39,583 bases of DNA from Spongiibacteraceae bacterium (GTDB taxonomy: Bacteria; Pseudomonadota; Gammaproteobacteria; Pseudomonadales; CAMLJR01), in assembly GCA_036502545.1 (NCBI GenBank), contig DASXYH010000219.1, positions 1 to 39,583 of the forward strand. Reading direction: 5' to 3'. The notes under the pieces are model-generated. The model had not been told where the DNA came from and did not search any database. It saw nothing but the letters and a program-made list of their open reading frames with translations. The position numbers and the translations under genes were made by a program. Numbering within the stretch: the stretch's first letter is position 1; every line of letters starts with the position of its first letter. Of this stretch, positions 1-39,583 are shown in pieces.

Positions 1-98
1 AATTCCTCGGGCGTAAATCCATTGTTTGGCACGAGAGGAAAAATTTTATCAATAATGTGCAGATGGCTGTCAAATAATTCAAATCCATCAAGCAGCAT
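1..98 (-). CDS. amidohydrolase-family metal hydrolase, N-terminal fragment running off the window edge
   Basis: My translation from ATG at 98-96 (minus) gives MLLDGFELFDSHLHIIDKIFPLVPNNGFTPEE. AGGAG (plus-strand ctcct, 105-109) lies 6 nt upstream. 'SHLH' resembles the HxH metal motif of amidohydrolase_2-type enzymes. Only 32 codons are visible. Confidence 0.4.
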   Translation of the reverse strand, partial: MLLDGFELFDSHLHIIDKIFPLVPNNGFTPEE

Positions 99-141
99 AT
101 TGTTCTCCTGAAGCCGTCGCTGGCCCCATAAATACTTTAAG

Positions 142-415
142 GGAAACTCTGAATTAAGTGTTTTTGGTAAAGGCACGCTGTAGCAGAGCATGAGGCGCCG
201 GAAGGGATTCTCTTTTCCAGGACAAGAAGGTGATCTCATCGAAGCTGCGGTGCCATTCGTCAGCGGAGAAGCCGATGAATTCTACTAGGTCGATCACACC
301 GAGGCTATTTGAATGCTCGCCACGGAAGTCCTGAAAAAGAGAATCCCTTCCGGCGCCAACCCGCGGCGAGAACGGTGCGGTAATTAGAGTGGTAAAACAC
401 TTAATCAGAGTTTCT
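142..415 (+). mobile_element. MITE-like structured repeat, copy A (274 bp)
   Basis: Terminal inverted repeats are ggaaactctgaattaagtgttttt (142-165) and aaaacacttaatcagagtttct (394-415). The element is flanked by direct TAAG (138-141 and 416-419). The inner 30-nt inverted repeat, 194-223 vs 328-357, is 29/30 complementary. The element is homologous to 18515-18789 (inverted) and to 39089-39282. Confidence 0.8.
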
Positions 416-754
416 TAAGAATAAAACGCATACATCCGTACTGCAAATGGAGAGTTGCGCACGATGCAACAAGCCCCTCGTCATTTTACAGTGGTGAAAT
501 AAATATTTCTTTACTGCGACAGATAAGTTTCGCTTGCAGATTTTCAGACAGCCGAGAGCGGATAAAAATGTATGCATGTGGATTGCGGGAAATAACGATA
601 TAAATATCTTTCGTTGCTGATTGACGCGAAATCACTTGTTCCCAGACACTTACTTCGAACATGGCAGGCGACAAATGAATCGCGCTGCATGGCAGATGCT
701 TTTCCATTTTTTTAAACCGTCTGTAATTCGACAACTTCAAACAGTTGAACTGCT

Positions 755-1840
755 ATGAGCTATTTAAGAAATACCTGGTACGTAGCCGGTTGGGATTACG
801 AGATCTCAAGAGAGATGATGGCGCGGGTGATTCTGGAGGAATCTATATTGCTGTATCGCAAGGAGGACGGCTCCGCGGTGGCGATGTCCAATAGATGCCC
901 CCACCGAATGGCCCCTTTGCAAAAAGGTAAATTGAAAGGCGATGCTGTGGAGTGCCCATATCATGGCTTGGTCTTCGACACGACGGGGCGCTGCATACAC
1001 AATCCGCACCCGCACGGCAACGGACCGATTCCGCCGGAGATGAAGCTTCGACAATACCCGGTTGTCGAGCGCGATGGCGCCATCTGGATTTGGATGGGCG
1101 ATCGGCCGGCAGATTCTTCATTGATACCCGATTACCACTGGATTTCCGCTACCGCGCATTACAGGACGACGCGGGGCGTCATTGAAATCGCCTGCAACTA
1201 TCAATCCGTCGCGGACAATCTTCTCGATTTAACTCATCTGTCGTACGTGCATCCCAGTGGGCTTGGGCCGAACCTGAACGATGTTATGAGCGAACGTCTT
1301 GAGCACGTGATCGAGAACAAGCAAGTGTGGTGCAAGCGCACGGCGAAAAATGTTCGCGCGAGTATGGATTTCCAGATGCTGAATCCCCGCATTCGCGATG
1401 TGGCGGTGGACAAAAAGCACGACGTGCGCTGGATTGCGCCCGCGCATTCACTGATCAGCGTTCATTACGTCAAAGCGGGAACCCAATCCACCGATGCGAC
1501 TGGCGCCGACATCGGTCATATGGCGACACCGATATCGCCGACTAAAACCCTAATGTTCTGGAATATTTCGCGCAATTTCTTGCTCGACAGCGCTGAAGTG
1601 GACGTACGTATGGAGCAATTTGCGCATATCGCGATTGATCACCAGGACGCGGTGATTATGGCGGAACAGCAGCGCATGATGGGAAATGAATGGGACATCA
1701 ACCGATTAAATCCCGTTTGTCTGCCCAATGACATATCGGTGAATCGGGCACGGAATATTTTGCGGCGCATGATCGATGAAGAAAACGGTGTCATTGCGAG
1801 AACTGCAGACGTGGTGAATCTGACTGCAGAGATCGATTGA
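755..1840 (+). CDS. Rieske [2Fe-2S] non-heme iron oxygenase, VanA/PAO-like alpha subunit (paralog 1)
   Basis: 361-aa ORF. Rieske ligands are CPHRMAPL...CPYHGLVF (CxH...CxxH). The mononuclear iron motif is DNLLDLTHLSYVH. The N-terminus aligns with the downstream paralog (LRNTWYVAGWDYE vs LRNIWYIAAWDYE). There is no clear SD before the ATG. Confidence 0.85.
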   Translation: MSYLRNTWYVAGWDYEISREMMARVILEESILLYRKEDGSAVAMSNRCPHRMAPLQKGKLKGDAVECPYHGLVFDTTGRCIHNPHPHGNGPIPPEMKLRQYPVVERDGAIWIWMGDRPADSSLIPDYHWISATAHYRTTRGVIEIACNYQSVADNLLDLTHLSYVHPSGLGPNLNDVMSERLEHVIENKQVWCKRTAKNVRASMDFQMLNPRIRDVAVDKKHDVRWIAPAHSLISVHYVKAGTQSTDATGADIGHMATPISPTKTLMFWNISRNFLLDSAEVDVRMEQFAHIAIDHQDAVIMAEQQRMMGNEWDINRLNPVCLPNDISVNRARNILRRMIDEENGVIARTADVVNLTAEID

Positions 1841-1878
1841 GGAAGATCGAAATTTAATTCATCGATGAGGATGTCGTT

Positions 1879-2970
1879 GTGATTGGGTTACGAAATATTT
1901 GGTACATCGCGGCATGGGATTATGAAGTTACTGAGCGCCCCGTAGAGCGCATTATTCTGGAAAAATCCGTCGTTGTTTTCCGCGCCGCGGACGGCAGCGC
2001 GAGCGTGCTCGACAATGCGTGTCCCCATCGGTTTGCGCCATTGAGCAGAGGGCGGGTCATTGCCGGCAATATCGAATGCGCTTACCACGGCCTGCGCTTC
2101 AACAGTGACGGCAAATGTATTCACAATCCTCATCCGAATGGTTGCGGACCGATTCCACCTGCGCTCTGCGTGCGGAAATATCCGGTTGTAGAACGCCACT
2201 GTGCGATCTGGGTATGGATGGGCGACAAGGTACCCGACGAGACGCTGATACCGGACTATCACTACATCGACGATACCGAAAATTACCGAACGTTTCGCGG
2301 TGTGTTCGAACTTGACAGTCATTACTGGCTGGGTTGCGACAACGCGCTCGATCTTACGCACGTCACGTATGTTCATGCCGGCGGCTTGGGCGGCGGAGCT
2401 GACAATGTCATCAATGAACGCCGAGAACTTGTGCGCGACGGCAACTCGCTGTGGTGCAAGCGCTATAACGACGACATCGTCGCCGGCCCCGATTTTCGGC
2501 GCTTCAATCCTGCGCTCAACGACATCAAGGTCGACAAACAGCAGAACGTGCGCTGGGACCCACCGGGCAACATTCTGATCGTTATCTTGTATACGAAAGC
2601 GAACGAGCCGGATGCGTGCAAGACCAGTGTCTACGCCGGCAATATGTTGTGCCCGGTCTCAGATACGAAAACTCGTTTTCACTGGAGCGTGTCGCGCGAT
2701 TTCGCACTGGATAGCGACAAGCTGGATGATGCCATGCGCGCCGTCACTGAACTTGCATTGATCAAGCAGGATAAGGCAATGATCGAAGATCAGTTGACGT
2801 TGATGGGTACGATCGATATCGATGAACTCAATCCGGTGTATATCCAAGACGATGTGCTGCCGTTGCGCGCGAAAATGACACTCGATGCGATGATCAAAAC
2901 GGAAAGCCAAGAGCGCGTTGACGAAGCGTTGAACTGGAGAACACCACACATCAGCCTTACGCCAGCTTGA
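1879..2970 (+). CDS. Rieske [2Fe-2S] non-heme iron oxygenase, VanA/PAO-like alpha subunit (paralog 2)
   Basis: 363-aa ORF with a GTG start and GAGGA 7 nt upstream. Motifs are CPHRFAPL...CAYHGLRF and DNALDLTHVTYVH. It aligns along its full length with the 755-1840 product. Confidence 0.85.
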   Translation: MIGLRNIWYIAAWDYEVTERPVERIILEKSVVVFRAADGSASVLDNACPHRFAPLSRGRVIAGNIECAYHGLRFNSDGKCIHNPHPNGCGPIPPALCVRKYPVVERHCAIWVWMGDKVPDETLIPDYHYIDDTENYRTFRGVFELDSHYWLGCDNALDLTHVTYVHAGGLGGGADNVINERRELVRDGNSLWCKRYNDDIVAGPDFRRFNPALNDIKVDKQQNVRWDPPGNILIVILYTKANEPDACKTSVYAGNMLCPVSDTKTRFHWSVSRDFALDSDKLDDAMRAVTELALIKQDKAMIEDQLTLMGTIDIDELNPVYIQDDVLPLRAKMTLDAMIKTESQERVDEALNWRTPHISLTPA

Positions 2971-3023
2971 TGCGCGGACGGAACGTCAGTCAGTCAGATC
3001 GATTTAAGACGAGGAGGAAAGTC

Positions 3024-4787
3024 ATGGAAGCGATGACAGCGTATATCGATCGCGCGCACGGCGCAGAGATACCGCGGCAAGATTTTTCCAGGCGATTTAA
3101 TCTGCCTACGGCGGCATCCGTGATCGAGGCTTTTGAACAAACGGTTTCGTCGCATCCGCATAACGGCTACACATTTCAGGACGCCAGGGGAAATGATGTT
3201 TTTTTTAAATTCCCGCGGCTCGCCGAGGAAGTCACACAATGCGCTGCGTATCTGACGCACATTGGCGGACTGTCGAAAGGCGACAGAGCGCTATTGATTA
3301 CCGAGCAACCGCAAGGTTTCGTCATCGCCTTTCTTGCATGCTTCAAGCTGGGGGTCATACCGGTTCCTCTCGCGAATGCCGACTACCTGCGCAGCGAGAG
3401 CGACCGCGAGCGGCTTTTGGAGGTGATTAAGCTGTGCCAGCCTGCCGCAATCATTTGCGATGAGAATATGCTGGAATCACTGCAGGCCGCTGTCACCGTC
3501 AATCATCTCGATATGCAGATCTGCCTGGCCTCGGCCAAATCATCTTTGCCTGTCAATTATCCTGCCATCGGCGCAGACGATACGGCTTATCTGCAATTAA
3601 CTTCCGGCACTACATCGGCGGTGAAGGCGGTCATCGCGACGCACCGCAGTCTCATTTCGAACTCGATCGGCATTATGGGCGCGACTGGTTTGCAACTGGA
3701 TACAGAAAAAGATGTGGCGGTGACGTGGCTGCCGCTATTTCACGATATGGGCGTTATCGGTTTTCTCATCTGTACCATCGTACGCGGACTGAATACGGTT
3801 TTTATGCCGACGAAACGGTTTCTCCGTCGCCCGTCGTGCTGGTTAGAAGCCTTAGTCAAATATCGCGCGAACATATCGTACGGCCCCAACTTTTCTTTTC
3901 TGCTGATCGACCGTCTTGTGAAAGAAGAAGAACTCGCGAAATTCGATCTGCGCCACGTCAAGGCTATCGGTTGCGGCGCCGAACCGATCGATCCGCGACT
4001 GATGCGACGGTTCTCTGAAAAACTGCACAAGCTCGCGCGATTGCCGCTATCCGCCGTTAAACCTTCGTATGGACTTGCAGAGAATACGCTGTGCGCCACG
4101 ATGACGCCGATCGAAGAGTCATTCCATACCGTATCGATTGACGATGAGATTTACCGAACTCAGGGACTGGTTGTCGAAACTTGCAAATCGCCGACCGCGC
4201 TCGAAGTCATAGCCTGCGGCAAGCCGATTGTGAACAGCGTCGTTGCCGTCGTCGATCATGACAGGCGGCCACTCGGACCTGGAAAAAAAGGCGAAATTGC
4301 AGTGAGCGGCAACAGTGTCGCGCGCGGATATTACAATAACTCGGCGGATACGCAAGCCGTCTTCGCCGACGGTTGGCACTATACCGGCGACGTCGGTTTC
4401 GTTCAGCGCGGATATTTATTCGTCACCGGGCGCAAGAAAGATCTCATCATTTTCAACGGCAAAAATTATGCGCCCCACGAAATCGAGTGGTGTGTCGAGC
4501 AGATCGATGGCATACGCAAGGGATCGGTCATCGCATTTCCGATTCCAGGCGAAACCCACGAGCGCATAGGTTTGTTAATTGGTTGTCGTGATTATGTCGG
4601 CGCGGATCTCGACAACGATGTGAAGCGGCGCGTTTTCAATCAGCTAAAACTCCCTGTCGATATCGTCATCGCGGTTGCCCCCAAAGATATCCCGAAAACA
4701 AGCTCTGGAAAGCTGAAACGCAACCTTGTCAAACAGCGCTTTCAAGATGGTTTTTACAATAATCTGTTGAGGAGTAGCCATGAGTGA
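3024..4787 (+). CDS. fatty acyl-AMP ligase (FAAL)-type adenylating enzyme
   Basis: AMP-binding motifs are LQLTSGTTSAVKAV, YGLAENT, YTGDVGF and GRKKDLIIFNGKNYAPHEIE; the last is typical of FAAL/FadD32-like enzymes. I prefer ATG 3024, which is preceded by GAGGAGGAAA. The in-frame alternatives are TTG 2967 and ATG 2970. Confidence 0.8.
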   Translation: MEAMTAYIDRAHGAEIPRQDFSRRFNLPTAASVIEAFEQTVSSHPHNGYTFQDARGNDVFFKFPRLAEEVTQCAAYLTHIGGLSKGDRALLITEQPQGFVIAFLACFKLGVIPVPLANADYLRSESDRERLLEVIKLCQPAAIICDENMLESLQAAVTVNHLDMQICLASAKSSLPVNYPAIGADDTAYLQLTSGTTSAVKAVIATHRSLISNSIGIMGATGLQLDTEKDVAVTWLPLFHDMGVIGFLICTIVRGLNTVFMPTKRFLRRPSCWLEALVKYRANISYGPNFSFLLIDRLVKEEELAKFDLRHVKAIGCGAEPIDPRLMRRFSEKLHKLARLPLSAVKPSYGLAENTLCATMTPIEESFHTVSIDDEIYRTQGLVVETCKSPTALEVIACGKPIVNSVVAVVDHDRRPLGPGKKGEIAVSGNSVARGYYNNSADTQAVFADGWHYTGDVGFVQRGYLFVTGRKKDLIIFNGKNYAPHEIEWCVEQIDGIRKGSVIAFPIPGETHERIGLLIGCRDYVGADLDNDVKRRVFNQLKLPVDIVIAVAPKDIPKTSSGKLKRNLVKQRFQDGFYNNLLRSSHE

Positions 4788-5058
4788 ATACGCTAGGGTA
4801 GACGCTTTCGAAATCATTAAGAGCTGCATCGCGCAATCGTTGCCCGAGCTGGCGATTGCGAATATTACCGAGGATGTCAGCTTGAGTTCGCTGGGGGTGG
4901 ATTCGATCAAGCTGGTCGAAATCAGCGTTCGCATTGAAGAGGCGTTCGGCGAAAAAGTTGTTATTGACGACTGGATTGATGAACAAATGAATCTTGATGT
5001 CGACGATCGCTACACCATTCGCTCGCTGATCGAATTCGTGGAGCTCGCTCATGCCTAG
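4780..5058 (+). CDS. stand-alone acyl carrier protein
   Basis: 92 aa and acidic. The phosphopantetheine attachment motif is LGVDSIKLVE. The start overlaps the FAAL stop by 8 nt. Confidence 0.8.
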   Translation: MSEYARVDAFEIIKSCIAQSLPELAIANITEDVSLSSLGVDSIKLVEISVRIEEAFGEKVVIDDWIDEQMNLDVDDRYTIRSLIEFVELAHA

Positions 5059-6067
5059 ATCGGATGGAAAAATTAAAATCAAAGTATTGAGCTCGTACAT
5101 CTACGAAAAAGGTGTAGGCCCGCAGGAAAATATGGGGCGCTCCAACAAGTGGTACAAGGGCTTCGTAAAAGCGCTGCTAGCACGCAATGTCGATTTGAAC
5201 AAACTGGACATAGATTTCGTCGGCCTTTCCACCGACCGGTCCGACGATTTTCGAGTCGCGCAGCGATTCGGCGAAGAAGGGGCGGCGCTGGTTATCTGTC
5301 CGGGCACGGATGCCGCTGTCCGCTGGAGCAAACAAAGTCATTCGATTCCAACGGTGTATTTTGGCGCGCACCCCGAAAACAACGGCATTGAATTGCACGA
5401 GCGCGCAAATATTTGCGGCGTTCGACTCAATTTACCGCTGATTTGGTCCCCTGCAAATTTCAAAACCGTCAAGGAACTGCTGCCGAACATAGAGCACATT
5501 TATTTTCCGCTAAATCGAGAGTCGGAATTTGTGTTCGATAATGTGCGCTCGCTCTACAAGTCATTTCGCGAAAAATCCGAAACATCGTGGATTCCGCACA
5601 ACAGCCATTACATCGGTCATCGCAGTATCACTTTTTTGTGCGAATCGATTGATTGCGAATATTTCGAAGGCCCTTACAGCGGTACTTCCGAATTAGGGAC
5701 GCTGCTTGAATCGATCAGAACGGTTGAGAAAAAGCTGATCGTCGGTTTCAACGATACAACCTTGGTTCCGGGCGCTATCGATTTGATTTCGAAATACGTT
5801 AGAGCGTACGGCGTTCCGTTGCTGTGGGTGAACAATTTTCCTGTGATTCAAGATTGCGGTGTGGCCGATTTCTCCAGCGATTTTTTTAGAGTCGGCATGT
5901 GCGTTGGCGATTTGGCGCACGCGCTGCTGTTTGAAGGCGCCACACCCAAGGACCTCGGCCTGCTGCCGGATCCAGGCCAAAAAACCGGACTGAATTTAAG
6001 TCGCTGCGCTGCGCTGAATATCGATGTCCCAGCGGCGCTCAGATCGAAATTCGATATTGCCGTCTGA
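5051..6067 (+). CDS. leaderless periplasmic-binding-protein-fold protein (resembles the ABC_sub_bind family)
   Basis: 338 aa. The pattern GFVKALL...ALVICPGTDAAV...IPTVYFGAHPENNGI...NICGV...LLPNIEHIYFP...LNLSRCAALNIDVPAAL resembles the PF04392-type substrate-binding fold from memory. I see no N-terminal signal peptide or lipobox. The start overlaps the ACP stop by 8 nt. Confidence 0.45.
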   Translation: MPRSDGKIKIKVLSSYIYEKGVGPQENMGRSNKWYKGFVKALLARNVDLNKLDIDFVGLSTDRSDDFRVAQRFGEEGAALVICPGTDAAVRWSKQSHSIPTVYFGAHPENNGIELHERANICGVRLNLPLIWSPANFKTVKELLPNIEHIYFPLNRESEFVFDNVRSLYKSFREKSETSWIPHNSHYIGHRSITFLCESIDCEYFEGPYSGTSELGTLLESIRTVEKKLIVGFNDTTLVPGAIDLISKYVRAYGVPLLWVNNFPVIQDCGVADFSSDFFRVGMCVGDLAHALLFEGATPKDLGLLPDPGQKTGLNLSRCAALNIDVPAALRSKFDIAV

Positions 6068-6098
6068 CGATTACATCAAGGTAGCGAGGGAGCTTCGT

Positions 6099-6611
6099 AT
6101 GTTCGATGAAAATATCAAGTTGCTTCCAACCGGATACCACGTCACCGCGGCGCGCATCCCTTTCGGCTTTGTCGACAGCTACGGTTATTTGTGGCATGGG
6201 CACGCGCTTCGATTTTTTGAAGACGGGCGCGCCGATACGGTGAGGGGAAGAGGGCTGACAGCAAAAGATTTTCGCGAGCTGCAACTTGCGGTGCCGATGG
6301 TGAACACACAGACCAACTATCACTCGCCCGCTTACGATGACGAGCTCATCCATATCCATACCTCGCTAAAAAAACCCGAGCTGCCGCTGCCTCGCCTTTA
6401 TTTCGATTACCGCATCACGCGGGCCAGCGACAACACGCTGCTGATCAGCGGACAAACCAAGCAGGTCATGGTGAAGGTGGAAGGAAATCGAATCATCGTG
6501 AGGACGCCAGGCGTTGTGCTCGATCGGTTGGAAAACCTTTGGCACTATCTTTCGACCGCGTGCCTTTCGACCGTTTGCAAAGACACCCACTCGTTAGCGG
6601 TAGGGGAATGA
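6099..6611 (+). CDS. 4HBT/YbgC-like hotdog acyl thioesterase
   Basis: The segment FGFVDSYGYLWHGHALRFFEDGRAD fits the D..G.v.H..y..ffE..R motif of YbgC-type thioesterases. The start is ATG 6099 after GAGGGAG; the ORF track extends upstream to 6024. Confidence 0.65.
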   Translation: MFDENIKLLPTGYHVTAARIPFGFVDSYGYLWHGHALRFFEDGRADTVRGRGLTAKDFRELQLAVPMVNTQTNYHSPAYDDELIHIHTSLKKPELPLPRLYFDYRITRASDNTLLISGQTKQVMVKVEGNRIIVRTPGVVLDRLENLWHYLSTACLSTVCKDTHSLAVGE

Positions 6612-7342
6612 CCGTGGAGCATTGGATTGTCATTCCGGTTTTAATGATCTGCGCAACGGTACAGTCGGTCTTTGGTGTCGGTGTGCTGGTGTTCGGCACA
6701 CCGAGTCTGTTGCTCGCCGGTTATTCCTTCACCGAAGTACTCAGCATTCTGCTTCCGTGTTCGCTTGTCATCAGCACTTTACAAGTCGCTGTCGGTTTTC
6801 AATATACAAAAGGGCACCGGCTTTCTTTGCCGCTAATCGTCATTCCCGGCATAGCGCTTGGCCTGTATTTCGTCACGCGGAATATGTTCAAGGATGAAAT
6901 CAAACTGATCGTTGCCGCCATGCTGCTGGTGACTGCCGTGCTGCGTGCGAGCCATATAGCCAAAGCGATGCTTGGCAAATTCATTCGCAGGCATCAAGTC
7001 GTGTATAGCGCGCTGATGGGCTTCGTTCACGGATTGTCGAATATGGGCGGCGCACTGCTGGCTGTAATGATCGCGAGCCTGCATTCGGAGAAAGAGTCTA
7101 TTCGCGCGAATATCGCCTATGGCTACCTGATATTTGGCGTTACTCAGATTTTAGTCATGTCGCAGTTGGACGCCAATTTTTTACGCAGCATCAATCTGTT
7201 TTACCCGGCGTTATGCGCGCTCGTGTTCGCCGTCGCCAACCATCTCATCTACAACAGAATCAGCAACAAACGCTATGACCCGGTGCTGACCGCTGTTATT
7301 GGTGTCTATGGGCTGAGTTTGATTTTGTTGCGCTTGATTTAA
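6608..7342 (+). CDS. TSUP (TauE/SafE) family membrane transporter
   Basis: A polytopic hydrophobic protein with Gly-rich helices (VFGVGVLVFGTP; GLSNMGGALLAV). ATG 6608 overlaps the thioesterase stop as ATGA. Confidence 0.6.
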   Translation: MTVEHWIVIPVLMICATVQSVFGVGVLVFGTPSLLLAGYSFTEVLSILLPCSLVISTLQVAVGFQYTKGHRLSLPLIVIPGIALGLYFVTRNMFKDEIKLIVAAMLLVTAVLRASHIAKAMLGKFIRRHQVVYSALMGFVHGLSNMGGALLAVMIASLHSEKESIRANIAYGYLIFGVTQILVMSQLDANFLRSINLFYPALCALVFAVANHLIYNRISNKRYDPVLTAVIGVYGLSLILLRLI

Positions 7343-7376
7343 ACGGACGCCGTTTTTGCCAATGGGGAATTGAATT

Positions 7377-7856
7377 ATGGATATACGGCGTTTCAACATG
7401 ATTGATGAAATCAGTTTTCTCGATACCAATTCCGGACACATCGAATGCCGCACCAGCGTGGCCAGCGAAGAGGAAATATTCAAGCACCATTTTCCGGCTT
7501 ATCCGGTACTTCCCGGCGCTTACCTGATCGAATCGATGGCGCAATGCTGCGCGCATTTTGTACTCGCCAAAAACAATTTTGAGCGTCTGCCCTTTCTTGT
7601 CGGCGTCGAACGCTCAAGGTTCAAATGTTTTATCGCGCCGGGCGATGAACTGGTTGTGAATGCGACAAAGACGCGGCAGCGCGGCGATTTGTATCATTTC
7701 GATGTTCAGGTCCACAGCAATAATCGGCTGAGCGCCGAAGCGCGCATCACGATGAGTTGCATGTGCTATCCCGGCGAAAGGCTGACGGATTTGTTTTTCA
7801 TTCAACGGTCGCGCACGAACATGATCGCGCTCGGCGCACTGCAAGATGCGGTTTGA
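7377..7856 (+). CDS. FabZ/FabA-like beta-hydroxyacyl-ACP dehydratase (hotdog fold)
   Basis: The active-site signature is HHFPAYPVLPGAYLIESMAQ, with the catalytic His and Glu positions in the FabZ pattern. Confidence 0.75.
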   Translation: MDIRRFNMIDEISFLDTNSGHIECRTSVASEEEIFKHHFPAYPVLPGAYLIESMAQCCAHFVLAKNNFERLPFLVGVERSRFKCFIAPGDELVVNATKTRQRGDLYHFDVQVHSNNRLSAEARITMSCMCYPGERLTDLFFIQRSRTNMIALGALQDAV

Positions 7857-7987
7857 AATAATCGACAATGGTTTTTCAAAAACGGTTTTCGACGATGGTT
7901 TTCAACGGTTTTCAACAACGGTTTCAGCGGCGCGGTTCGATGCGGCCGATCGCCAACTAAGGCCGGATCGCAAGGGAGGACAGCGGG

Positions 7988-9040
7988 ATGAATACAGATT
8001 CGATGCAACGTCTGCTCACGTCGCAGGCGCGATTGTTCGAGCACGCTCATACGGATTCGATGGAGCTAAAGCCGTTAGGCTTCAAAATCAAAAAAGAAGG
8101 ATTCAGACTGGGCGCCTATTACTGTAATCCCGATTTTTTGCTGCTGCCGTTTTCAAACTGCGAGCAGCTGGCGGCGTTCAACAAAGACCAAAAGTCGATC
8201 CTTTCGGCGTTGTTTTTCGCCTTTGCCTATGCCGAGATCGCGTCGTCCGAAACACTGGCGTTGACTTACAACATTGCCGTGGCGAAAAAAATATTCGATA
8301 TATATTCCGACGAATACATGATTCTTTTTCACGAAACCGCCGAGGAGACGGACCATATCATCACGTTCTGCGCCGTATGCAAGGGCATTCTTGGGCGCAC
8401 GGATATTGTCGGTCCGCACAATTACGGACACTTGAAGCCGGTGTACAGCGCTTTCGATGCATTTGAAAGCAAGCTTTGCAAGCACGGTTATGGCGCGATG
8501 TATTTATTCATGCGCTATCTGCTCAATCTCGCGTTAAAGCAGCTCGAAAGCTTTATGGGTCAAGGTGTCAGCGAAGAAAACCGCCATCGCGTTGCCCACG
8601 AGATTATTGTCGGACACGCCACCGACGAGGCCAGACACACCACGACGTCGCTGCAGCTTGGGTATGAGTTTTATCAACGCGCCGACAAGAGTTCGCGTGC
8701 GCTCGTCAAAAGTCTGTTGAAGCAATCGATCTACACGATGATCGATATGCGCTTCGGCAATCCCTACCAACATTACCAACATCACTTGGCGAAGCGAGTT
8801 TTGCAAGAGGCATGGAAGCGGCCCGAATTTGCCGAATCGTCGCTGCGCTTTGACGAGTTGCCTGAACTTTGGCAGCGCCAGAATCTCATCATCGAACCTT
8901 CACCGGAGTATTTGAGTTCGCAACGCTGGCTGTCGCAACAGATCGCGCGTTTGTTGGAAATGCTCGAATGCAGTTTGCCGATCCGCAACGAAAAGTTCGC
9001 AGAGTTTATCGAACTTTCAAACAGTAAATGCGCTGCATAG
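7988..9040 (+). CDS. AurF-family non-heme diiron oxygenase
   Basis: 350 aa. There are two ExxH motifs (AEETDH and TDEARH) plus spaced carboxylates (AYAEIASSE, KQLESF), as in the four-helix-bundle diiron AurF/CmlI family. GGGAGGA lies upstream of the ATG. Confidence 0.65.
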   Translation: MNTDSMQRLLTSQARLFEHAHTDSMELKPLGFKIKKEGFRLGAYYCNPDFLLLPFSNCEQLAAFNKDQKSILSALFFAFAYAEIASSETLALTYNIAVAKKIFDIYSDEYMILFHETAEETDHIITFCAVCKGILGRTDIVGPHNYGHLKPVYSAFDAFESKLCKHGYGAMYLFMRYLLNLALKQLESFMGQGVSEENRHRVAHEIIVGHATDEARHTTTSLQLGYEFYQRADKSSRALVKSLLKQSIYTMIDMRFGNPYQHYQHHLAKRVLQEAWKRPEFAESSLRFDELPELWQRQNLIIEPSPEYLSSQRWLSQQIARLLEMLECSLPIRNEKFAEFIELSNSKCAA

Positions 9041-9345
9041 GATTTGCCGTGGCCGATATCTACGAAGCTGTCGTGAACGGAATCCCCGTCCGGTTTTCTT
9101 CCGGCGAGAAATTGATCGAGCTGCACGACCGTCATTCGCTCGGGCTCGATTTCATGTGCCGGGCGGGCGCGTGCGGAGTGTGTACGGTTGTGGTCAAGGA
9201 GGGGCACGAGAATATCTCGGAGCGCACCGAGGTGGAAAACATCCTGCTGGCGATGCTGACGGACGATCAAAGCGTTCGGCTTGGCTGCCAGATCCGTCTC
9301 AATCGAGAGGCAGTGATCGAGAGCGTTGATCTCAATTTCATATGA
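9028..9345 (+). CDS. plant-type [2Fe-2S] ferredoxin
   Basis: The cluster motif is CRAGACGVCTVVV...LGCQ (Cx4Cx2C...C). ATG 9028 overlaps the AurF-like stop by 13 nt. An in-frame GTG at 9049 is an alternative start. Confidence 0.75.
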   Translation: MRCIGFAVADIYEAVVNGIPVRFSSGEKLIELHDRHSLGLDFMCRAGACGVCTVVVKEGHENISERTEVENILLAMLTDDQSVRLGCQIRLNREAVIESVDLNFI

Positions 9346-9386
9346 CATAGATATTGATAGCGTATGACAGAGGGAGAGAGCGAACC

Positions 9387-10361
9387 ATGAACGATTCATC
9401 GTTAAAAAAACCGGCATTGCCGGTAAAGTATCGACAGATTAGCTGGCTGGGATCGTCCGCGTTCTGTCTTTATAGCTACGTCTGGTTTTTTTTATTCGGG
9501 TATCTCGCCTATCTCGTTGCGCAATCGCAACTGATTTTGTCGGCCAAGATTGTGCTGGTGACGTTGCTGGTGTTTATGAGCGGCAACGGTTTGCATCTGC
9601 TTGGTTGGGCGGCTCACGAAGGAGCGCATTTCGTGCTGGTTGCCGATAAGCGCACCAATCTGCTGCTGGGCTCGTTTTTAGGCGCGGCTCTCTTTTTTCC
9701 GACGATAGGGTTTGGACTTTCGCATTGGGCACATCATCGATTTACCAATAGCGCGAAGGATCCGGACACCGCTATCCATACTAAATACCAGACTTTCTGG
9801 AAGCGCTTGTTGTTCGCGCGCGTGCACGCGAATCGGCAATATTTTAAAAATATGTTCTCGCTGTATCGAGAGGGCGAATTGAATCCGGACTTCATCACGC
9901 CTTTCAGTAAGCGCGAGTTGCGCAAGCTCGCGAATATCAATGTCGCCTTTATGGCGCTCTGGGCCTTGGCGTACATCGCAGCCGCCATCATCAATCCGCA
10001 ATTTGCCCTGTTCGCGATGATACTGCCGTTGTTGACTGTCGCGCCGACCAGTGGTCTGCGTTTGTACATCGAACACACGGCAACAGGGCAGGGAGTTTTC
10101 AAAGATTCAAGAACCTACAGCTCGCCGTTTTTCAGCGTGCTGTTGTTCGGCAATAATTATCATCTCGAACATCATTTGTATCCTACCGCCCCCTGTTATC
10201 GCCTGCCGCAGATACACCACTTTCTCAAGAGCAATGGTTATCTCGAAGAATGCGGCGATACGGTGGTTCGCGGGTTTATCCCCGCTTTGAAATACACCAA
10301 CTCGAACCACGCCTATCCGACCGGGCAGCAGGCAATGTCATCTGCGGGAGGCCAACTATGA
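9387..10361 (+). CDS. membrane-bound fatty acid desaturase family protein (three His boxes)
   Basis: The His boxes are HEGAHF, HWAHHRF and HLEHHLYP. N-terminal TM helices are present. ATG 9387 follows GAGGGAGAGAG. Confidence 0.8.
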   Translation: MNDSSLKKPALPVKYRQISWLGSSAFCLYSYVWFFLFGYLAYLVAQSQLILSAKIVLVTLLVFMSGNGLHLLGWAAHEGAHFVLVADKRTNLLLGSFLGAALFFPTIGFGLSHWAHHRFTNSAKDPDTAIHTKYQTFWKRLLFARVHANRQYFKNMFSLYREGELNPDFITPFSKRELRKLANINVAFMALWALAYIAAAIINPQFALFAMILPLLTVAPTSGLRLYIEHTATGQGVFKDSRTYSSPFFSVLLFGNNYHLEHHLYPTAPCYRLPQIHHFLKSNGYLEECGDTVVRGFIPALKYTNSNHAYPTGQQAMSSAGGQL

Positions 10362-10858
10362 ATTCAGTTGCGACCTGGTTTGGTATCGATATCCGCAATC
10401 CGAATCGTATCGTTAAAACCAGCTGGGATTTATTGCGCGGCAATCGTGCGGGGCGTTATCTGTTCGGCTGTATCGTCGGTATAGCGGCGCCCTATTCGGG
10501 CAACATCGGAGCGACTATTCTCGAACTGCGCGAGGGCTACGCACGCGTTGCCATAAAAGATAGACATAAACTGCGCAATCACCTGAAATCCATTCATGCC
10601 ATTGCGTTGGCGAATTTGGCCGAATACACGGCAAATATTGCGTTGGCATATTCGATCCCAAGCTCGGCCAGATTTATCGTGACGCGCATGTCGTCGGAAT
10701 ATTTGAAAAAAGCGCGCGGAAAAATCATTGCGGAATGCACGCTCGATGAATTGTCCGTTGCCGAAGAAATCGAAAAATCCCTTCGCGTCACACTGACCAA
10801 TGCGCAGAACGAGATCGTGGCGGTCTTTACTGTGCATTCGCTAATCAGAATGAGCTAG
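10358..10858 (+). CDS. hotdog-fold protein, DUF4442/PaaI-like putative thioesterase
   Basis: The segment APYSGNIGATILELREGYARVAIKDRHKLRNHLKSIHAIALANLAEYT...YLKKARGKIIAE matches my memory of the DUF4442 family. ATG 10358 overlaps the desaturase stop as ATGA. Confidence 0.55.
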   Translation: MNSVATWFGIDIRNPNRIVKTSWDLLRGNRAGRYLFGCIVGIAAPYSGNIGATILELREGYARVAIKDRHKLRNHLKSIHAIALANLAEYTANIALAYSIPSSARFIVTRMSSEYLKKARGKIIAECTLDELSVAEEIEKSLRVTLTNAQNEIVAVFTVHSLIRMS

Positions 10859-10941
10859 GGATAAATTCCCTCTTCCGGCGGGAGGGAGGAGAAAACCCTT
10901 TCCCTGGATGTAGCAACGCGCAAAAACAAAAGGATTCTCTG

Positions 10942-12738
10942 ATGAGTTACAAGGCGCCATTGCGCGATATCGCATTTGTCCTGCATGAGCTTTTCGATAT
11001 CGAATCGCACTACCGCAATATATTGGGTAACAACGCGCCGGACAAAGATCTTGTCTCAGCCATTATTGAAGAGTGCGCGCGGTTTTGCGAAGAGCAGCTG
11101 GCACCACTGAACGCGGTGGGCGACCGGGAAGGTTGTCGTCTCGAAGGCGAATCCGTTGTAACGCCGAGCGGATTCAAACAGGCGTATCAAAATTACAAAG
11201 ACAATGGATGGCCGGCGCTGAGCGGGCCGATCGAATTCGGTGGCCAGGGATTGCCCGATTCGTTGCGCTATATCACTACGGAAATGACGATAAGCGCCAA
11301 CCATGCCTGGAGCAATTACCCGGGCCTGACGGGTGGCGCCATAACAACTTTGTTACGTCATGGCGATAGCCGGCGGAAAGCCCAATTCCTGCCTAAGATG
11401 ATCAGCGGCGACTGGTCGGGCACGATGTGCCTGACGGAACCGCAGTGCGGATCGGACCTGGGATTGATCAGGACGTCGGCCATTCACGACGATGAATCCG
11501 ACGATAGTCGCTGTTATTTGATCACGGGCGCCAAGCTCTTTATTTCTTCCGGCGAGCACGATCTCACCGAGAATATTGTCCATATAGTTTTAGCGCGCAT
11601 TGCGGGGGCGCCAAAAGGGACCAAAGGTTTATCTCTGTTTCTGGTTCCCAAATATCTCGTCGATGAAAACGGCGGCATTGGCCGCAGAAATCGACTCTCG
11701 TGCGGCGCCGTCGAATCGAAAATGGGACTGCATGGAAATGCCACGTGCGCGATGAATTTCGACGGCGCGGTCGGCTATCTGATAGGCGATGCGAATTCCG
11801 GCTTGCAGGCCATGTTTTCATATATCAATGAATCGCGACTCGGCGTGGCATTGCACGGCCACTGCCACACCGAGGTTTCTTATCAGAACGCGCGCGAATA
11901 CGCTAAACAAAGATTGCAGATGAAGGCCGCGCATCGCACCGATTCCGCGTCCGCGCGCGACGCCGATCCGATCATTCAACACCCTGACGTGCGACGCATG
12001 CTGATGACGCAGAAAGCCTTCGCCGAGGGCGGGCGCATGCTGAATTATTTTTGTACGCTGCAGATCGACAAAAGTCAGTCACAACATCTGGATGAGACAG
12101 CGAAGGAGGAAGCGGAAAAATTGCTCGCCGTGCTGACGCCGATCGCAAAAGGTTTTCTTTCCGAAGTCAGTTTGGAAACTACCAATTATGGAATCCAGGT
12201 TTTCGGCGGACACGGATACATCGCCGATAACGGACAAGAGCAAGAATTCCGCGACGCTCGAATCACGACTATCTACGAGGGCACGACTGCGATTCAAGGG
12301 CTGGATTTGCTGGGGCGAAAAATTTTCAGCACGAATGGCGCCATATTGCAGCCGCTGCAGCGTCGGATAGGGCAGTTCATCGCCGCAAATGCCAACAACA
12401 ATTATGCAGAAATGCTGGAAGAACACGTGCGCGAATGGAATGCGCTGACACGCTGGATCGGCGCAGCGTCGGCGCGGGATGCCGATGAGGTCAATGCAGC
12501 TGCGGTGGAATACATCCTGTATTCGGGTTACGTTGTGCTGGCGTATTTTTGGGCCCAGGCCGCAGTAATCGCCGATCGACAATTAACGGGCGTTGCGGAT
12601 GACGATGCATTTTATCGTGCTAAGAAAATCACGTGCGATTTTTACTTCCGCCGGCTTATGCCTCGAACGCTGACGCTTGCCGCGGCAATCAAAAGCGGCG
12701 CAAGTGCTCTCATGGTTTTGTCCGAGAGCGATTTTTAA
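10942..12738 (+). CDS. large FadE-type acyl-CoA dehydrogenase
   Basis: 598 aa. Characteristic segments are MSYKAPLRDIAFVLHELF at the N-terminus, CLTEPQCGSDLG and IYEGTTAIQGLDLLGRK (catalytic Glu region). Confidence 0.85.
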   Translation: MSYKAPLRDIAFVLHELFDIESHYRNILGNNAPDKDLVSAIIEECARFCEEQLAPLNAVGDREGCRLEGESVVTPSGFKQAYQNYKDNGWPALSGPIEFGGQGLPDSLRYITTEMTISANHAWSNYPGLTGGAITTLLRHGDSRRKAQFLPKMISGDWSGTMCLTEPQCGSDLGLIRTSAIHDDESDDSRCYLITGAKLFISSGEHDLTENIVHIVLARIAGAPKGTKGLSLFLVPKYLVDENGGIGRRNRLSCGAVESKMGLHGNATCAMNFDGAVGYLIGDANSGLQAMFSYINESRLGVALHGHCHTEVSYQNAREYAKQRLQMKAAHRTDSASARDADPIIQHPDVRRMLMTQKAFAEGGRMLNYFCTLQIDKSQSQHLDETAKEEAEKLLAVLTPIAKGFLSEVSLETTNYGIQVFGGHGYIADNGQEQEFRDARITTIYEGTTAIQGLDLLGRKIFSTNGAILQPLQRRIGQFIAANANNNYAEMLEEHVREWNALTRWIGAASARDADEVNAAAVEYILYSGYVVLAYFWAQAAVIADRQLTGVADDDAFYRAKKITCDFYFRRLMPRTLTLAAAIKSGASALMVLSESDF

Positions 12739-12772
12739 GAAAGTGTTGATTAAGTTGGAACTTCCGACACAG

Positions 12773-14023
12773 TTACTCAGCGGCGCGAAGCGCAATTCTG
12801 CCTTTGATTGAAGGTAGTAACAGCCGCGCTAACGGCATGACAATCACAGTGCTGATGATTGCCATGACCGTCAACGCGGAAAACGCGGCCTGCGATATAA
12901 TTCCCTTCTCGAGCAGAACGGTCAGAACGACAATTTCCATCAGACCTTTTGTCTGCATCAATAGCCCGAGGCAGAGCGCGGACGACCATGCTGCACCCGT
13001 CATTACGCTGCTGATTGCCGTACCGCCGACCTTGCCGACGATGCTCAGGACTAAAGTGATCAAGAGCACTTCAGCAAACAGCGGTGAGGAAAGATCGATA
13101 AGCGTCCGCAGTCCGGTAATTGCAAAAAAGAAAGGCATTAATACGGAGACGGTTGCCGTTTCGAGTCGCGCCAATATTGATTGTTTGAGTTCGCGCGGCA
13201 TGATCACACCCGCCAGGAACGCACCGAAAATGTAATGAAGACCGATTGCCTGTGTGACCAGGCCGGATCCGATGGCACAGGCACAAGCAGCCGCCAGCGC
13301 TGTTTCGCCTTTACCATTTACAGCTCTTGGTAAAACAAAACGGATAAAGATCGGCTGCACGACCTTGATCATAAAGACAAGGTGGAGGACAAGGCCGCCA
13401 AGCATGATAAGAATTCCGAAATTCCCATTATCAACGCCATTCACCTGTGCGAGCAGCACACTGAGAAGTATCCACAACGCGGCGTCATTAAATGCGGCAA
13501 TGGCCAGCGCCTGGGTTGCCAATTTTCCACCCAGCAAATTCATTTCCCGAAGTATTGCGCCAAGCACGGGCAGCGCGGTGACAGCAGCGCAAATTCCCGT
13601 GCCTGCCGCAAAAGCGTAAGGATTCGATACGGCCCCGATGGCTTCCGGATGCCGAGCACCGATCAACAGTCCCCCGGCCGTACCGAGACATAAGGGCACC
13701 AACACACTTGCTGTTGCTATCGCAAAAAATGAGCGGCCGTGCTGCTCAAAAGCTGCATGGTCAGTATGCAACCCGGTGATAAATCCAAAAATTAGAACGG
13801 CGATCGATGCAATACCGGAAAGCGTACTTATGGAGTTGCCGTCAATGCACGCTAAAAAAAAATGTGGTGCCACGCGACCTAATAGCGAGGGACCTAGCGC
13901 GATTCCCACCAGAATTTGGATAACAACCAAAGGGATCACATTATGGAGTTTTAAAAGTTGGGCAAGTAAATAAGGAAGAGCAATTATAGTGAACGCAAGC
14001 AATAAAAAATTTAAATCCCTCAT
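12773..14023 (-). CDS. cation:proton antiporter (CPA2 / Na+-H+ exchanger family)
   Basis: 416 aa with about 12 hydrophobic helices. The N-terminus LLAQLLKLHNVIPLVVIQILVGIALGPSLLG is typical of Kef/CPA2 membrane domains. Confidence 0.75.
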   Translation of the reverse strand: MRDLNFLLLAFTIIALPYLLAQLLKLHNVIPLVVIQILVGIALGPSLLGRVAPHFFLACIDGNSISTLSGIASIAVLIFGFITGLHTDHAAFEQHGRSFFAIATASVLVPLCLGTAGGLLIGARHPEAIGAVSNPYAFAAGTGICAAVTALPVLGAILREMNLLGGKLATQALAIAAFNDAALWILLSVLLAQVNGVDNGNFGILIMLGGLVLHLVFMIKVVQPIFIRFVLPRAVNGKGETALAAACACAIGSGLVTQAIGLHYIFGAFLAGVIMPRELKQSILARLETATVSVLMPFFFAITGLRTLIDLSSPLFAEVLLITLVLSIVGKVGGTAISSVMTGAAWSSALCLGLLMQTKGLMEIVVLTVLLEKGIISQAAFSALTVMAIISTVIVMPLARLLLPSIKGRIALRAAE

Positions 14024-14221
14024 CGCTCCTGTCCCTCAATGTTGACCAAACTTATCCAAAATTGATTTTGGAAGAAATATTAGTCATTTACTCAATGCGA
14101 ATCTTTTCGCCAGCCGATGCAGTGCGAGATGCGACACCTTTAAGAGCGCGGTTTGATATTCGGAAGTGTCTTGCGCTGCTTCAGCGCATGTTGGCGTTAT
14201 TGGTCTTTTGAGAACGTCGAT

Positions 14222-14449
14222 TTAACTATCCAGCTCGATAGCATCGATCTTATCAGACATCGCCAATTCAAATCCTTTGATCAGCAATTCGCGCATCGAG
14301 AGACCTTTTGAAATCGCATGGAGCTTGAAGGCTTGCCTGAATTCAAAGCTGACCTTGAAATTCAACGACACCATGTGGTCCGGTTTGATATGCAATTCTC
14401 TTTCGAATATCTTACTTTCGAATAGGTCAATCGGTTTAAAGTTGTCCAT
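14222..14449 (-). CDS. ribbon-helix-helix (ParG/CopG-like) DNA-binding protein
   Basis: 75 aa. The segment VSLNFKVSFEFRQAFKLHAISKGLSMRELLIKGFELAM has the beta-strand/helix/helix pattern of RHH proteins. There is no adjacent ParA or toxin partner. Confidence 0.5.
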   Translation of the reverse strand: MDNFKPIDLFESKIFERELHIKPDHMVSLNFKVSFEFRQAFKLHAISKGLSMRELLIKGFELAMSDKIDAIELDS

Positions 14450-14516
14450 TTTTCACTCCCTCTGATCCCTTAATCTACCGCACAAATTACTTGTCAATGC
14501 ATAAAATAATTGGTGG

Positions 14517-14566
14517 GTCTCTGTGTCACTTTAAAAAATAACTGTAGAGTCTCTATGTCACTTTAA
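14517..14566. repeat. two 18-bp direct repeats upstream of the RHH gene (candidate operator or iterons)
   Basis: gtctctgtgtcactttaa (14517-14534) and gtctctatgtcactttaa (14549-14566) are 17/18 identical, with starts 32 bp apart. They lie 68-117 bp upstream of the RHH start. Confidence 0.6.
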
Positions 14567-14975
14567 TGACAATTTAACCAGCACTCTTCGATCTTAGAAA
14601 ATGAAAGTCTATATGAGGGCAATGGACTTGCAATAATAATAGCGCACTTGGAAAATAGATTTATAGGCGCCAGGAGATCATATTCACTAGAACTCTTTTT
14701 AGTCAATATTTTTATACTATGCATACGATTTATTTTTTGCATTATGCGCTGATTCTCAAAAATTTGAATTCGCAATTATCGGCGATCGCTTCGGCACAGT
14801 TGAAAATATTATTTTTGTCGGGTGCATGGTGAATATGCGTATTTAGCTGAAGTTTGACAATCTTGGGTTACATATTTAGTAAGCATGCACCGTGCTGTAT
14901 TGCTGAATGAATAACGCGATGGTTTATCTTCTTTTGCGAGAAAAGTGGTTAAAAAGAGAAACGTGTGATAGTTGA

Positions 14976-16052
14976 TCAATGCATCAGCGCAACGCTTTTT
15001 ATTTGAGCATAAACAATCATGGCGGGTTTTAAATCGAGCATGGCCACCGAGCGCCGCGTGATGCGCGCGAGAATAATGGTGCCGCCGAGATCGAGCTTGA
15101 CTAACGCTTGCGCGGAACCGTCAAAAATCATGATATCGATAATGCGGGCGGGCAACACATTGGTAATGCTGGTGCGCTGCGGCGGTTCGAGCGCGATCGA
15201 GACATCGCGCGCAAGAATACGAACGCGAACCTTATGATGCTTTTCGAGATCGCGATACGCGACCGCTAAATGTCCGCCCGCTACGGCGATTTGCGTCAGT
15301 AAAAATTCGCGCTGGTGTTCGACGACGTGGCCTTCAATTACTGCGCTCGCTTCATCCTGCTGCGCGGGTAATAAATCGGTGCGGGTCAGTATATCGTTGA
15401 GTGCGCCGTTTGCGCTGACACGGCCATTTTCAAGCAGCACCATATGATCGGCAAGTTGTGCGACCTCCGCCGGCGAGTGGCTCACATAAATTATTGGAAT
15501 GTCGAGCCGATCGTGCAGCTGTTCGAGATACGGCAAAATTTCCGCGCGGCTGTCGAGATCGAGATTCGCGAGCGGTTCGTCCATCAACAATAATTGCGGG
15601 CTGCACAATAACGCGCGCGCAATTGCCACGCGCTGCCTTTGACCGCCGGAAAGCGTATCGGGCTTTTGTGCGAGCAACGGCTCAGCGCCCAGCAGCGCTA
15701 TAATTTCATCGAAATTCACGCGGCGCTCGCGTAACGGCGTGCGACGCCAGCCGTATTCGAGATTTTTTTGCACATCTAAATGCGCAAATAGGCTCGCTTC
15801 CTGAAAAACATAACCGAGCGCGCGCCGATGTGTCGGTACGAAAATCGAAGCATCCTGCCAAATATTTTGATCGACGCGTAAAAACCCATTTGGCGTTTTG
15901 TGCAGGCCCGCGATGCAGCGCAGCAGACTGGTTTTACCGCAACCTGAAGGCCCGAAGAAGGCGGTGATACCGCGTCCTGGAATTGTTAAAGCGATATCGA
16001 GCTGAAATGCGCCGAACGCGGTGTGAAAACGCGCTTCAATATTGCCGCTCAT
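14976..16052 (-). CDS. modC: molybdate ABC transporter ATP-binding protein
   Basis: Walker A is GPSGCGKTS, the signature is LSGGQRQR and Walker B is LLLMDEP. A C-terminal TOBE-like domain is present. The true start is ATG 16052 (MSGNIEARF), overlapping the modB stop as ATGA. The longer track ORF is an artefact. Confidence 0.9.
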   Translation of the reverse strand: MSGNIEARFHTAFGAFQLDIALTIPGRGITAFFGPSGCGKTSLLRCIAGLHKTPNGFLRVDQNIWQDASIFVPTHRRALGYVFQEASLFAHLDVQKNLEYGWRRTPLRERRVNFDEIIALLGAEPLLAQKPDTLSGGQRQRVAIARALLCSPQLLLMDEPLANLDLDSRAEILPYLEQLHDRLDIPIIYVSHSPAEVAQLADHMVLLENGRVSANGALNDILTRTDLLPAQQDEASAVIEGHVVEHQREFLLTQIAVAGGHLAVAYRDLEKHHKVRVRILARDVSIALEPPQRTSITNVLPARIIDIMIFDGSAQALVKLDLGGTIILARITRRSVAMLDLKPAMIVYAQIKSVALMH

Positions 16053-16729
16053 TGCGGCACCCGCGCGGCACGATCGCGATCGTTGACTAAATAAAGAGTT
16101 AACAAGGCAAGAAAAGAAAATACGAGCATACCTGCGGCGAGCCAGTGCGCTTGCGAATATTCGAGTGACTCGACGTGATCGTAAATCGAGACGGATAACA
16201 CTTTGGTAGAGCCGGGGATATTTCCGCCGATCATCAACACCACACCGAATTCGCCGATGGTGTGCGCGAAGGCGAGTACGACCGCGCTCAATAAACCATT
16301 GCGCGCGAGCGGCAGAACAACGCTGAATATTCGATCGAGTGGTCCAGCGCGCAATGTTGCAGCCGCTTCCAGCGGACGTCTGCCAATATTTTCGAATGCA
16401 GTTTGAATTGGCTGCAGCGCAAAAGGCAGCGAATACAAGCACGAAGCGATGACTAGACCATTAAACGTGAATGGAAGTGTGCCAAGGCCGAGCCATAGCG
16501 TAACTTTTCCGATCGGGCCATGCGGGCCGAGCAGCAGTAATAGATAAAAACCGAGTACCGTTGGCGGCAATACCAATGGCAATGCGAGAAAGGCGGAAAG
16601 CGGCTGTTTCCAGCGCGATGCCGTGCGCGCCAGCCACCAACCGAGCGGCATCGCGATCGCCATTAATAACACGCAGACTGTACCGGCGAGCCGCAGCGTT
16701 AATAGGATCGGTTGCCAATCGATGTTCAA
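16049..16729 (-). CDS. modB: molybdate ABC transporter permease
   Basis: 226 aa. It has the EAA-loop region LEAAATLRAGPLDRIFSVVLPLA and sits between modA and modC. Confidence 0.9.
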   Translation of the reverse strand: MNIDWQPILLTLRLAGTVCVLLMAIAMPLGWWLARTASRWKQPLSAFLALPLVLPPTVLGFYLLLLLGPHGPIGKVTLWLGLGTLPFTFNGLVIASCLYSLPFALQPIQTAFENIGRRPLEAAATLRAGPLDRIFSVVLPLARNGLLSAVVLAFAHTIGEFGVVLMIGGNIPGSTKVLSVSIYDHVESLEYSQAHWLAAGMLVFSFLALLTLYLVNDRDRAARVPQ

Positions 16730-16784
16730 TATTTTCTCGATATTTAGTTCGGTAAAAATAAATTACTTCAGCACATAATACAGA

Positions 16785-17546
16785 TTAGTTGCCAGCGGTT
16801 TCGTATCCTAAGTCATGGATGATAGCAATGGCTTCGTCGGACTTCAGGAATGTCAGAAAAGTTTCTGCCGCCTTGGCATTATTGGATTTCAATAGTACCG
16901 CACCTTGCTCGATCGGTTTATGCAGCGTAGCCGGAACTACCCAATAACTGCCGCGCTCAGCTGGCGCTAATGATTTAACTTGCGCCAACGCGATAAAACC
17001 CAGCGGCACATTGCCGCTGTCGATGAACTGCTGCGTTTGCGCGATGTTTTCGCCAACGACGAATTTTGGCTGCAATCGATCGAGCAGTTGCATCGCCGTT
17101 AATGTTTCGATGGCAGCTTGGCCATACGGCGCTGTTTTCGCGTTGGCGATCGCGATTTTACCGAATTTATCCGATTTTAAAATCGCGCCTTGATCGTCCA
17201 CGTAATCCGGCGTGCCGCTCCACAGTACCAGTTGCCCGCGCGCATAAATAAAGTATGAGTCTGCAACGGCAATATTTGCGCTGATCAATTTTTGCGGTGT
17301 TTCGGTATCCGCCGACAGAAACACATCGAAGGGCGCGCCATTGTTGATTTGCGCATAAAGCTGACCGGTAGCGCCAAAGCTGGCGAGCAATTTATTGCCG
17401 GTTTTTTTTTCGTATAGCGGTCCGAGTTTTTTTATCGCGGCAGTAAAATTCGCCGCGACCGCCGCTTTGACATCTTCCGCATAGGCCGAAGTTAAAGGCA
17501 TTAGCAGCGCGATGAACACCGCGCCGATCAAATGAAGTTTTTTCAC
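16785..17546 (-). CDS. modA: molybdate ABC transporter substrate-binding protein
   Basis: The signal peptide is MKKLHLIGAVFIALLMPLTSAYA. The ModA-like core is AAANFTAAIKKL...FGATGQLYAQINNGAPFDVFLSAD. Confidence 0.9.
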   Translation of the reverse strand: MKKLHLIGAVFIALLMPLTSAYAEDVKAAVAANFTAAIKKLGPLYEKKTGNKLLASFGATGQLYAQINNGAPFDVFLSADTETPQKLISANIAVADSYFIYARGQLVLWSGTPDYVDDQGAILKSDKFGKIAIANAKTAPYGQAAIETLTAMQLLDRLQPKFVVGENIAQTQQFIDSGNVPLGFIALAQVKSLAPAERGSYWVVPATLHKPIEQGAVLLKSNNAKAAETFLTFLKSDEAIAIIHDLGYETAGN

Positions 17547-17595
17547 TATCGTTCACTCCAACATTAATAAGCGAATGGCAAGTGCAATGCTTAAA

Positions 17596-18468
17596 TTAAA
17601 TCTGCGTATCGCGGCCGCTCACATCCGGAATAATCGTCCACTCGCCATTCGGAATACGTTGGAAGCCGCCGGCCGCCAAGCCGCCGCCATCGACATGAAT
17701 CGTCGTGCCGTTGACCCAGCTCGATAATTCGGTGGCGAGAAACACCGCAGCGCCAGCGTGATCCTGTGGCTTGCCGAAACGGTTCGACGGCAGCGTGCGG
17801 GTGAGAAATGCAGGCTGGCCGAGCAATTCGCCGCGCGCTTGCGGTTTCAGAATATATTGCAGCGGCACCTGTTCGGAATCGGTTGTTTCCGGTGCGATCG
17901 CGTTGACGCGGATGTTGTCGGGCGCAAGTTCGAGCGCCATCGTGCGCGTGAAACCGGTGATGGCGTGTTTACACGAGGTATAAATCACGTTGTACGGATT
18001 TGCGCGAAATGCCTCGATCGACGAGAAATTAATAATGCTGCCGCCGCGACCGCCGCGACGAATCAGCGGAGTTGCCGCTTTGGTCACCACAAACAATTGC
18101 CGCAGATTGATTTGATACAGCTTGTCCCACTCGTCCTCGGTCATCGCTTCCAGCGTTTTCACGATATTCAAATGGTGGCCGACATTATTCACCAGCACGT
18201 CGAGACGGCCGTAACGCTGGTCGATTTCGCCGATCAACGCATTGACCTGTGCGCTATTGCAAACGTCGGTTTGCGAAACCAGCGCATCGACGCCGGCGGC
18301 CGCGAGATCTTTGCGCAATTGCTCAACTTTGCCGGCATCGATTTCCGCGATGACAACTTTTGCGCCGAGCGCGCCGTAGGCATCGACGATAGCGCGGCCG
18401 ATACCAGCGCCGCCGCCGGTAATTAGGGCGACTTTGTTCTGCAGTGAAATACTGTCTTTGGTTAGCAT
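17596..18468 (-). CDS. SDR-family NAD(P)-dependent oxidoreductase
   Basis: The cofactor motif is TGGGAGIGRA and the catalytic motif is YTSCKHA (YxxxK). 290 aa. Confidence 0.85.
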   Translation of the reverse strand: MLTKDSISLQNKVALITGGGAGIGRAIVDAYGALGAKVVIAEIDAGKVEQLRKDLAAAGVDALVSQTDVCNSAQVNALIGEIDQRYGRLDVLVNNVGHHLNIVKTLEAMTEDEWDKLYQINLRQLFVVTKAATPLIRRGGRGGSIINFSSIEAFRANPYNVIYTSCKHAITGFTRTMALELAPDNIRVNAIAPETTDSEQVPLQYILKPQARGELLGQPAFLTRTLPSNRFGKPQDHAGAAVFLATELSSWVNGTTIHVDGGGLAAGGFQRIPNGEWTIIPDVSGRDTQI

Positions 18469-18514
18469 GATATGTCGCTCCGCTTAATGGCTGTTATCGA
18501 TTAGAAACTATTAT

Positions 18515-18789
18515 GGAAATTCTGATTAAGTGTTTTTGTTAGCCCGGCCCTTGCACCATTCTTGCAGCGGGGTGGCGCCGTTGGGGGTTCTCTTTTTCAG
18601 GACTTCCGTTGCGAGCATTCCGAAAGCTTCGATGTAGTCGGCCTAGCGGAATTCGACGACTTCTCCGCTGACGAATGGCACCGCGGCTTCGTTTAGATCA
18701 CCTTCTTGTCCTGAAAAAGAGAACCCCCAACGGCGCCTCATGTTCTGCTACAAGGTGCCATAAAAAGAAAACACTTAATCAGAGTTTCC
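18515..18789 (-). mobile_element. MITE-like structured repeat, copy B (275 bp, inverted relative to copy A)
   Basis: TIRs are ggaaattctgattaagtgttttt (18515-18537) and aaaacacttaatcagagtttcc (18768-18789). The element is flanked by direct TTAT (18511-18514 and 18790-18793). The inner 30-nt inverted repeat, 18574-18603 vs 18708-18737, is perfectly complementary. The core is the reverse complement of the copy A core. Confidence 0.85.
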
Positions 18790-18852
18790 TTATCAATTAG
18801 TGACTGCTATCGATTATGTTGATGTTTGTACGTTGAATATTTTTCAACAAAA

Positions 18853-19743
18853 TTATTTATTAAAAAAACGACCGATGACTTGCAGTGTTGCCGGCACGGC
18901 GTCCGTTTCGCGCACGCACCAGCCCAATCCCAGATTGATCATCGTCACGCCCATTGCCTGCAGACGTTCAACCGGTTCGCAGGTGGCTTCGAGATCGAAT
19001 TTGCCGCTGCTATTGAAACTGGGGAACAACGAGTGACGTACTTGCAGTTCGTCGGGATTGCGGCCGCGTGCGCAAAAGGCCTCGCGAATCAGCGCAATGC
19101 CTTTGCTCAATTCCGCTTCCGGTAAAAATAACGGCACCCAGCCGTGACCGAATTCGGCGATACGTTTTGCAGTGACCGCAGTCGGCGCGCCGCCGTACCA
19201 AATCGGCAGTGGCTTTTGCACCGGTGTCGGCACCGCGAGCACATTGTTGAGTTCGACCGTATCGAGTTTCAGCGTCACGCGCTCGCCGGTCCACAATGCC
19301 TGACAGGCGCGGATGGTGTCGTCCATGCGTTTATTGCGATTTTCGAACGGAATGCCGCACGCCTGGTACTCTTCGATTTGCCAGCCGGAGGCGATACCGA
19401 TATCGACGCGGCCGTTGGAAATGCGATCGAGCGTCGCGAGTTGTTTCGCCAGCAGTGCGGGTGGACGCAGCGGCGCTATCAATATGCCGGTGCCCAGGCG
19501 CATGCGTTTAGTTACCGCCGCGATAGCTGCGAGCGAGGTAATCGGTTCCGGCCAGGGCTCATCGAGCGGCGCAGGATATTTGCCGAATGGATACGACTCG
19601 CCATCGCCCATCAATAAATGCTCGGCGATATCCAGTTGATGAATGCCGGCATCCTCGGCCCAGCGCGCGAGATCGAGTATCCGCGAAAAATCGTGTCCGT
19701 ACAGCAGGTTGTATTCCGAAGTAAGAGTGATCGATATCTTCAT
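18853..19743 (-). CDS. luciferase-like (LLM class) flavin/F420-dependent oxidoreductase
   Basis: Segments such as GRVDIGIASGW and LPIWYGG and the overall length fit LLM TIM-barrel oxidoreductases. I prefer ATG 19743 (MKISITL). The track start at 19776 is a TTG. Confidence 0.6.
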   Translation of the reverse strand: MKISITLTSEYNLLYGHDFSRILDLARWAEDAGIHQLDIAEHLLMGDGESYPFGKYPAPLDEPWPEPITSLAAIAAVTKRMRLGTGILIAPLRPPALLAKQLATLDRISNGRVDIGIASGWQIEEYQACGIPFENRNKRMDDTIRACQALWTGERVTLKLDTVELNNVLAVPTPVQKPLPIWYGGAPTAVTAKRIAEFGHGWVPLFLPEAELSKGIALIREAFCARGRNPDELQVRHSLFPSFNSSGKFDLEATCEPVERLQAMGVTMINLGLGWCVRETDAVPATLQVIGRFFNK

Positions 19744-19785
19744 TATTGAAATCTGCGTGGGAGGGCGGTGCGCCAATCTAGCTAG

Positions 19786-19813
19786 CCGGACAAATTATGT
19801 CAATAATGTCCGG
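19786..19813. promoter_or_regulatory. candidate TetR operator (7-bp inverted repeat)
   Basis: The sequence is CCGGACAaattatgtcaataaTGTCCGG, in the 127-bp divergent intergenic region between the LLM gene and the TetR gene. Confidence 0.35.
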
Positions 19814-19814
19814 C

Positions 19815-19847
19815 CGGTGTTGGCTTGGCTCGGTGTTGGGCTTGACT
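19815..19847. repeat. tandem 16/17-nt direct repeat
   Basis: cggtgttggcttggct (19815-19830) is followed directly by cggtgttgggcttgact (19831-19847) and then cggt. It lies just upstream of the TetR start. Confidence 0.6.
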
Positions 19848-19870
19848 CGGTAGCGGTAATCTCCGTTAGC

Positions 19871-20509
19871 ATGCGAGTTCTTTTTTTTCGGAAAATTTCG
19901 TTGCCCAAATTTAAATTAGATAAACGCGACAGCGCCGATGCTCGCACTCGTATTCTCGATGCGGCCGCTAAAGCGTTTGTCGCGCATGGTTACAGTCATA
20001 CGCGACTGTCGGAAATTGCAAAAATCGCCGGCGTATCGCGCTCCACGCTTTACGAGAATTTTCCCGGTAAAGAGCAATTGCTGGTAGCGATCAACCATCA
20101 GGTTATTGCCGAAAGTCTTGCGGTTGCGCGCGATACCTTGCATGCAGGACCGAGTGCTGCCGAAGCGATACGTCTTTGGCTGCGAACCAGCGTGTTGCTG
20201 ACCGATCGCTATCGCACGCTGCTCAAAATCATGCATTCCGACGAAGTCCAGCCAAGTTTATTAATCGATCGCGAAGCGACCATGCAGTCGATCAGCGATG
20301 CGCAAAAATGGGTGCGGCAGGTGTTGCGGCGCGGGATTAAAAGCGGCGAGCTGCGCGCGGACATTTCCATCAATCGAACTGCGCACAGTTTGCAGAGCAT
20401 TCATTATTTATTGACGAAGCAGGCGGCGGCCGATTATCCGCTGTTCGAGTTTGGCGCCGATGCCGGCGAATTGGCGATCGATTTGGTGATTCGCGGTTTG
20501 CAGGGCTGA
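19871..20509 (+). CDS. TetR/AcrR family transcriptional regulator
   Basis: The N-terminal HTH is RILDAAAKAFVAHGYSHTRLSEIAKIAGVSRSTLYENFPGKEQLL. The start is taken at ATG 19871. The longer track ORF (19643) overlaps the divergent LLM gene. Confidence 0.85.
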   Translation: MRVLFFRKISLPKFKLDKRDSADARTRILDAAAKAFVAHGYSHTRLSEIAKIAGVSRSTLYENFPGKEQLLVAINHQVIAESLAVARDTLHAGPSAAEAIRLWLRTSVLLTDRYRTLLKIMHSDEVQPSLLIDREATMQSISDAQKWVRQVLRRGIKSGELRADISINRTAHSLQSIHYLLTKQAAADYPLFEFGADAGELAIDLVIRGLQG

Positions 20510-20637
20510 GGTTTACAGAGACAGGCGGGTATGCTGAAATGCGCGCCTCCTCGATTGCCTCGCGGTGATCGCAATTAACTCTTTATGTTTCTTCATGTGG
20601 CCTTTGGTAGCGGTCACCACTGAATAAGGAAACCATC

Positions 20638-22569
20638 ATGCCGGCGATTACTCTTCCCGATGGCAGTCAGCGTCAATTCGCTGCGCCAGTCACCGTCGCT
20701 CAAGTTGCCGCCGATATCGGTCCCGGTTTAGCCAAGGCCGCATTGGCCGGACGTGTCGACGGCAAATTGGTCGATACCAGTTTTGTTATCGATCGCGATG
20801 TCCAGCTCGGTATCGTTACCGAGCGCGATGCCGATGGACTCGAAGTCATTCGCCATTCGACCGCGCATTTGTTGGCGATGGCGGTGCAGGAGTTATTTCC
20901 CGGCGCGCAGGTCACTATCGGTCCTGTTATTGAAGACGGTTTCTATTACGATTTTGCCTATGAGCGCGCTTTCACGCCGGAAGATCTCGAAAAAATCGAA
21001 CAGCGCATGGCGGAAATTGCGCAGCGCGATTTGCCGGTGCAACGCGTTGTTGTTACGCGCGATGAAGCCGTGGCAGCATTCAATAAGCTCGGCGAAAAAT
21101 ATAAAGTACAAATCATTCAGGACTTGCCTGCGGCGGATGAAATTTCGATTTACAAGCAAGGCGAGTGGATGGATTTGTGCCGTGGCCCGCACGTGCCGAG
21201 CACCGGCAAATTAAAAGCATTCAAGCTCACTAAAGTGGCAGGGGCGTATTGGCGTGGCGATTCGAAAAACGCCATGCTGCAGCGCATCTACGGCACCGCG
21301 TGGGCCAATCCAAAAGATTTAAAAGCGTATTTGCATCGTATCGAAGAAGCCGAGAAACGCGATCACCGCAAAGTCGGCAAGAAGCTCGGGCTGTTTCATA
21401 CGCAGGAAGAAGCGCCCGGCATGGTGTTCTGGCATCCGAAAGGCTGGACGATTTATAAAACAATCGAGCAGTACATGCGCGAACAACAGCAGCGTCATCG
21501 CTATCAGGAAATTCGCACGCCGCAGGTCGTCGATATCGATTTATGGCAGCGTTCCGGTCATGCCGATAAATACGGCAGCAACATGTTCACGCTGCAAATC
21601 GAAGAGCGCGCGTATGCGGTTAAACCAATGAACTGTCCCTGCCATGTGCAAGTGTTTAACCAAGGTTTGAAAAGTTATCGCGATCTGCCGCTGCGTCTTG
21701 CGGAATTCGGTTCGTGTCATCGTTACGAGCCGTCGGGTTCGCTGCACGGCATCATGCGCGTGCGCGGTTTTACGCAGGACGACGCGCATATTTTCTGCAC
21801 CGAAGATCAGATTCAACCCGAGGTCGCGCGCTTTATCGATTTCTTGCATGCGGTATACGCGGACTTTGGTTTTACCGAAGTTATTTATCGTTTATCGACG
21901 CGCCCGGAAAATCGCGTTGGCAGCGATGAAGATTGGGATAAAGCCGAGAAAGCGCTCGCCGATGCGCTCGACAGCAAAGATTTGCCGTGGCAGGAGCTGC
22001 CGGGTGAGGGCGCGTTTTATGGTCCGAAGATTGAGTTTTCGCTGAAAGATTGCATTGGTCGTGTGTGGCAATTGGGCACTATTCAAGTCGATTTTTCCAT
22101 GCCGGGACGGCTCGATGCGCAATATATCGCCGAGGATGGATCGCGCCGGGTTCCGGTTATGCTGCATCGTGCCATCCTCGGTTCATTCGAGCGTTTCATC
22201 GGGATTTTGATCGAACATTACGAAGGTGCGTTCCCGACTTGGCTCGCGCCGGTACAGGCCGTGGTGCTCAATATCACCGACAATCAGGCCCAATATGGGC
22301 AAAAACTCGAAGAAACCTTGCAAAACAACGGTTTTCGGGTCGAGGCTGACTTGAGAAATGAGAAGATCGGCTTTAAAATCCGCGAGCACACAATTCAGAA
22401 GGTTCCCTATCTGCTCGTAGTGGGCGATCGGGAAGTCGAAACACAAACCATGGCCGTGCGCACACGCAGTGGTGAGGATCTTGGTTCCATGAGCCTAGAG
22501 GCTTGCTTGGAACTCCTCGCCGGGGACGTATCGCGCCGCGGTCGTGGGCCATTAGTTTCTACAAGCTGA
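20638..22569 (+). CDS. thrS: threonine--tRNA ligase
   Basis: 643 aa. The N-terminal TGS domain is [14 protein letters not shown], and class II motifs are present (e.g. [12 protein letters not shown]-like [14 protein letters not shown]). It sits in the conserved thrS-infC-rpmI-rplT order. Confidence 0.97.
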
Positions 22570-22628
22570 TAGAGTTTCTAAAAACTAATAGTTTCGAAAA
22601 CTGAATTTTCGAAAAATTAACTGGAGAA

Positions 22629-23189
22629 GTGACAATCAAACGCGAGATCAAGGCCACCGGCGGCAAAACAACAGAGAAAGAAAAGCGGGTATTGATGAAT
22701 GAAGACATTCGCGCCCGCGAAGTTCGTTTAATCGGTTTTGACGGTAGCCAGGTGGGTATCGTCCCGCTCGCGGAAGCGATCGCCGCTGCGGAGGCTGCCG
22801 GAGTAGATCTGGTGCAGATAGCCGATGCGGATCCGGTAGTCTGCAAGGTGATGGACTACAACAAATTTATCTACGAGGCCAAAAAGCAGCAGAACGAGGC
22901 CAAGAAAAAGCAAGTTCGCACGCAAGTTAAAGAAATGAAGTTTCGACCAGGGACGGAAGAAGGGGATTATCAGGTCAAGCTACGCAACCTGATACGTTTC
23001 CTAGAGCACGGGGACAAGGCCAAGGTCACGCTGCGATTTCGCGGTCGTGAACTGGCGCACCAGGAAATCGGCATGGAGCTGTTGAAGCGGGTTGAAGCTG
23101 ACCTTGCAGAGATGAGCAGTGTCGAGCAATTTCCGAAAATGGAAGGTCGTCAATTGACGATGGTGTTGGCCCCGAAAAAGAAAAAGTGA
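22629..23189 (+). CDS. infC: translation initiation factor IF-3 (start codon ambiguous)
   Basis: It is near-collinear with E. coli IF3 ([13 protein letters not shown]...[38 protein letters not shown]). Candidate starts are GTG 22629, only 2 nt after GGAGAA, and in-frame ATC 22635, 8 nt after GGAG. Confidence 0.93.
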
Positions 23190-23241
23190 TCGTCTGGCAG
23201 TGATCGCTTTACATTTATCATCCAATGCGGAGTACGACAAA

Positions 23242-23436
23242 ATGCCAAAAATGAAAACCCATAGCGGGGCGAAGAAGCGCTTCCAGAAAACGGCGGCCGG
23301 CTTCAAGCACAAACACGCTAACAAGAGCCACATCCTCACCAAGATGACGACCAAGCGCAAGCGTCAGCTGCGCGGTACCAACACTGTTCATGCGACCGAT
23401 GTTGGTCGTGTTGAACGTATGTTGGCAGGTCAGTAA
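23242..23436 (+). CDS. rpmI: 50S ribosomal protein L35
   Basis: The sequence [34 protein letters not shown] is the canonical L35. ATG 23242 follows GGAG. The track ORF start at 23200 is an upstream extension. Confidence 0.95.
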
Positions 23437-23488
23437 TCGGTCTCATCAATTTCGAGGAATAGCTGAACAGCTATCGAGGAAAAATTAA

Positions 23489-23845
23489 ATGGCTCGTGTA
23501 AAACGTGGTGTGACCGCGCGTCGCCGTCACAAAAAAATTCTGAAATTAGCGAAAGGTTACTACGGTGCCCGTTCGCGTACCTTCCGTGTCGCTAAGCAGG
23601 CTGTTATCAAAGCCGGACAATACGCTTACCGCGATCGTCGTCAACGCAAGCGCCAATTCCGCGCATTGTGGATCGTGCGTATCAACGCCGCTTCGCGTGC
23701 GAGTGGTCTTGGCTATAGCCGTTTGATCGCCGGTTTGCGCAAGGCGAATATCGGTCTCGACCGCCGCGTATTGGCCGATCTGGCGGTACACGACAAGCCA
23801 ACTTTTGCTGCGATTGTCGAACAAGCAAAGGCAGCCTTGGCGTAA
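23489..23845 (+). CDS. rplT: 50S ribosomal protein L20
   Basis: The sequence [30 protein letters not shown] is the canonical L20. Confidence 0.97.
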
Positions 23846-23896
23846 CGGTCACTGAGTTGGTGACATCGGCAACGATCAATGTTGTCGACAAAGTAA

Positions 23897-23926
23897 GGGA
23901 AAGGGCTGTGGCTCTTTCCCTTTTTT
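23897..23926 (+). terminator. intrinsic terminator between rplT and pheS
   Basis: A 10-bp stem, gggaaagggc (23897-23906) / gctctttccc (23911-23920), contains one G-U pair. The loop is tgtg and the stem is followed by TTTTTT (23921-23926). Confidence 0.75.
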
Positions 23927-23958
23927 GTTGCCGAACTTTATTGATGAAATCCGATTGA

Positions 23959-24999
<1,041 letters not shown>

Positions 25000-25043
25000 C
25001 CGGTACATTTACAATGGATACTTTAAGAGTAGAGTCTAGATAG

Positions 25044-27419
25044 ATGAAATTTAATGAATTATGGCTGCGCGAATGGGTTAATCCGGCGCTTTCGACGGAG
25101 GCGCTTTCGGCCCAGCTGACGATGGCGGGTCTGGAAGTCGATGCAATAATGCCGGTCGCCAGCGCTTTTTCCGGTGTTGTCGTCGCTGAGATCATCGCGA
25201 TATCGCCGCACCCGGATGCCGATAAGCTATGCGTCTGCCAAGTTAACGGTGGGGGCGAAACGGTACAGGTAGTATGCGGCGCGGCAAACGCGCGGCAGGG
25301 ATTGAAAATGCCCTTCGCGCAAATCGGTGCGCTATTACCCGGCGATTTCACCATCAAAAAAGCGAAATTGCGAGGTGTCGAATCGTTCGGCATGTTATGC
25401 GCCGCCGCCGAGTTGGGTTTGGCCGAGCAATCCGAAGGCTTGCTTGAGCTGCCTGCCGATGCGCCGGTCGGCATCGATTTGCGCAATTATTTGCAACTCG
25501 ATGACAACGAAATCGAACTCGGTGTGACGCCGAATCGGGCCGATTGTTTGAGTCTTGCCGGATTGGCGCGCGAGGTGGGGGCGCTAAACGAATTACTCGT
25601 TAATGCACCGAACACAAGTCCTGCTGCAGCGACTATTGCCGATGTCTTGCCAATTGCAATTGAAGCGGGCGAAGACTGCCCGCGTTATGTCGGACAAATC
25701 ATTCGCAATGTTGATTTGAGCCGGTCGGTGCCGCAATGGCTGACTGAGCGGTTGCGGCGCTGCGGCGTGCGCAGCATCGATCCGGTAGTCGATGTGACTA
25801 ATTATGTGATGCTTGAATTGGGGCAGCCACTGCACGCATTCGATTTAGACAAGCTTAAGGGCGGTATCCGCGTGAGGTTGGCAGAGGCGGGTGAATTACT
25901 GCAGACGCTGGATGGCCAGGAGCTGAAATTGCGGCCCGATACGTTGGTGATCGCCGATCAGGTTAACGCACTGGCGCTGGCCGGTATCATGGGTGGTAAA
26001 TCTTCGGCGGTGAGTGCCGGTACGCAGCATATTTTTTTGGAGTCAGCGTTCTTCGCGCCGCACCGCATCGCCGGGCGCGCACGTTCGTATGGCTTGCACA
26101 CCGAATCGTCGCATCGCTATGAGCGCGGCGTGGATTATCAATTACAAGTGCGAGCCATCGAACGTGCTACGCAACTGATCCTGGCCATTGCCGGTGGCCA
26201 ACCGGGACCGGTGGTTGAGAAGATCTCTGCGGCGCTGCCGCGTCCGGCTGAAATCACATTGCGTAGAACGAAAATCGCGCAGCTGCTCGGAGTCGAGATC
26301 GCCGATGTACAGGTCGAATCGATTCTGCGTGGGCTCGGGCTTGAAGTTGTTCGCAGTGGCGACAGTTGGCATGCCACGGTGCCCAGTTGGCGTTTCGATT
26401 TAACCCTCGAAGTCGATTTGATCGAAGAGCTGGCGCGCATTTACGGTTATTCGCGGTTACCCGTGCGCTCGGTGCATTCCTCGTTGCCGCTGCAGCCGCG
26501 TCCCGAGCGCAGCCTTAATCAATCGGCGTTGCGTCAGGTATTGGTCGCGCGCGGCTATCAAGAAGTGATTACGTATTCGTTCGTCGACCCCAAAATGCAA
26601 ACATTATTGGCGCCGGACCAAGCAGTGGTGGAGTTACACAATCCGATTTCCGGCGACATGTCGGTGATGCGGACGACGCTGTGGTCGGGTCTGCTCAATG
26701 CACTAACTCGTAATCTGAACCGACAACAACAGCGCGTGCGTCTATTCGAAACTGGCTTGCGCTTCTTGCCGGCCGGCAACGATCTGCCAGTGCAGGAAAA
26801 AATGCTGGCCGCCGTGATAACCGGACGGCGCTATCCCGAAGCCTGGAGCGCAGGCAGCGATGTTGTGGATTTCTATGATATCAAGGGCGATCTCGAGGCA
26901 TTGTTTGAGGCAGCGCGCGTTGCGGGTGAAATAAAATTCGCAGCCGGCTCACACCCGGCATTGCATCCCGGGCAATGTGCCGCCTTATTTAAAGCGGGAG
27001 TGCAGGTCGGCCATTTAGGTGCCCTGCATCCCGAGCTACAACACCAGCTCGACTTGGCGCAGCCGGTGTATTTACTCGAATTAAAACTGTCCACGCTGGA
27101 TGGCGGCGCCTTGCCGAAATTCAGCGAATTATCGAAATTTCCCGAGGTTCGTCGCGATCTCGCCTTAGAGTTCGATCGGCAGTTATCGGTTGCCGAGGTG
27201 CTGGCTGCAGTGCGCGCCGTCGCGGGTGAATTGCTTCGAGACCTCACGCTCTTTGACGTTTATCAAGGCAAAGGTATTGATCCGCAAAGAAAAAGTTTAG
27301 CGTTTGGCTTGACGTTCCAGCATTCATCACGCACTCTTACGGAAGAAGAAATTAATACCGCGGTGGACATCGTGGTTAACGAAATGAAAGCACGCTTTGG
27401 GGCGACTTTAAGGAATTAG
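25044..27419 (+). CDS. pheT: phenylalanine--tRNA ligase beta subunit
   Basis: 791 aa. The N-terminus [14 protein letters not shown] is typical of PheT, and the gene follows pheS. Confidence 0.97.
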
Positions 27420-27421
27420 TG

Positions 27422-27724
27422 ATGGCGGCTCTCACCAAAGCCGAGATGGCTGAAAAGCTTTTCGAGGAACTTGGGCTTAACAAGCGCGAAGCGAAAGAGC
27501 TGGTCGAGATTTTTTTCGAAGAAATTCGCACTTGTCTGGAGACCAACGAGCAGGTCAAGCTGTCTGGCTTTGGCAACTTTGATTTGCGCGATAAAAGTCA
27601 GCGGCCGGGACGCAATCCTAAAACCGGCGAAGAAATTCCCATTTCTGCGCGTCGCGTCGTCACGTTTCGTCCCGGTCAAAAATTGAAAGCCAGGGTAGAG
27701 GCCTATGCTGGAACCAAGTCATAA
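27422..27724 (+). CDS. ihfA: integration host factor alpha subunit
   Basis: The sequence is [26 protein letters not shown]...[44 protein letters not shown] 27422 and in-frame GTG 27419 (overlapping the pheT stop) are alternative starts. Confidence 0.95.
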
Positions 27725-28061
27725 CGACGAGTTGCCGCCGATTCCGGCGAAGCGCTACTTCACCATCGGTGAAGTCAGCGAGCTATGCAGTGTCAAACCG
27801 CATGTGCTGCGTTATTGGGAGCAGGAGTTTCCGCAATTAAAACCCGTTAAACGACGCGGCAACCGCCGCTATTATCAGCGCCAGGATGTGCTGCTGATTC
27901 GGCAAATTCGCAGTTTGTTATATGAGCAGGGTTACACGATCGGCGGTGCACGTCAGCGCATGACCGACGACGCCGATGGCAACGGCGATACGCAATACAA
28001 TCATCTGATTAAGCAAATGATTGTCGAACTCGAAGACGTTTTGAAAGTTTTGCGAAGCTAG
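27705..28061 (+). CDS. MerR-family transcriptional regulator
   Basis: The MerR HTH is [45 protein letters not shown]. The gene overlaps the ihfA 3' end by 20 nt. Confidence 0.85.
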
Positions 28062-28138
28062 TTCACGCCATCCACTTCCTAGGTTAAGATGGCGCCCCTC
28101 GCGCGCAAGGCGGTTTACAATACTCGCGCAAATCAATT

Positions 28139-28215
<77 letters not shown>

Positions 28216-28675
28216 ATTAAATCAACAAGTTACATATTTTTTTGTTCATCGAAATACCCCGATATTGAACTGGTGGTCCACCAGTGAGGCAAATCTCGCT
28301 GATTTCCACTTCCCTTTATCCCCTTAGTTCGCTGCATTACGTTTCCGTTTGTTGCCGGGGATTCGCGCCTCTGATCTTTTGCTTGGGCCTTGCGTAAACT
28401 CTATTGCCCAGATAGCCCCAACATGTATTCGCCATATTTGGGTGATTGTCTCTGCCGTTTTTTCTTCGCTCGATTTTCCAATTTCCCCCTTTGCAAGAAA
28501 TCGTTATGGCCCAGTATTACTATGCGTTTTTTGTCTAATTGGAGGCAATTGATATTGCGATGGGCGGAGATGTATAAAGGTTATTATTTGGTCAGAAGAG
28601 TAATTTTGAGATACCGAAGTGAAACGATGATTCTAGTTTTCTCAGAGGGGTGGTGATTGGTGGAGTGGGACGCAA

Positions 28676-29338
28676 ATGGACGCGGAGAATGTGAAATTTT
28701 GGTTGAAACTTGAAAAATGGTACGACACAGAAGCGGCATTGATTCTGATCGACGTGGATCCCCGACTTCATGCCAACGGAATGAAACCTTCCAAAAAAAT
28801 TGTGCGGGAAAAGTTTCCAACGGCAGCAGAATTATTGCTGATATTTGAGCGCAGCGATTTGCTGCCGCGCTACCCGGAAAAACAAAGCACCTGGCGATTT
28901 TTGGCGGCAGCTTACCGCGCAGAATGCTTAACAAAACCGCTGCTTTTACAGCACTTCGAAGCGTGGATGGTGGGAAATCACTTAGCGCAGGGCGAGCGAT
29001 TTAACGAGCGGACCGGGCTCGCTGTTCATGCCCAAAAAATCCTGCATAAATACCCCGCGATTGTCGAACAGTTTAGCGCGACTCGTGGCCTGCATAAATT
29101 ATCGTACGAAAATGACAATCTTAAAAAAACCATCGGCCTTTTGTTGTCCGCTTTTTTGCAGCAGCGACAATCCCATTTGTTAGGTACCATCGAACATCCC
29201 AATGTCAGCCAGATTGTAAAAGCGTTGCAGGCGCATTCGGCGGCGGTGAATCTTGATTCTGAGGGGTTGGGTAAAACATCACTGACGGAAAAAATCACAG
29301 CCGCGATCAAATATTTTCGCGAATCCAAAATGGAATAG
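28676..29338 (+). CDS. hypothetical protein (island cargo, no recognisable domain)
   Basis: 220-aa ORF with balanced composition. GGTGGAG lies about 9 nt upstream of the ATG. I recognise no family. Confidence 0.45.
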   Translation: MDAENVKFWLKLEKWYDTEAALILIDVDPRLHANGMKPSKKIVREKFPTAAELLLIFERSDLLPRYPEKQSTWRFLAAAYRAECLTKPLLLQHFEAWMVGNHLAQGERFNERTGLAVHAQKILHKYPAIVEQFSATRGLHKLSYENDNLKKTIGLLLSAFLQQRQSHLLGTIEHPNVSQIVKALQAHSAAVNLDSEGLGKTSLTEKITAAIKYFRESKME

Positions 29339-29586
29339 GGCGGTTGTTTATCGGTGTCGGCGTTTTCGTATTCCACAGTCACCGGTGGCGTAAAACTGCC
29401 AACAGATTCCGATTCAAAACTGCCGGCGACTTCAGTTAAAAGCAGCCACTCATCAAATTCAGCGACCTGCGGCTCTTCGGCCAAAGCCGCCGTCGGCCTA
29501 ACCATGAACTTTTGAAAACTCAATGTCTATTGTTGAGTTTCTGCATAACATCCGCGCCGTGCCGAAGTAGGGATTGATCCGACAAA

Positions 29587-31686
29587 CTAAAATCCCGCTT
29601 CACGCCAAATTAATGCAACTGCTGATCTGAAAAATCGGCTGCTGAGCGGCGACCAGCTCGCATCGATAGTCACGTTACCGCGCCAAATATAAGTATCCAG
29701 AAAATTATTTTCTTCGATTGGCTGCAGCGTGACACGGTATAACGCTTGCTCGGGATACAGCACGCCTGATTTTTCGCGCACAACGATATCGCCGCCGAAA
29801 CGATTAGAGAGTGCGGGTTCGGCCAGCGTGCGGCTCGCATCGGCATCGATACGAATCACACGCAATGTAATGGTTGGCGTTCCGGCATTATTGCCGTAGA
29901 AATGCGCGTGCGCTCCGGGCTGCAAATCCTTCGCGGCTTGTTCGTCGATATAAGCGATGACTTGGTGATTGCCTGGTGCAACCAGTGTCGCTAAGCGCTC
30001 TTTCGCGGTCACCCATTGGCCGGCGCTGAGTTCGGGTTCGATATCGCGGAGCACGCCGTTAAAAGGAGCTTTCGGTGTAAACCGCTCGCTCTGCGCCGTG
30101 ATGCTTTGAATTTCGGCAAGTGCAGCCGAGTTTTCCATTTGCAGCGATTGCCAATGCGCGCGCTGCTCGCTGTCAAAAGTACCGGCTTCTGCCAGCCACT
30201 GCGTTTGTTTTGCACGCGCTGCCAATTGTTGTGTGCGCATCTGCAATTTGGGTGAAGACATCTGTAAAATAATTTTCCCGGCATTGATGGTGTCGCCATT
30301 ACGGAAATTTATTTTCTCTATTTGCGCGCCTTCAGGAGCGTAAACAACCCAGTATTGTTGGGGTTGTAACAGTGCGGAAGCGTGAATTCGAGTTGGCAGA
30401 GGTACTGCAAACAGCAATAACACCGCAGCTAAAATCGCACCGGAAATAATACTGCGGCGACGCAATCGAATGACGCTCCATTTTTTGTGCCATACGATAA
30501 TTTCGCGCACAATCGGCAACGTAACAAATACACCGATTTCCACCGCAAATAAAACTATTCCCACCGCTTTGATAAAAAAATGATAAACCAGCGCGGCGAT
30601 GCCGAGAAATAACACGAGCCGGTAAATCCATATACCCCACGCAAACAAGATCAGCCAATGCTGTCGGCGCGGCGGAAAATACTCGGGCGGTTCTTCGCGC
30701 AAATCGAACAGCAGCTCGCGCAATTTCCAGCGTGCGAGCGCAAATGCGCGCGCGTGCAGATTCGGTATTTCGAGCCAGTCGGATAGCAAGAAATAACCAT
30801 CGAAGCGCATGAACGGACTGGCGTTGACCAGAATCGTGCTGATCCATGTCGTTGTAGCTAACAAAAATGCTGTAGCGCGCGGCAAACCTTCGGGTAGCCA
30901 TGCCCAAAAAAATAGTGCCCATGCGGCGATGGTGAGTTCGGTGATTACGCCGGCCGCCGCCACGGCGAGGCGCTCGCGTTTCCGGCGCAGCCGCCACACA
31001 TCGTTGGTGTCGGTGTACGCGACCGGCCACATCACGAGAAACGCAATACCCATGGTCGGCACACGACAACCATAACGTTTCGCGGTAATTGCGTGGCCGA
31101 GTTCGTGCGCGAATTTCACCGCGATCAGCGCAATGCCGTAACCGAGCAATCCTTGCAGACTGATGGTGTCGACCAGTGTCGCCGTAAAGCGATCCCAATC
31201 GCGCGCGATTTCAATAACGCCGACGATAAACGCGAAGAGCGTGAGCCAGCGAAATGTCGGTGTGAATAATGCGGCAAATAAAGGTGAGAATTTCGACAAC
31301 CACGCATCCGGTCGCCACAGCGGAATGCGAAAAAATAAATAGTTGTGCAACAACCAGGTGAGCTTCGAGCCGCGCTTGCGTGCCAGCCGTTCGGCCAAGC
31401 GCGAAGAGCTGCCGATAGCGGGTTGCAACAATTCGTTATCGGCAAAAAATTGCGCTACGTTGAGAACCGCTTGCGCATCGATATTAAGCGTTGTGTTTTC
31501 GCAGACTGCAGCAACGATTAATTCGGGCTCGCCTTTATCCCAATGCGAAAGAATTTCAAACGACGGCCAATCGATTTGAAAATACAAATTGCGCACGGGA
31601 TCGTGCAGTGTGTGTGTGGGCTGACCGTCGGCCAATGGCGGGCCTTCGAGCAGCGATAATTCCTGGCGCAGCGGTGGCAGTGCCAT
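29587..31686 (-). CDS. site-2 protease (peptidase M50) fused to a HlyD-like periplasmic adaptor domain
   Basis: 699 aa. The M50 zinc motif is FAHELGHAITAKRYG and the second motif is NASPFMRFDGYFLL, within multiple TM helices. The C-terminal half has a coiled-coil and barrel pattern (GDTINAGKIILQMSSPKLQ...APFNGVLRDIEPELSAGQWVTAKERLATLV) like HlyD/MFP adaptors. Confidence 0.7.
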   Translation of the reverse strand: MALPPLRQELSLLEGPPLADGQPTHTLHDPVRNLYFQIDWPSFEILSHWDKGEPELIVAAVCENTTLNIDAQAVLNVAQFFADNELLQPAIGSSSRLAERLARKRGSKLTWLLHNYLFFRIPLWRPDAWLSKFSPLFAALFTPTFRWLTLFAFIVGVIEIARDWDRFTATLVDTISLQGLLGYGIALIAVKFAHELGHAITAKRYGCRVPTMGIAFLVMWPVAYTDTNDVWRLRRKRERLAVAAAGVITELTIAAWALFFWAWLPEGLPRATAFLLATTTWISTILVNASPFMRFDGYFLLSDWLEIPNLHARAFALARWKLRELLFDLREEPPEYFPPRRQHWLILFAWGIWIYRLVLFLGIAALVYHFFIKAVGIVLFAVEIGVFVTLPIVREIIVWHKKWSVIRLRRRSIISGAILAAVLLLFAVPLPTRIHASALLQPQQYWVVYAPEGAQIEKINFRNGDTINAGKIILQMSSPKLQMRTQQLAARAKQTQWLAEAGTFDSEQRAHWQSLQMENSAALAEIQSITAQSERFTPKAPFNGVLRDIEPELSAGQWVTAKERLATLVAPGNHQVIAYIDEQAAKDLQPGAHAHFYGNNAGTPTITLRVIRIDADASRTLAEPALSNRFGGDIVVREKSGVLYPEQALYRVTLQPIEENNFLDTYIWRGNVTIDASWSPLSSRFFRSAVALIWREAGF

Positions 31687-31704
31687 CTCAGCCTCTCGTT
31701 TCCT

Positions 31705-32172
31705 TCATACACCAAGATACTGGCGCACAACCGCCAATGGGCGTCGCACCATCCAATAAATCAACGGTACGCGCGCGGCATAAAAAAGCTGTTCGACGAG
31801 GGAGTGGTCGCGAGTGATTTGCCTGATGCCGTGATCAGGTCGCCAGTGGTAGGCGCGGGAGTCGCCGACCCAAGCAATCTGAAATGAACGGGGCCCAGCA
31901 TGAGCGACAACAAGGGTCGAACCCATGCCACGGAGTTCTGACTGTGACTGAGAGCGTTCGATAATAGACTTGTGTGCTTCTAATGCGATGCCGACAAGAT
32001 CGGCACCACTCACATAAGTCCGGATAAAAGTGTCGACGACGATATGGCTCGCAACTTCACCGCCGGTATGTCCGCCCATACCATCAGCAATGACGGCCAA
32101 CCCGATTTCTTCATCGAAAAAAGTTGCATCTTCGTTGTGAGTTCGTTTATTTCCAGGGTGCGAGCCAGCCAT
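31705..32172 (-). pseudogene. PP2C-family Ser/Thr phosphatase, C-terminally truncated
   Basis: The N-terminal PP2C motifs are present: GNKRTHNEDA, VIADGMGGHTGGEVAS, GMGSTLVV and WVGDSRAY...ITRDHSLVEQL. The C-terminal metal-binding half (SDGL / DN.T motifs) is absent. The ORF ends 19 nt before the M50 gene start. Confidence 0.5.
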
Positions 32173-32330
32173 ATTTTTATTGATCCAGTGGCCATTGGTC
32201 CTCCCGGGCCCCGTGTGTAAAGGGCGGAGAGAAAGTATACCGCCATCGTGTACCAATGCCGTTAAGCTAGAGGGGTGCCCGGCGGGGGCGCTTTGGCTTC
32301 TCCGAGAGCTGTTTTTTGTGCGGTATTTTT

Positions 32331-32468
32331 TTATTCAGCTGTGTTGGTGAGAGATTCTGCAGTGGTAGTTTTTCGTTGCCGCTTTTTGCTTTGATTGAGC
32401 CGGTAACTGTCGCTGTTCATTTCCAAGACATGCACTTGATGCGTGAGTCGATCGAGCAGCGCGCTGAT
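32331..32468 (-). pseudogene. remnant of an IS21-family IstB-like ATPase (C-terminal about 45 codons)
   Basis: My translation gives ISALLDRLTHQVHVLEMNSDSYRLNQSKKRQRK...*. The segment LLDRLTH..HVLEMNG.SYRL is the characteristic IstB/DnaC-type C-terminus. An in-frame stop lies immediately upstream, and no start codon or N-terminal domain is present. Confidence 0.5.
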
Positions 32469-32534
32469 TTAAGCGCTCAGAAGCTGTCTAAACTTTTTAT
32501 CGCAGGGAATCGTGCCTGACGGATAACGACACTC

Positions 32535-32846
32535 CTATCGCGCACCAACAAGATCATCCTCACTTGCAACGTAACGCTTCACCTTGATCGACCGCGAATA
32601 CTTGCGCGCCTGCGCGAGATCAAAAGCCGTTTGCAGAGCAAGCCATCCTTCAGCCGTGCCGCCGAACGCTTTATCGAGGCGGATCGCCATTTCCGGTGAA
32701 ATGCCTGCCTTTTCATTCACAAGGTTGTTCAAGGCTTGGCGAGTCACGCCGAGGATTTCGGCCCCTTTCGTGACTGAAAGTCCCAAGGGCTCCAAGCAGT
32801 CAAAGCGTACCGAGGATCCAGGATGCGGCGGTTCTTTCATAGTCAT
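32535..32846 (-). CDS. higA: HigA-type antitoxin (XRE HTH)
   Basis: The sequence is MTMKEPPHPGSSVRFDCLEPLGLSVTKGAEILGVTRQALNNLVNEKAGISPEMAIRLDKAFGG. AGGAG lies 9 nt upstream of ATG 32846. The gene is immediately downstream of higB. Confidence 0.8.
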   Translation of the reverse strand: MTMKEPPHPGSSVRFDCLEPLGLSVTKGAEILGVTRQALNNLVNEKAGISPEMAIRLDKAFGGTAEGWLALQTAFDLAQARKYSRSIKVKRYVASEDDLVGAR

Positions 32847-32866
32847 TTCAATAGCTCCTGTGACGA

Positions 32867-33150
32867 TCAATGGTAATCGACCAAGTCAACGTCAAATACA
32901 TGGCCTCCTTCAAAGCGGAAGGTGATCCGCCAGTTGCCTGTCACCCAGACGGACCAGAAACCCTTAAGCTCTCCCTTGAGTGGATGCAGCTTCAAGCCCG
33001 GCAGGTTCATCACGTCTGGGCTGGTCGCGATATCGAGTCGCGCGATGATCCGTTCTATCTTAGGCATCATGTCTGCCGAGAGACCCTTGCGATCGGCCTT
33101 CTCGTGGAGTCGTTGAAGACCTTTGTGCCGGAAATTTTGGATCGATGCAT
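32867..33150 (-). pseudogene. higB: HigB-type toxin (RelE/ParE superfamily) with a disrupted 5' end
   Basis: The in-frame reading IQNFRHKGLQRLHEKADRKGLSADMMPKIERIIARLD...LKLHPLKGELKGFWSVWVTGNWRITFRFEGGHVFDVDLVDYH is a full HigB-like sequence. No ATG, GTG or TTG lies in frame upstream of 33070. The SD-preceded ATG at 33150-33148 is out of frame. Confidence 0.6.
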
Positions 33151-33194
33151 GCTCTCCCTCTCGATAGTTAGCGTATTATGACAAGTGACAGTTG

Positions 33195-34485
33195 TCAATG
33201 GTCTATCTGGCGATTATTCAGTAGTGCCACAGCAGCTGCCTTATGATTTGGCGACAAGTGCGCGTAACGCTGTGTCATCTCGATGCTTGAGTGTCCCAGC
33301 AACTCTTTTACGGTGTAAAGGTCAGCGCCACGCATGACGAGATTTGACGCGAAGGTGTGCCGAAGATCGTGGAATCGAAATGCGTTTATGTTTGCCGATT
33401 GGATGAGCGCGCGCCAAGCCGTATTGATATTGTCGAGTCGTTTACCCGTTACCGGCGATGGAAATACCAATTGTCCCGCGGTGACTTGGTTTTGTTTAGC
33501 CCAAGCGTTCGCTGTTGCAAAAGCAATGTCATTGAGCGGGACATGGCGTGTTCGATTATTTTTGGTTCCACGGCCACCGACGGCGGGAATCTCGCTACCA
33601 CGGACGGAAAGTATCCGGCGCTTTAGGTCGACATCATCCCAGCTCAAGTTGAATAACTCGCCGCGACGCAGCCCGGTATTGAGGGCGAGTATGACCATCG
33701 GCATTAAATAATCGGTATAGGTATTCTTGAAGGAATCGGGAGGCTCTAGATGACGCGCTGTGCACCATTCAATGTAACGCTGCCGCTCCGCACGCTGGTT
33801 GTTCTGGCGAGCCACCAGCGCGTCCATCAATTGGTTTTCTTCCTCAATCTCCAGGTAGCGGAAAATGCCGTTTTCATCCTCGGCTAATTTTTTAAATTTA
33901 GCGAGAGGATGACTGGCAATAATGTTCCACTCCAGCGCGCGATTGAGCATCGCTTTCAGGTAGGTAATCGGTCGATTAACGGTGGCGGGTTTGCGGTTTA
34001 TGTTGGATCTGCTCGTTGCGCCAACTGGTGATCAGCCGCGAGTCGAGACCCATGAGCGATTTGTCGGCCCAGGTATGGACGAATTTGGTTTCGAGCAACT
34101 GCGCTATTTGATCGCCGCTTTTCAGGTGAGCCAACAGGTACGGTTTGTACAGCTCGTCGAAAAATACTTTCAGTGTTTGCTGCCGCGCTTGTTCAGCGCG
34201 CGCCTTTTGCGCTTTCTTTTCGGCCTGCACATCGGTGCCGATTTTAACTTCAGCCGATTTGAGTTCGGCCAAATGCCGCGCTTGCACGGCAGTAATGACG
34301 CCATATTTACCCAGGGTGAACGCTTGTTTTTTGCCATCGGCATTGCGGTAGCGATAGGCAAAGCTCATGACCCCGCTGGGGCGCAGGATCAAACAAAAAC
34401 CCTTGACCTGCGAATCGTAGACTTCGACGATTTTATCGGCCGGGGAGAGGGCGGCGATGAGGCGGTCCGTGATCCGAGTACCCAT
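33195..34485 (-). pseudogene. P4-type tyrosine integrase, split by one frameshift
   Basis: The N-terminal ORF (33976-34485) carries the arm-binding DUF4102-like domain (VKGFCLILRPSGVMSFAYRYR). The C-terminal ORF (33195-33950) carries the catalytic residues (RRGELFNLSW, HDLRHTFAS, LGHSSIEMTQRYAHL). The C-terminal frame stays open upstream and reads RKPATVNRPITYLKAMLNRALEW. Confidence 0.8.
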
Positions 34486-34888
34486 AGTTTCCCTGTTAGA
34501 CGATTTCGCCAGTGGGCCACAGGTGGGGCAAATTTTCCAAACTCAGGCTAACATGGCGTGATCACGGAGACAACGAAAATTCAAATAATAATGATATAAT
34601 TCAGATGGTTGTAGCCCTACGAGGAAGGGCCTATGCCAGTCCAAAGCACGATACGCGGAATCCAAAGTGACCCATTCGCCAGCGGATCCTGCATGCCCGA
34701 ATGAATCAGTATCCAGGTGAGGAGACGAAACCCTGTATACCCGGCGAGGGTGAGCAGAGCGCCCCACTTCCAAATCAGTTTGTTCATATTGCTTCCGTAC
34801 CTGAATCTCATAACGCCTAAAGTAGGTAACGGGTTTTTCGAAATATCGGTTCTAGCTAAAAACATTTGGATATTGCAATATCTTGGAT

Positions 34889-35360
34889 TTAAGAAAGACA
34901 GGTGCCTTCAAGAAGCTCTAACGTCATGGCGCGTATTCGCTCTTGTTCGTCTTCGATTCGACTATGAGCTGTAGGCGAATACGTGCTATTTTTTATTTGA
35001 GTTTTATTAAAGTCATAATTAAGAGCTTTAGCCATTGCGTACAGAAGGTCGACAGAAGTTTGACTCTTCGAATATTCCATGCTGATCCTTCCATTCCCTT
35101 GGTCCCTGGGTGGTCAAGGTACTGTTGCCAAACATCTAGGACAGATTTTTCGAGAAGTTTTTTTGCTGAGAACTCTAGGTCGATGCTGTTGAGTGCTTCG
35201 ACGTGTTTAAGGGTATATGCGCGAGTTGCCATCAAGGTTTTAAACACATGCAATTTCACCCTCGTTCTTCATTGCGATCATCTAAAAATCTAGTGACTTG
35301 CACTGCTATTAAAGGGCTTATTGCTGTGGAGGCAATCATTAAGATATCAGTCGTATTCAT
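34889..35360 (-). pseudogene. unknown small membrane-anchored protein gene broken into three frames
   Basis: My translation gives three pieces. The first is MNTTDILMIASTAISPLIAVQVTRFLDDRNEERG* from ATG 35360. After a frame change it continues (V)KLHVFKTLMATRAYTLKHVEALNSIDLEFSAKKLLEKSVLDVWQQYLDH (ORF 34993-35259). After a second frame change it continues SQTSVDLLYAMAKALNYDFNKTQIKNSTYSPTAHSRIEDEQERIRAMTLELLEG (ORF 34889-35080). Confidence 0.5.
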
Positions 35361-35485
35361 TGCAGATCCTTTCTGGCGTGGTGCCTCGCGACAAATCTTG
35401 AAAGAAACGGAAATATATATTCGATACAACGATTTCTGGCATTTTAAATTATTTTATCTCTATTTAACTGTCGCTGTGTGGCACG

Positions 35486-35518
35486 TACGGCGCAATAAAT
35501 GGAAAGTATTGCGCCGTA
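35486..35518. other. perfect 12-bp stem-loop downstream of the MFS gene (possible terminator or REP-like element)
   Basis: tacggcgcaata (35486-35497) pairs with tattgcgccgta (35507-35518) around a 9-nt loop. No U-tract follows on either strand. A third partial copy, ggcgcaat, lies at about 35533. Confidence 0.3.
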
Positions 35519-35594
35519 TTGAGGCTAGCCGGCGCAATGCCCTTTGGCTATTCGCCCTACCAAATTACCTTTCGCGGCCCTGCCGGGCGAGCAT

Positions 35595-37259
35595 TCAATC
35601 ATCCGCATAAATATCCCTATCCTTCGTCTCCGGTATAAAAACAATCCCAACAATAAAAGTCATTAACGCGCACACAGCCGGATACCACAAGCCAAAATAA
35701 ATATTACCGGTCGCGGCGACCATCGCGAAGGCGGAGGCGGGCAATAATCCGCCGACCCAGCCGCTGCCGATGTGATACGGCATCGACATCGCGGTGTAGC
35801 GAATGCGGGTTGGAAATAATTCGACGAGGGCGGCGGCGATCGGGCCGTAGGTCATCGCGGCGTATAAGCCCAATATCACGAGCAGCAACACCACCATCGG
35901 CCAATTGATTTTCGTGGCGTCGGCGTGGTCGGGATAGCCCGCTTGTTTAATGGCGGCGCTCATTTGCGTATTGAATGCGGCGAGTTGCGCGGCGAATTCT
36001 TCTTTCGATAATCCGGTGCCTTCGAAACTGTTGATCGTCGTGTCGCCGATTTTTATTGAGGCGATTGTTCCTGGCACGGCATTTTGATTGGTATAGCTGA
36101 CGCTGCTGCGCGCGAGAAATGCTTTGGCGATATCGCACGAGCTGGTGAATTGCGCGGTGCCGACCGGATTGAATTGAAACGAACATGTTTGTGGATCGGC
36201 GAATACCTGCACCGGCGCGTTTTGCTGCGCTTGTGCCAGCGCCGGGTTGGCGTTTTGCGTAATGGCTTTGAAGATTGGCATATAGCTAAATGCCGCGAGC
36301 AGACAACCGGTCATGATGATCGGTTTGCGGCCGAGTTTATCGGATAGCGCGCCGAATAAAACGTATAGCGGTGTTGTCAGCGCGACCGATATTCCGATCA
36401 ATAAATTTGCACTGAGTCCATCGACTTTCAATGTCTGCGTCAAAAAAAACAACGCATAAAATTGCGCGGTGTACCACGCGGTGGCTTGACCGGCGGTAAG
36501 GCCGAACAAAGCAAAAAACACCAGCTTTACATTACGCCATTCGCCGAACGTTTCGCGCAGCGGCGCCTTCGATGTTTTGCCTTCCGCTTTGATACGCAGA
36601 AATACCGGCGATTCGCTCAGCGATAAGCGAATCCATACCGAGATCGCGAGCAAAAATACCGAGATCAAAAATGGAATGCGCCAACCCCAATCCGCGAACA
36701 CTTCTTCACCGAGATATTTGCGTGCGCCGATGATGATGACGAGCGATAACAGCAATCCGACATTCGCGGTGGTTTGAATCCAGCCGGTATATAAGCCGCG
36801 TTTGCGTTGCGGCGCATGTTCCGCAACATATGTTGCCGCGCCGCCGTATTCGCCGCCGAGCGCGAGACCTTGCGCGAGCCGCAGCAATACCAATGCAATC
36901 GGCGCGGCGATGCCGATGCTGTGATACGAAGGCAGGCAGCCGACGAAAAATGTCGACAGGCCCATGATTATTATCGTGATAAGAAATGTATGTTTGCGGC
37001 CGACGCGATCGCCGAGCCGGCCGAATACCAGCGCGCCGAACGGGCGCACCGCGAAGCCGGCGGAAAATGCGAGCAGTGCAAAAATAAATGCGGCGGTTTC
37101 ATTCACGCCGGAAAAAAATTGTTTGCTGGTGATCGCGGCGAGCGAGCCGTATAAAAAGAAATCATACCATTCGAACATGGTGCCGAGCGCCGAGGCGAAA
37201 ATTACTTTGCGTTCGGCGCGCGTGATGCGAGTTGCTGCAGTCATTTCCAATTGTTGCAT
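35595..37259 (-). CDS. MFS transporter, metabolite:H+ symporter (MHS/ProP-like) family, paralog 1
   Basis: 554 aa. Motifs are FEWYDFFLYGSLA, GRLGDRVGRK and LGGEYGGAATYVAEHAP. A roughly 110-aa hydrophilic insert lies between late TM helices. An in-frame ATG at 37244 is an alternative start. Confidence 0.85.
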   Translation of the reverse strand: MQQLEMTAATRITRAERKVIFASALGTMFEWYDFFLYGSLAAITSKQFFSGVNETAAFIFALLAFSAGFAVRPFGALVFGRLGDRVGRKHTFLITIIIMGLSTFFVGCLPSYHSIGIAAPIALVLLRLAQGLALGGEYGGAATYVAEHAPQRKRGLYTGWIQTTANVGLLLSLVIIIGARKYLGEEVFADWGWRIPFLISVFLLAISVWIRLSLSESPVFLRIKAEGKTSKAPLRETFGEWRNVKLVFFALFGLTAGQATAWYTAQFYALFFLTQTLKVDGLSANLLIGISVALTTPLYVLFGALSDKLGRKPIIMTGCLLAAFSYMPIFKAITQNANPALAQAQQNAPVQVFADPQTCSFQFNPVGTAQFTSSCDIAKAFLARSSVSYTNQNAVPGTIASIKIGDTTINSFEGTGLSKEEFAAQLAAFNTQMSAAIKQAGYPDHADATKINWPMVVLLLVILGLYAAMTYGPIAAALVELFPTRIRYTAMSMPYHIGSGWVGGLLPASAFAMVAATGNIYFGLWYPAVCALMTFIVGIVFIPETKDRDIYADD

Positions 37260-37281
37260 TCCTCAATCATGCTGATGGATA

Positions 37282-38937
37282 TCAATCGTGCTGATAGATA
37301 TCGACGTCTTTGGTTTCGCGAATGCACAGCGTGCCGATGACTAGTGTCATCGTCGCCACCACAATCGGATACCAAAGACCGTAATAAATATCGCCGGTCG
37401 CGGCCACCATCGCGAATGCGGTGGTCGGCAAAAAACCACCGAACCAGCCGTTGCCGATGTGATACGGCAGCGACATCGACGAGTAGCGAATGCGTGTGGG
37501 AAATAATTCAACCAGAATGGCGGCGATCGGGCCGTATACCATCGTCACGTAAAGAACGAGGAGCGTCAGCAATACGATAACCATCGGTTTATTGATTTGC
37601 GCCGGATCGGCCTTGGCCGGGTAGCCCGCCGCGCTGACTGCATCGCCGAGTTGTTTGTTGAAGGCATCCGAGCGCTGCTTGAATTCTTCTTTGCTTAAGC
37701 TCGCGCCTTCGAAACTCTCGATGACGGTGTCGCCGATTTTCACCGAAGCCACCGCGCCTCGCGGCAATACATTGTTCGCATAATTCACGCTGTTTTTTGC
37801 CAGAAACGATTTGACGATATCGCACGAGTTGGTGAAACGCGTCTTGCCGACCGGATCGAATTGAAACGAGCATGCGACGGGATCGGCATTCACGACCACC
37901 GGCGCATTCGTCTGCGCGGTTTCGAGGGCGGGATTGGCAAAATGCGTGAGCCCTTTGAAAATCGGAAAATACGTCAGCGCGGCGAGCAGACAACCGGCCA
38001 TGATGATCGGCTTGCGGCCGATTCGGTCCGATAGTCCGCCGAAAATAACGAAGAACGGCGCCGCGATTAGCAGCGATATCGCGATATAAATATTCGCGGC
38101 CGCATCGTTAACCTTCAATATTTTGGTGAGAAAAAATAATGCGTAGAACTGGCCGGTGTACCACACGACTGCCTGACCAGCGGTAAGCCCGAACAGCGCA
38201 AGAATAACAATTTTCAAATTTTTCCATTGCCCGAACGATTCGCGCAGTGGCATTTTCGATTGCTTGCCTTCGGCCTTCATGCGTTGAAATGCGGGCGATT
38301 CGCTCAGCGAAAGACGAATCCACACCGAGATGGCCAACAGCAGCGACGACACTAAAAATGGCACGCGCCATCCCCAAGCTGCAAAATCATCTTCGCCGAT
38401 GAGCGTGCGCGTCAGCAGAATAACCAGCAACGATAAAAATAATCCCAGCGTTGCCGTGGTTTGAATCCAACTCGTGAACAGGCCGCGTTTACCGTGCGGC
38501 GCATGTTCCGCCACATAGGTTGCGGCGCCGCCGTACTCGCCGCCCAGCGCAAGCCCTTGCAGCAAACGCAGGCCGATCAAAATCACCGGTGCGGCGAGGC
38601 CGATCGATGCATATGACGGCAGGCAGCCGACGACAAAAGTCGATAGGCCCATGATCAGAATTGTGACGAGGAACGTGTATTTGCGTCCGACCAGATCGCC
38701 GAGCCGGCCAAATACCAAGGCACCGAACGGCCGCACGGCAAATCCAGCCGCGAACGCGAGCAATGCGAAAATGAATGCTGCGGTGTCGTTGACGCCGGAA
38801 AAAAATTGCTTGCTGATAATTGCGGCGAGCGAGCCGTACAGATAAAAGTCGTACCATTCGAATACGGTGCCGAGCGATGAAGCGAATACCACTTTGCGTT
38901 CGGCGTTGGTCATGATGGGCGTTTGCTGATTTTGCAA
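37282..38937 (-). CDS. MFS transporter, MHS/ProP-like family, paralog 2 (tandem duplicate)
   Basis: 551 aa, collinear with paralog 1 throughout. TTG 38937 is preceded by AAGGAG at 6 nt. An in-frame ATG at 38913 is an alternative start. Confidence 0.85.
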   Translation of the reverse strand: MQNQQTPIMTNAERKVVFASSLGTVFEWYDFYLYGSLAAIISKQFFSGVNDTAAFIFALLAFAAGFAVRPFGALVFGRLGDLVGRKYTFLVTILIMGLSTFVVGCLPSYASIGLAAPVILIGLRLLQGLALGGEYGGAATYVAEHAPHGKRGLFTSWIQTTATLGLFLSLLVILLTRTLIGEDDFAAWGWRVPFLVSSLLLAISVWIRLSLSESPAFQRMKAEGKQSKMPLRESFGQWKNLKIVILALFGLTAGQAVVWYTGQFYALFFLTKILKVNDAAANIYIAISLLIAAPFFVIFGGLSDRIGRKPIIMAGCLLAALTYFPIFKGLTHFANPALETAQTNAPVVVNADPVACSFQFDPVGKTRFTNSCDIVKSFLAKNSVNYANNVLPRGAVASVKIGDTVIESFEGASLSKEEFKQRSDAFNKQLGDAVSAAGYPAKADPAQINKPMVIVLLTLLVLYVTMVYGPIAAILVELFPTRIRYSSMSLPYHIGNGWFGGFLPTTAFAMVAATGDIYYGLWYPIVVATMTLVIGTLCIRETKDVDIYQHD

Positions 38938-39088
38938 GAGCTGCTCCTTACCGATTTATTGTTGTGTCTGTGCGTGCCGGTATTGTTCACTTTGCGCGGC
39001 CAGAGTAGAACAACAGCACTGTCGCTCGCAATAAGACACTACGAATCGCTATACCATTTTTAGGTTTTGACGATGTTGGGTGACGAAA

Positions 39089-39282
39089 GCGCGAAGAGGG
39101 GGTTCTCTTTTTCGGGACAAGAAGGTGATGTTATCGAAGCTGTGGTGCAATCGTCCCCGGAGAAGTCATCGAGTACTGCTAGGCCGACTACTCCGCGCTT
39201 TCGGCGTGCTTGCCACGGAAGTCCGGAAAAAGAGAACCCCCTCTTCGCGCAACCATCTCCGAGCGTGCGACGAATTCAGTGG
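39089..39282 (+). mobile_element. divergent or degenerate copy C of the MITE-like repeat (inner stem, core and right arm; no recognisable TIRs)
   Basis: The inner inverted repeat, 39089-39118 vs 39221-39250, is 29/30 complementary. The core is homologous to copy A in the same orientation. The right arm aaccatctccgagcgtgcgacgaattcagtgg is alignable to copy A 358-392. The terminal 'ctgattaagtg' motif is absent. Confidence 0.65.
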
Positions 39283-39447
39283 CTCAAGCTTTTAAAAGCC
39301 CGGCGATAGCCAACTTGGCTTAGGCCTTTTGGACTATGAATTTCGCGCGCATATGCGCTAACGTGAACGCCATTGCAATAGCGCTGCGGCGCGGTTGCAC
39401 ATCGTCCCGAACGCTTACGTGTCCAGTCTTACGCAGGAAAATAGATC

Positions 39448-39583
39448 ATGAGAGAAGCCGTTATTGTTTCCACCGCCCGCACCCCGATCGGCAAAGCATT
39501 TCGCGGCGCCTTCAACGATACCGAAGCCCCGGCCATGAGCGGCCACGTGGTGCGCACCGCCGTCGCGCGTTCGGGTATCGATC
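39448..39583 (+). CDS. acetyl-CoA acetyltransferase (thiolase), N-terminal fragment running off the window
   Basis: My translation gives MREAVIVSTARTPIGKAFRGAFNDTEAPAMSGHVVRTAVARSGID. The segment IVS.ARTPIGKA.RGAF is the canonical thiolase N-terminus. AGGAAA lies upstream. Confidence 0.8.
   Translation, partial: MREAVIVSTARTPIGKAFRGAFNDTEAPAMSGHVVRTAVARSGID

Follow-up and report, generated by a model that had tools for sequence, protein, structure and literature searches.

Several described systems resemble the repeat family reported here. The BrickBuilt/MITEPgRS elements of Porphyromonas gingivalis (PMC4596501) are likewise short, lack a transposase, carry IS5-family terminal inverted repeats (TIRs), occupy many intergenic sites and have an inner sequence unrelated to that of the parent insertion sequence (IS). 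Their inner sequence is a different one; ours contains a palindromic core of 164 bp, with a 104-nt centre that may lie either way round, and no cognate IS was found in the genome. IS5 of Escherichia coli has YTAR as its published target and duplicates these 4 bp (PMC5009759), as our elements do, and the ends of both begin GGAA...GA..AAG; the present elements differ from IS5 in measuring only 274 bp and in lacking a transposase.

Two further comparisons concern hairpin-forming repeats. The Correia/NEMIS elements of Neisseria, 100-160 bp long and with TIRs of ~26 bp, are also abundant hairpin-forming MITEs that adjoin genes and have modular end variants, but their TIRs are unlike ours, and they duplicate TA. 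Their long hairpin, when present in transcripts, is an RNase III substrate; we know of no description of a flipping centre in these elements. REPINs share with our family inverted arms ~100 nt apart that evolve as a complementary pair, restriction to a genus, copy numbers of tens to hundreds and a frequent location downstream of genes. However, REPINs lack TIRs and target duplications, both of which are present here, and are accompanied by a REP-flanked RAYT gene, which is not seen here.

The DNA that we analysed, hereafter the window, is a stretch of 39,583 nt that constitutes contig C219 of a 3.08-Mb Spongiibacteraceae assembly in 365 contigs, a fragmented MAG that is 93% complete. Three copies of the repeat, A, B and C, lie in it. 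Our preferred account as a whole, which we regard as quite probable, is that of an IS5-type MITE: mobilised in trans, expanded long ago, flipped in its core by a process at the DNA level and purged from promoters.

Anatomy and size of the family

The whole of copy A was delimited by its TIRs and 4-bp flanks, read from the sequence. The parts of the three copies are:

138-141: target-site duplication to the left of copy A, TAAG, repeated at 416-419
142-415, plus strand: copy A, whole element
142-164, plus strand: left TIR of copy A, GGAAACTCTGAATTAAGTGTTTT, with a 1-nt insertion relative to the 22-nt family consensus
165-193, plus strand: left subterminal segment (Lsub) of copy A
194-223, plus strand: inner arm IRa of copy A, 30 nt, 97% complementary to 328-357, with covariation seen
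224-327, plus strand: centre of copy A, 104 nt, conserved in sequence; its orientation here defines 'flip'
328-357, plus strand: inner arm IRb of copy A, 30 nt
358 to about 393, plus strand: right subterminal segment (Rsub) of copy A
about 394-415, minus strand: right TIR of copy A, AAAACACTTAATCAGAGTTTCT, which reads inward as AGAAACTCTGATTAAGTGTTTT
416-419: right target-site duplication of copy A, TAAG
18511-18514: left target-site duplication of copy B, TTAT
18515-18789, minus strand: copy B, whole element in the 'flip' state, lying in the opposite orientation to A
18515-18536 and 18768-18789: TIRs of copy B
18574-18603 and 18708-18737: arms of copy B, 100% complementary
18604-18707: centre of copy B
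18790-18793: right target-site duplication of copy B, TTAT
about 39053-39307 (outer limits approximate), plus strand: copy C, the same core in a 'type 2' shell without the IS5 TIRs
39089-39250: core of copy C, with arms at 39089-39118 and 39221-39250 (97% complementary) and centre at 39119-39220

In element-relative terms (copy A numbering) the parts are the TIR at 1-23, Lsub at 24-52, IRa at 53-82, the centre at 83-186, IRb at 187-216, Rsub at 217 to about 251 and the second TIR at about 252-274. The design of the family is modular. Inside the TIRs lie subterminal segments that are asymmetric and, further in, a perfect inverted repeat of 30 bp around a centre of 104 nt; the inverted repeat and the centre that it encloses make up the 164-bp core. 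The shell around this core has polarity, because Lsub and Rsub are unlike.

A first-pass annotation, made from the window alone, had described A and B as MITE-like copies with TIRs in inverted orientation. The TIRs, 22-23 bp long, and an inverted alignment of A with B along the entire length (237 nt, 81%) bore this out. Three ungapped matches to the TIR 22-mer were found in the window at no more than three mismatches, compared with 0.00 expected from shuffles; a 1-nt insertion sets the fourth TIR apart. Copy C had been assigned to the same family, and this was correct for its 164-bp core; C has different ends without IS5 TIRs, and what it has in common with A and B is confined to the 30-bp inner arms and the centre.

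The annotation had proposed counting copies by BLASTN, and such a search of the own genome found 107 loci on many contigs, of which 55 were at least 240 bp long and 13 lay at contig ends. The core was complete in 81 loci. The TIR matched 93 times in this genome, including 32 convergent pairs that represent elements with both TIRs; 31 of these two-TIR elements measured 253-285 bp, and the remaining one was a 153-bp centre deletion. Every one of the 29 unpaired TIRs ran into the interior of a MITE and none into an IS. The copies differ pairwise by ~12%. This repeat family explains the fragmentation of the assembly into 365 contigs, 13 of its loci being at contig ends, and it supplies a covariance model and a consensus for masking in annotation.

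The 4-bp target-site duplications reported for A (TAAG) and B (TTAT) could be read directly from the sequence. For copy A, a flank of TTAAG (137-141 and 415-419) is equally good if the right TIR is taken to be 1 base shorter. Across the genome, when the conserved TCTGATTAAGTG block was used to set the element boundaries, the two 4-bp flanks agreed in 13 of the 32 two-TIR elements, whereas shuffled pairings averaged 4.4 and never exceeded 11 in 2000 shuffles; the same 32 elements gave no duplication signal at 2, 3, 5 or 6 bp.

The earlier statement that the copies encode no transposase also held, as they showed neither a coding signal nor a period-3 pattern. We considered a coding role for the centre and rejected it. 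Both strands of the consensus are open, but variability across the 81 copies has no period of three, copies in the congener G006 contain 1-nt and 2-nt indels, and every frame is broken between species.

The family thus combines what characterises MITEs: a length below 500 bp without a transposase gene, TIRs, a target duplication of fixed length and many dispersed copies. We conclude that A and B are ~274-bp non-autonomous transposons (MITEs) with 22-bp IS5-group ends. As an IS5-type MITE the element is an ordinary kind of selfish DNA; the family itself is new. Comparison with plasmids, phages and E. coli records and repeats revealed nothing similar. The flanks of copy B had only paralogue-level matches in congeners (65-70% nucleotide identity), and none of the metagenome contigs searched carried a copy B flank. 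An exact-protein look-up of the genes flanking A and B returned no record for one; the other led to a Logan contig of 1.7 kb, which begins precisely at the right boundary of the element.

The IS5 link and the search for a transposase

The flanks of the 32 two-TIR elements are rich in YTAR tetranucleotides, with TTAA 9, TTAG 4, CTAG 3 and CTAA 2 on the left and TTAA 11, CTAG 5, TTAG 4 and CTAA 1 on the right; TAAG beside copy A and TTAT beside copy B come close to YTAR without matching it. Among 401 genomes of the order, searched for the TIR with one mismatch allowed, the present genome had 70 matches, and any of 12 others had at most three, mostly a single one.

Two of these isolated matches are the left end of an IS of ~1.19 kb in G132, a genome from a different genus within the order. 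The TIR consensus agrees with this left end at each of its first 17 nt (17/17); the IS has CTAG flanks and the end GGAAACTCTGATTAAGTC. Its transposase begins MSQLTFAEAEYSNKKRQTRREKFL, has an N-terminus typical of IS5 and scores 251.8 bits on NCBIfam model NF033581 (IS5 family), for which the cut-off is 140. Past the first 17 nt, the MITE has no similarity to the G132 IS. The end of a partner IS, as implied by the TIR of the MITE, would read GGAAACTCTGATTAAGTG. The E. coli IS5 end presumably has ~10 of its first 16 bases in common with this TIR.

An IS5-like partner is therefore supported by the YTAR flanks and by the 17-nt identity of the TIR with the end of an IS5-family IS. The first-pass annotation had left the choice between an IS5- and an IS701-like transposase; the flanks, the G132 end and the NF033581 match sustain the first of these, and IS701 is needless for explaining the data.

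The exact 20-mer end also bounds unrelated hairpin elements of 50-120 bp in Acidobacteriaceae and in Burkholderiales MAGs (L078-L083). Its presence on unrelated short MITEs marks it as a generic IS5-group end that has repeatedly given rise to such elements. With G329 (L032) and G393 (L041) included, the unrelated mini-elements that have this IS5-type end, GGAAAYTCTGATTAAGT, measure 40-130 bp and reach into distant phyla; some consist of hardly anything but two TIRs and a short intervening hairpin. At G030:C69:12268-12317 (L037/L042/L044), three 16-nt units resembling TGAAACTCTGATTAAGTG follow one another head to tail, as tandem repeats of a word like the TIR.

A search of the own genome for an IS with matching TIRs, which the annotation had also suggested, found none, nor did this 93%-complete, fragmented MAG contain a matching transposase. 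Relatives of the G132 transposase in the 13 genomes of the genus (12 of them congeners) amounted to one 87-aa fragment. Separately, contig C29 (G000) begins within an IS, of which the 3' half remains at positions 1-700; this remnant encodes a truncated DDE_Tnp_1 transposase (18-629) and has an end unlike the TIR of the MITE. We considered this fragment, the sole DDE_Tnp_1 match in the genome, as the autonomous partner and rejected it, as its ends do not fit.

Because no cognate transposase was found in the own lineage, mobilisation there can only be inferred. By analogy with IS5 biology, an IS5-type DDE transposase would have acted in trans by binding both TIRs, and the element would have inserted at a YTAR tetranucleotide and duplicated those 4 bp; in the present lineage, the family would have grown in this way to ~100 loci. 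Given the lack of a matching transposase and the ~12% divergence among copies, the burst probably dates from long ago and the family is by now largely immobile; its partner has probably been lost, although it could be unassembled instead.

We also weighed a system in which the core is a REPIN-like doublet moved by a RAYT (IS200-like Y1) transposase and the TIRs are incidental. The genome does contain two Y1_Tnp-type genes, GTAG occurs inside Lsub, and the hairpin falls within the REPIN size range, which as reportedly given by Bertels and Rainey in 2011 would accommodate 30-bp arms ~100 nt apart. However, the element and its arms are absent from the flanks of both Y1 genes, TIRs and 4-bp YTAR duplications are not products of HUH/Y1 transposition, and the TIR matches an IS5-family IS. 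We consider a REPIN/RAYT origin very improbable. The two Y1_Tnp (IS200/RAYT-like) genes encode ~230-255 aa and lie at C139:7377-8144 and C46:2424-3119 of the same assembly (G000), with no obvious flanking repeats.

Orientation of the centre and pairing of the stem

The centre occurs in both orientations, at close to 1:1, within otherwise identical shells. Of all 81 cores, 40 were flip, 35 flop and 6 unclassifiable; among the 31 near-full-length two-TIR elements (253-285 bp), 18 were flip and 13 flop. Identity of the centre between flip and flop copies was 0.874, compared with 0.871 and 0.892 within the two states. The two states are scattered over a tree of the cores, which requires 20 changes of state, compared with 25.1 for shuffled labels (~2% of shuffles were as low); this core tree is poorly resolved, and at least three of the changes are forced by well-supported branches.

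The assignment of states to loci in a fragmented MAG could partly reflect the choice of the assembler or mixed populations. Both states were also present in G009, a congener whose genome is 99% complete and contains three copies, and in the G006 family, which argues against a pure assembly artefact. In two orthologous pairs the state was the same in both species, across 15-30% divergence, which suggests that flipping is slow.

A segment bounded by inverted repeats and found in both orientations at ~1:1 is also what would be expected of an inverton-type regulated switch, in which a site-specific invertase turns a promoter or another directional signal. The element has no sigma-70-like promoter, however, and its copies avoid promoter regions (see below). 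The centre has no preferred direction relative to tandem neighbour genes (17:15), and its orientation is not associated with local GC skew (p = 0.77). Judged from the ORF list and gene names, the window copies have no recombinase gene next to them, and the slow flipping at the two orthologous pairs is likewise contrary to a switch. A regulated switch is, of the explanations that we weighed, the most remote.

The two arms of a copy match one another better than they match the arms of other copies, with 28.6 of 30 positions in Watson-Crick pairing within a copy compared with 26.3 of 30 when the arms are taken from different copies. RNAalifold, applied to 34 cores from four species, kept only a 29-bp stem, with double changes in 19 of 34 predicted pairs, and found no conserved secondary structure in the centre. 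Changes private to one copy comprised 7 compensated doubles and 25 one-sided singles. Compensated differences also separate species at two orthologous loci, which shows that some compensation occurred in place. The one-sided mismatches are balanced (30 G:T, 25 A:C), a pattern that fits a DNA-level process rather than selection on a single strand of RNA. In one copy Rsub borders the core on either side, which extends the palindrome, and another copy has lost its centre.

Template switching between inverted-repeat arms homogenises the arms and inverts the spacer (PMC8604942, PMC5941160); together with arm extension, these are its known products, with recombination as an alternative for long arms (PMC5941160, PMC8604942, PMC13100816). 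Template-switch ('quasipalindrome') correction (PMC5941160, PMC8794818, PMC8604942) predicts homogenised arms with apparent compensatory changes, an inverted spacer and occasional arm extension, as observed here. Most known cases involve short repeats whose spacers measure just a few bases; our elements have a 104-nt spacer between 30-bp arms, and ~75 paralogues record the process.

The simplest cause of both the flipping and the paired stem would be such a DNA-level process, whether template switching or recombination between arms. One arm would repeatedly be recopied from the other, which would keep the stem paired while its sequence drifts. The same recopying would invert the centre, leaving about half of the copies flip and half flop, and may at times extend the palindrome into the shell. 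The ~75 paralogues and few orthologues amount to a natural experiment on arm-to-arm recopying, in which its outcomes are recorded as near-perfect stems with apparent compensation, spacers in both orientations at 1:1 and occasional growth of the palindrome. They also give a caution: stem covariation in repeated elements is not proof of a selected RNA.

Genomic context and the core in other species

The first-pass annotation placed all copies 5' of genes. This proved to be a local impression only. Genome-wide, 29 copies lie between convergent genes, compared with 10 expected from intergenic length or YTAR count, 32 between tandem genes (35 expected) and 2 between divergent genes (17.5 expected; context chi-square p = 2e-11); these counts rest on a crude ORF caller. 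Copies A and C, both in divergent regions, were left out of the count because their neighbour genes are cut by contig ends. Selection may have purged copies from promoter regions, leaving survivors mostly downstream of genes, and the avoidance of divergent promoter regions offers a measure of selection on insertions in an uncultured lineage.

The element itself contains no promoter-like (sigma-70) or terminator-like site. Rfam at the gathering threshold recognised only a tRNA (28139-28212) in the window, and a permissive Rfam scan of 100-460 gave one chance-level match (E = 2.3).

To follow the core beyond its own genome, we used a covariance model of it (R1) on the 13 genomes of the genus and on two other genera of the family. 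R1 matched ~85 loci in the own genome, ~27 in G006, 3 in G009 and 1 in G007, with weak single matches in two more species, and the core was absent from the two other genera. It is thus kept in 4-6 of the 13 species of the genus, a patchy distribution.

Copy C of the window and the copies of G006 carry the core in a second type of shell, which has ~27 copies in G006 and a few in the own genome. The right end of copy C, CAGTGGCTCAAGCTTTTAAAAG, matches the shell of the G006 family. One end of this type 2 shell (39053-39307 in the window; L004, L007, L010 and L047-L061 in G006) resembles TTTTAAAA-CCGATTGAGCCACC..., and the opposite end resembles ...GGCACCCAGCCC..TTTAAAA. The two shell types showed no homology, their alignment scores being those of shuffled sequence. 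The occurrence of one core in two dissimilar shells is left unexplained by our best account.

Two orthologous insertions document the age of the family. A metagenome scan with the core junction retrieved one contig, Ga0079224_100190151 (L085), which is orthologous to C303:5176-7916 of the own genome (G000) with ~79% identity over 2.7 kb, and which has the element at the same site, in the same state and with decayed TIRs. The presence of the element at the same site in a related species indicates that the insertion is older than the species split. The second case is shared by G009 (L002) and G007 (L003), in which the insertion lies just past a stop codon and before the start of an MFS-like gene; the end of the upstream gene has overwritten part of its left TIR.

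The first-pass annotation had reasoned that a sequence without further copies, present at syntenic positions in relatives without flanking duplications, would be an ancestral structured element rather than a mobile one. Old copies do occupy syntenic positions in other species, and they stand beside a large, dispersed family with duplications. This combination points to age, not immobility.

At the two orthologous loci, identity was 0.72-0.87 for the core, 0.56-0.66 for the shell and 0.67-0.86 for the flanking genes. That the core is better conserved than the shell hints at some constraint that a neutral model does not foresee. We therefore weighed the possibility that the 164-bp core is a selected functional module, either an RNA hairpin that is processed by RNase III or protects 3' ends, or a protein-binding DNA hairpin, with the shells as mere vehicles and the covariation as a trace of selection on structure. 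This would fit a core conserved about as well as the flanking genes, carried inside two unrelated shells and kept in 4-6 of 13 species, as well as the heavy covariation of the stem and the enrichment of copies at the 3' ends of genes.

Other features of the core run against such a module. The centre has no conserved secondary structure, and there is neither an Rfam match nor a promoter-like or terminator-like site. The centre faces neither way preferentially relative to transcription, mismatches of the G:T and A:C kinds are in balance, and the distribution within the genus is patchy. Within the genome, conservation of the centre (0.876) is no better than that of the TIR and Lsub (0.86-0.88). 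We consider selection on the structure of the core unlikely as the source of the covariation. The fuller version, in which an independent selected hairpin with a conserved 100-nt loop was acquired by two unrelated shells and is kept at orthologous sites as their ends decay, seems to us equally doubtful. If true, the core would be a protein-binding site or a processed RNA hairpin at gene ends, serving either the host or the element, and flipping of the loop would be tolerated since the module works either way round.

Other repeated sequences were noted in the window. On the minus strand, 35595-37259 and 37282-38937 are adjacent paralogous genes of ~550 aa, with 73-76% DNA identity and a period of 1687 bp. 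The adjacent genes at 755-1840 and 1879-2970 encode paralogous Rieske/VanA-type oxygenases (72% over 110 nt), the first of them labelled by Pfam. Two tandem 32-nt direct repeats, 72% identical, occupy the intergenic positions 14492-14555.

Follow-up and report, generated by a model that had tools for sequence, protein, structure and literature searches.

A conserved bacterial gene cluster that pairs a fatty acyl-AMP ligase and a dedicated carrier protein with several iron enzymes

Introduction

A gene cluster in the DNA analysed here, a stretch of 39,583 nucleotides from a Spongiibacteraceae bacterium (the window), is a real unit, conserved in bacteria, in which a ready-made fatty acid would be directed to the cluster's own carrier protein and oxidised by several iron enzymes. 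Its twelve genes at 755-10858 are all found, as originally predicted, on the plus strand at the coordinates claimed for them (Table 1), and the cluster probably extends past 10858 as far as 14023, which would bring in an acyl-CoA dehydrogenase and a cation/proton antiporter. Comparison with the literature and databases brought up no characterised match to the gene set, in agreement with the initial impression that it matches no recognised pathway. We describe below the composition of the cluster, its recurrence in other genomes, the oxidising enzymes at its centre, and a proposed pathway together with its rivals.

Table 1. Genes of the cluster and its probable extension, with window positions, strand and principal sequence evidence.
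Feature	Position	Strand	Evidence
Rieske non-haem iron oxygenase 1 (VanA/DdmC/GdmA type, alpha3 class)	755..1840	+	Rieske 5.5e-22; VanA_C 9e-35
Rieske oxygenase 2, tandem paralog of Rieske 1	1879..2970	+	Pfam Rieske and VanA_C
Fatty acyl-AMP ligase (FAAL)	2967..4787	+	AMP-binding 2.4e-57; likely start ATG 2970, TGATG overlap with Rieske 2 stop
Dedicated acyl carrier protein (ACP)	4780..5058	+	PP-binding 6.3e-9; Ser42 in GVDSI; stop overlaps start of next gene
Leaderless periplasmic-binding-protein-fold (PBP-fold) protein	5051..6067	+	Weak ABC_sub_bind, 21.7 bits (below cut-off of 25.9 bits)
YbgC/FadM-type 4HBT hotdog thioesterase	6024..6611	+	4HBT_2 2e-7; TIGR00051 1e-11; likely start ATG 6099
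TSUP/TauE-family membrane protein (possible exporter)	6539/6608-7342	+	TauE 4.8e-9
FabZ-like 3-hydroxyacyl-ACP dehydratase	7377..7856	+	FabA 3.4e-16; FabZ 2.8e-23
CylC-like ferritin-fold diiron enzyme, E/D/R clade	7988..9040	+	PF28091; weak AurF, 23.4 bits (below cut-off of 29.6 bits)
Plant-type [2Fe-2S] ferredoxin	9028..9345	+	Fer2 7.5e-10; Cx4Cx2Cx33C motif
Membrane His-box diiron enzyme (FA_desaturase family, FADS-like; hydroxylase or desaturase)	9354..10361	+	FA_desaturase 4.2e-32; likely start ATG 9387
DUF4442 hotdog (PaaI-like) thioesterase	10250/10358-10858	+	DUF4442 5.1e-29
Acyl-CoA/ACP dehydrogenase, probable cluster member	10942..12738	+	Acyl-CoA_dh N, M, 1 and C domains
CPA2 Na+/H+-exchanger-family membrane protein, recurrent accessory	12773..14023	-	Na_H_Exchanger 1.7e-39

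Results

The twelve genes are tightly packed: all five stop/start overlaps listed in the original prediction can be read in the sequence (4787/4780, 5058/5051, 9040/9028, and 6611/6608 and 10361/10358 as ATGA), and a further one, TGATG at 2968-2972, joins the second Rieske gene to the FAAL gene. Pfam returns each of the predicted domains, ABC_sub_bind and AurF as weak matches, and cofactor and catalytic motifs are intact across the cluster. Also as predicted, a Pfam scan of 755-10858 reveals no ketosynthase (KS), acyltransferase, condensation domain, phosphopantetheinyl transferase (PPTase), ferredoxin reductase or regulator, and, regulators aside, none of these turned up among the other ORFs of the window that were scanned. 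A TetR-family regulator gene lies at 19643-20509, within the window and outside the cluster. The cluster is surrounded by housekeeping genes, with a palindromic element at the 5' edge, and the source contig is part of a metagenome-assembled genome.

Co-localisation of these genes extends well beyond the window. The core FAAL-ACP-PBP-4HBT-diiron-ferredoxin recurs in L001, L003, L007, L008, L041, L042, L043 and L058, synteny being observed in at least eight independent loci of different lineages (Gammaproteobacteria, Myxococcota and metagenomes) at 29-58% amino-acid identity, and the same six genes occur in Cystobacter fuscus. Sulfurifustis, Lysobacteraceae and two metagenome loci have ten of the twelve genes together, in altered order, and L058, with amino-acid identities of 70-84% for the individual genes, retains the window's gene order. 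In other bacteria (L045-48, L050, L051, L056 and L057), the FAAL/ACP/binding-fold/thioesterase cassette has a B12-radical-SAM enzyme in the slot filled elsewhere by the diiron enzyme and ferredoxin, and this exchange points to the slot as the one at which the ACP-bound chain undergoes C-H functionalisation. Both forms of the cassette, the diiron (aerobic) and the B12-radical-SAM (presumably anaerobic), are widely distributed across soil and marine metagenomes, and the 4HBT thioesterase is a core member of each.

Assignment of the ligase as a FAAL rather than an ordinary CoA-forming FadD is upheld by its relatives. Its best NCBIfam match is the fatty acyl-AMP ligase PRK09192 (1.5e-116) and its top PDB match the E. 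coli FAAL 3PBK (8e-77), to which it aligns ungapped through the FAAL-specific insertion region, where the McyG loading domain is gapped; the next PDB matches are mostly FAALs or loading domains of the FAAL type (Legionella 3KXW, FadD32, FadD23, FadD28). The ACP has the serine expected of it, in a GVDSI motif, and in the loci compared its gene always directly precedes that of the PBP-fold protein, often with start/stop overlap; the two genes are doubled as a pair in L056, and the order ACP-PBP-4HBT is kept in all loci long enough to show it. The PBP-fold protein is one of 89 that make up an isolated family; about 83 of them are near-full-length (311-361 residues, at least 40% identical), while six are shorter fragments. 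In its AlphaFold2 model (pLDDT 90.8) strand 1 begins at residue 8, and Foldseek retrieves PF04392-type binding proteins (3LKV, 3LFT, CD0873) at TM 0.7-0.8. The predicted logic of FAAL loading onto a free-standing ACP, oxidative tailoring and hotdog-mediated release is consistent with the sequence tests.

Judged by its sequence, the central diiron enzyme is a sister, so far uncharacterised, to the diiron chlorinating enzymes of cyanobacteria and is devoid of the halogenase signature. It had been described as an AurF-type soluble diiron oxygenase, of which the diiron motifs hold and the AurF assignment does not, the AurF match being weak and the precomputed match being to the CylC-like family PF28091 (tagged 'faint' for close homologs), a family noted for diiron halogenases that depend on FAAL and ACP. 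With its AlphaFold2 model (pLDDT 90.2), Foldseek retrieves R2, R2lox and CmlI at TM 0.4-0.5. Its motifs, ETAEETDH and HATDEARH, correspond to ExxEExxH (not ExxQExxH) and HxxDExxH, and it has E119, D122 and R216 where the canonical halogenase type of 450-470 residues has Q, x and F. These three positions (Gln/Glu, x/Asp122, Phe/Arg216) co-vary perfectly over 89 CylC-like family sequences, Glu replacing the Gln of ExxQExxH in 77 of 77 clade members. Since Glu, Asp and Arg occupy the halogenase Gln, x and Phe positions, oxygenation or desaturation would be expected of this enzyme and not chlorination, the Gln-to-Glu argument being a correlative one. The ferredoxin, in turn, is above all a dedicated partner for the diiron enzyme: the two genes directly adjoin in nearly all of 40 loci, among them the loci that have neither a Rieske nor a desaturase gene. 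The original picture of four oxygenases served by a single ferredoxin goes beyond this pairing.

A second set of oxidative genes, the two Rieske genes with the FADS-like and DUF4442 genes, travels together, and the versions in Cystobacter, L041 and L043 lack it. Rieske 1 (motifs CPH...CPYH and DLTHLSYVH) has GdmA 7QWT (2.5e-62) and DdmC (1e-54) as its best solved relatives. Rieske 2 is 46% identical to it and has orthologs at 55-58% identity in L001, L007, L008 and L042, and both copies contain CxH...CxxH and DxxHxxxxH. The membrane diiron enzyme, with orthologs in the same four loci (42-44% identity), has three His boxes (HEGAH, HWAHH, HLEHH), so that its family placement stands; its label as a desaturase is too narrow, given that the nearest NCBIfam models are the hydroxylase/ketolase-type GntB, CrtR and CrtW, which score above DesA/DesB. 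Its gene is always followed on the 3' side by the DUF4442 gene in the loci compared.

The remaining genes are distributed more variably. The TSUP gene holds the same position in L041 (42% identity) and L058 (77%). The FabZ-like gene, whose product has the catalytic His and Glu motifs (HFPxxPVLPG, IESMAQ), is limited among the loci compared to the window lineage (L058). Downstream, L058 keeps the acyl dehydrogenase gene 20 nt past DUF4442 at 79% identity, and a non-orthologous ACOX-like dehydrogenase sits in the cassette of L001, L007, L008, L042 and L003. The CPA2 antiporter shares 44% identity, across the whole of its length, with the product of the gene after the L042 cassette, and in Cystobacter fuscus a CPA2-family gene lies directly 3' of the ferredoxin gene.

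Discussion

We propose that the cluster encodes a ketosynthase-free thiotemplated fatty-acid tailoring pathway, a scheme that in its proposed steps we consider about as apt to be right as wrong. FAAL, from its family features and gene adjacency, would adenylate a preformed free fatty acid for transfer to the dedicated ACP, which may act as a unit with the leaderless binding-fold protein, given their invariant adjacency, frequent start/stop overlap and joint duplication in L056. The CylC-family diiron enzyme would functionalise an unactivated C-H on the tethered chain with electrons from its own [2Fe-2S] ferredoxin, and the optional second module of two VanA-type Rieske monooxygenases, His-box hydroxylase/desaturase and DUF4442 hotdog protein could oxidise it further. 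The alpha,beta-position might be set by FabZ and/or the downstream acyl dehydrogenase, the 4HBT thioesterase would release the product, and its export may fall to the two membrane proteins, TSUP and CPA2. An oxidised fatty acid of medium or long chain length, whether hydroxy, oxo or unsaturated, is the most likely product. Against this scheme, the kinship of the Rieske enzymes with catabolic aromatic O-demethylases fits an aliphatic substrate poorly, and neither a ferredoxin reductase nor a PPTase is encoded among the ORFs of the window that were scanned.

Speaking against hydrolytic release and export in particular are the PlsC-type acyltransferase genes that adjoin the cassette or lie close to it in L003, L004, L056 and L057; in some lineages they suggest delivery into lipid instead. 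That the pathway as a whole serves membrane-lipid remodelling, an acyltransferase placing the unusual acyl chain in a membrane or envelope lipid in lieu of a secreted small molecule, is unlikely: these genes, the glycerol-3-phosphate dehydrogenase gene in L004 and the wide spread of aerobic and presumably anaerobic cassettes speak for it, but the window cluster and its ten-gene relatives (L001, L007, L008, L042) have no acyltransferase, and the cluster has two thioesterases and two transporters instead. Halogenation, in which the CylC-like enzyme would chlorinate or brominate the ACP-bound chain as CylC and NocO do and the other oxygenases would elaborate or displace the halide, openly or cryptically, is unlikely. 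The enzyme matches PF28091 and shares HxxDExxH, an HTTTS stretch and four Glu/His ligands with NocO, FAAL and ACP are the typical context of validated diiron halogenases (PMC12101540; PMC8406957), and an earlier count of 'CylC homologs' took in members of its own E-type clade from cyanobacteria (PMC8406957). Yet the Gln of ExxQExxH, described as halogenase-specific (PMC13519999) and needed by NocO, whose Q128A mutant is inactive (PMC12101540), is the very residue replaced throughout the clade together with the co-varying Asp122 and Arg216; the clade profile matches canonical halogenases only at E 1e-15 to 1e-5, and the Pfam match is a faint one.

Rather improbable is a catabolic operon for an exogenous alkyl- or methoxy-aryl carboxylic acid, which would be taken up by TSUP, activated, O-demethylated or hydroxylated by the Rieske enzymes, and degraded in steps resembling beta-oxidation by the dehydrogenase, FabZ as a hydratase, and the thioesterases. 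The guaiacol and dicamba O-demethylases nearest to the Rieske pair, the acyl dehydrogenase and hydratase-fold protein, the binding of aromatic amino acids by the structures closest to the PBP-fold protein, and the neighbouring housekeeping genes would all suit it, but here it is a FAAL and not a CoA ligase that carries out the activation, onto a dedicated ACP, and the Pfam scan found no thiolase, 3-hydroxyacyl dehydrogenase or ring-cleavage enzyme. Moreover, the Rieske module is optional and the ACP-PBP-thioesterase core invariant, and this core pairs with CylC-like or B12-radical-SAM enzymes, as is typical of biosynthesis. Chance juxtaposition of unrelated genes or mis-assembly, for which the metagenomic origin of the contig and the 5' palindromic element might be invoked, has a negligible probability and is effectively ruled out by synteny: the genes recur jointly in the independent loci described above, five junctions are translationally coupled, and gene order in L058 is identical.

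The tailoring pathway proposed here has precedents. The cluster had been singled out for having no chain-building enzyme, and this absence is borne out, though it is no anomaly: KS-free thiotemplated fatty-acid tailoring is already established for bacterial polyynes (PMC9828172), JamABC/TtuABC (PMC8341276) and CylABC/NocLMO (PMC12101540), and the polyyne pathways, JamABC and CylABC, like the cluster here, have no chain-building enzyme. Orphan clusters with a CylC homolog and Rieske proteins have also been catalogued earlier (PMC8406957).

Gene content and limits of the cluster

The source contig is part of a Spongiibacteraceae metagenome-assembled genome, and an ORF scan places 12 plus-strand genes within 755-10858 of the window, where Pfam and NCBIfam searches found every domain named in the original prediction (see table). 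The five stop/start overlaps first described are all real in the sequence, a sixth (TGATG) lies at 2968-2972, and the cofactor and catalytic motifs of the encoded proteins are all intact. Because a CPA2 Na+/H+-exchanger gene and an acyl-CoA-dehydrogenase-family gene recur at relative loci, which were reached by tracing homologues of the diiron protein to their contigs, the limits of the cluster are probably 755-14023. Full-length identity is 44% between the exchanger and that encoded after the cassette in the metagenomic locus L042, and the exchanger family is also found after the cassette in Cystobacter fuscus Cbf 10. The recurrent dehydrogenase-family gene is ACOX-like and within the cassette at four loci, and nearby in Cystobacter; the window dehydrogenase is retained in the close relative L058, 20 nt past the DUF4442 gene and at 79% identity, and its orthology to the ACOX-like gene was ruled out by an identity of 32% across just 111 residues. 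The remaining ORFs scanned in the window are those of an ordinary chromosome (mod genes, SDR, LLM oxidoreductase, TetR regulator, MFS transporters, thrS-infC-pheST, tRNA-Pro and an integrase remnant), with no PPTase or ferredoxin reductase among them, and promoter and terminator scans gave site numbers not above those of shuffled sequence.

Features of the window and of relative loci (cluster domains assigned with Pfam and NCBIfam)
Feature	Position	Strand	Remark
Two Rieske oxygenases		+	VanA-type
FAAL		+	more plausible ATG at 2970
Free-standing ACP		+	
ABC_sub_bind-like protein	5051-6067	+	weak match; PBP-fold protein
4HBT thioesterase		+	YbgC/FadM-type; more plausible ATG at 6099
TauE/TSUP membrane protein	6608-7342	+	
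FabZ-like dehydratase	7377-7856	+	
AurF-like protein	7988-9040	+	weak match; diiron enzyme
2Fe-2S ferredoxin	9028-9345	+	
FA_desaturase-family His-box protein	9354-10361	+	more plausible ATG at 9387
DUF4442 hotdog protein	10358-10858	+	
Acyl-CoA dehydrogenase	10942-12738		probable part of cluster
CPA2 Na+/H+ exchanger	12773-14023		probable part of cluster
Interrupted palindrome, outer repeats	143-166/394-417		
Interrupted palindrome, inner repeats	194-223/328-357		30 nt, 97% complementary
GGTTTTC(A/G)A imperfect repeats	7873-7924		four to five copies
tRNA-Pro(GGG)	28139-28215		
Tyrosine integrase, catalytic part	33195-33950	-	
Tyrosine integrase, Arm-DNA-binding part	33976-34485	-	
PlsC-type gene, L003 (Cystobacter)	20758-21083		beside or near cassette
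PlsC-type gene, L004	4600-6276		beside or near cassette
PlsC-type gene, L056	13163-13813		beside or near cassette
PlsC-type gene, L057	8590-9282		beside or near cassette
TSUP/TauE gene, L041	3856-4584		
More distant diiron-clade cluster, L004	8069-18838		

Recurrence of the cassette

Were the cluster a chance juxtaposition, homologues would lie apart in other genomes; the gene set is instead co-localised in relatives, and the finding therefore stands. L058 has the exact gene order of the window, TauE and FabZ included, with proteins 70-84% identical gene by gene. Ten of the 12 genes, in a different order and at 32-58% identity, are present in two metagenomic loci (L001, L042) and in Sulfurifustis (L007) and Lysobacteraceae (L008) metagenome-assembled genomes, where two Rieske, His-box, DUF4442, alpha/beta-hydrolase and ACOX-like dehydrogenase genes accompany a six-gene core of FAAL, ACP, PBP-fold protein, 4HBT thioesterase, diiron enzyme and ferredoxin. 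The Rieske, His-box and DUF4442 genes are an optional module, and the core stands without it in Cystobacter fuscus Cbf 10 (L003/L009), L041 and L043. Close relatives of the diiron gene occur in only 3 of 185,579 species-representative genomes. Cystobacter fuscus Cbf 10 is the sole isolate found with the core cassette and makes the question open to experiment. Literature searches found no characterised match to the gene set, which the original prediction had not recognised either, nor to DUF4442 or a FAAL accompanied by a B12-radical-SAM enzyme.

Predicted activation and tethering of the acyl chain

By sequence the FAAL has the features of a true FAAL and not those of an ordinary CoA-forming FadD. 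Its top solved relative is the E. coli FAAL 3PBK (8e-77), most further matches in the PDB are to other FAALs or to loading domains of FAAL type (Legionella 3KXW, FadD32, FadD23, FadD28), and the alignment with 3PBK runs ungapped over query residues ~360-410, past the YGLAE motif, the site of the FAAL-specific insertion, a region in which the McyG loading domain, unlike 3PBK, is gapped. The features of the class are thus all present, namely the N-terminal-domain insertion, FAAL relatives and an adjoining carrier-protein gene, which overlaps the FAAL stop codon and whose product keeps the functional-site serine in GVDSI. Identity of the FAAL and presence of the ACP serine together support the loading model.

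The product of the gene after the ACP is, as first proposed, a binding-protein-fold protein without a leader: in its predicted model (pLDDT 90.8) strand 1 of the fold starts at residue 8, and PF04392-type solute-binding proteins are matched at TM 0.7-0.8. The family is isolated, comprising 89 proteins, six of them shorter fragments and ~83 near-full-length (311-361 aa, with identities of at least 40%). Its gene always comes just after that of the ACP, often with a stop/start overlap, and L056 has two copies, each behind an 88-aa ACP-sized gene (PP-binding confirmed for only one). From this invariant order, frequent overlap and duplication as a pair, we infer that the PBP-fold protein is a stoichiometric partner of the ACP.

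A diiron enzyme with a distinct signature

The label “AurF-type” originally given to the diiron enzyme does not hold, its score against Pfam AurF being 23.4 bits for a gathering cut-off of 29.6, and its precomputed Pfam family is PF28091, named CylC-like. An arylamine N-oxygenase of the AurF/CmlI kind (PF11583) is rejected on that score; PDB sequence and profile searches found neither AurF nor CmlI, detected no related solved structure, and turned up no diiron halogenase structure. The AF2 model (pLDDT 90.2) has as top Foldseek matches the ferritin-like proteins R2, R2lox and CmlI, all loose (TM 0.4-0.54, E>1e-3), and predicts a ferritin-like four-helix-bundle dimetal fold.

As an enzyme class, the diiron halogenases are young, and only a few members have been studied. 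CylC and NocO chlorinate FAAL-loaded, ACP-bound acyl chains with electrons from ferredoxin; nine residues in QExxH and HxxDExxH motifs are defined as essential, and the Q128A variant of NocO is inactive (PMC12101540). The Gln of ExxQExxH is described as halogenase-specific (PMC13519999). The window enzyme has Glu at this position (E116-T-A-E119-E120-T-D-H123), along with an HxxDExxH motif (H210-A-T-D213-E214-A-R-H217), E88 and E187, all of them aligned and invariant. In an alignment of 89 full-length family members, 77 have Glu119 and Asp122 with Arg (74), Lys or Gln at 216, two have Asp119, Asp122 and Arg216, and the ten canonical-type members, mostly of 427-470 aa, have Gln119, a residue other than Asp at 122, and Phe216; the three positions co-vary perfectly across the 89 sequences. 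Just 49 clusters came out of an exhaustive profile search across 1.84 billion representatives. The profile of this E/D/R clade (Glu119/Asp122/Arg216) is matched by canonical halogenases only at E 1e-15 to 1e-5. Because Glu replaces Gln, and does so with covarying positions, the enzyme is not filed as a halogenase, and membership of the ordinary CylC type is rejected; its sequence places it in a clade sister to the diiron halogenases. Genomic context, that of FAAL and ACP, points to a putative ACP-bound substrate. The second-sphere switch of three residues, from Q/x/F to E/D/R, amounts to a natural experiment on what makes a diiron centre halogenate a substrate or else oxygenate or desaturate it.

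L004 contains a clade member that is more distant, 37% identical and with its own ferredoxin, among genes for an arylsulfotransferase, FAAL, P450, ACP, carbamoyltransferase and MBOAT, a different, lipid-like orphan cluster. The cyanobacterial members, proteins of 432 aa encoded in L006 and at some 25 loci of Nostoc (L010-L040), also carry Glu instead of Gln in the halogenase motif, and nearly all are encoded next to a ferredoxin. In L006, the one locus annotated, this pair has as further neighbours PUFA-synthase genes of PfaA/C/D-like type, an ACP and a condensation-domain protein.

The ferredoxin and the other oxygenases

A single 2Fe-2S ferredoxin, as first noted, is encoded in the cluster, but the idea that it serves four oxygenases needs qualifying: of 40 loci examined, nearly all have the ferredoxin gene directly adjoining the diiron gene, among them cyanobacterial loci near Pfa-type PKS genes and loci lacking any Rieske or His-box enzyme, and so it is primarily the partner of the diiron enzyme. 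The two Rieske proteins are paralogs (46% identical) with the CxH/CxxH ligands, DxxHxxxxH mononuclear iron site and VanA_C domain of the VanA/DdmC type, and are nearest to the aromatic O-demethylases GdmA (7QWT, 2.5e-62) and DdmC. For the membrane enzyme, its place among His-box FA_desaturase-family proteins stands, but the designation “desaturase” is not established, since it scores best with GntB, CrtR and CrtW models and not with DesA/DesB. It is the only PF00487 protein of the cluster, which thus lacks the desaturase/acetylenase triad of the polyyne type.

A presumably oxygen-independent version

At eight loci (L045-L048, L050, L051, L056 and, in a Thermoanaerobaculia metagenome-assembled genome, L057) the FAAL, ACP, PBP-fold and 4HBT genes of the cassette are accompanied not by diiron and ferredoxin genes but by one for a B12-binding radical-SAM enzyme of 550-590 aa, with 52-64% identity among its orthologs; L056 has two genes of this type, only one orthologous to that of L050. 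Because the radical-SAM enzyme stands in place of diiron enzyme and ferredoxin in the same cassette, the slot for radical C-H functionalisation can be filled by either of two catalysts, one O2-dependent and one O2-independent, and this swap is the strongest indirect evidence for action on the ACP-bound chain. The ACP-PBP pair together with the swap would define a portable cassette modifying unactivated fatty-acid carbons. A bolder proposal, to which we give perhaps one chance in several, is that the E/D/R clade makes up a separate family of C-H functionalising enzymes that do not halogenate and to which an obligate PBP-fold partner without a leader presents the ACP-bound acyl chains; if true, one and the same step would be carried out with O2 by diiron enzyme plus ferredoxin and without it by the B12-radical-SAM enzyme, and soil and marine bacteria would make a widespread modified fatty acid (or lipid). 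Three features merit follow-up: this swap, the pairing of ACP with PBP-fold protein, and the E/D/R residues of the diiron enzyme.

Comparison with known systems

The reported absence of a chain-building enzyme is upheld but is not anomalous, because polyynes, JamABC/TtuABC and CylABC/NocLMO share the logic of the cluster. The MbtM/MbtL/MbtN system for the mycobactin lipid tail is comparable: its ACP is charged by the FAAL, its acyl-CoA-dehydrogenase-family enzyme introduces a double bond into the tethered chain, and an acyltransferase moves this chain to the siderophore lysine. MbtM is among the NCBIfam matches of the window FAAL (1.1e-62), and the window lacks an acceptor system of this kind. 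Bacterial polyynes need only FAAL, ACP, desaturases, electron carrier and thioesterase, and their core (cay/pgn), which yields a free modified fatty acid, resembles the cluster in its lack of a ketosynthase and in combining a FAAL and a designated ACP with a thioesterase, O2-dependent membrane desaturases and a small iron-sulfur electron carrier (PMC9828172). It relies, however, on a desaturase triad and rubredoxin, whereas the window has one hydroxylase-like His-box enzyme and a 2Fe-2S ferredoxin, in addition to Rieske and CylC-like enzymes, a PBP-fold protein, and hotdog instead of alpha/beta thioesterases. The terminal-alkyne cassettes JamABC and TtuABC, the latter from a Cellvibrionales gammaproteobacterium, likewise combine acyl-ACP ligase, ACP and a membrane His-box desaturase acting on the ACP-bound chain but, unlike the window cluster, are three-gene units feeding PKS/NRPS (PMC8341276).

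Also close in logic are the cyanobacterial CylA/CylB/CylC and NocL/NocM/NocO, where a FAAL loads a free-standing ACP, as proposed here, and a ferritin-fold diiron enzyme of the same PF28091 family, sharing HxxDExxH and all Glu/His ligands, acts on the tethered chain with ferredoxin electrons (PMC12101540, PMC8406957). The window enzyme differs in having ExxEExxH, not ExxQExxH, with the covarying Asp122 and Arg216, in being ~100 aa shorter and in its dedicated ferredoxin gene; its cluster has no downstream PKS or CylK, and the hosts are proteobacteria and one myxobacterium, not cyanobacteria. “Rieske-containing” orphan clusters with a CylC homologue, a few of them proteobacterial, were catalogued in 2021 (Eusebio et al., PMC8406957) as having one such homologue together with a membrane diiron oxygenase, 2-4 Rieske proteins and [2Fe-2S] proteins, and the window, with two Rieske genes and a single CylC-like gene, conforms to this. 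It differs from them in its activating and carrier proteins, FAAL and ACP being core components here and lacking from the published description, and in its membrane enzyme, of PF00487 FA_desaturase and not of the sterol-desaturase/FA-hydroxylase family; neither Cystobacter nor gammaproteobacterial members are listed in the supplements of that study.

Proposed route and alternatives

The observation behind the original prediction is confirmed and its interpretation partly supported, the best-supported reading being a KS-free thiotemplated tailoring route. The cluster has what a polyyne-type cassette of this kind comprises: FAAL, designated ACP, O2-dependent iron enzymes, electron carrier and thioesterase, with no KS. 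In such a route, whose chemical steps are all read from the demonstrated domain identities, motifs and synteny, the FAAL would load the ACP with a fatty acid and the diiron enzyme, with its ferredoxin, would oxidise an unactivated carbon. The Rieske and His-box enzymes may contribute further oxidations, FabZ and/or the dehydrogenase could act at C2-C3, and the 4HBT thioesterase would free the product, for which TSUP and CPA2 are possible exporters.

True halogenation of the acyl chain is one rival to this scheme, but the Gln signature is absent from the diiron enzyme, and the E/D/R signature favours oxygenation or desaturation over chlorination as its putative activity. The modified chain might instead be delivered into membrane lipids, as hinted at by the PlsC-type acyltransferase genes beside or near the cassette in L003, L004, L056 and L057, although the window has no such gene. 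A catabolic role would suit the O-demethylase-like character of the Rieske enzymes. The KS-free tailoring route is preferred to all three.

The PlsC-type domain of Cystobacter forms a fusion with an AMP-binding one. Transporters of the TSUP/TauE family act on sulfite and organosulfonates; TSUP/TauE genes lie in both the window and L041, a sulfotransferase accompanies the related diiron gene in L004, and a sulfur-containing product is conceivable.

Other features of the window

Beyond tRNA-Pro a lower-GC stretch begins, followed after ~5-6 kb by a tyrosine integrase split over two ORFs; a search for an att-like repeat of the tRNA 3′ end found none, and 28139-34485 may be a degraded island. The largest gap within the cluster, the 131 nt between the FabZ-like and diiron genes, contains the GGTTTTC repeats, for which the close relative L058 shows no conservation. 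Directly upstream of the cluster lies an interrupted palindrome of ~270 nt (143-417), whose DNA fold of -75 kcal/mol has a z of -10.2 against shuffles; a MITE-like element is one possible explanation, an assembly artefact at the contig end another.

Follow-up and report, generated by a model that had tools for sequence, protein, structure and literature searches.

Results

Gene content of the window and its host

The window, the whole 39,583-nt stretch of DNA that was analyzed, carries three copies (A, B and C) of a short repeated element. The copies lie in short spacers by gene starts, either 41-44 nt upstream of start codons or within an operon spacer. Copy A is 41 nt upstream of a minus-strand gene that starts at position 100. 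Copy B is 43 nt upstream of the start of the SDR gene, in a luciferase-SDR spacer that is compact in relatives, and copy C is flanked by an MFS gene and a thiolase gene that diverge from each other. Element copies come within about 140 nt of one end of the window and about 330 nt of the other; the contigs of close relatives are only 1-5 kb long.

The named relatives of the window thrS belong to Spongiibacteraceae, Halieaceae and Litorivivens, and on these sequences the host is assigned to the Cellvibrionales, within the gammaproteobacteria. A host in the Verrucomicrobia is contradicted by the Spongiibacteraceae and Halieaceae thrS relatives. One record labeled Verrucomicrobiaceae (P0148) has a thrS 89% identical to that of the window, and this label, like the same label on the contig L013 described below, is probably wrong.

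Two tandem paralogue pairs are present in the window, Rieske/VanA-type oxygenases at 755-1840 and 1879-2970, and MFS sugar-type transporters at 35595-37259 and 37282-38937 (73-76% DNA identity, 1687-nt spacing). A gap of about 950 nt (14024-14975, about 38% GC) between the Na+/H+ exchanger and ABC/TOBE (ModC-like) genes has no ORF of at least 80 aa. A tRNA-Pro(GGG) gene at 28139-28215 is followed by strain-variable DNA (region 28139-34485), which holds minus-strand HlyD/M50 (29587-31686), PP2C (31705-32256) and HTH_3 (32535-32870) genes and a tyrosine integrase in two adjacent ORFs, one with the arm-binding domain (33976-34485) and one with the catalytic domain (33195-33950). Relatives carry other cargo downstream of ihfA-like and merR-like genes, and in L054 the integrase at this place is intact. 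Such an arrangement suggests a hotspot for integration or an island in decay. The split phage-type integrase (33195-34485) of this island beside tRNA-Pro is the sole recombinase in the window, and the scan of about 30 window ORFs found no transposase, RAYT or reverse transcriptase.

The inner inverted arms

Each copy contains a unit of 162-164 nt (A, 194-357; B, 18574-18737, in the opposite orientation; C, 39089-39250) in which two 30-nt inverted arms bracket a core. A 20-mer chosen as an anchor has three occurrences in the window, where 0.01 would be expected. The parts of the three units are as follows.

194-223, unstranded: copy A inner arm, left; pairs 29/30 with 328-357
224-327, unstranded: copy A core, 104 nt
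328-357, unstranded: copy A inner arm, right; pairs with 194-223
18574-18603, unstranded: copy B inner arm, left; pairs 30/30 with 18708-18737
18604-18707, unstranded: copy B core, 104 nt; 80-84% identity to the other cores
18708-18737, unstranded: copy B inner arm, right; pairs with 18574-18603
39089-39118, unstranded: copy C inner arm, left; pairs 29/30 with 39221-39250
39119-39220, plus strand: copy C core, 102 nt; two 1-nt deletions relative to A and B; 75-80% identity to the other cores
39221-39250, unstranded: copy C inner arm, right; pairs with 39089-39118

Arms are written as the left arm followed by the reverse complement of the right arm. The copy A arms read GGCGCCGGAAGGGATTCTCTTTTCCAGGAC / GGCGCCGGAAGGGATTCTCTTTTTCAGGAC, with a single mismatch at position 24 where C stands opposite A. 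The left and right arms of copy B are alike (GGCGCCGTTGGGGGTTCTCTTTTTCAGGAC, 30/30). The copy C arms read GCGCGAAGAGGGGGTTCTCTTTTTCGGGAC / ...TTCCGGAC, with a single mismatch at position 26 where G stands opposite G. A preliminary description of this DNA had reported 30-nt inverted arms around cores of 102-104 nt in three copies, with complementarities of 29/30, 30/30 and 29/30. Its arm sequences were correct, the cores measure 104, 104 and 102 nt, and the complementarity values are confirmed. Its statement that eight of the first nine positions differ between B and C, every one of them mirrored on the partner arm, is exact. It had also counted four left-arm differences between A and B, all compensated; four are indeed mirrored, but the actual count is five (positions 8, 9, 10, 14 and 24), and the fifth is the C·A mismatch of copy A itself.

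In about 347 kb (the window plus related loci), perfect inverted repeats no shorter than 18 bp, with spacers no longer than 300 nt, were confined to the element copies, a single small palindromic repeat unrelated to them and the center of the fold-back in the metagenome contig L019 described below. An unlike palindromic insert of about 70 nt lies between the cytochrome c' and HXXSHH genes in L048 (4403-4495) and also in L050, L051, L053 and L055. In the L048 insert, a 47-nt spacer separates the halves of a perfect 23-nt inverted repeat (TCCCCTCTCCCCGCGGGAGAGGG); inserts of this type occur in some strains of a related species and are absent from L046, L047, L049 and L052.

The inner repeat lies within a MITE

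The preliminary description did not extend beyond the hairpin. The hairpin is nested in a transposable element, as shown by outer terminal repeats, by target duplications and by an empty site in a relative. Copies A and B are complete and have the following outer features.

142-415, plus strand: copy A, complete 274-bp MITE; TAAG duplications at 138-141 and 416-419
18511-18514, unstranded: copy B target-site duplication, left, TTAT
18515-18789, minus strand: copy B, complete 275-bp MITE; 22-bp outer inverted repeats and a 4-bp duplication; core runs opposite to A and C
18515-18536, unstranded: copy B outer terminal inverted repeat, left, GGAAATTCTGATTAAGTGTTTT; one T/C difference from its partner, unmirrored
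18768-18789, unstranded: copy B outer terminal inverted repeat, right
18790-18793, unstranded: copy B target-site duplication, right, TTAT

The 22-bp outer repeat GGAAAYTCTGATTAAGTGTTTT is found at both ends of A and B and partially in L019, and the outer repeats are 230-250 nt apart in the element. The element end sequence is GGAAACTCTGATTAAGTGTTTT, with 4-bp target duplications that are perfect in A (TAAG), B (TTAT) and L019 (CTAA, on both sides). Copies A and B are 80.6% identical over 278 nt. The outer repeats of copy A differ by an unmirrored extra A and an end mismatch. The outer flanks of copy C have diverged beyond showing terminal repeats or a duplication.

An empty site was found in the Logan contig L033, which encodes an SDR protein 97% identical to that of the window. 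The luciferase-SDR spacer is 118 nt in L033 versus 384 nt in the window. Removal of copy B and one TTAT from the window gives an end-to-end alignment with the L033 spacer, which has a single ATAA where copy B is inserted. This clean empty site establishes that copy B is a recent insertion and that the 275-bp unit is a MITE, a non-autonomous element with 4-bp duplications in AT-rich intergenic DNA. The size of 274-275 bp without a transposase gene is that of a MITE, and the ORFs within the element are 20-47 aa long, apart from one 80-aa chance ORF across copy C. These data define a previously undescribed MITE family from soil Cellvibrionales.

Copies beyond the window

The sequence GGAAGTCCNGAAAAAGAGAA was used as the query for copy searches of genome-contig and metagenome collections. 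The genome-contig scan gave one true copy among 15 matches (L013), and the metagenome scan gave one true copy among 17 matches (L019). No element copies were found in two viral scans and in PLSDB, or in about 280 kb around the thrS or SDR gene of relatives (79-97% identity). The sample therefore comprises five copies, all from non-orthologous loci.

L013 (CAZWBA010000002.1, a MAG contig) has the element at 2419-2582 with arms paired 30/30 and carries a fourth outer-arm sequence, GGCGAGGGAAGGGG. Its internal L and R segments are about 71% identical to those of A, and its outer repeats are degenerate remnants. In copy D (L013 2372-2630), the degenerate outer-repeat remnants contain both the stop codon that ends the preceding ORF (2380-2382) and the start codon (ATG, 2626) of the MFS gene that follows, and the insertion appears to have reshaped both neighboring gene ends.

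The arm boundaries are the same in all five copies. The inner 30-bp repeat is at or near perfect Watson-Crick complementarity, and the outer 14 bp of the arm drift freely among copies. The inner 16 bp are identical at 14-16 of 16 positions versus 6-11 of 14 for the outer 14 bp, and conservation is 88-100% for the inner 16 bp and core edges versus 43-79% for the outer 14 bp. Since the inner 16 bp and core edges are better conserved than the outer 14 bp and the flanks, the pattern suggests a separate sequence-specific constraint at the stem-core junctions.

The sharp boundary between a constant inner and a variable outer half, and the G-rich, palindrome-like character of the outer halves, would also suit a shorter element with 16-bp ends (TTCTCTTTTTCAGGAC...GTCCTGAAAAAGAGAA) that inserted into the centers of pre-existing GC-rich palindromes, the outer 14 bp being host hairpin. 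A, B, L013 and L019 are, however, homologous outside the arms, both in the L and R segments and in the outer repeats, and this shared sequence traces the arms to a single ancestral composite and not to separate insertion events. The outer halves can be recognized as variants of one sequence, GGCGCCGGAAGGGG, and there is no direct duplication around the 136-bp or the 164-bp unit. Insertion into differing host palindromes is largely refuted by the shared flanks and is very improbable.

L019 (1-6959) is a fold-back contig in which the first ~3.47 kb are the reverse complement of the last ~3.44 kb (93.5% identity, 190 gaps), a pattern consistent with either an amplification chimera or an uncorrected long read in which an adapter was missed. 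Its arms are noisy, and both sides are consistent with GGCGCCGGAAGGGG.... Compared with A, B and L013, the L019 core is flipped with respect to the neighboring L and R segments, and both passes of the long-read contig agree on this orientation. The L019 flanks are closest to those of A, so the core flip looks recent. The inversion rests on one noisy contig, maybe from an amplified library, and may have arisen by template switching in vitro.

Two core orientations relative to the flanks would be expected if the MITE carried an inverton, in which the conserved inner 16 bp would serve as recombinase binding sites and flipping of the 104-bp core would switch some activity on or off at each insertion site. 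The sequence conservation of the core-adjacent arm halves and the location of the copies in promoter-proximal spacers are in line with this proposal. The contrast in orientation was, however, seen only between loci (L019 versus A, B and L013), and a consensus scan of A, B and C and their surroundings found neither a sigma-70-like promoter nor an intrinsic terminator. No recombinase gene is adjacent to the copies, the split island integrase being the only one in the window, although an invertase could be encoded at a distant site. Site-specific recombination also leaves the perfect complementarity of the variable outer 14 bp unexplained, and 104 bp leaves very little length for synapsis unless bending factors assist. 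An inverton of this kind is unlikely. It is similarly improbable that the inner unit is a mobile, self-maintaining invertible module whose 104-bp segment flips at appreciable frequency through a dedicated recombinase at the arm-core junctions or through host recombination. If it were, many promoter-proximal sites would gain a heritable two-state switch, and arm homogenization would be a by-product of flipping.

Mirrored changes in the arms

In the four clean copies (A, B, C and L013), 118 of 120 arm pairs are strict Watson-Crick pairs and none is G·U; the two exceptions are the C·A in A and the G·G in C. Mirrored changes were scored relative to the majority arm, GGCGCCGGAAGGGGTTCTCTTTTTCAGGAC. 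Copy A has a mirrored G14A. Copy B has a mirrored GAA>TTG at the adjacent positions 8-10. L013 has a mirrored CC>AG at the adjacent positions 5-6 together with A26C, and in copy C a block of mirrored substitutions is accompanied by a length change. Of the seven simple mirrored changes in A, B and L013, five are transversions, and adjacent changes form two clusters. The arms thus show about 15 mirrored changes versus two unmirrored ones.

In the five-copy alignment, 97.3% of arm cells are paired, and sliding the partner arm by 1-3 columns lowers pairing to 47-63%. Pairs that change on both sides number 11 of 30 across the five copies versus 3.8 ± 1.5 in shuffled alignments, and none of 500 shuffles reached 11. 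This bears out the view of the preliminary description that the arms are not simply conserved in sequence; the covariation extends to a fourth independent arm variant in L013. That description had also raised a division of the arm differences into a few clonal subfamilies. Private mirrored changes are present in every copy (n = 5), so the arm differences are, as far as five copies allow, not merely those of two clonal subfamilies. All 11 covarying pairs are within the 30-bp stem, and no covariation was detected in the predicted core helices.

Coding and RNA candidates for the core

Open frames occur on both strands of the core, e.g., ...EFDDFSADEWHRSF... and ...GFSFSGQEGDL.... A protein-coding core was rejected. 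Substitutions fall 8/10/10 over the codon phases with no phase bias, copy C has two 1-nt deletions (net -2 nt, a frameshift), and copy B has an in-frame stop. A six-frame concatenated profile of the core searched against 5.8 billion proteins gave no match at E ≤ 0.01.

Rfam at the gathering threshold identified only tRNA-Pro in the window, and a permissive Rfam scan of copy B gave only a chance miRNA hit (E = 2.2). The two Rfam scans returned no family for the element. The lack of an Rfam match and of covariation inside the core means that a stable structured RNA gene is not supported. Other structured candidates were rejected as well. The R''/R' motifs of an integron attC site (RYYYAAC ... 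GTTRRRY) are absent from the A, C and L013 arms, the stems are perfect without bulges, and there is no cassette array. A retron msd lacks a reverse transcriptase among the window ORFs scanned, and a terminator lacks a T-run.

The strong covariation could also arise if the hairpin itself were selected as a single-stranded DNA or RNA structure, with mismatched copies purged or failing to spread. By analogy, such a hairpin might be needed for mobilization of the element, as proposed for REPIN hairpins, or might benefit the host as an extended RNA duplex within 5' or intercistronic UTRs, e.g., an RNase III processing or stability signal as in Correia or bcr1. The common arm boundaries of the five copies and the higher conservation of the inner 16 bp and core edges are consistent with such selection, as are locations 41-44 nt upstream of start codons or in an operon spacer, from which the copies are probably transcribed. 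Precedents exist in the compensatory changes of REPINs (PMC3116915) and the maintained RNA structure of bcr1 (PMC3184786). Against selection on the hairpin stand the strict Watson-Crick pairing of the 120 clean pairs with no G·U and the predominance of transversions, clusters and indels among the mirrored changes. The effect of one mismatch on the stability of a 30-bp stem is negligible, A and B are oppositely oriented to their downstream genes, and the core has neither covariation nor an Rfam family. Finally, the outer repeats and duplications indicate a transposon of the cut-or-copy DDE type, and we know of no role for an internal hairpin in DDE-type transposons. Selection on the hairpin is a possible but doubtful explanation.

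Discussion

On balance, the arms appear to have been homogenized at the DNA level by arm-to-arm copying, and the compensated changes to be mainly a mutational footprint that does not prove selection on an RNA. Copying at the DNA level is favored over selection on RNA because pairing is strictly Watson-Crick with no G·U in the clean pairs, because transversions, adjacent clusters and indels make up most of the mirrored changes, because the outer repeats of the same element are uncorrected, and because the core is inverted relative to the flanks in L019. Transversions cannot pass through a wobble intermediate. The whole-element fold energy is about -134 to -138 kcal/mol, and with a predicted fold near -134 kcal/mol a single mismatch in the arm stem should be barely visible to selection on stability. 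The preliminary description had offered two causes for the mirrored changes, maintenance of a DNA or RNA structure and intramolecular templated repair. These same lines of evidence favor templated repair, and the part of the first cause that would make the element a stable RNA gene is not supported.

In the proposed mechanism, a change in one arm would be copied onto the partner arm. The copying could proceed through replication template switching between the arms (quasi-palindrome correction) or through recombination or gene conversion between the arms with heteroduplex repair, and the same processes would occasionally invert the spacer. One study describes arm homogenization, spacer inversion and multinucleotide changes by template switching at inverted repeats (PMC8604942). 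Template switching can maintain hairpins and yield multibase compensatory mutations (PMC8794818), and perfect inverted repeats in Proteobacteria are preferentially restored (PMC5941160). L013 has decayed outer repeats yet 30/30 arms, which favors correction in place over evolution in master copies, although these two histories are not rigorously separable with five non-orthologous copies.

Several considerations weigh against correction at the DNA level. The 104-nt spacer is long for an intramolecular route, and classic quasi-palindrome correction is documented mainly at short spacers. The identical arm boundaries and the conserved inner half look more like constraint than like a purely mutational process. 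Selection on the hairpin at the level of the element, by analogy with REPINs, would likewise give mirrored changes.

Full compensation in a stem is commonly read as the strongest evidence of RNA function, and here a replication or recombination footprint fits better. The repeat is carried by a selfish element. If a full copy set confirms this, the family could be used to measure the rate and distance of inverted-repeat homogenization in bacterial genomes. The presence of copies beside gene starts and in an operon spacer matters for annotation and possibly for the expression of neighboring genes.

REPINs and Bacillus bcr1 provide earlier examples of compensated hairpins, and the MITE described here is another such family. 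REPINs, the REP doublets mobilized by RAYT, are also short, non-coding, intergenic and multi-copy, with inverted conserved arms, a less conserved spacer and the potential to form a long hairpin, and compensatory changes across their hairpins are common (PMC3116915). The present MITE differs in having outer terminal inverted repeats and 4-bp duplications, both of which REPINs lack. Its arms are without the REP-type internal stem, no RAYT gene is present in the window, and its copy number seems low, no copy occurring in about 280 kb from relatives whose thrS is 89-93% identical.

The bcr1 repeats of the Bacillus cereus group, Correia/NEMIS and ERIC are also MITE-sized, with short direct duplications, insertion polymorphism between strains and an extended double-stranded fold. 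In bcr1, base-pair compensatory changes maintain an RNA structure (PMC3184786). The present family has no sequence similarity to these repeats. Its predicted compensated helix is an internal, strictly Watson-Crick 30-bp repeat nested in uncompensated outer repeats. Invertons such as fimS and the Bacteroides promoter invertons share the arrangement of inverted repeats around a short segment and the occurrence of both orientations relative to the flanks. The element differs from them in that no promoter cargo and no cognate recombinase were found in the window, and its inverted repeat rides on a transposable element.

The outcomes known for quasi-palindrome correction and template-switch mutagenesis, namely arm homogenization, multinucleotide mirrored changes and spacer inversion, all agree with the changes in the present element (PMC8604942, PMC8794818, PMC5941160, PMC7202029). 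Template-switch mutagenesis is a mutational process of general occurrence, unlike an element family, and most descriptions of it concern shorter arms and spacers. In the present case, template switching would operate repeatedly across the 104-bp spacer and between the 30-bp arms of a family of mobile elements.
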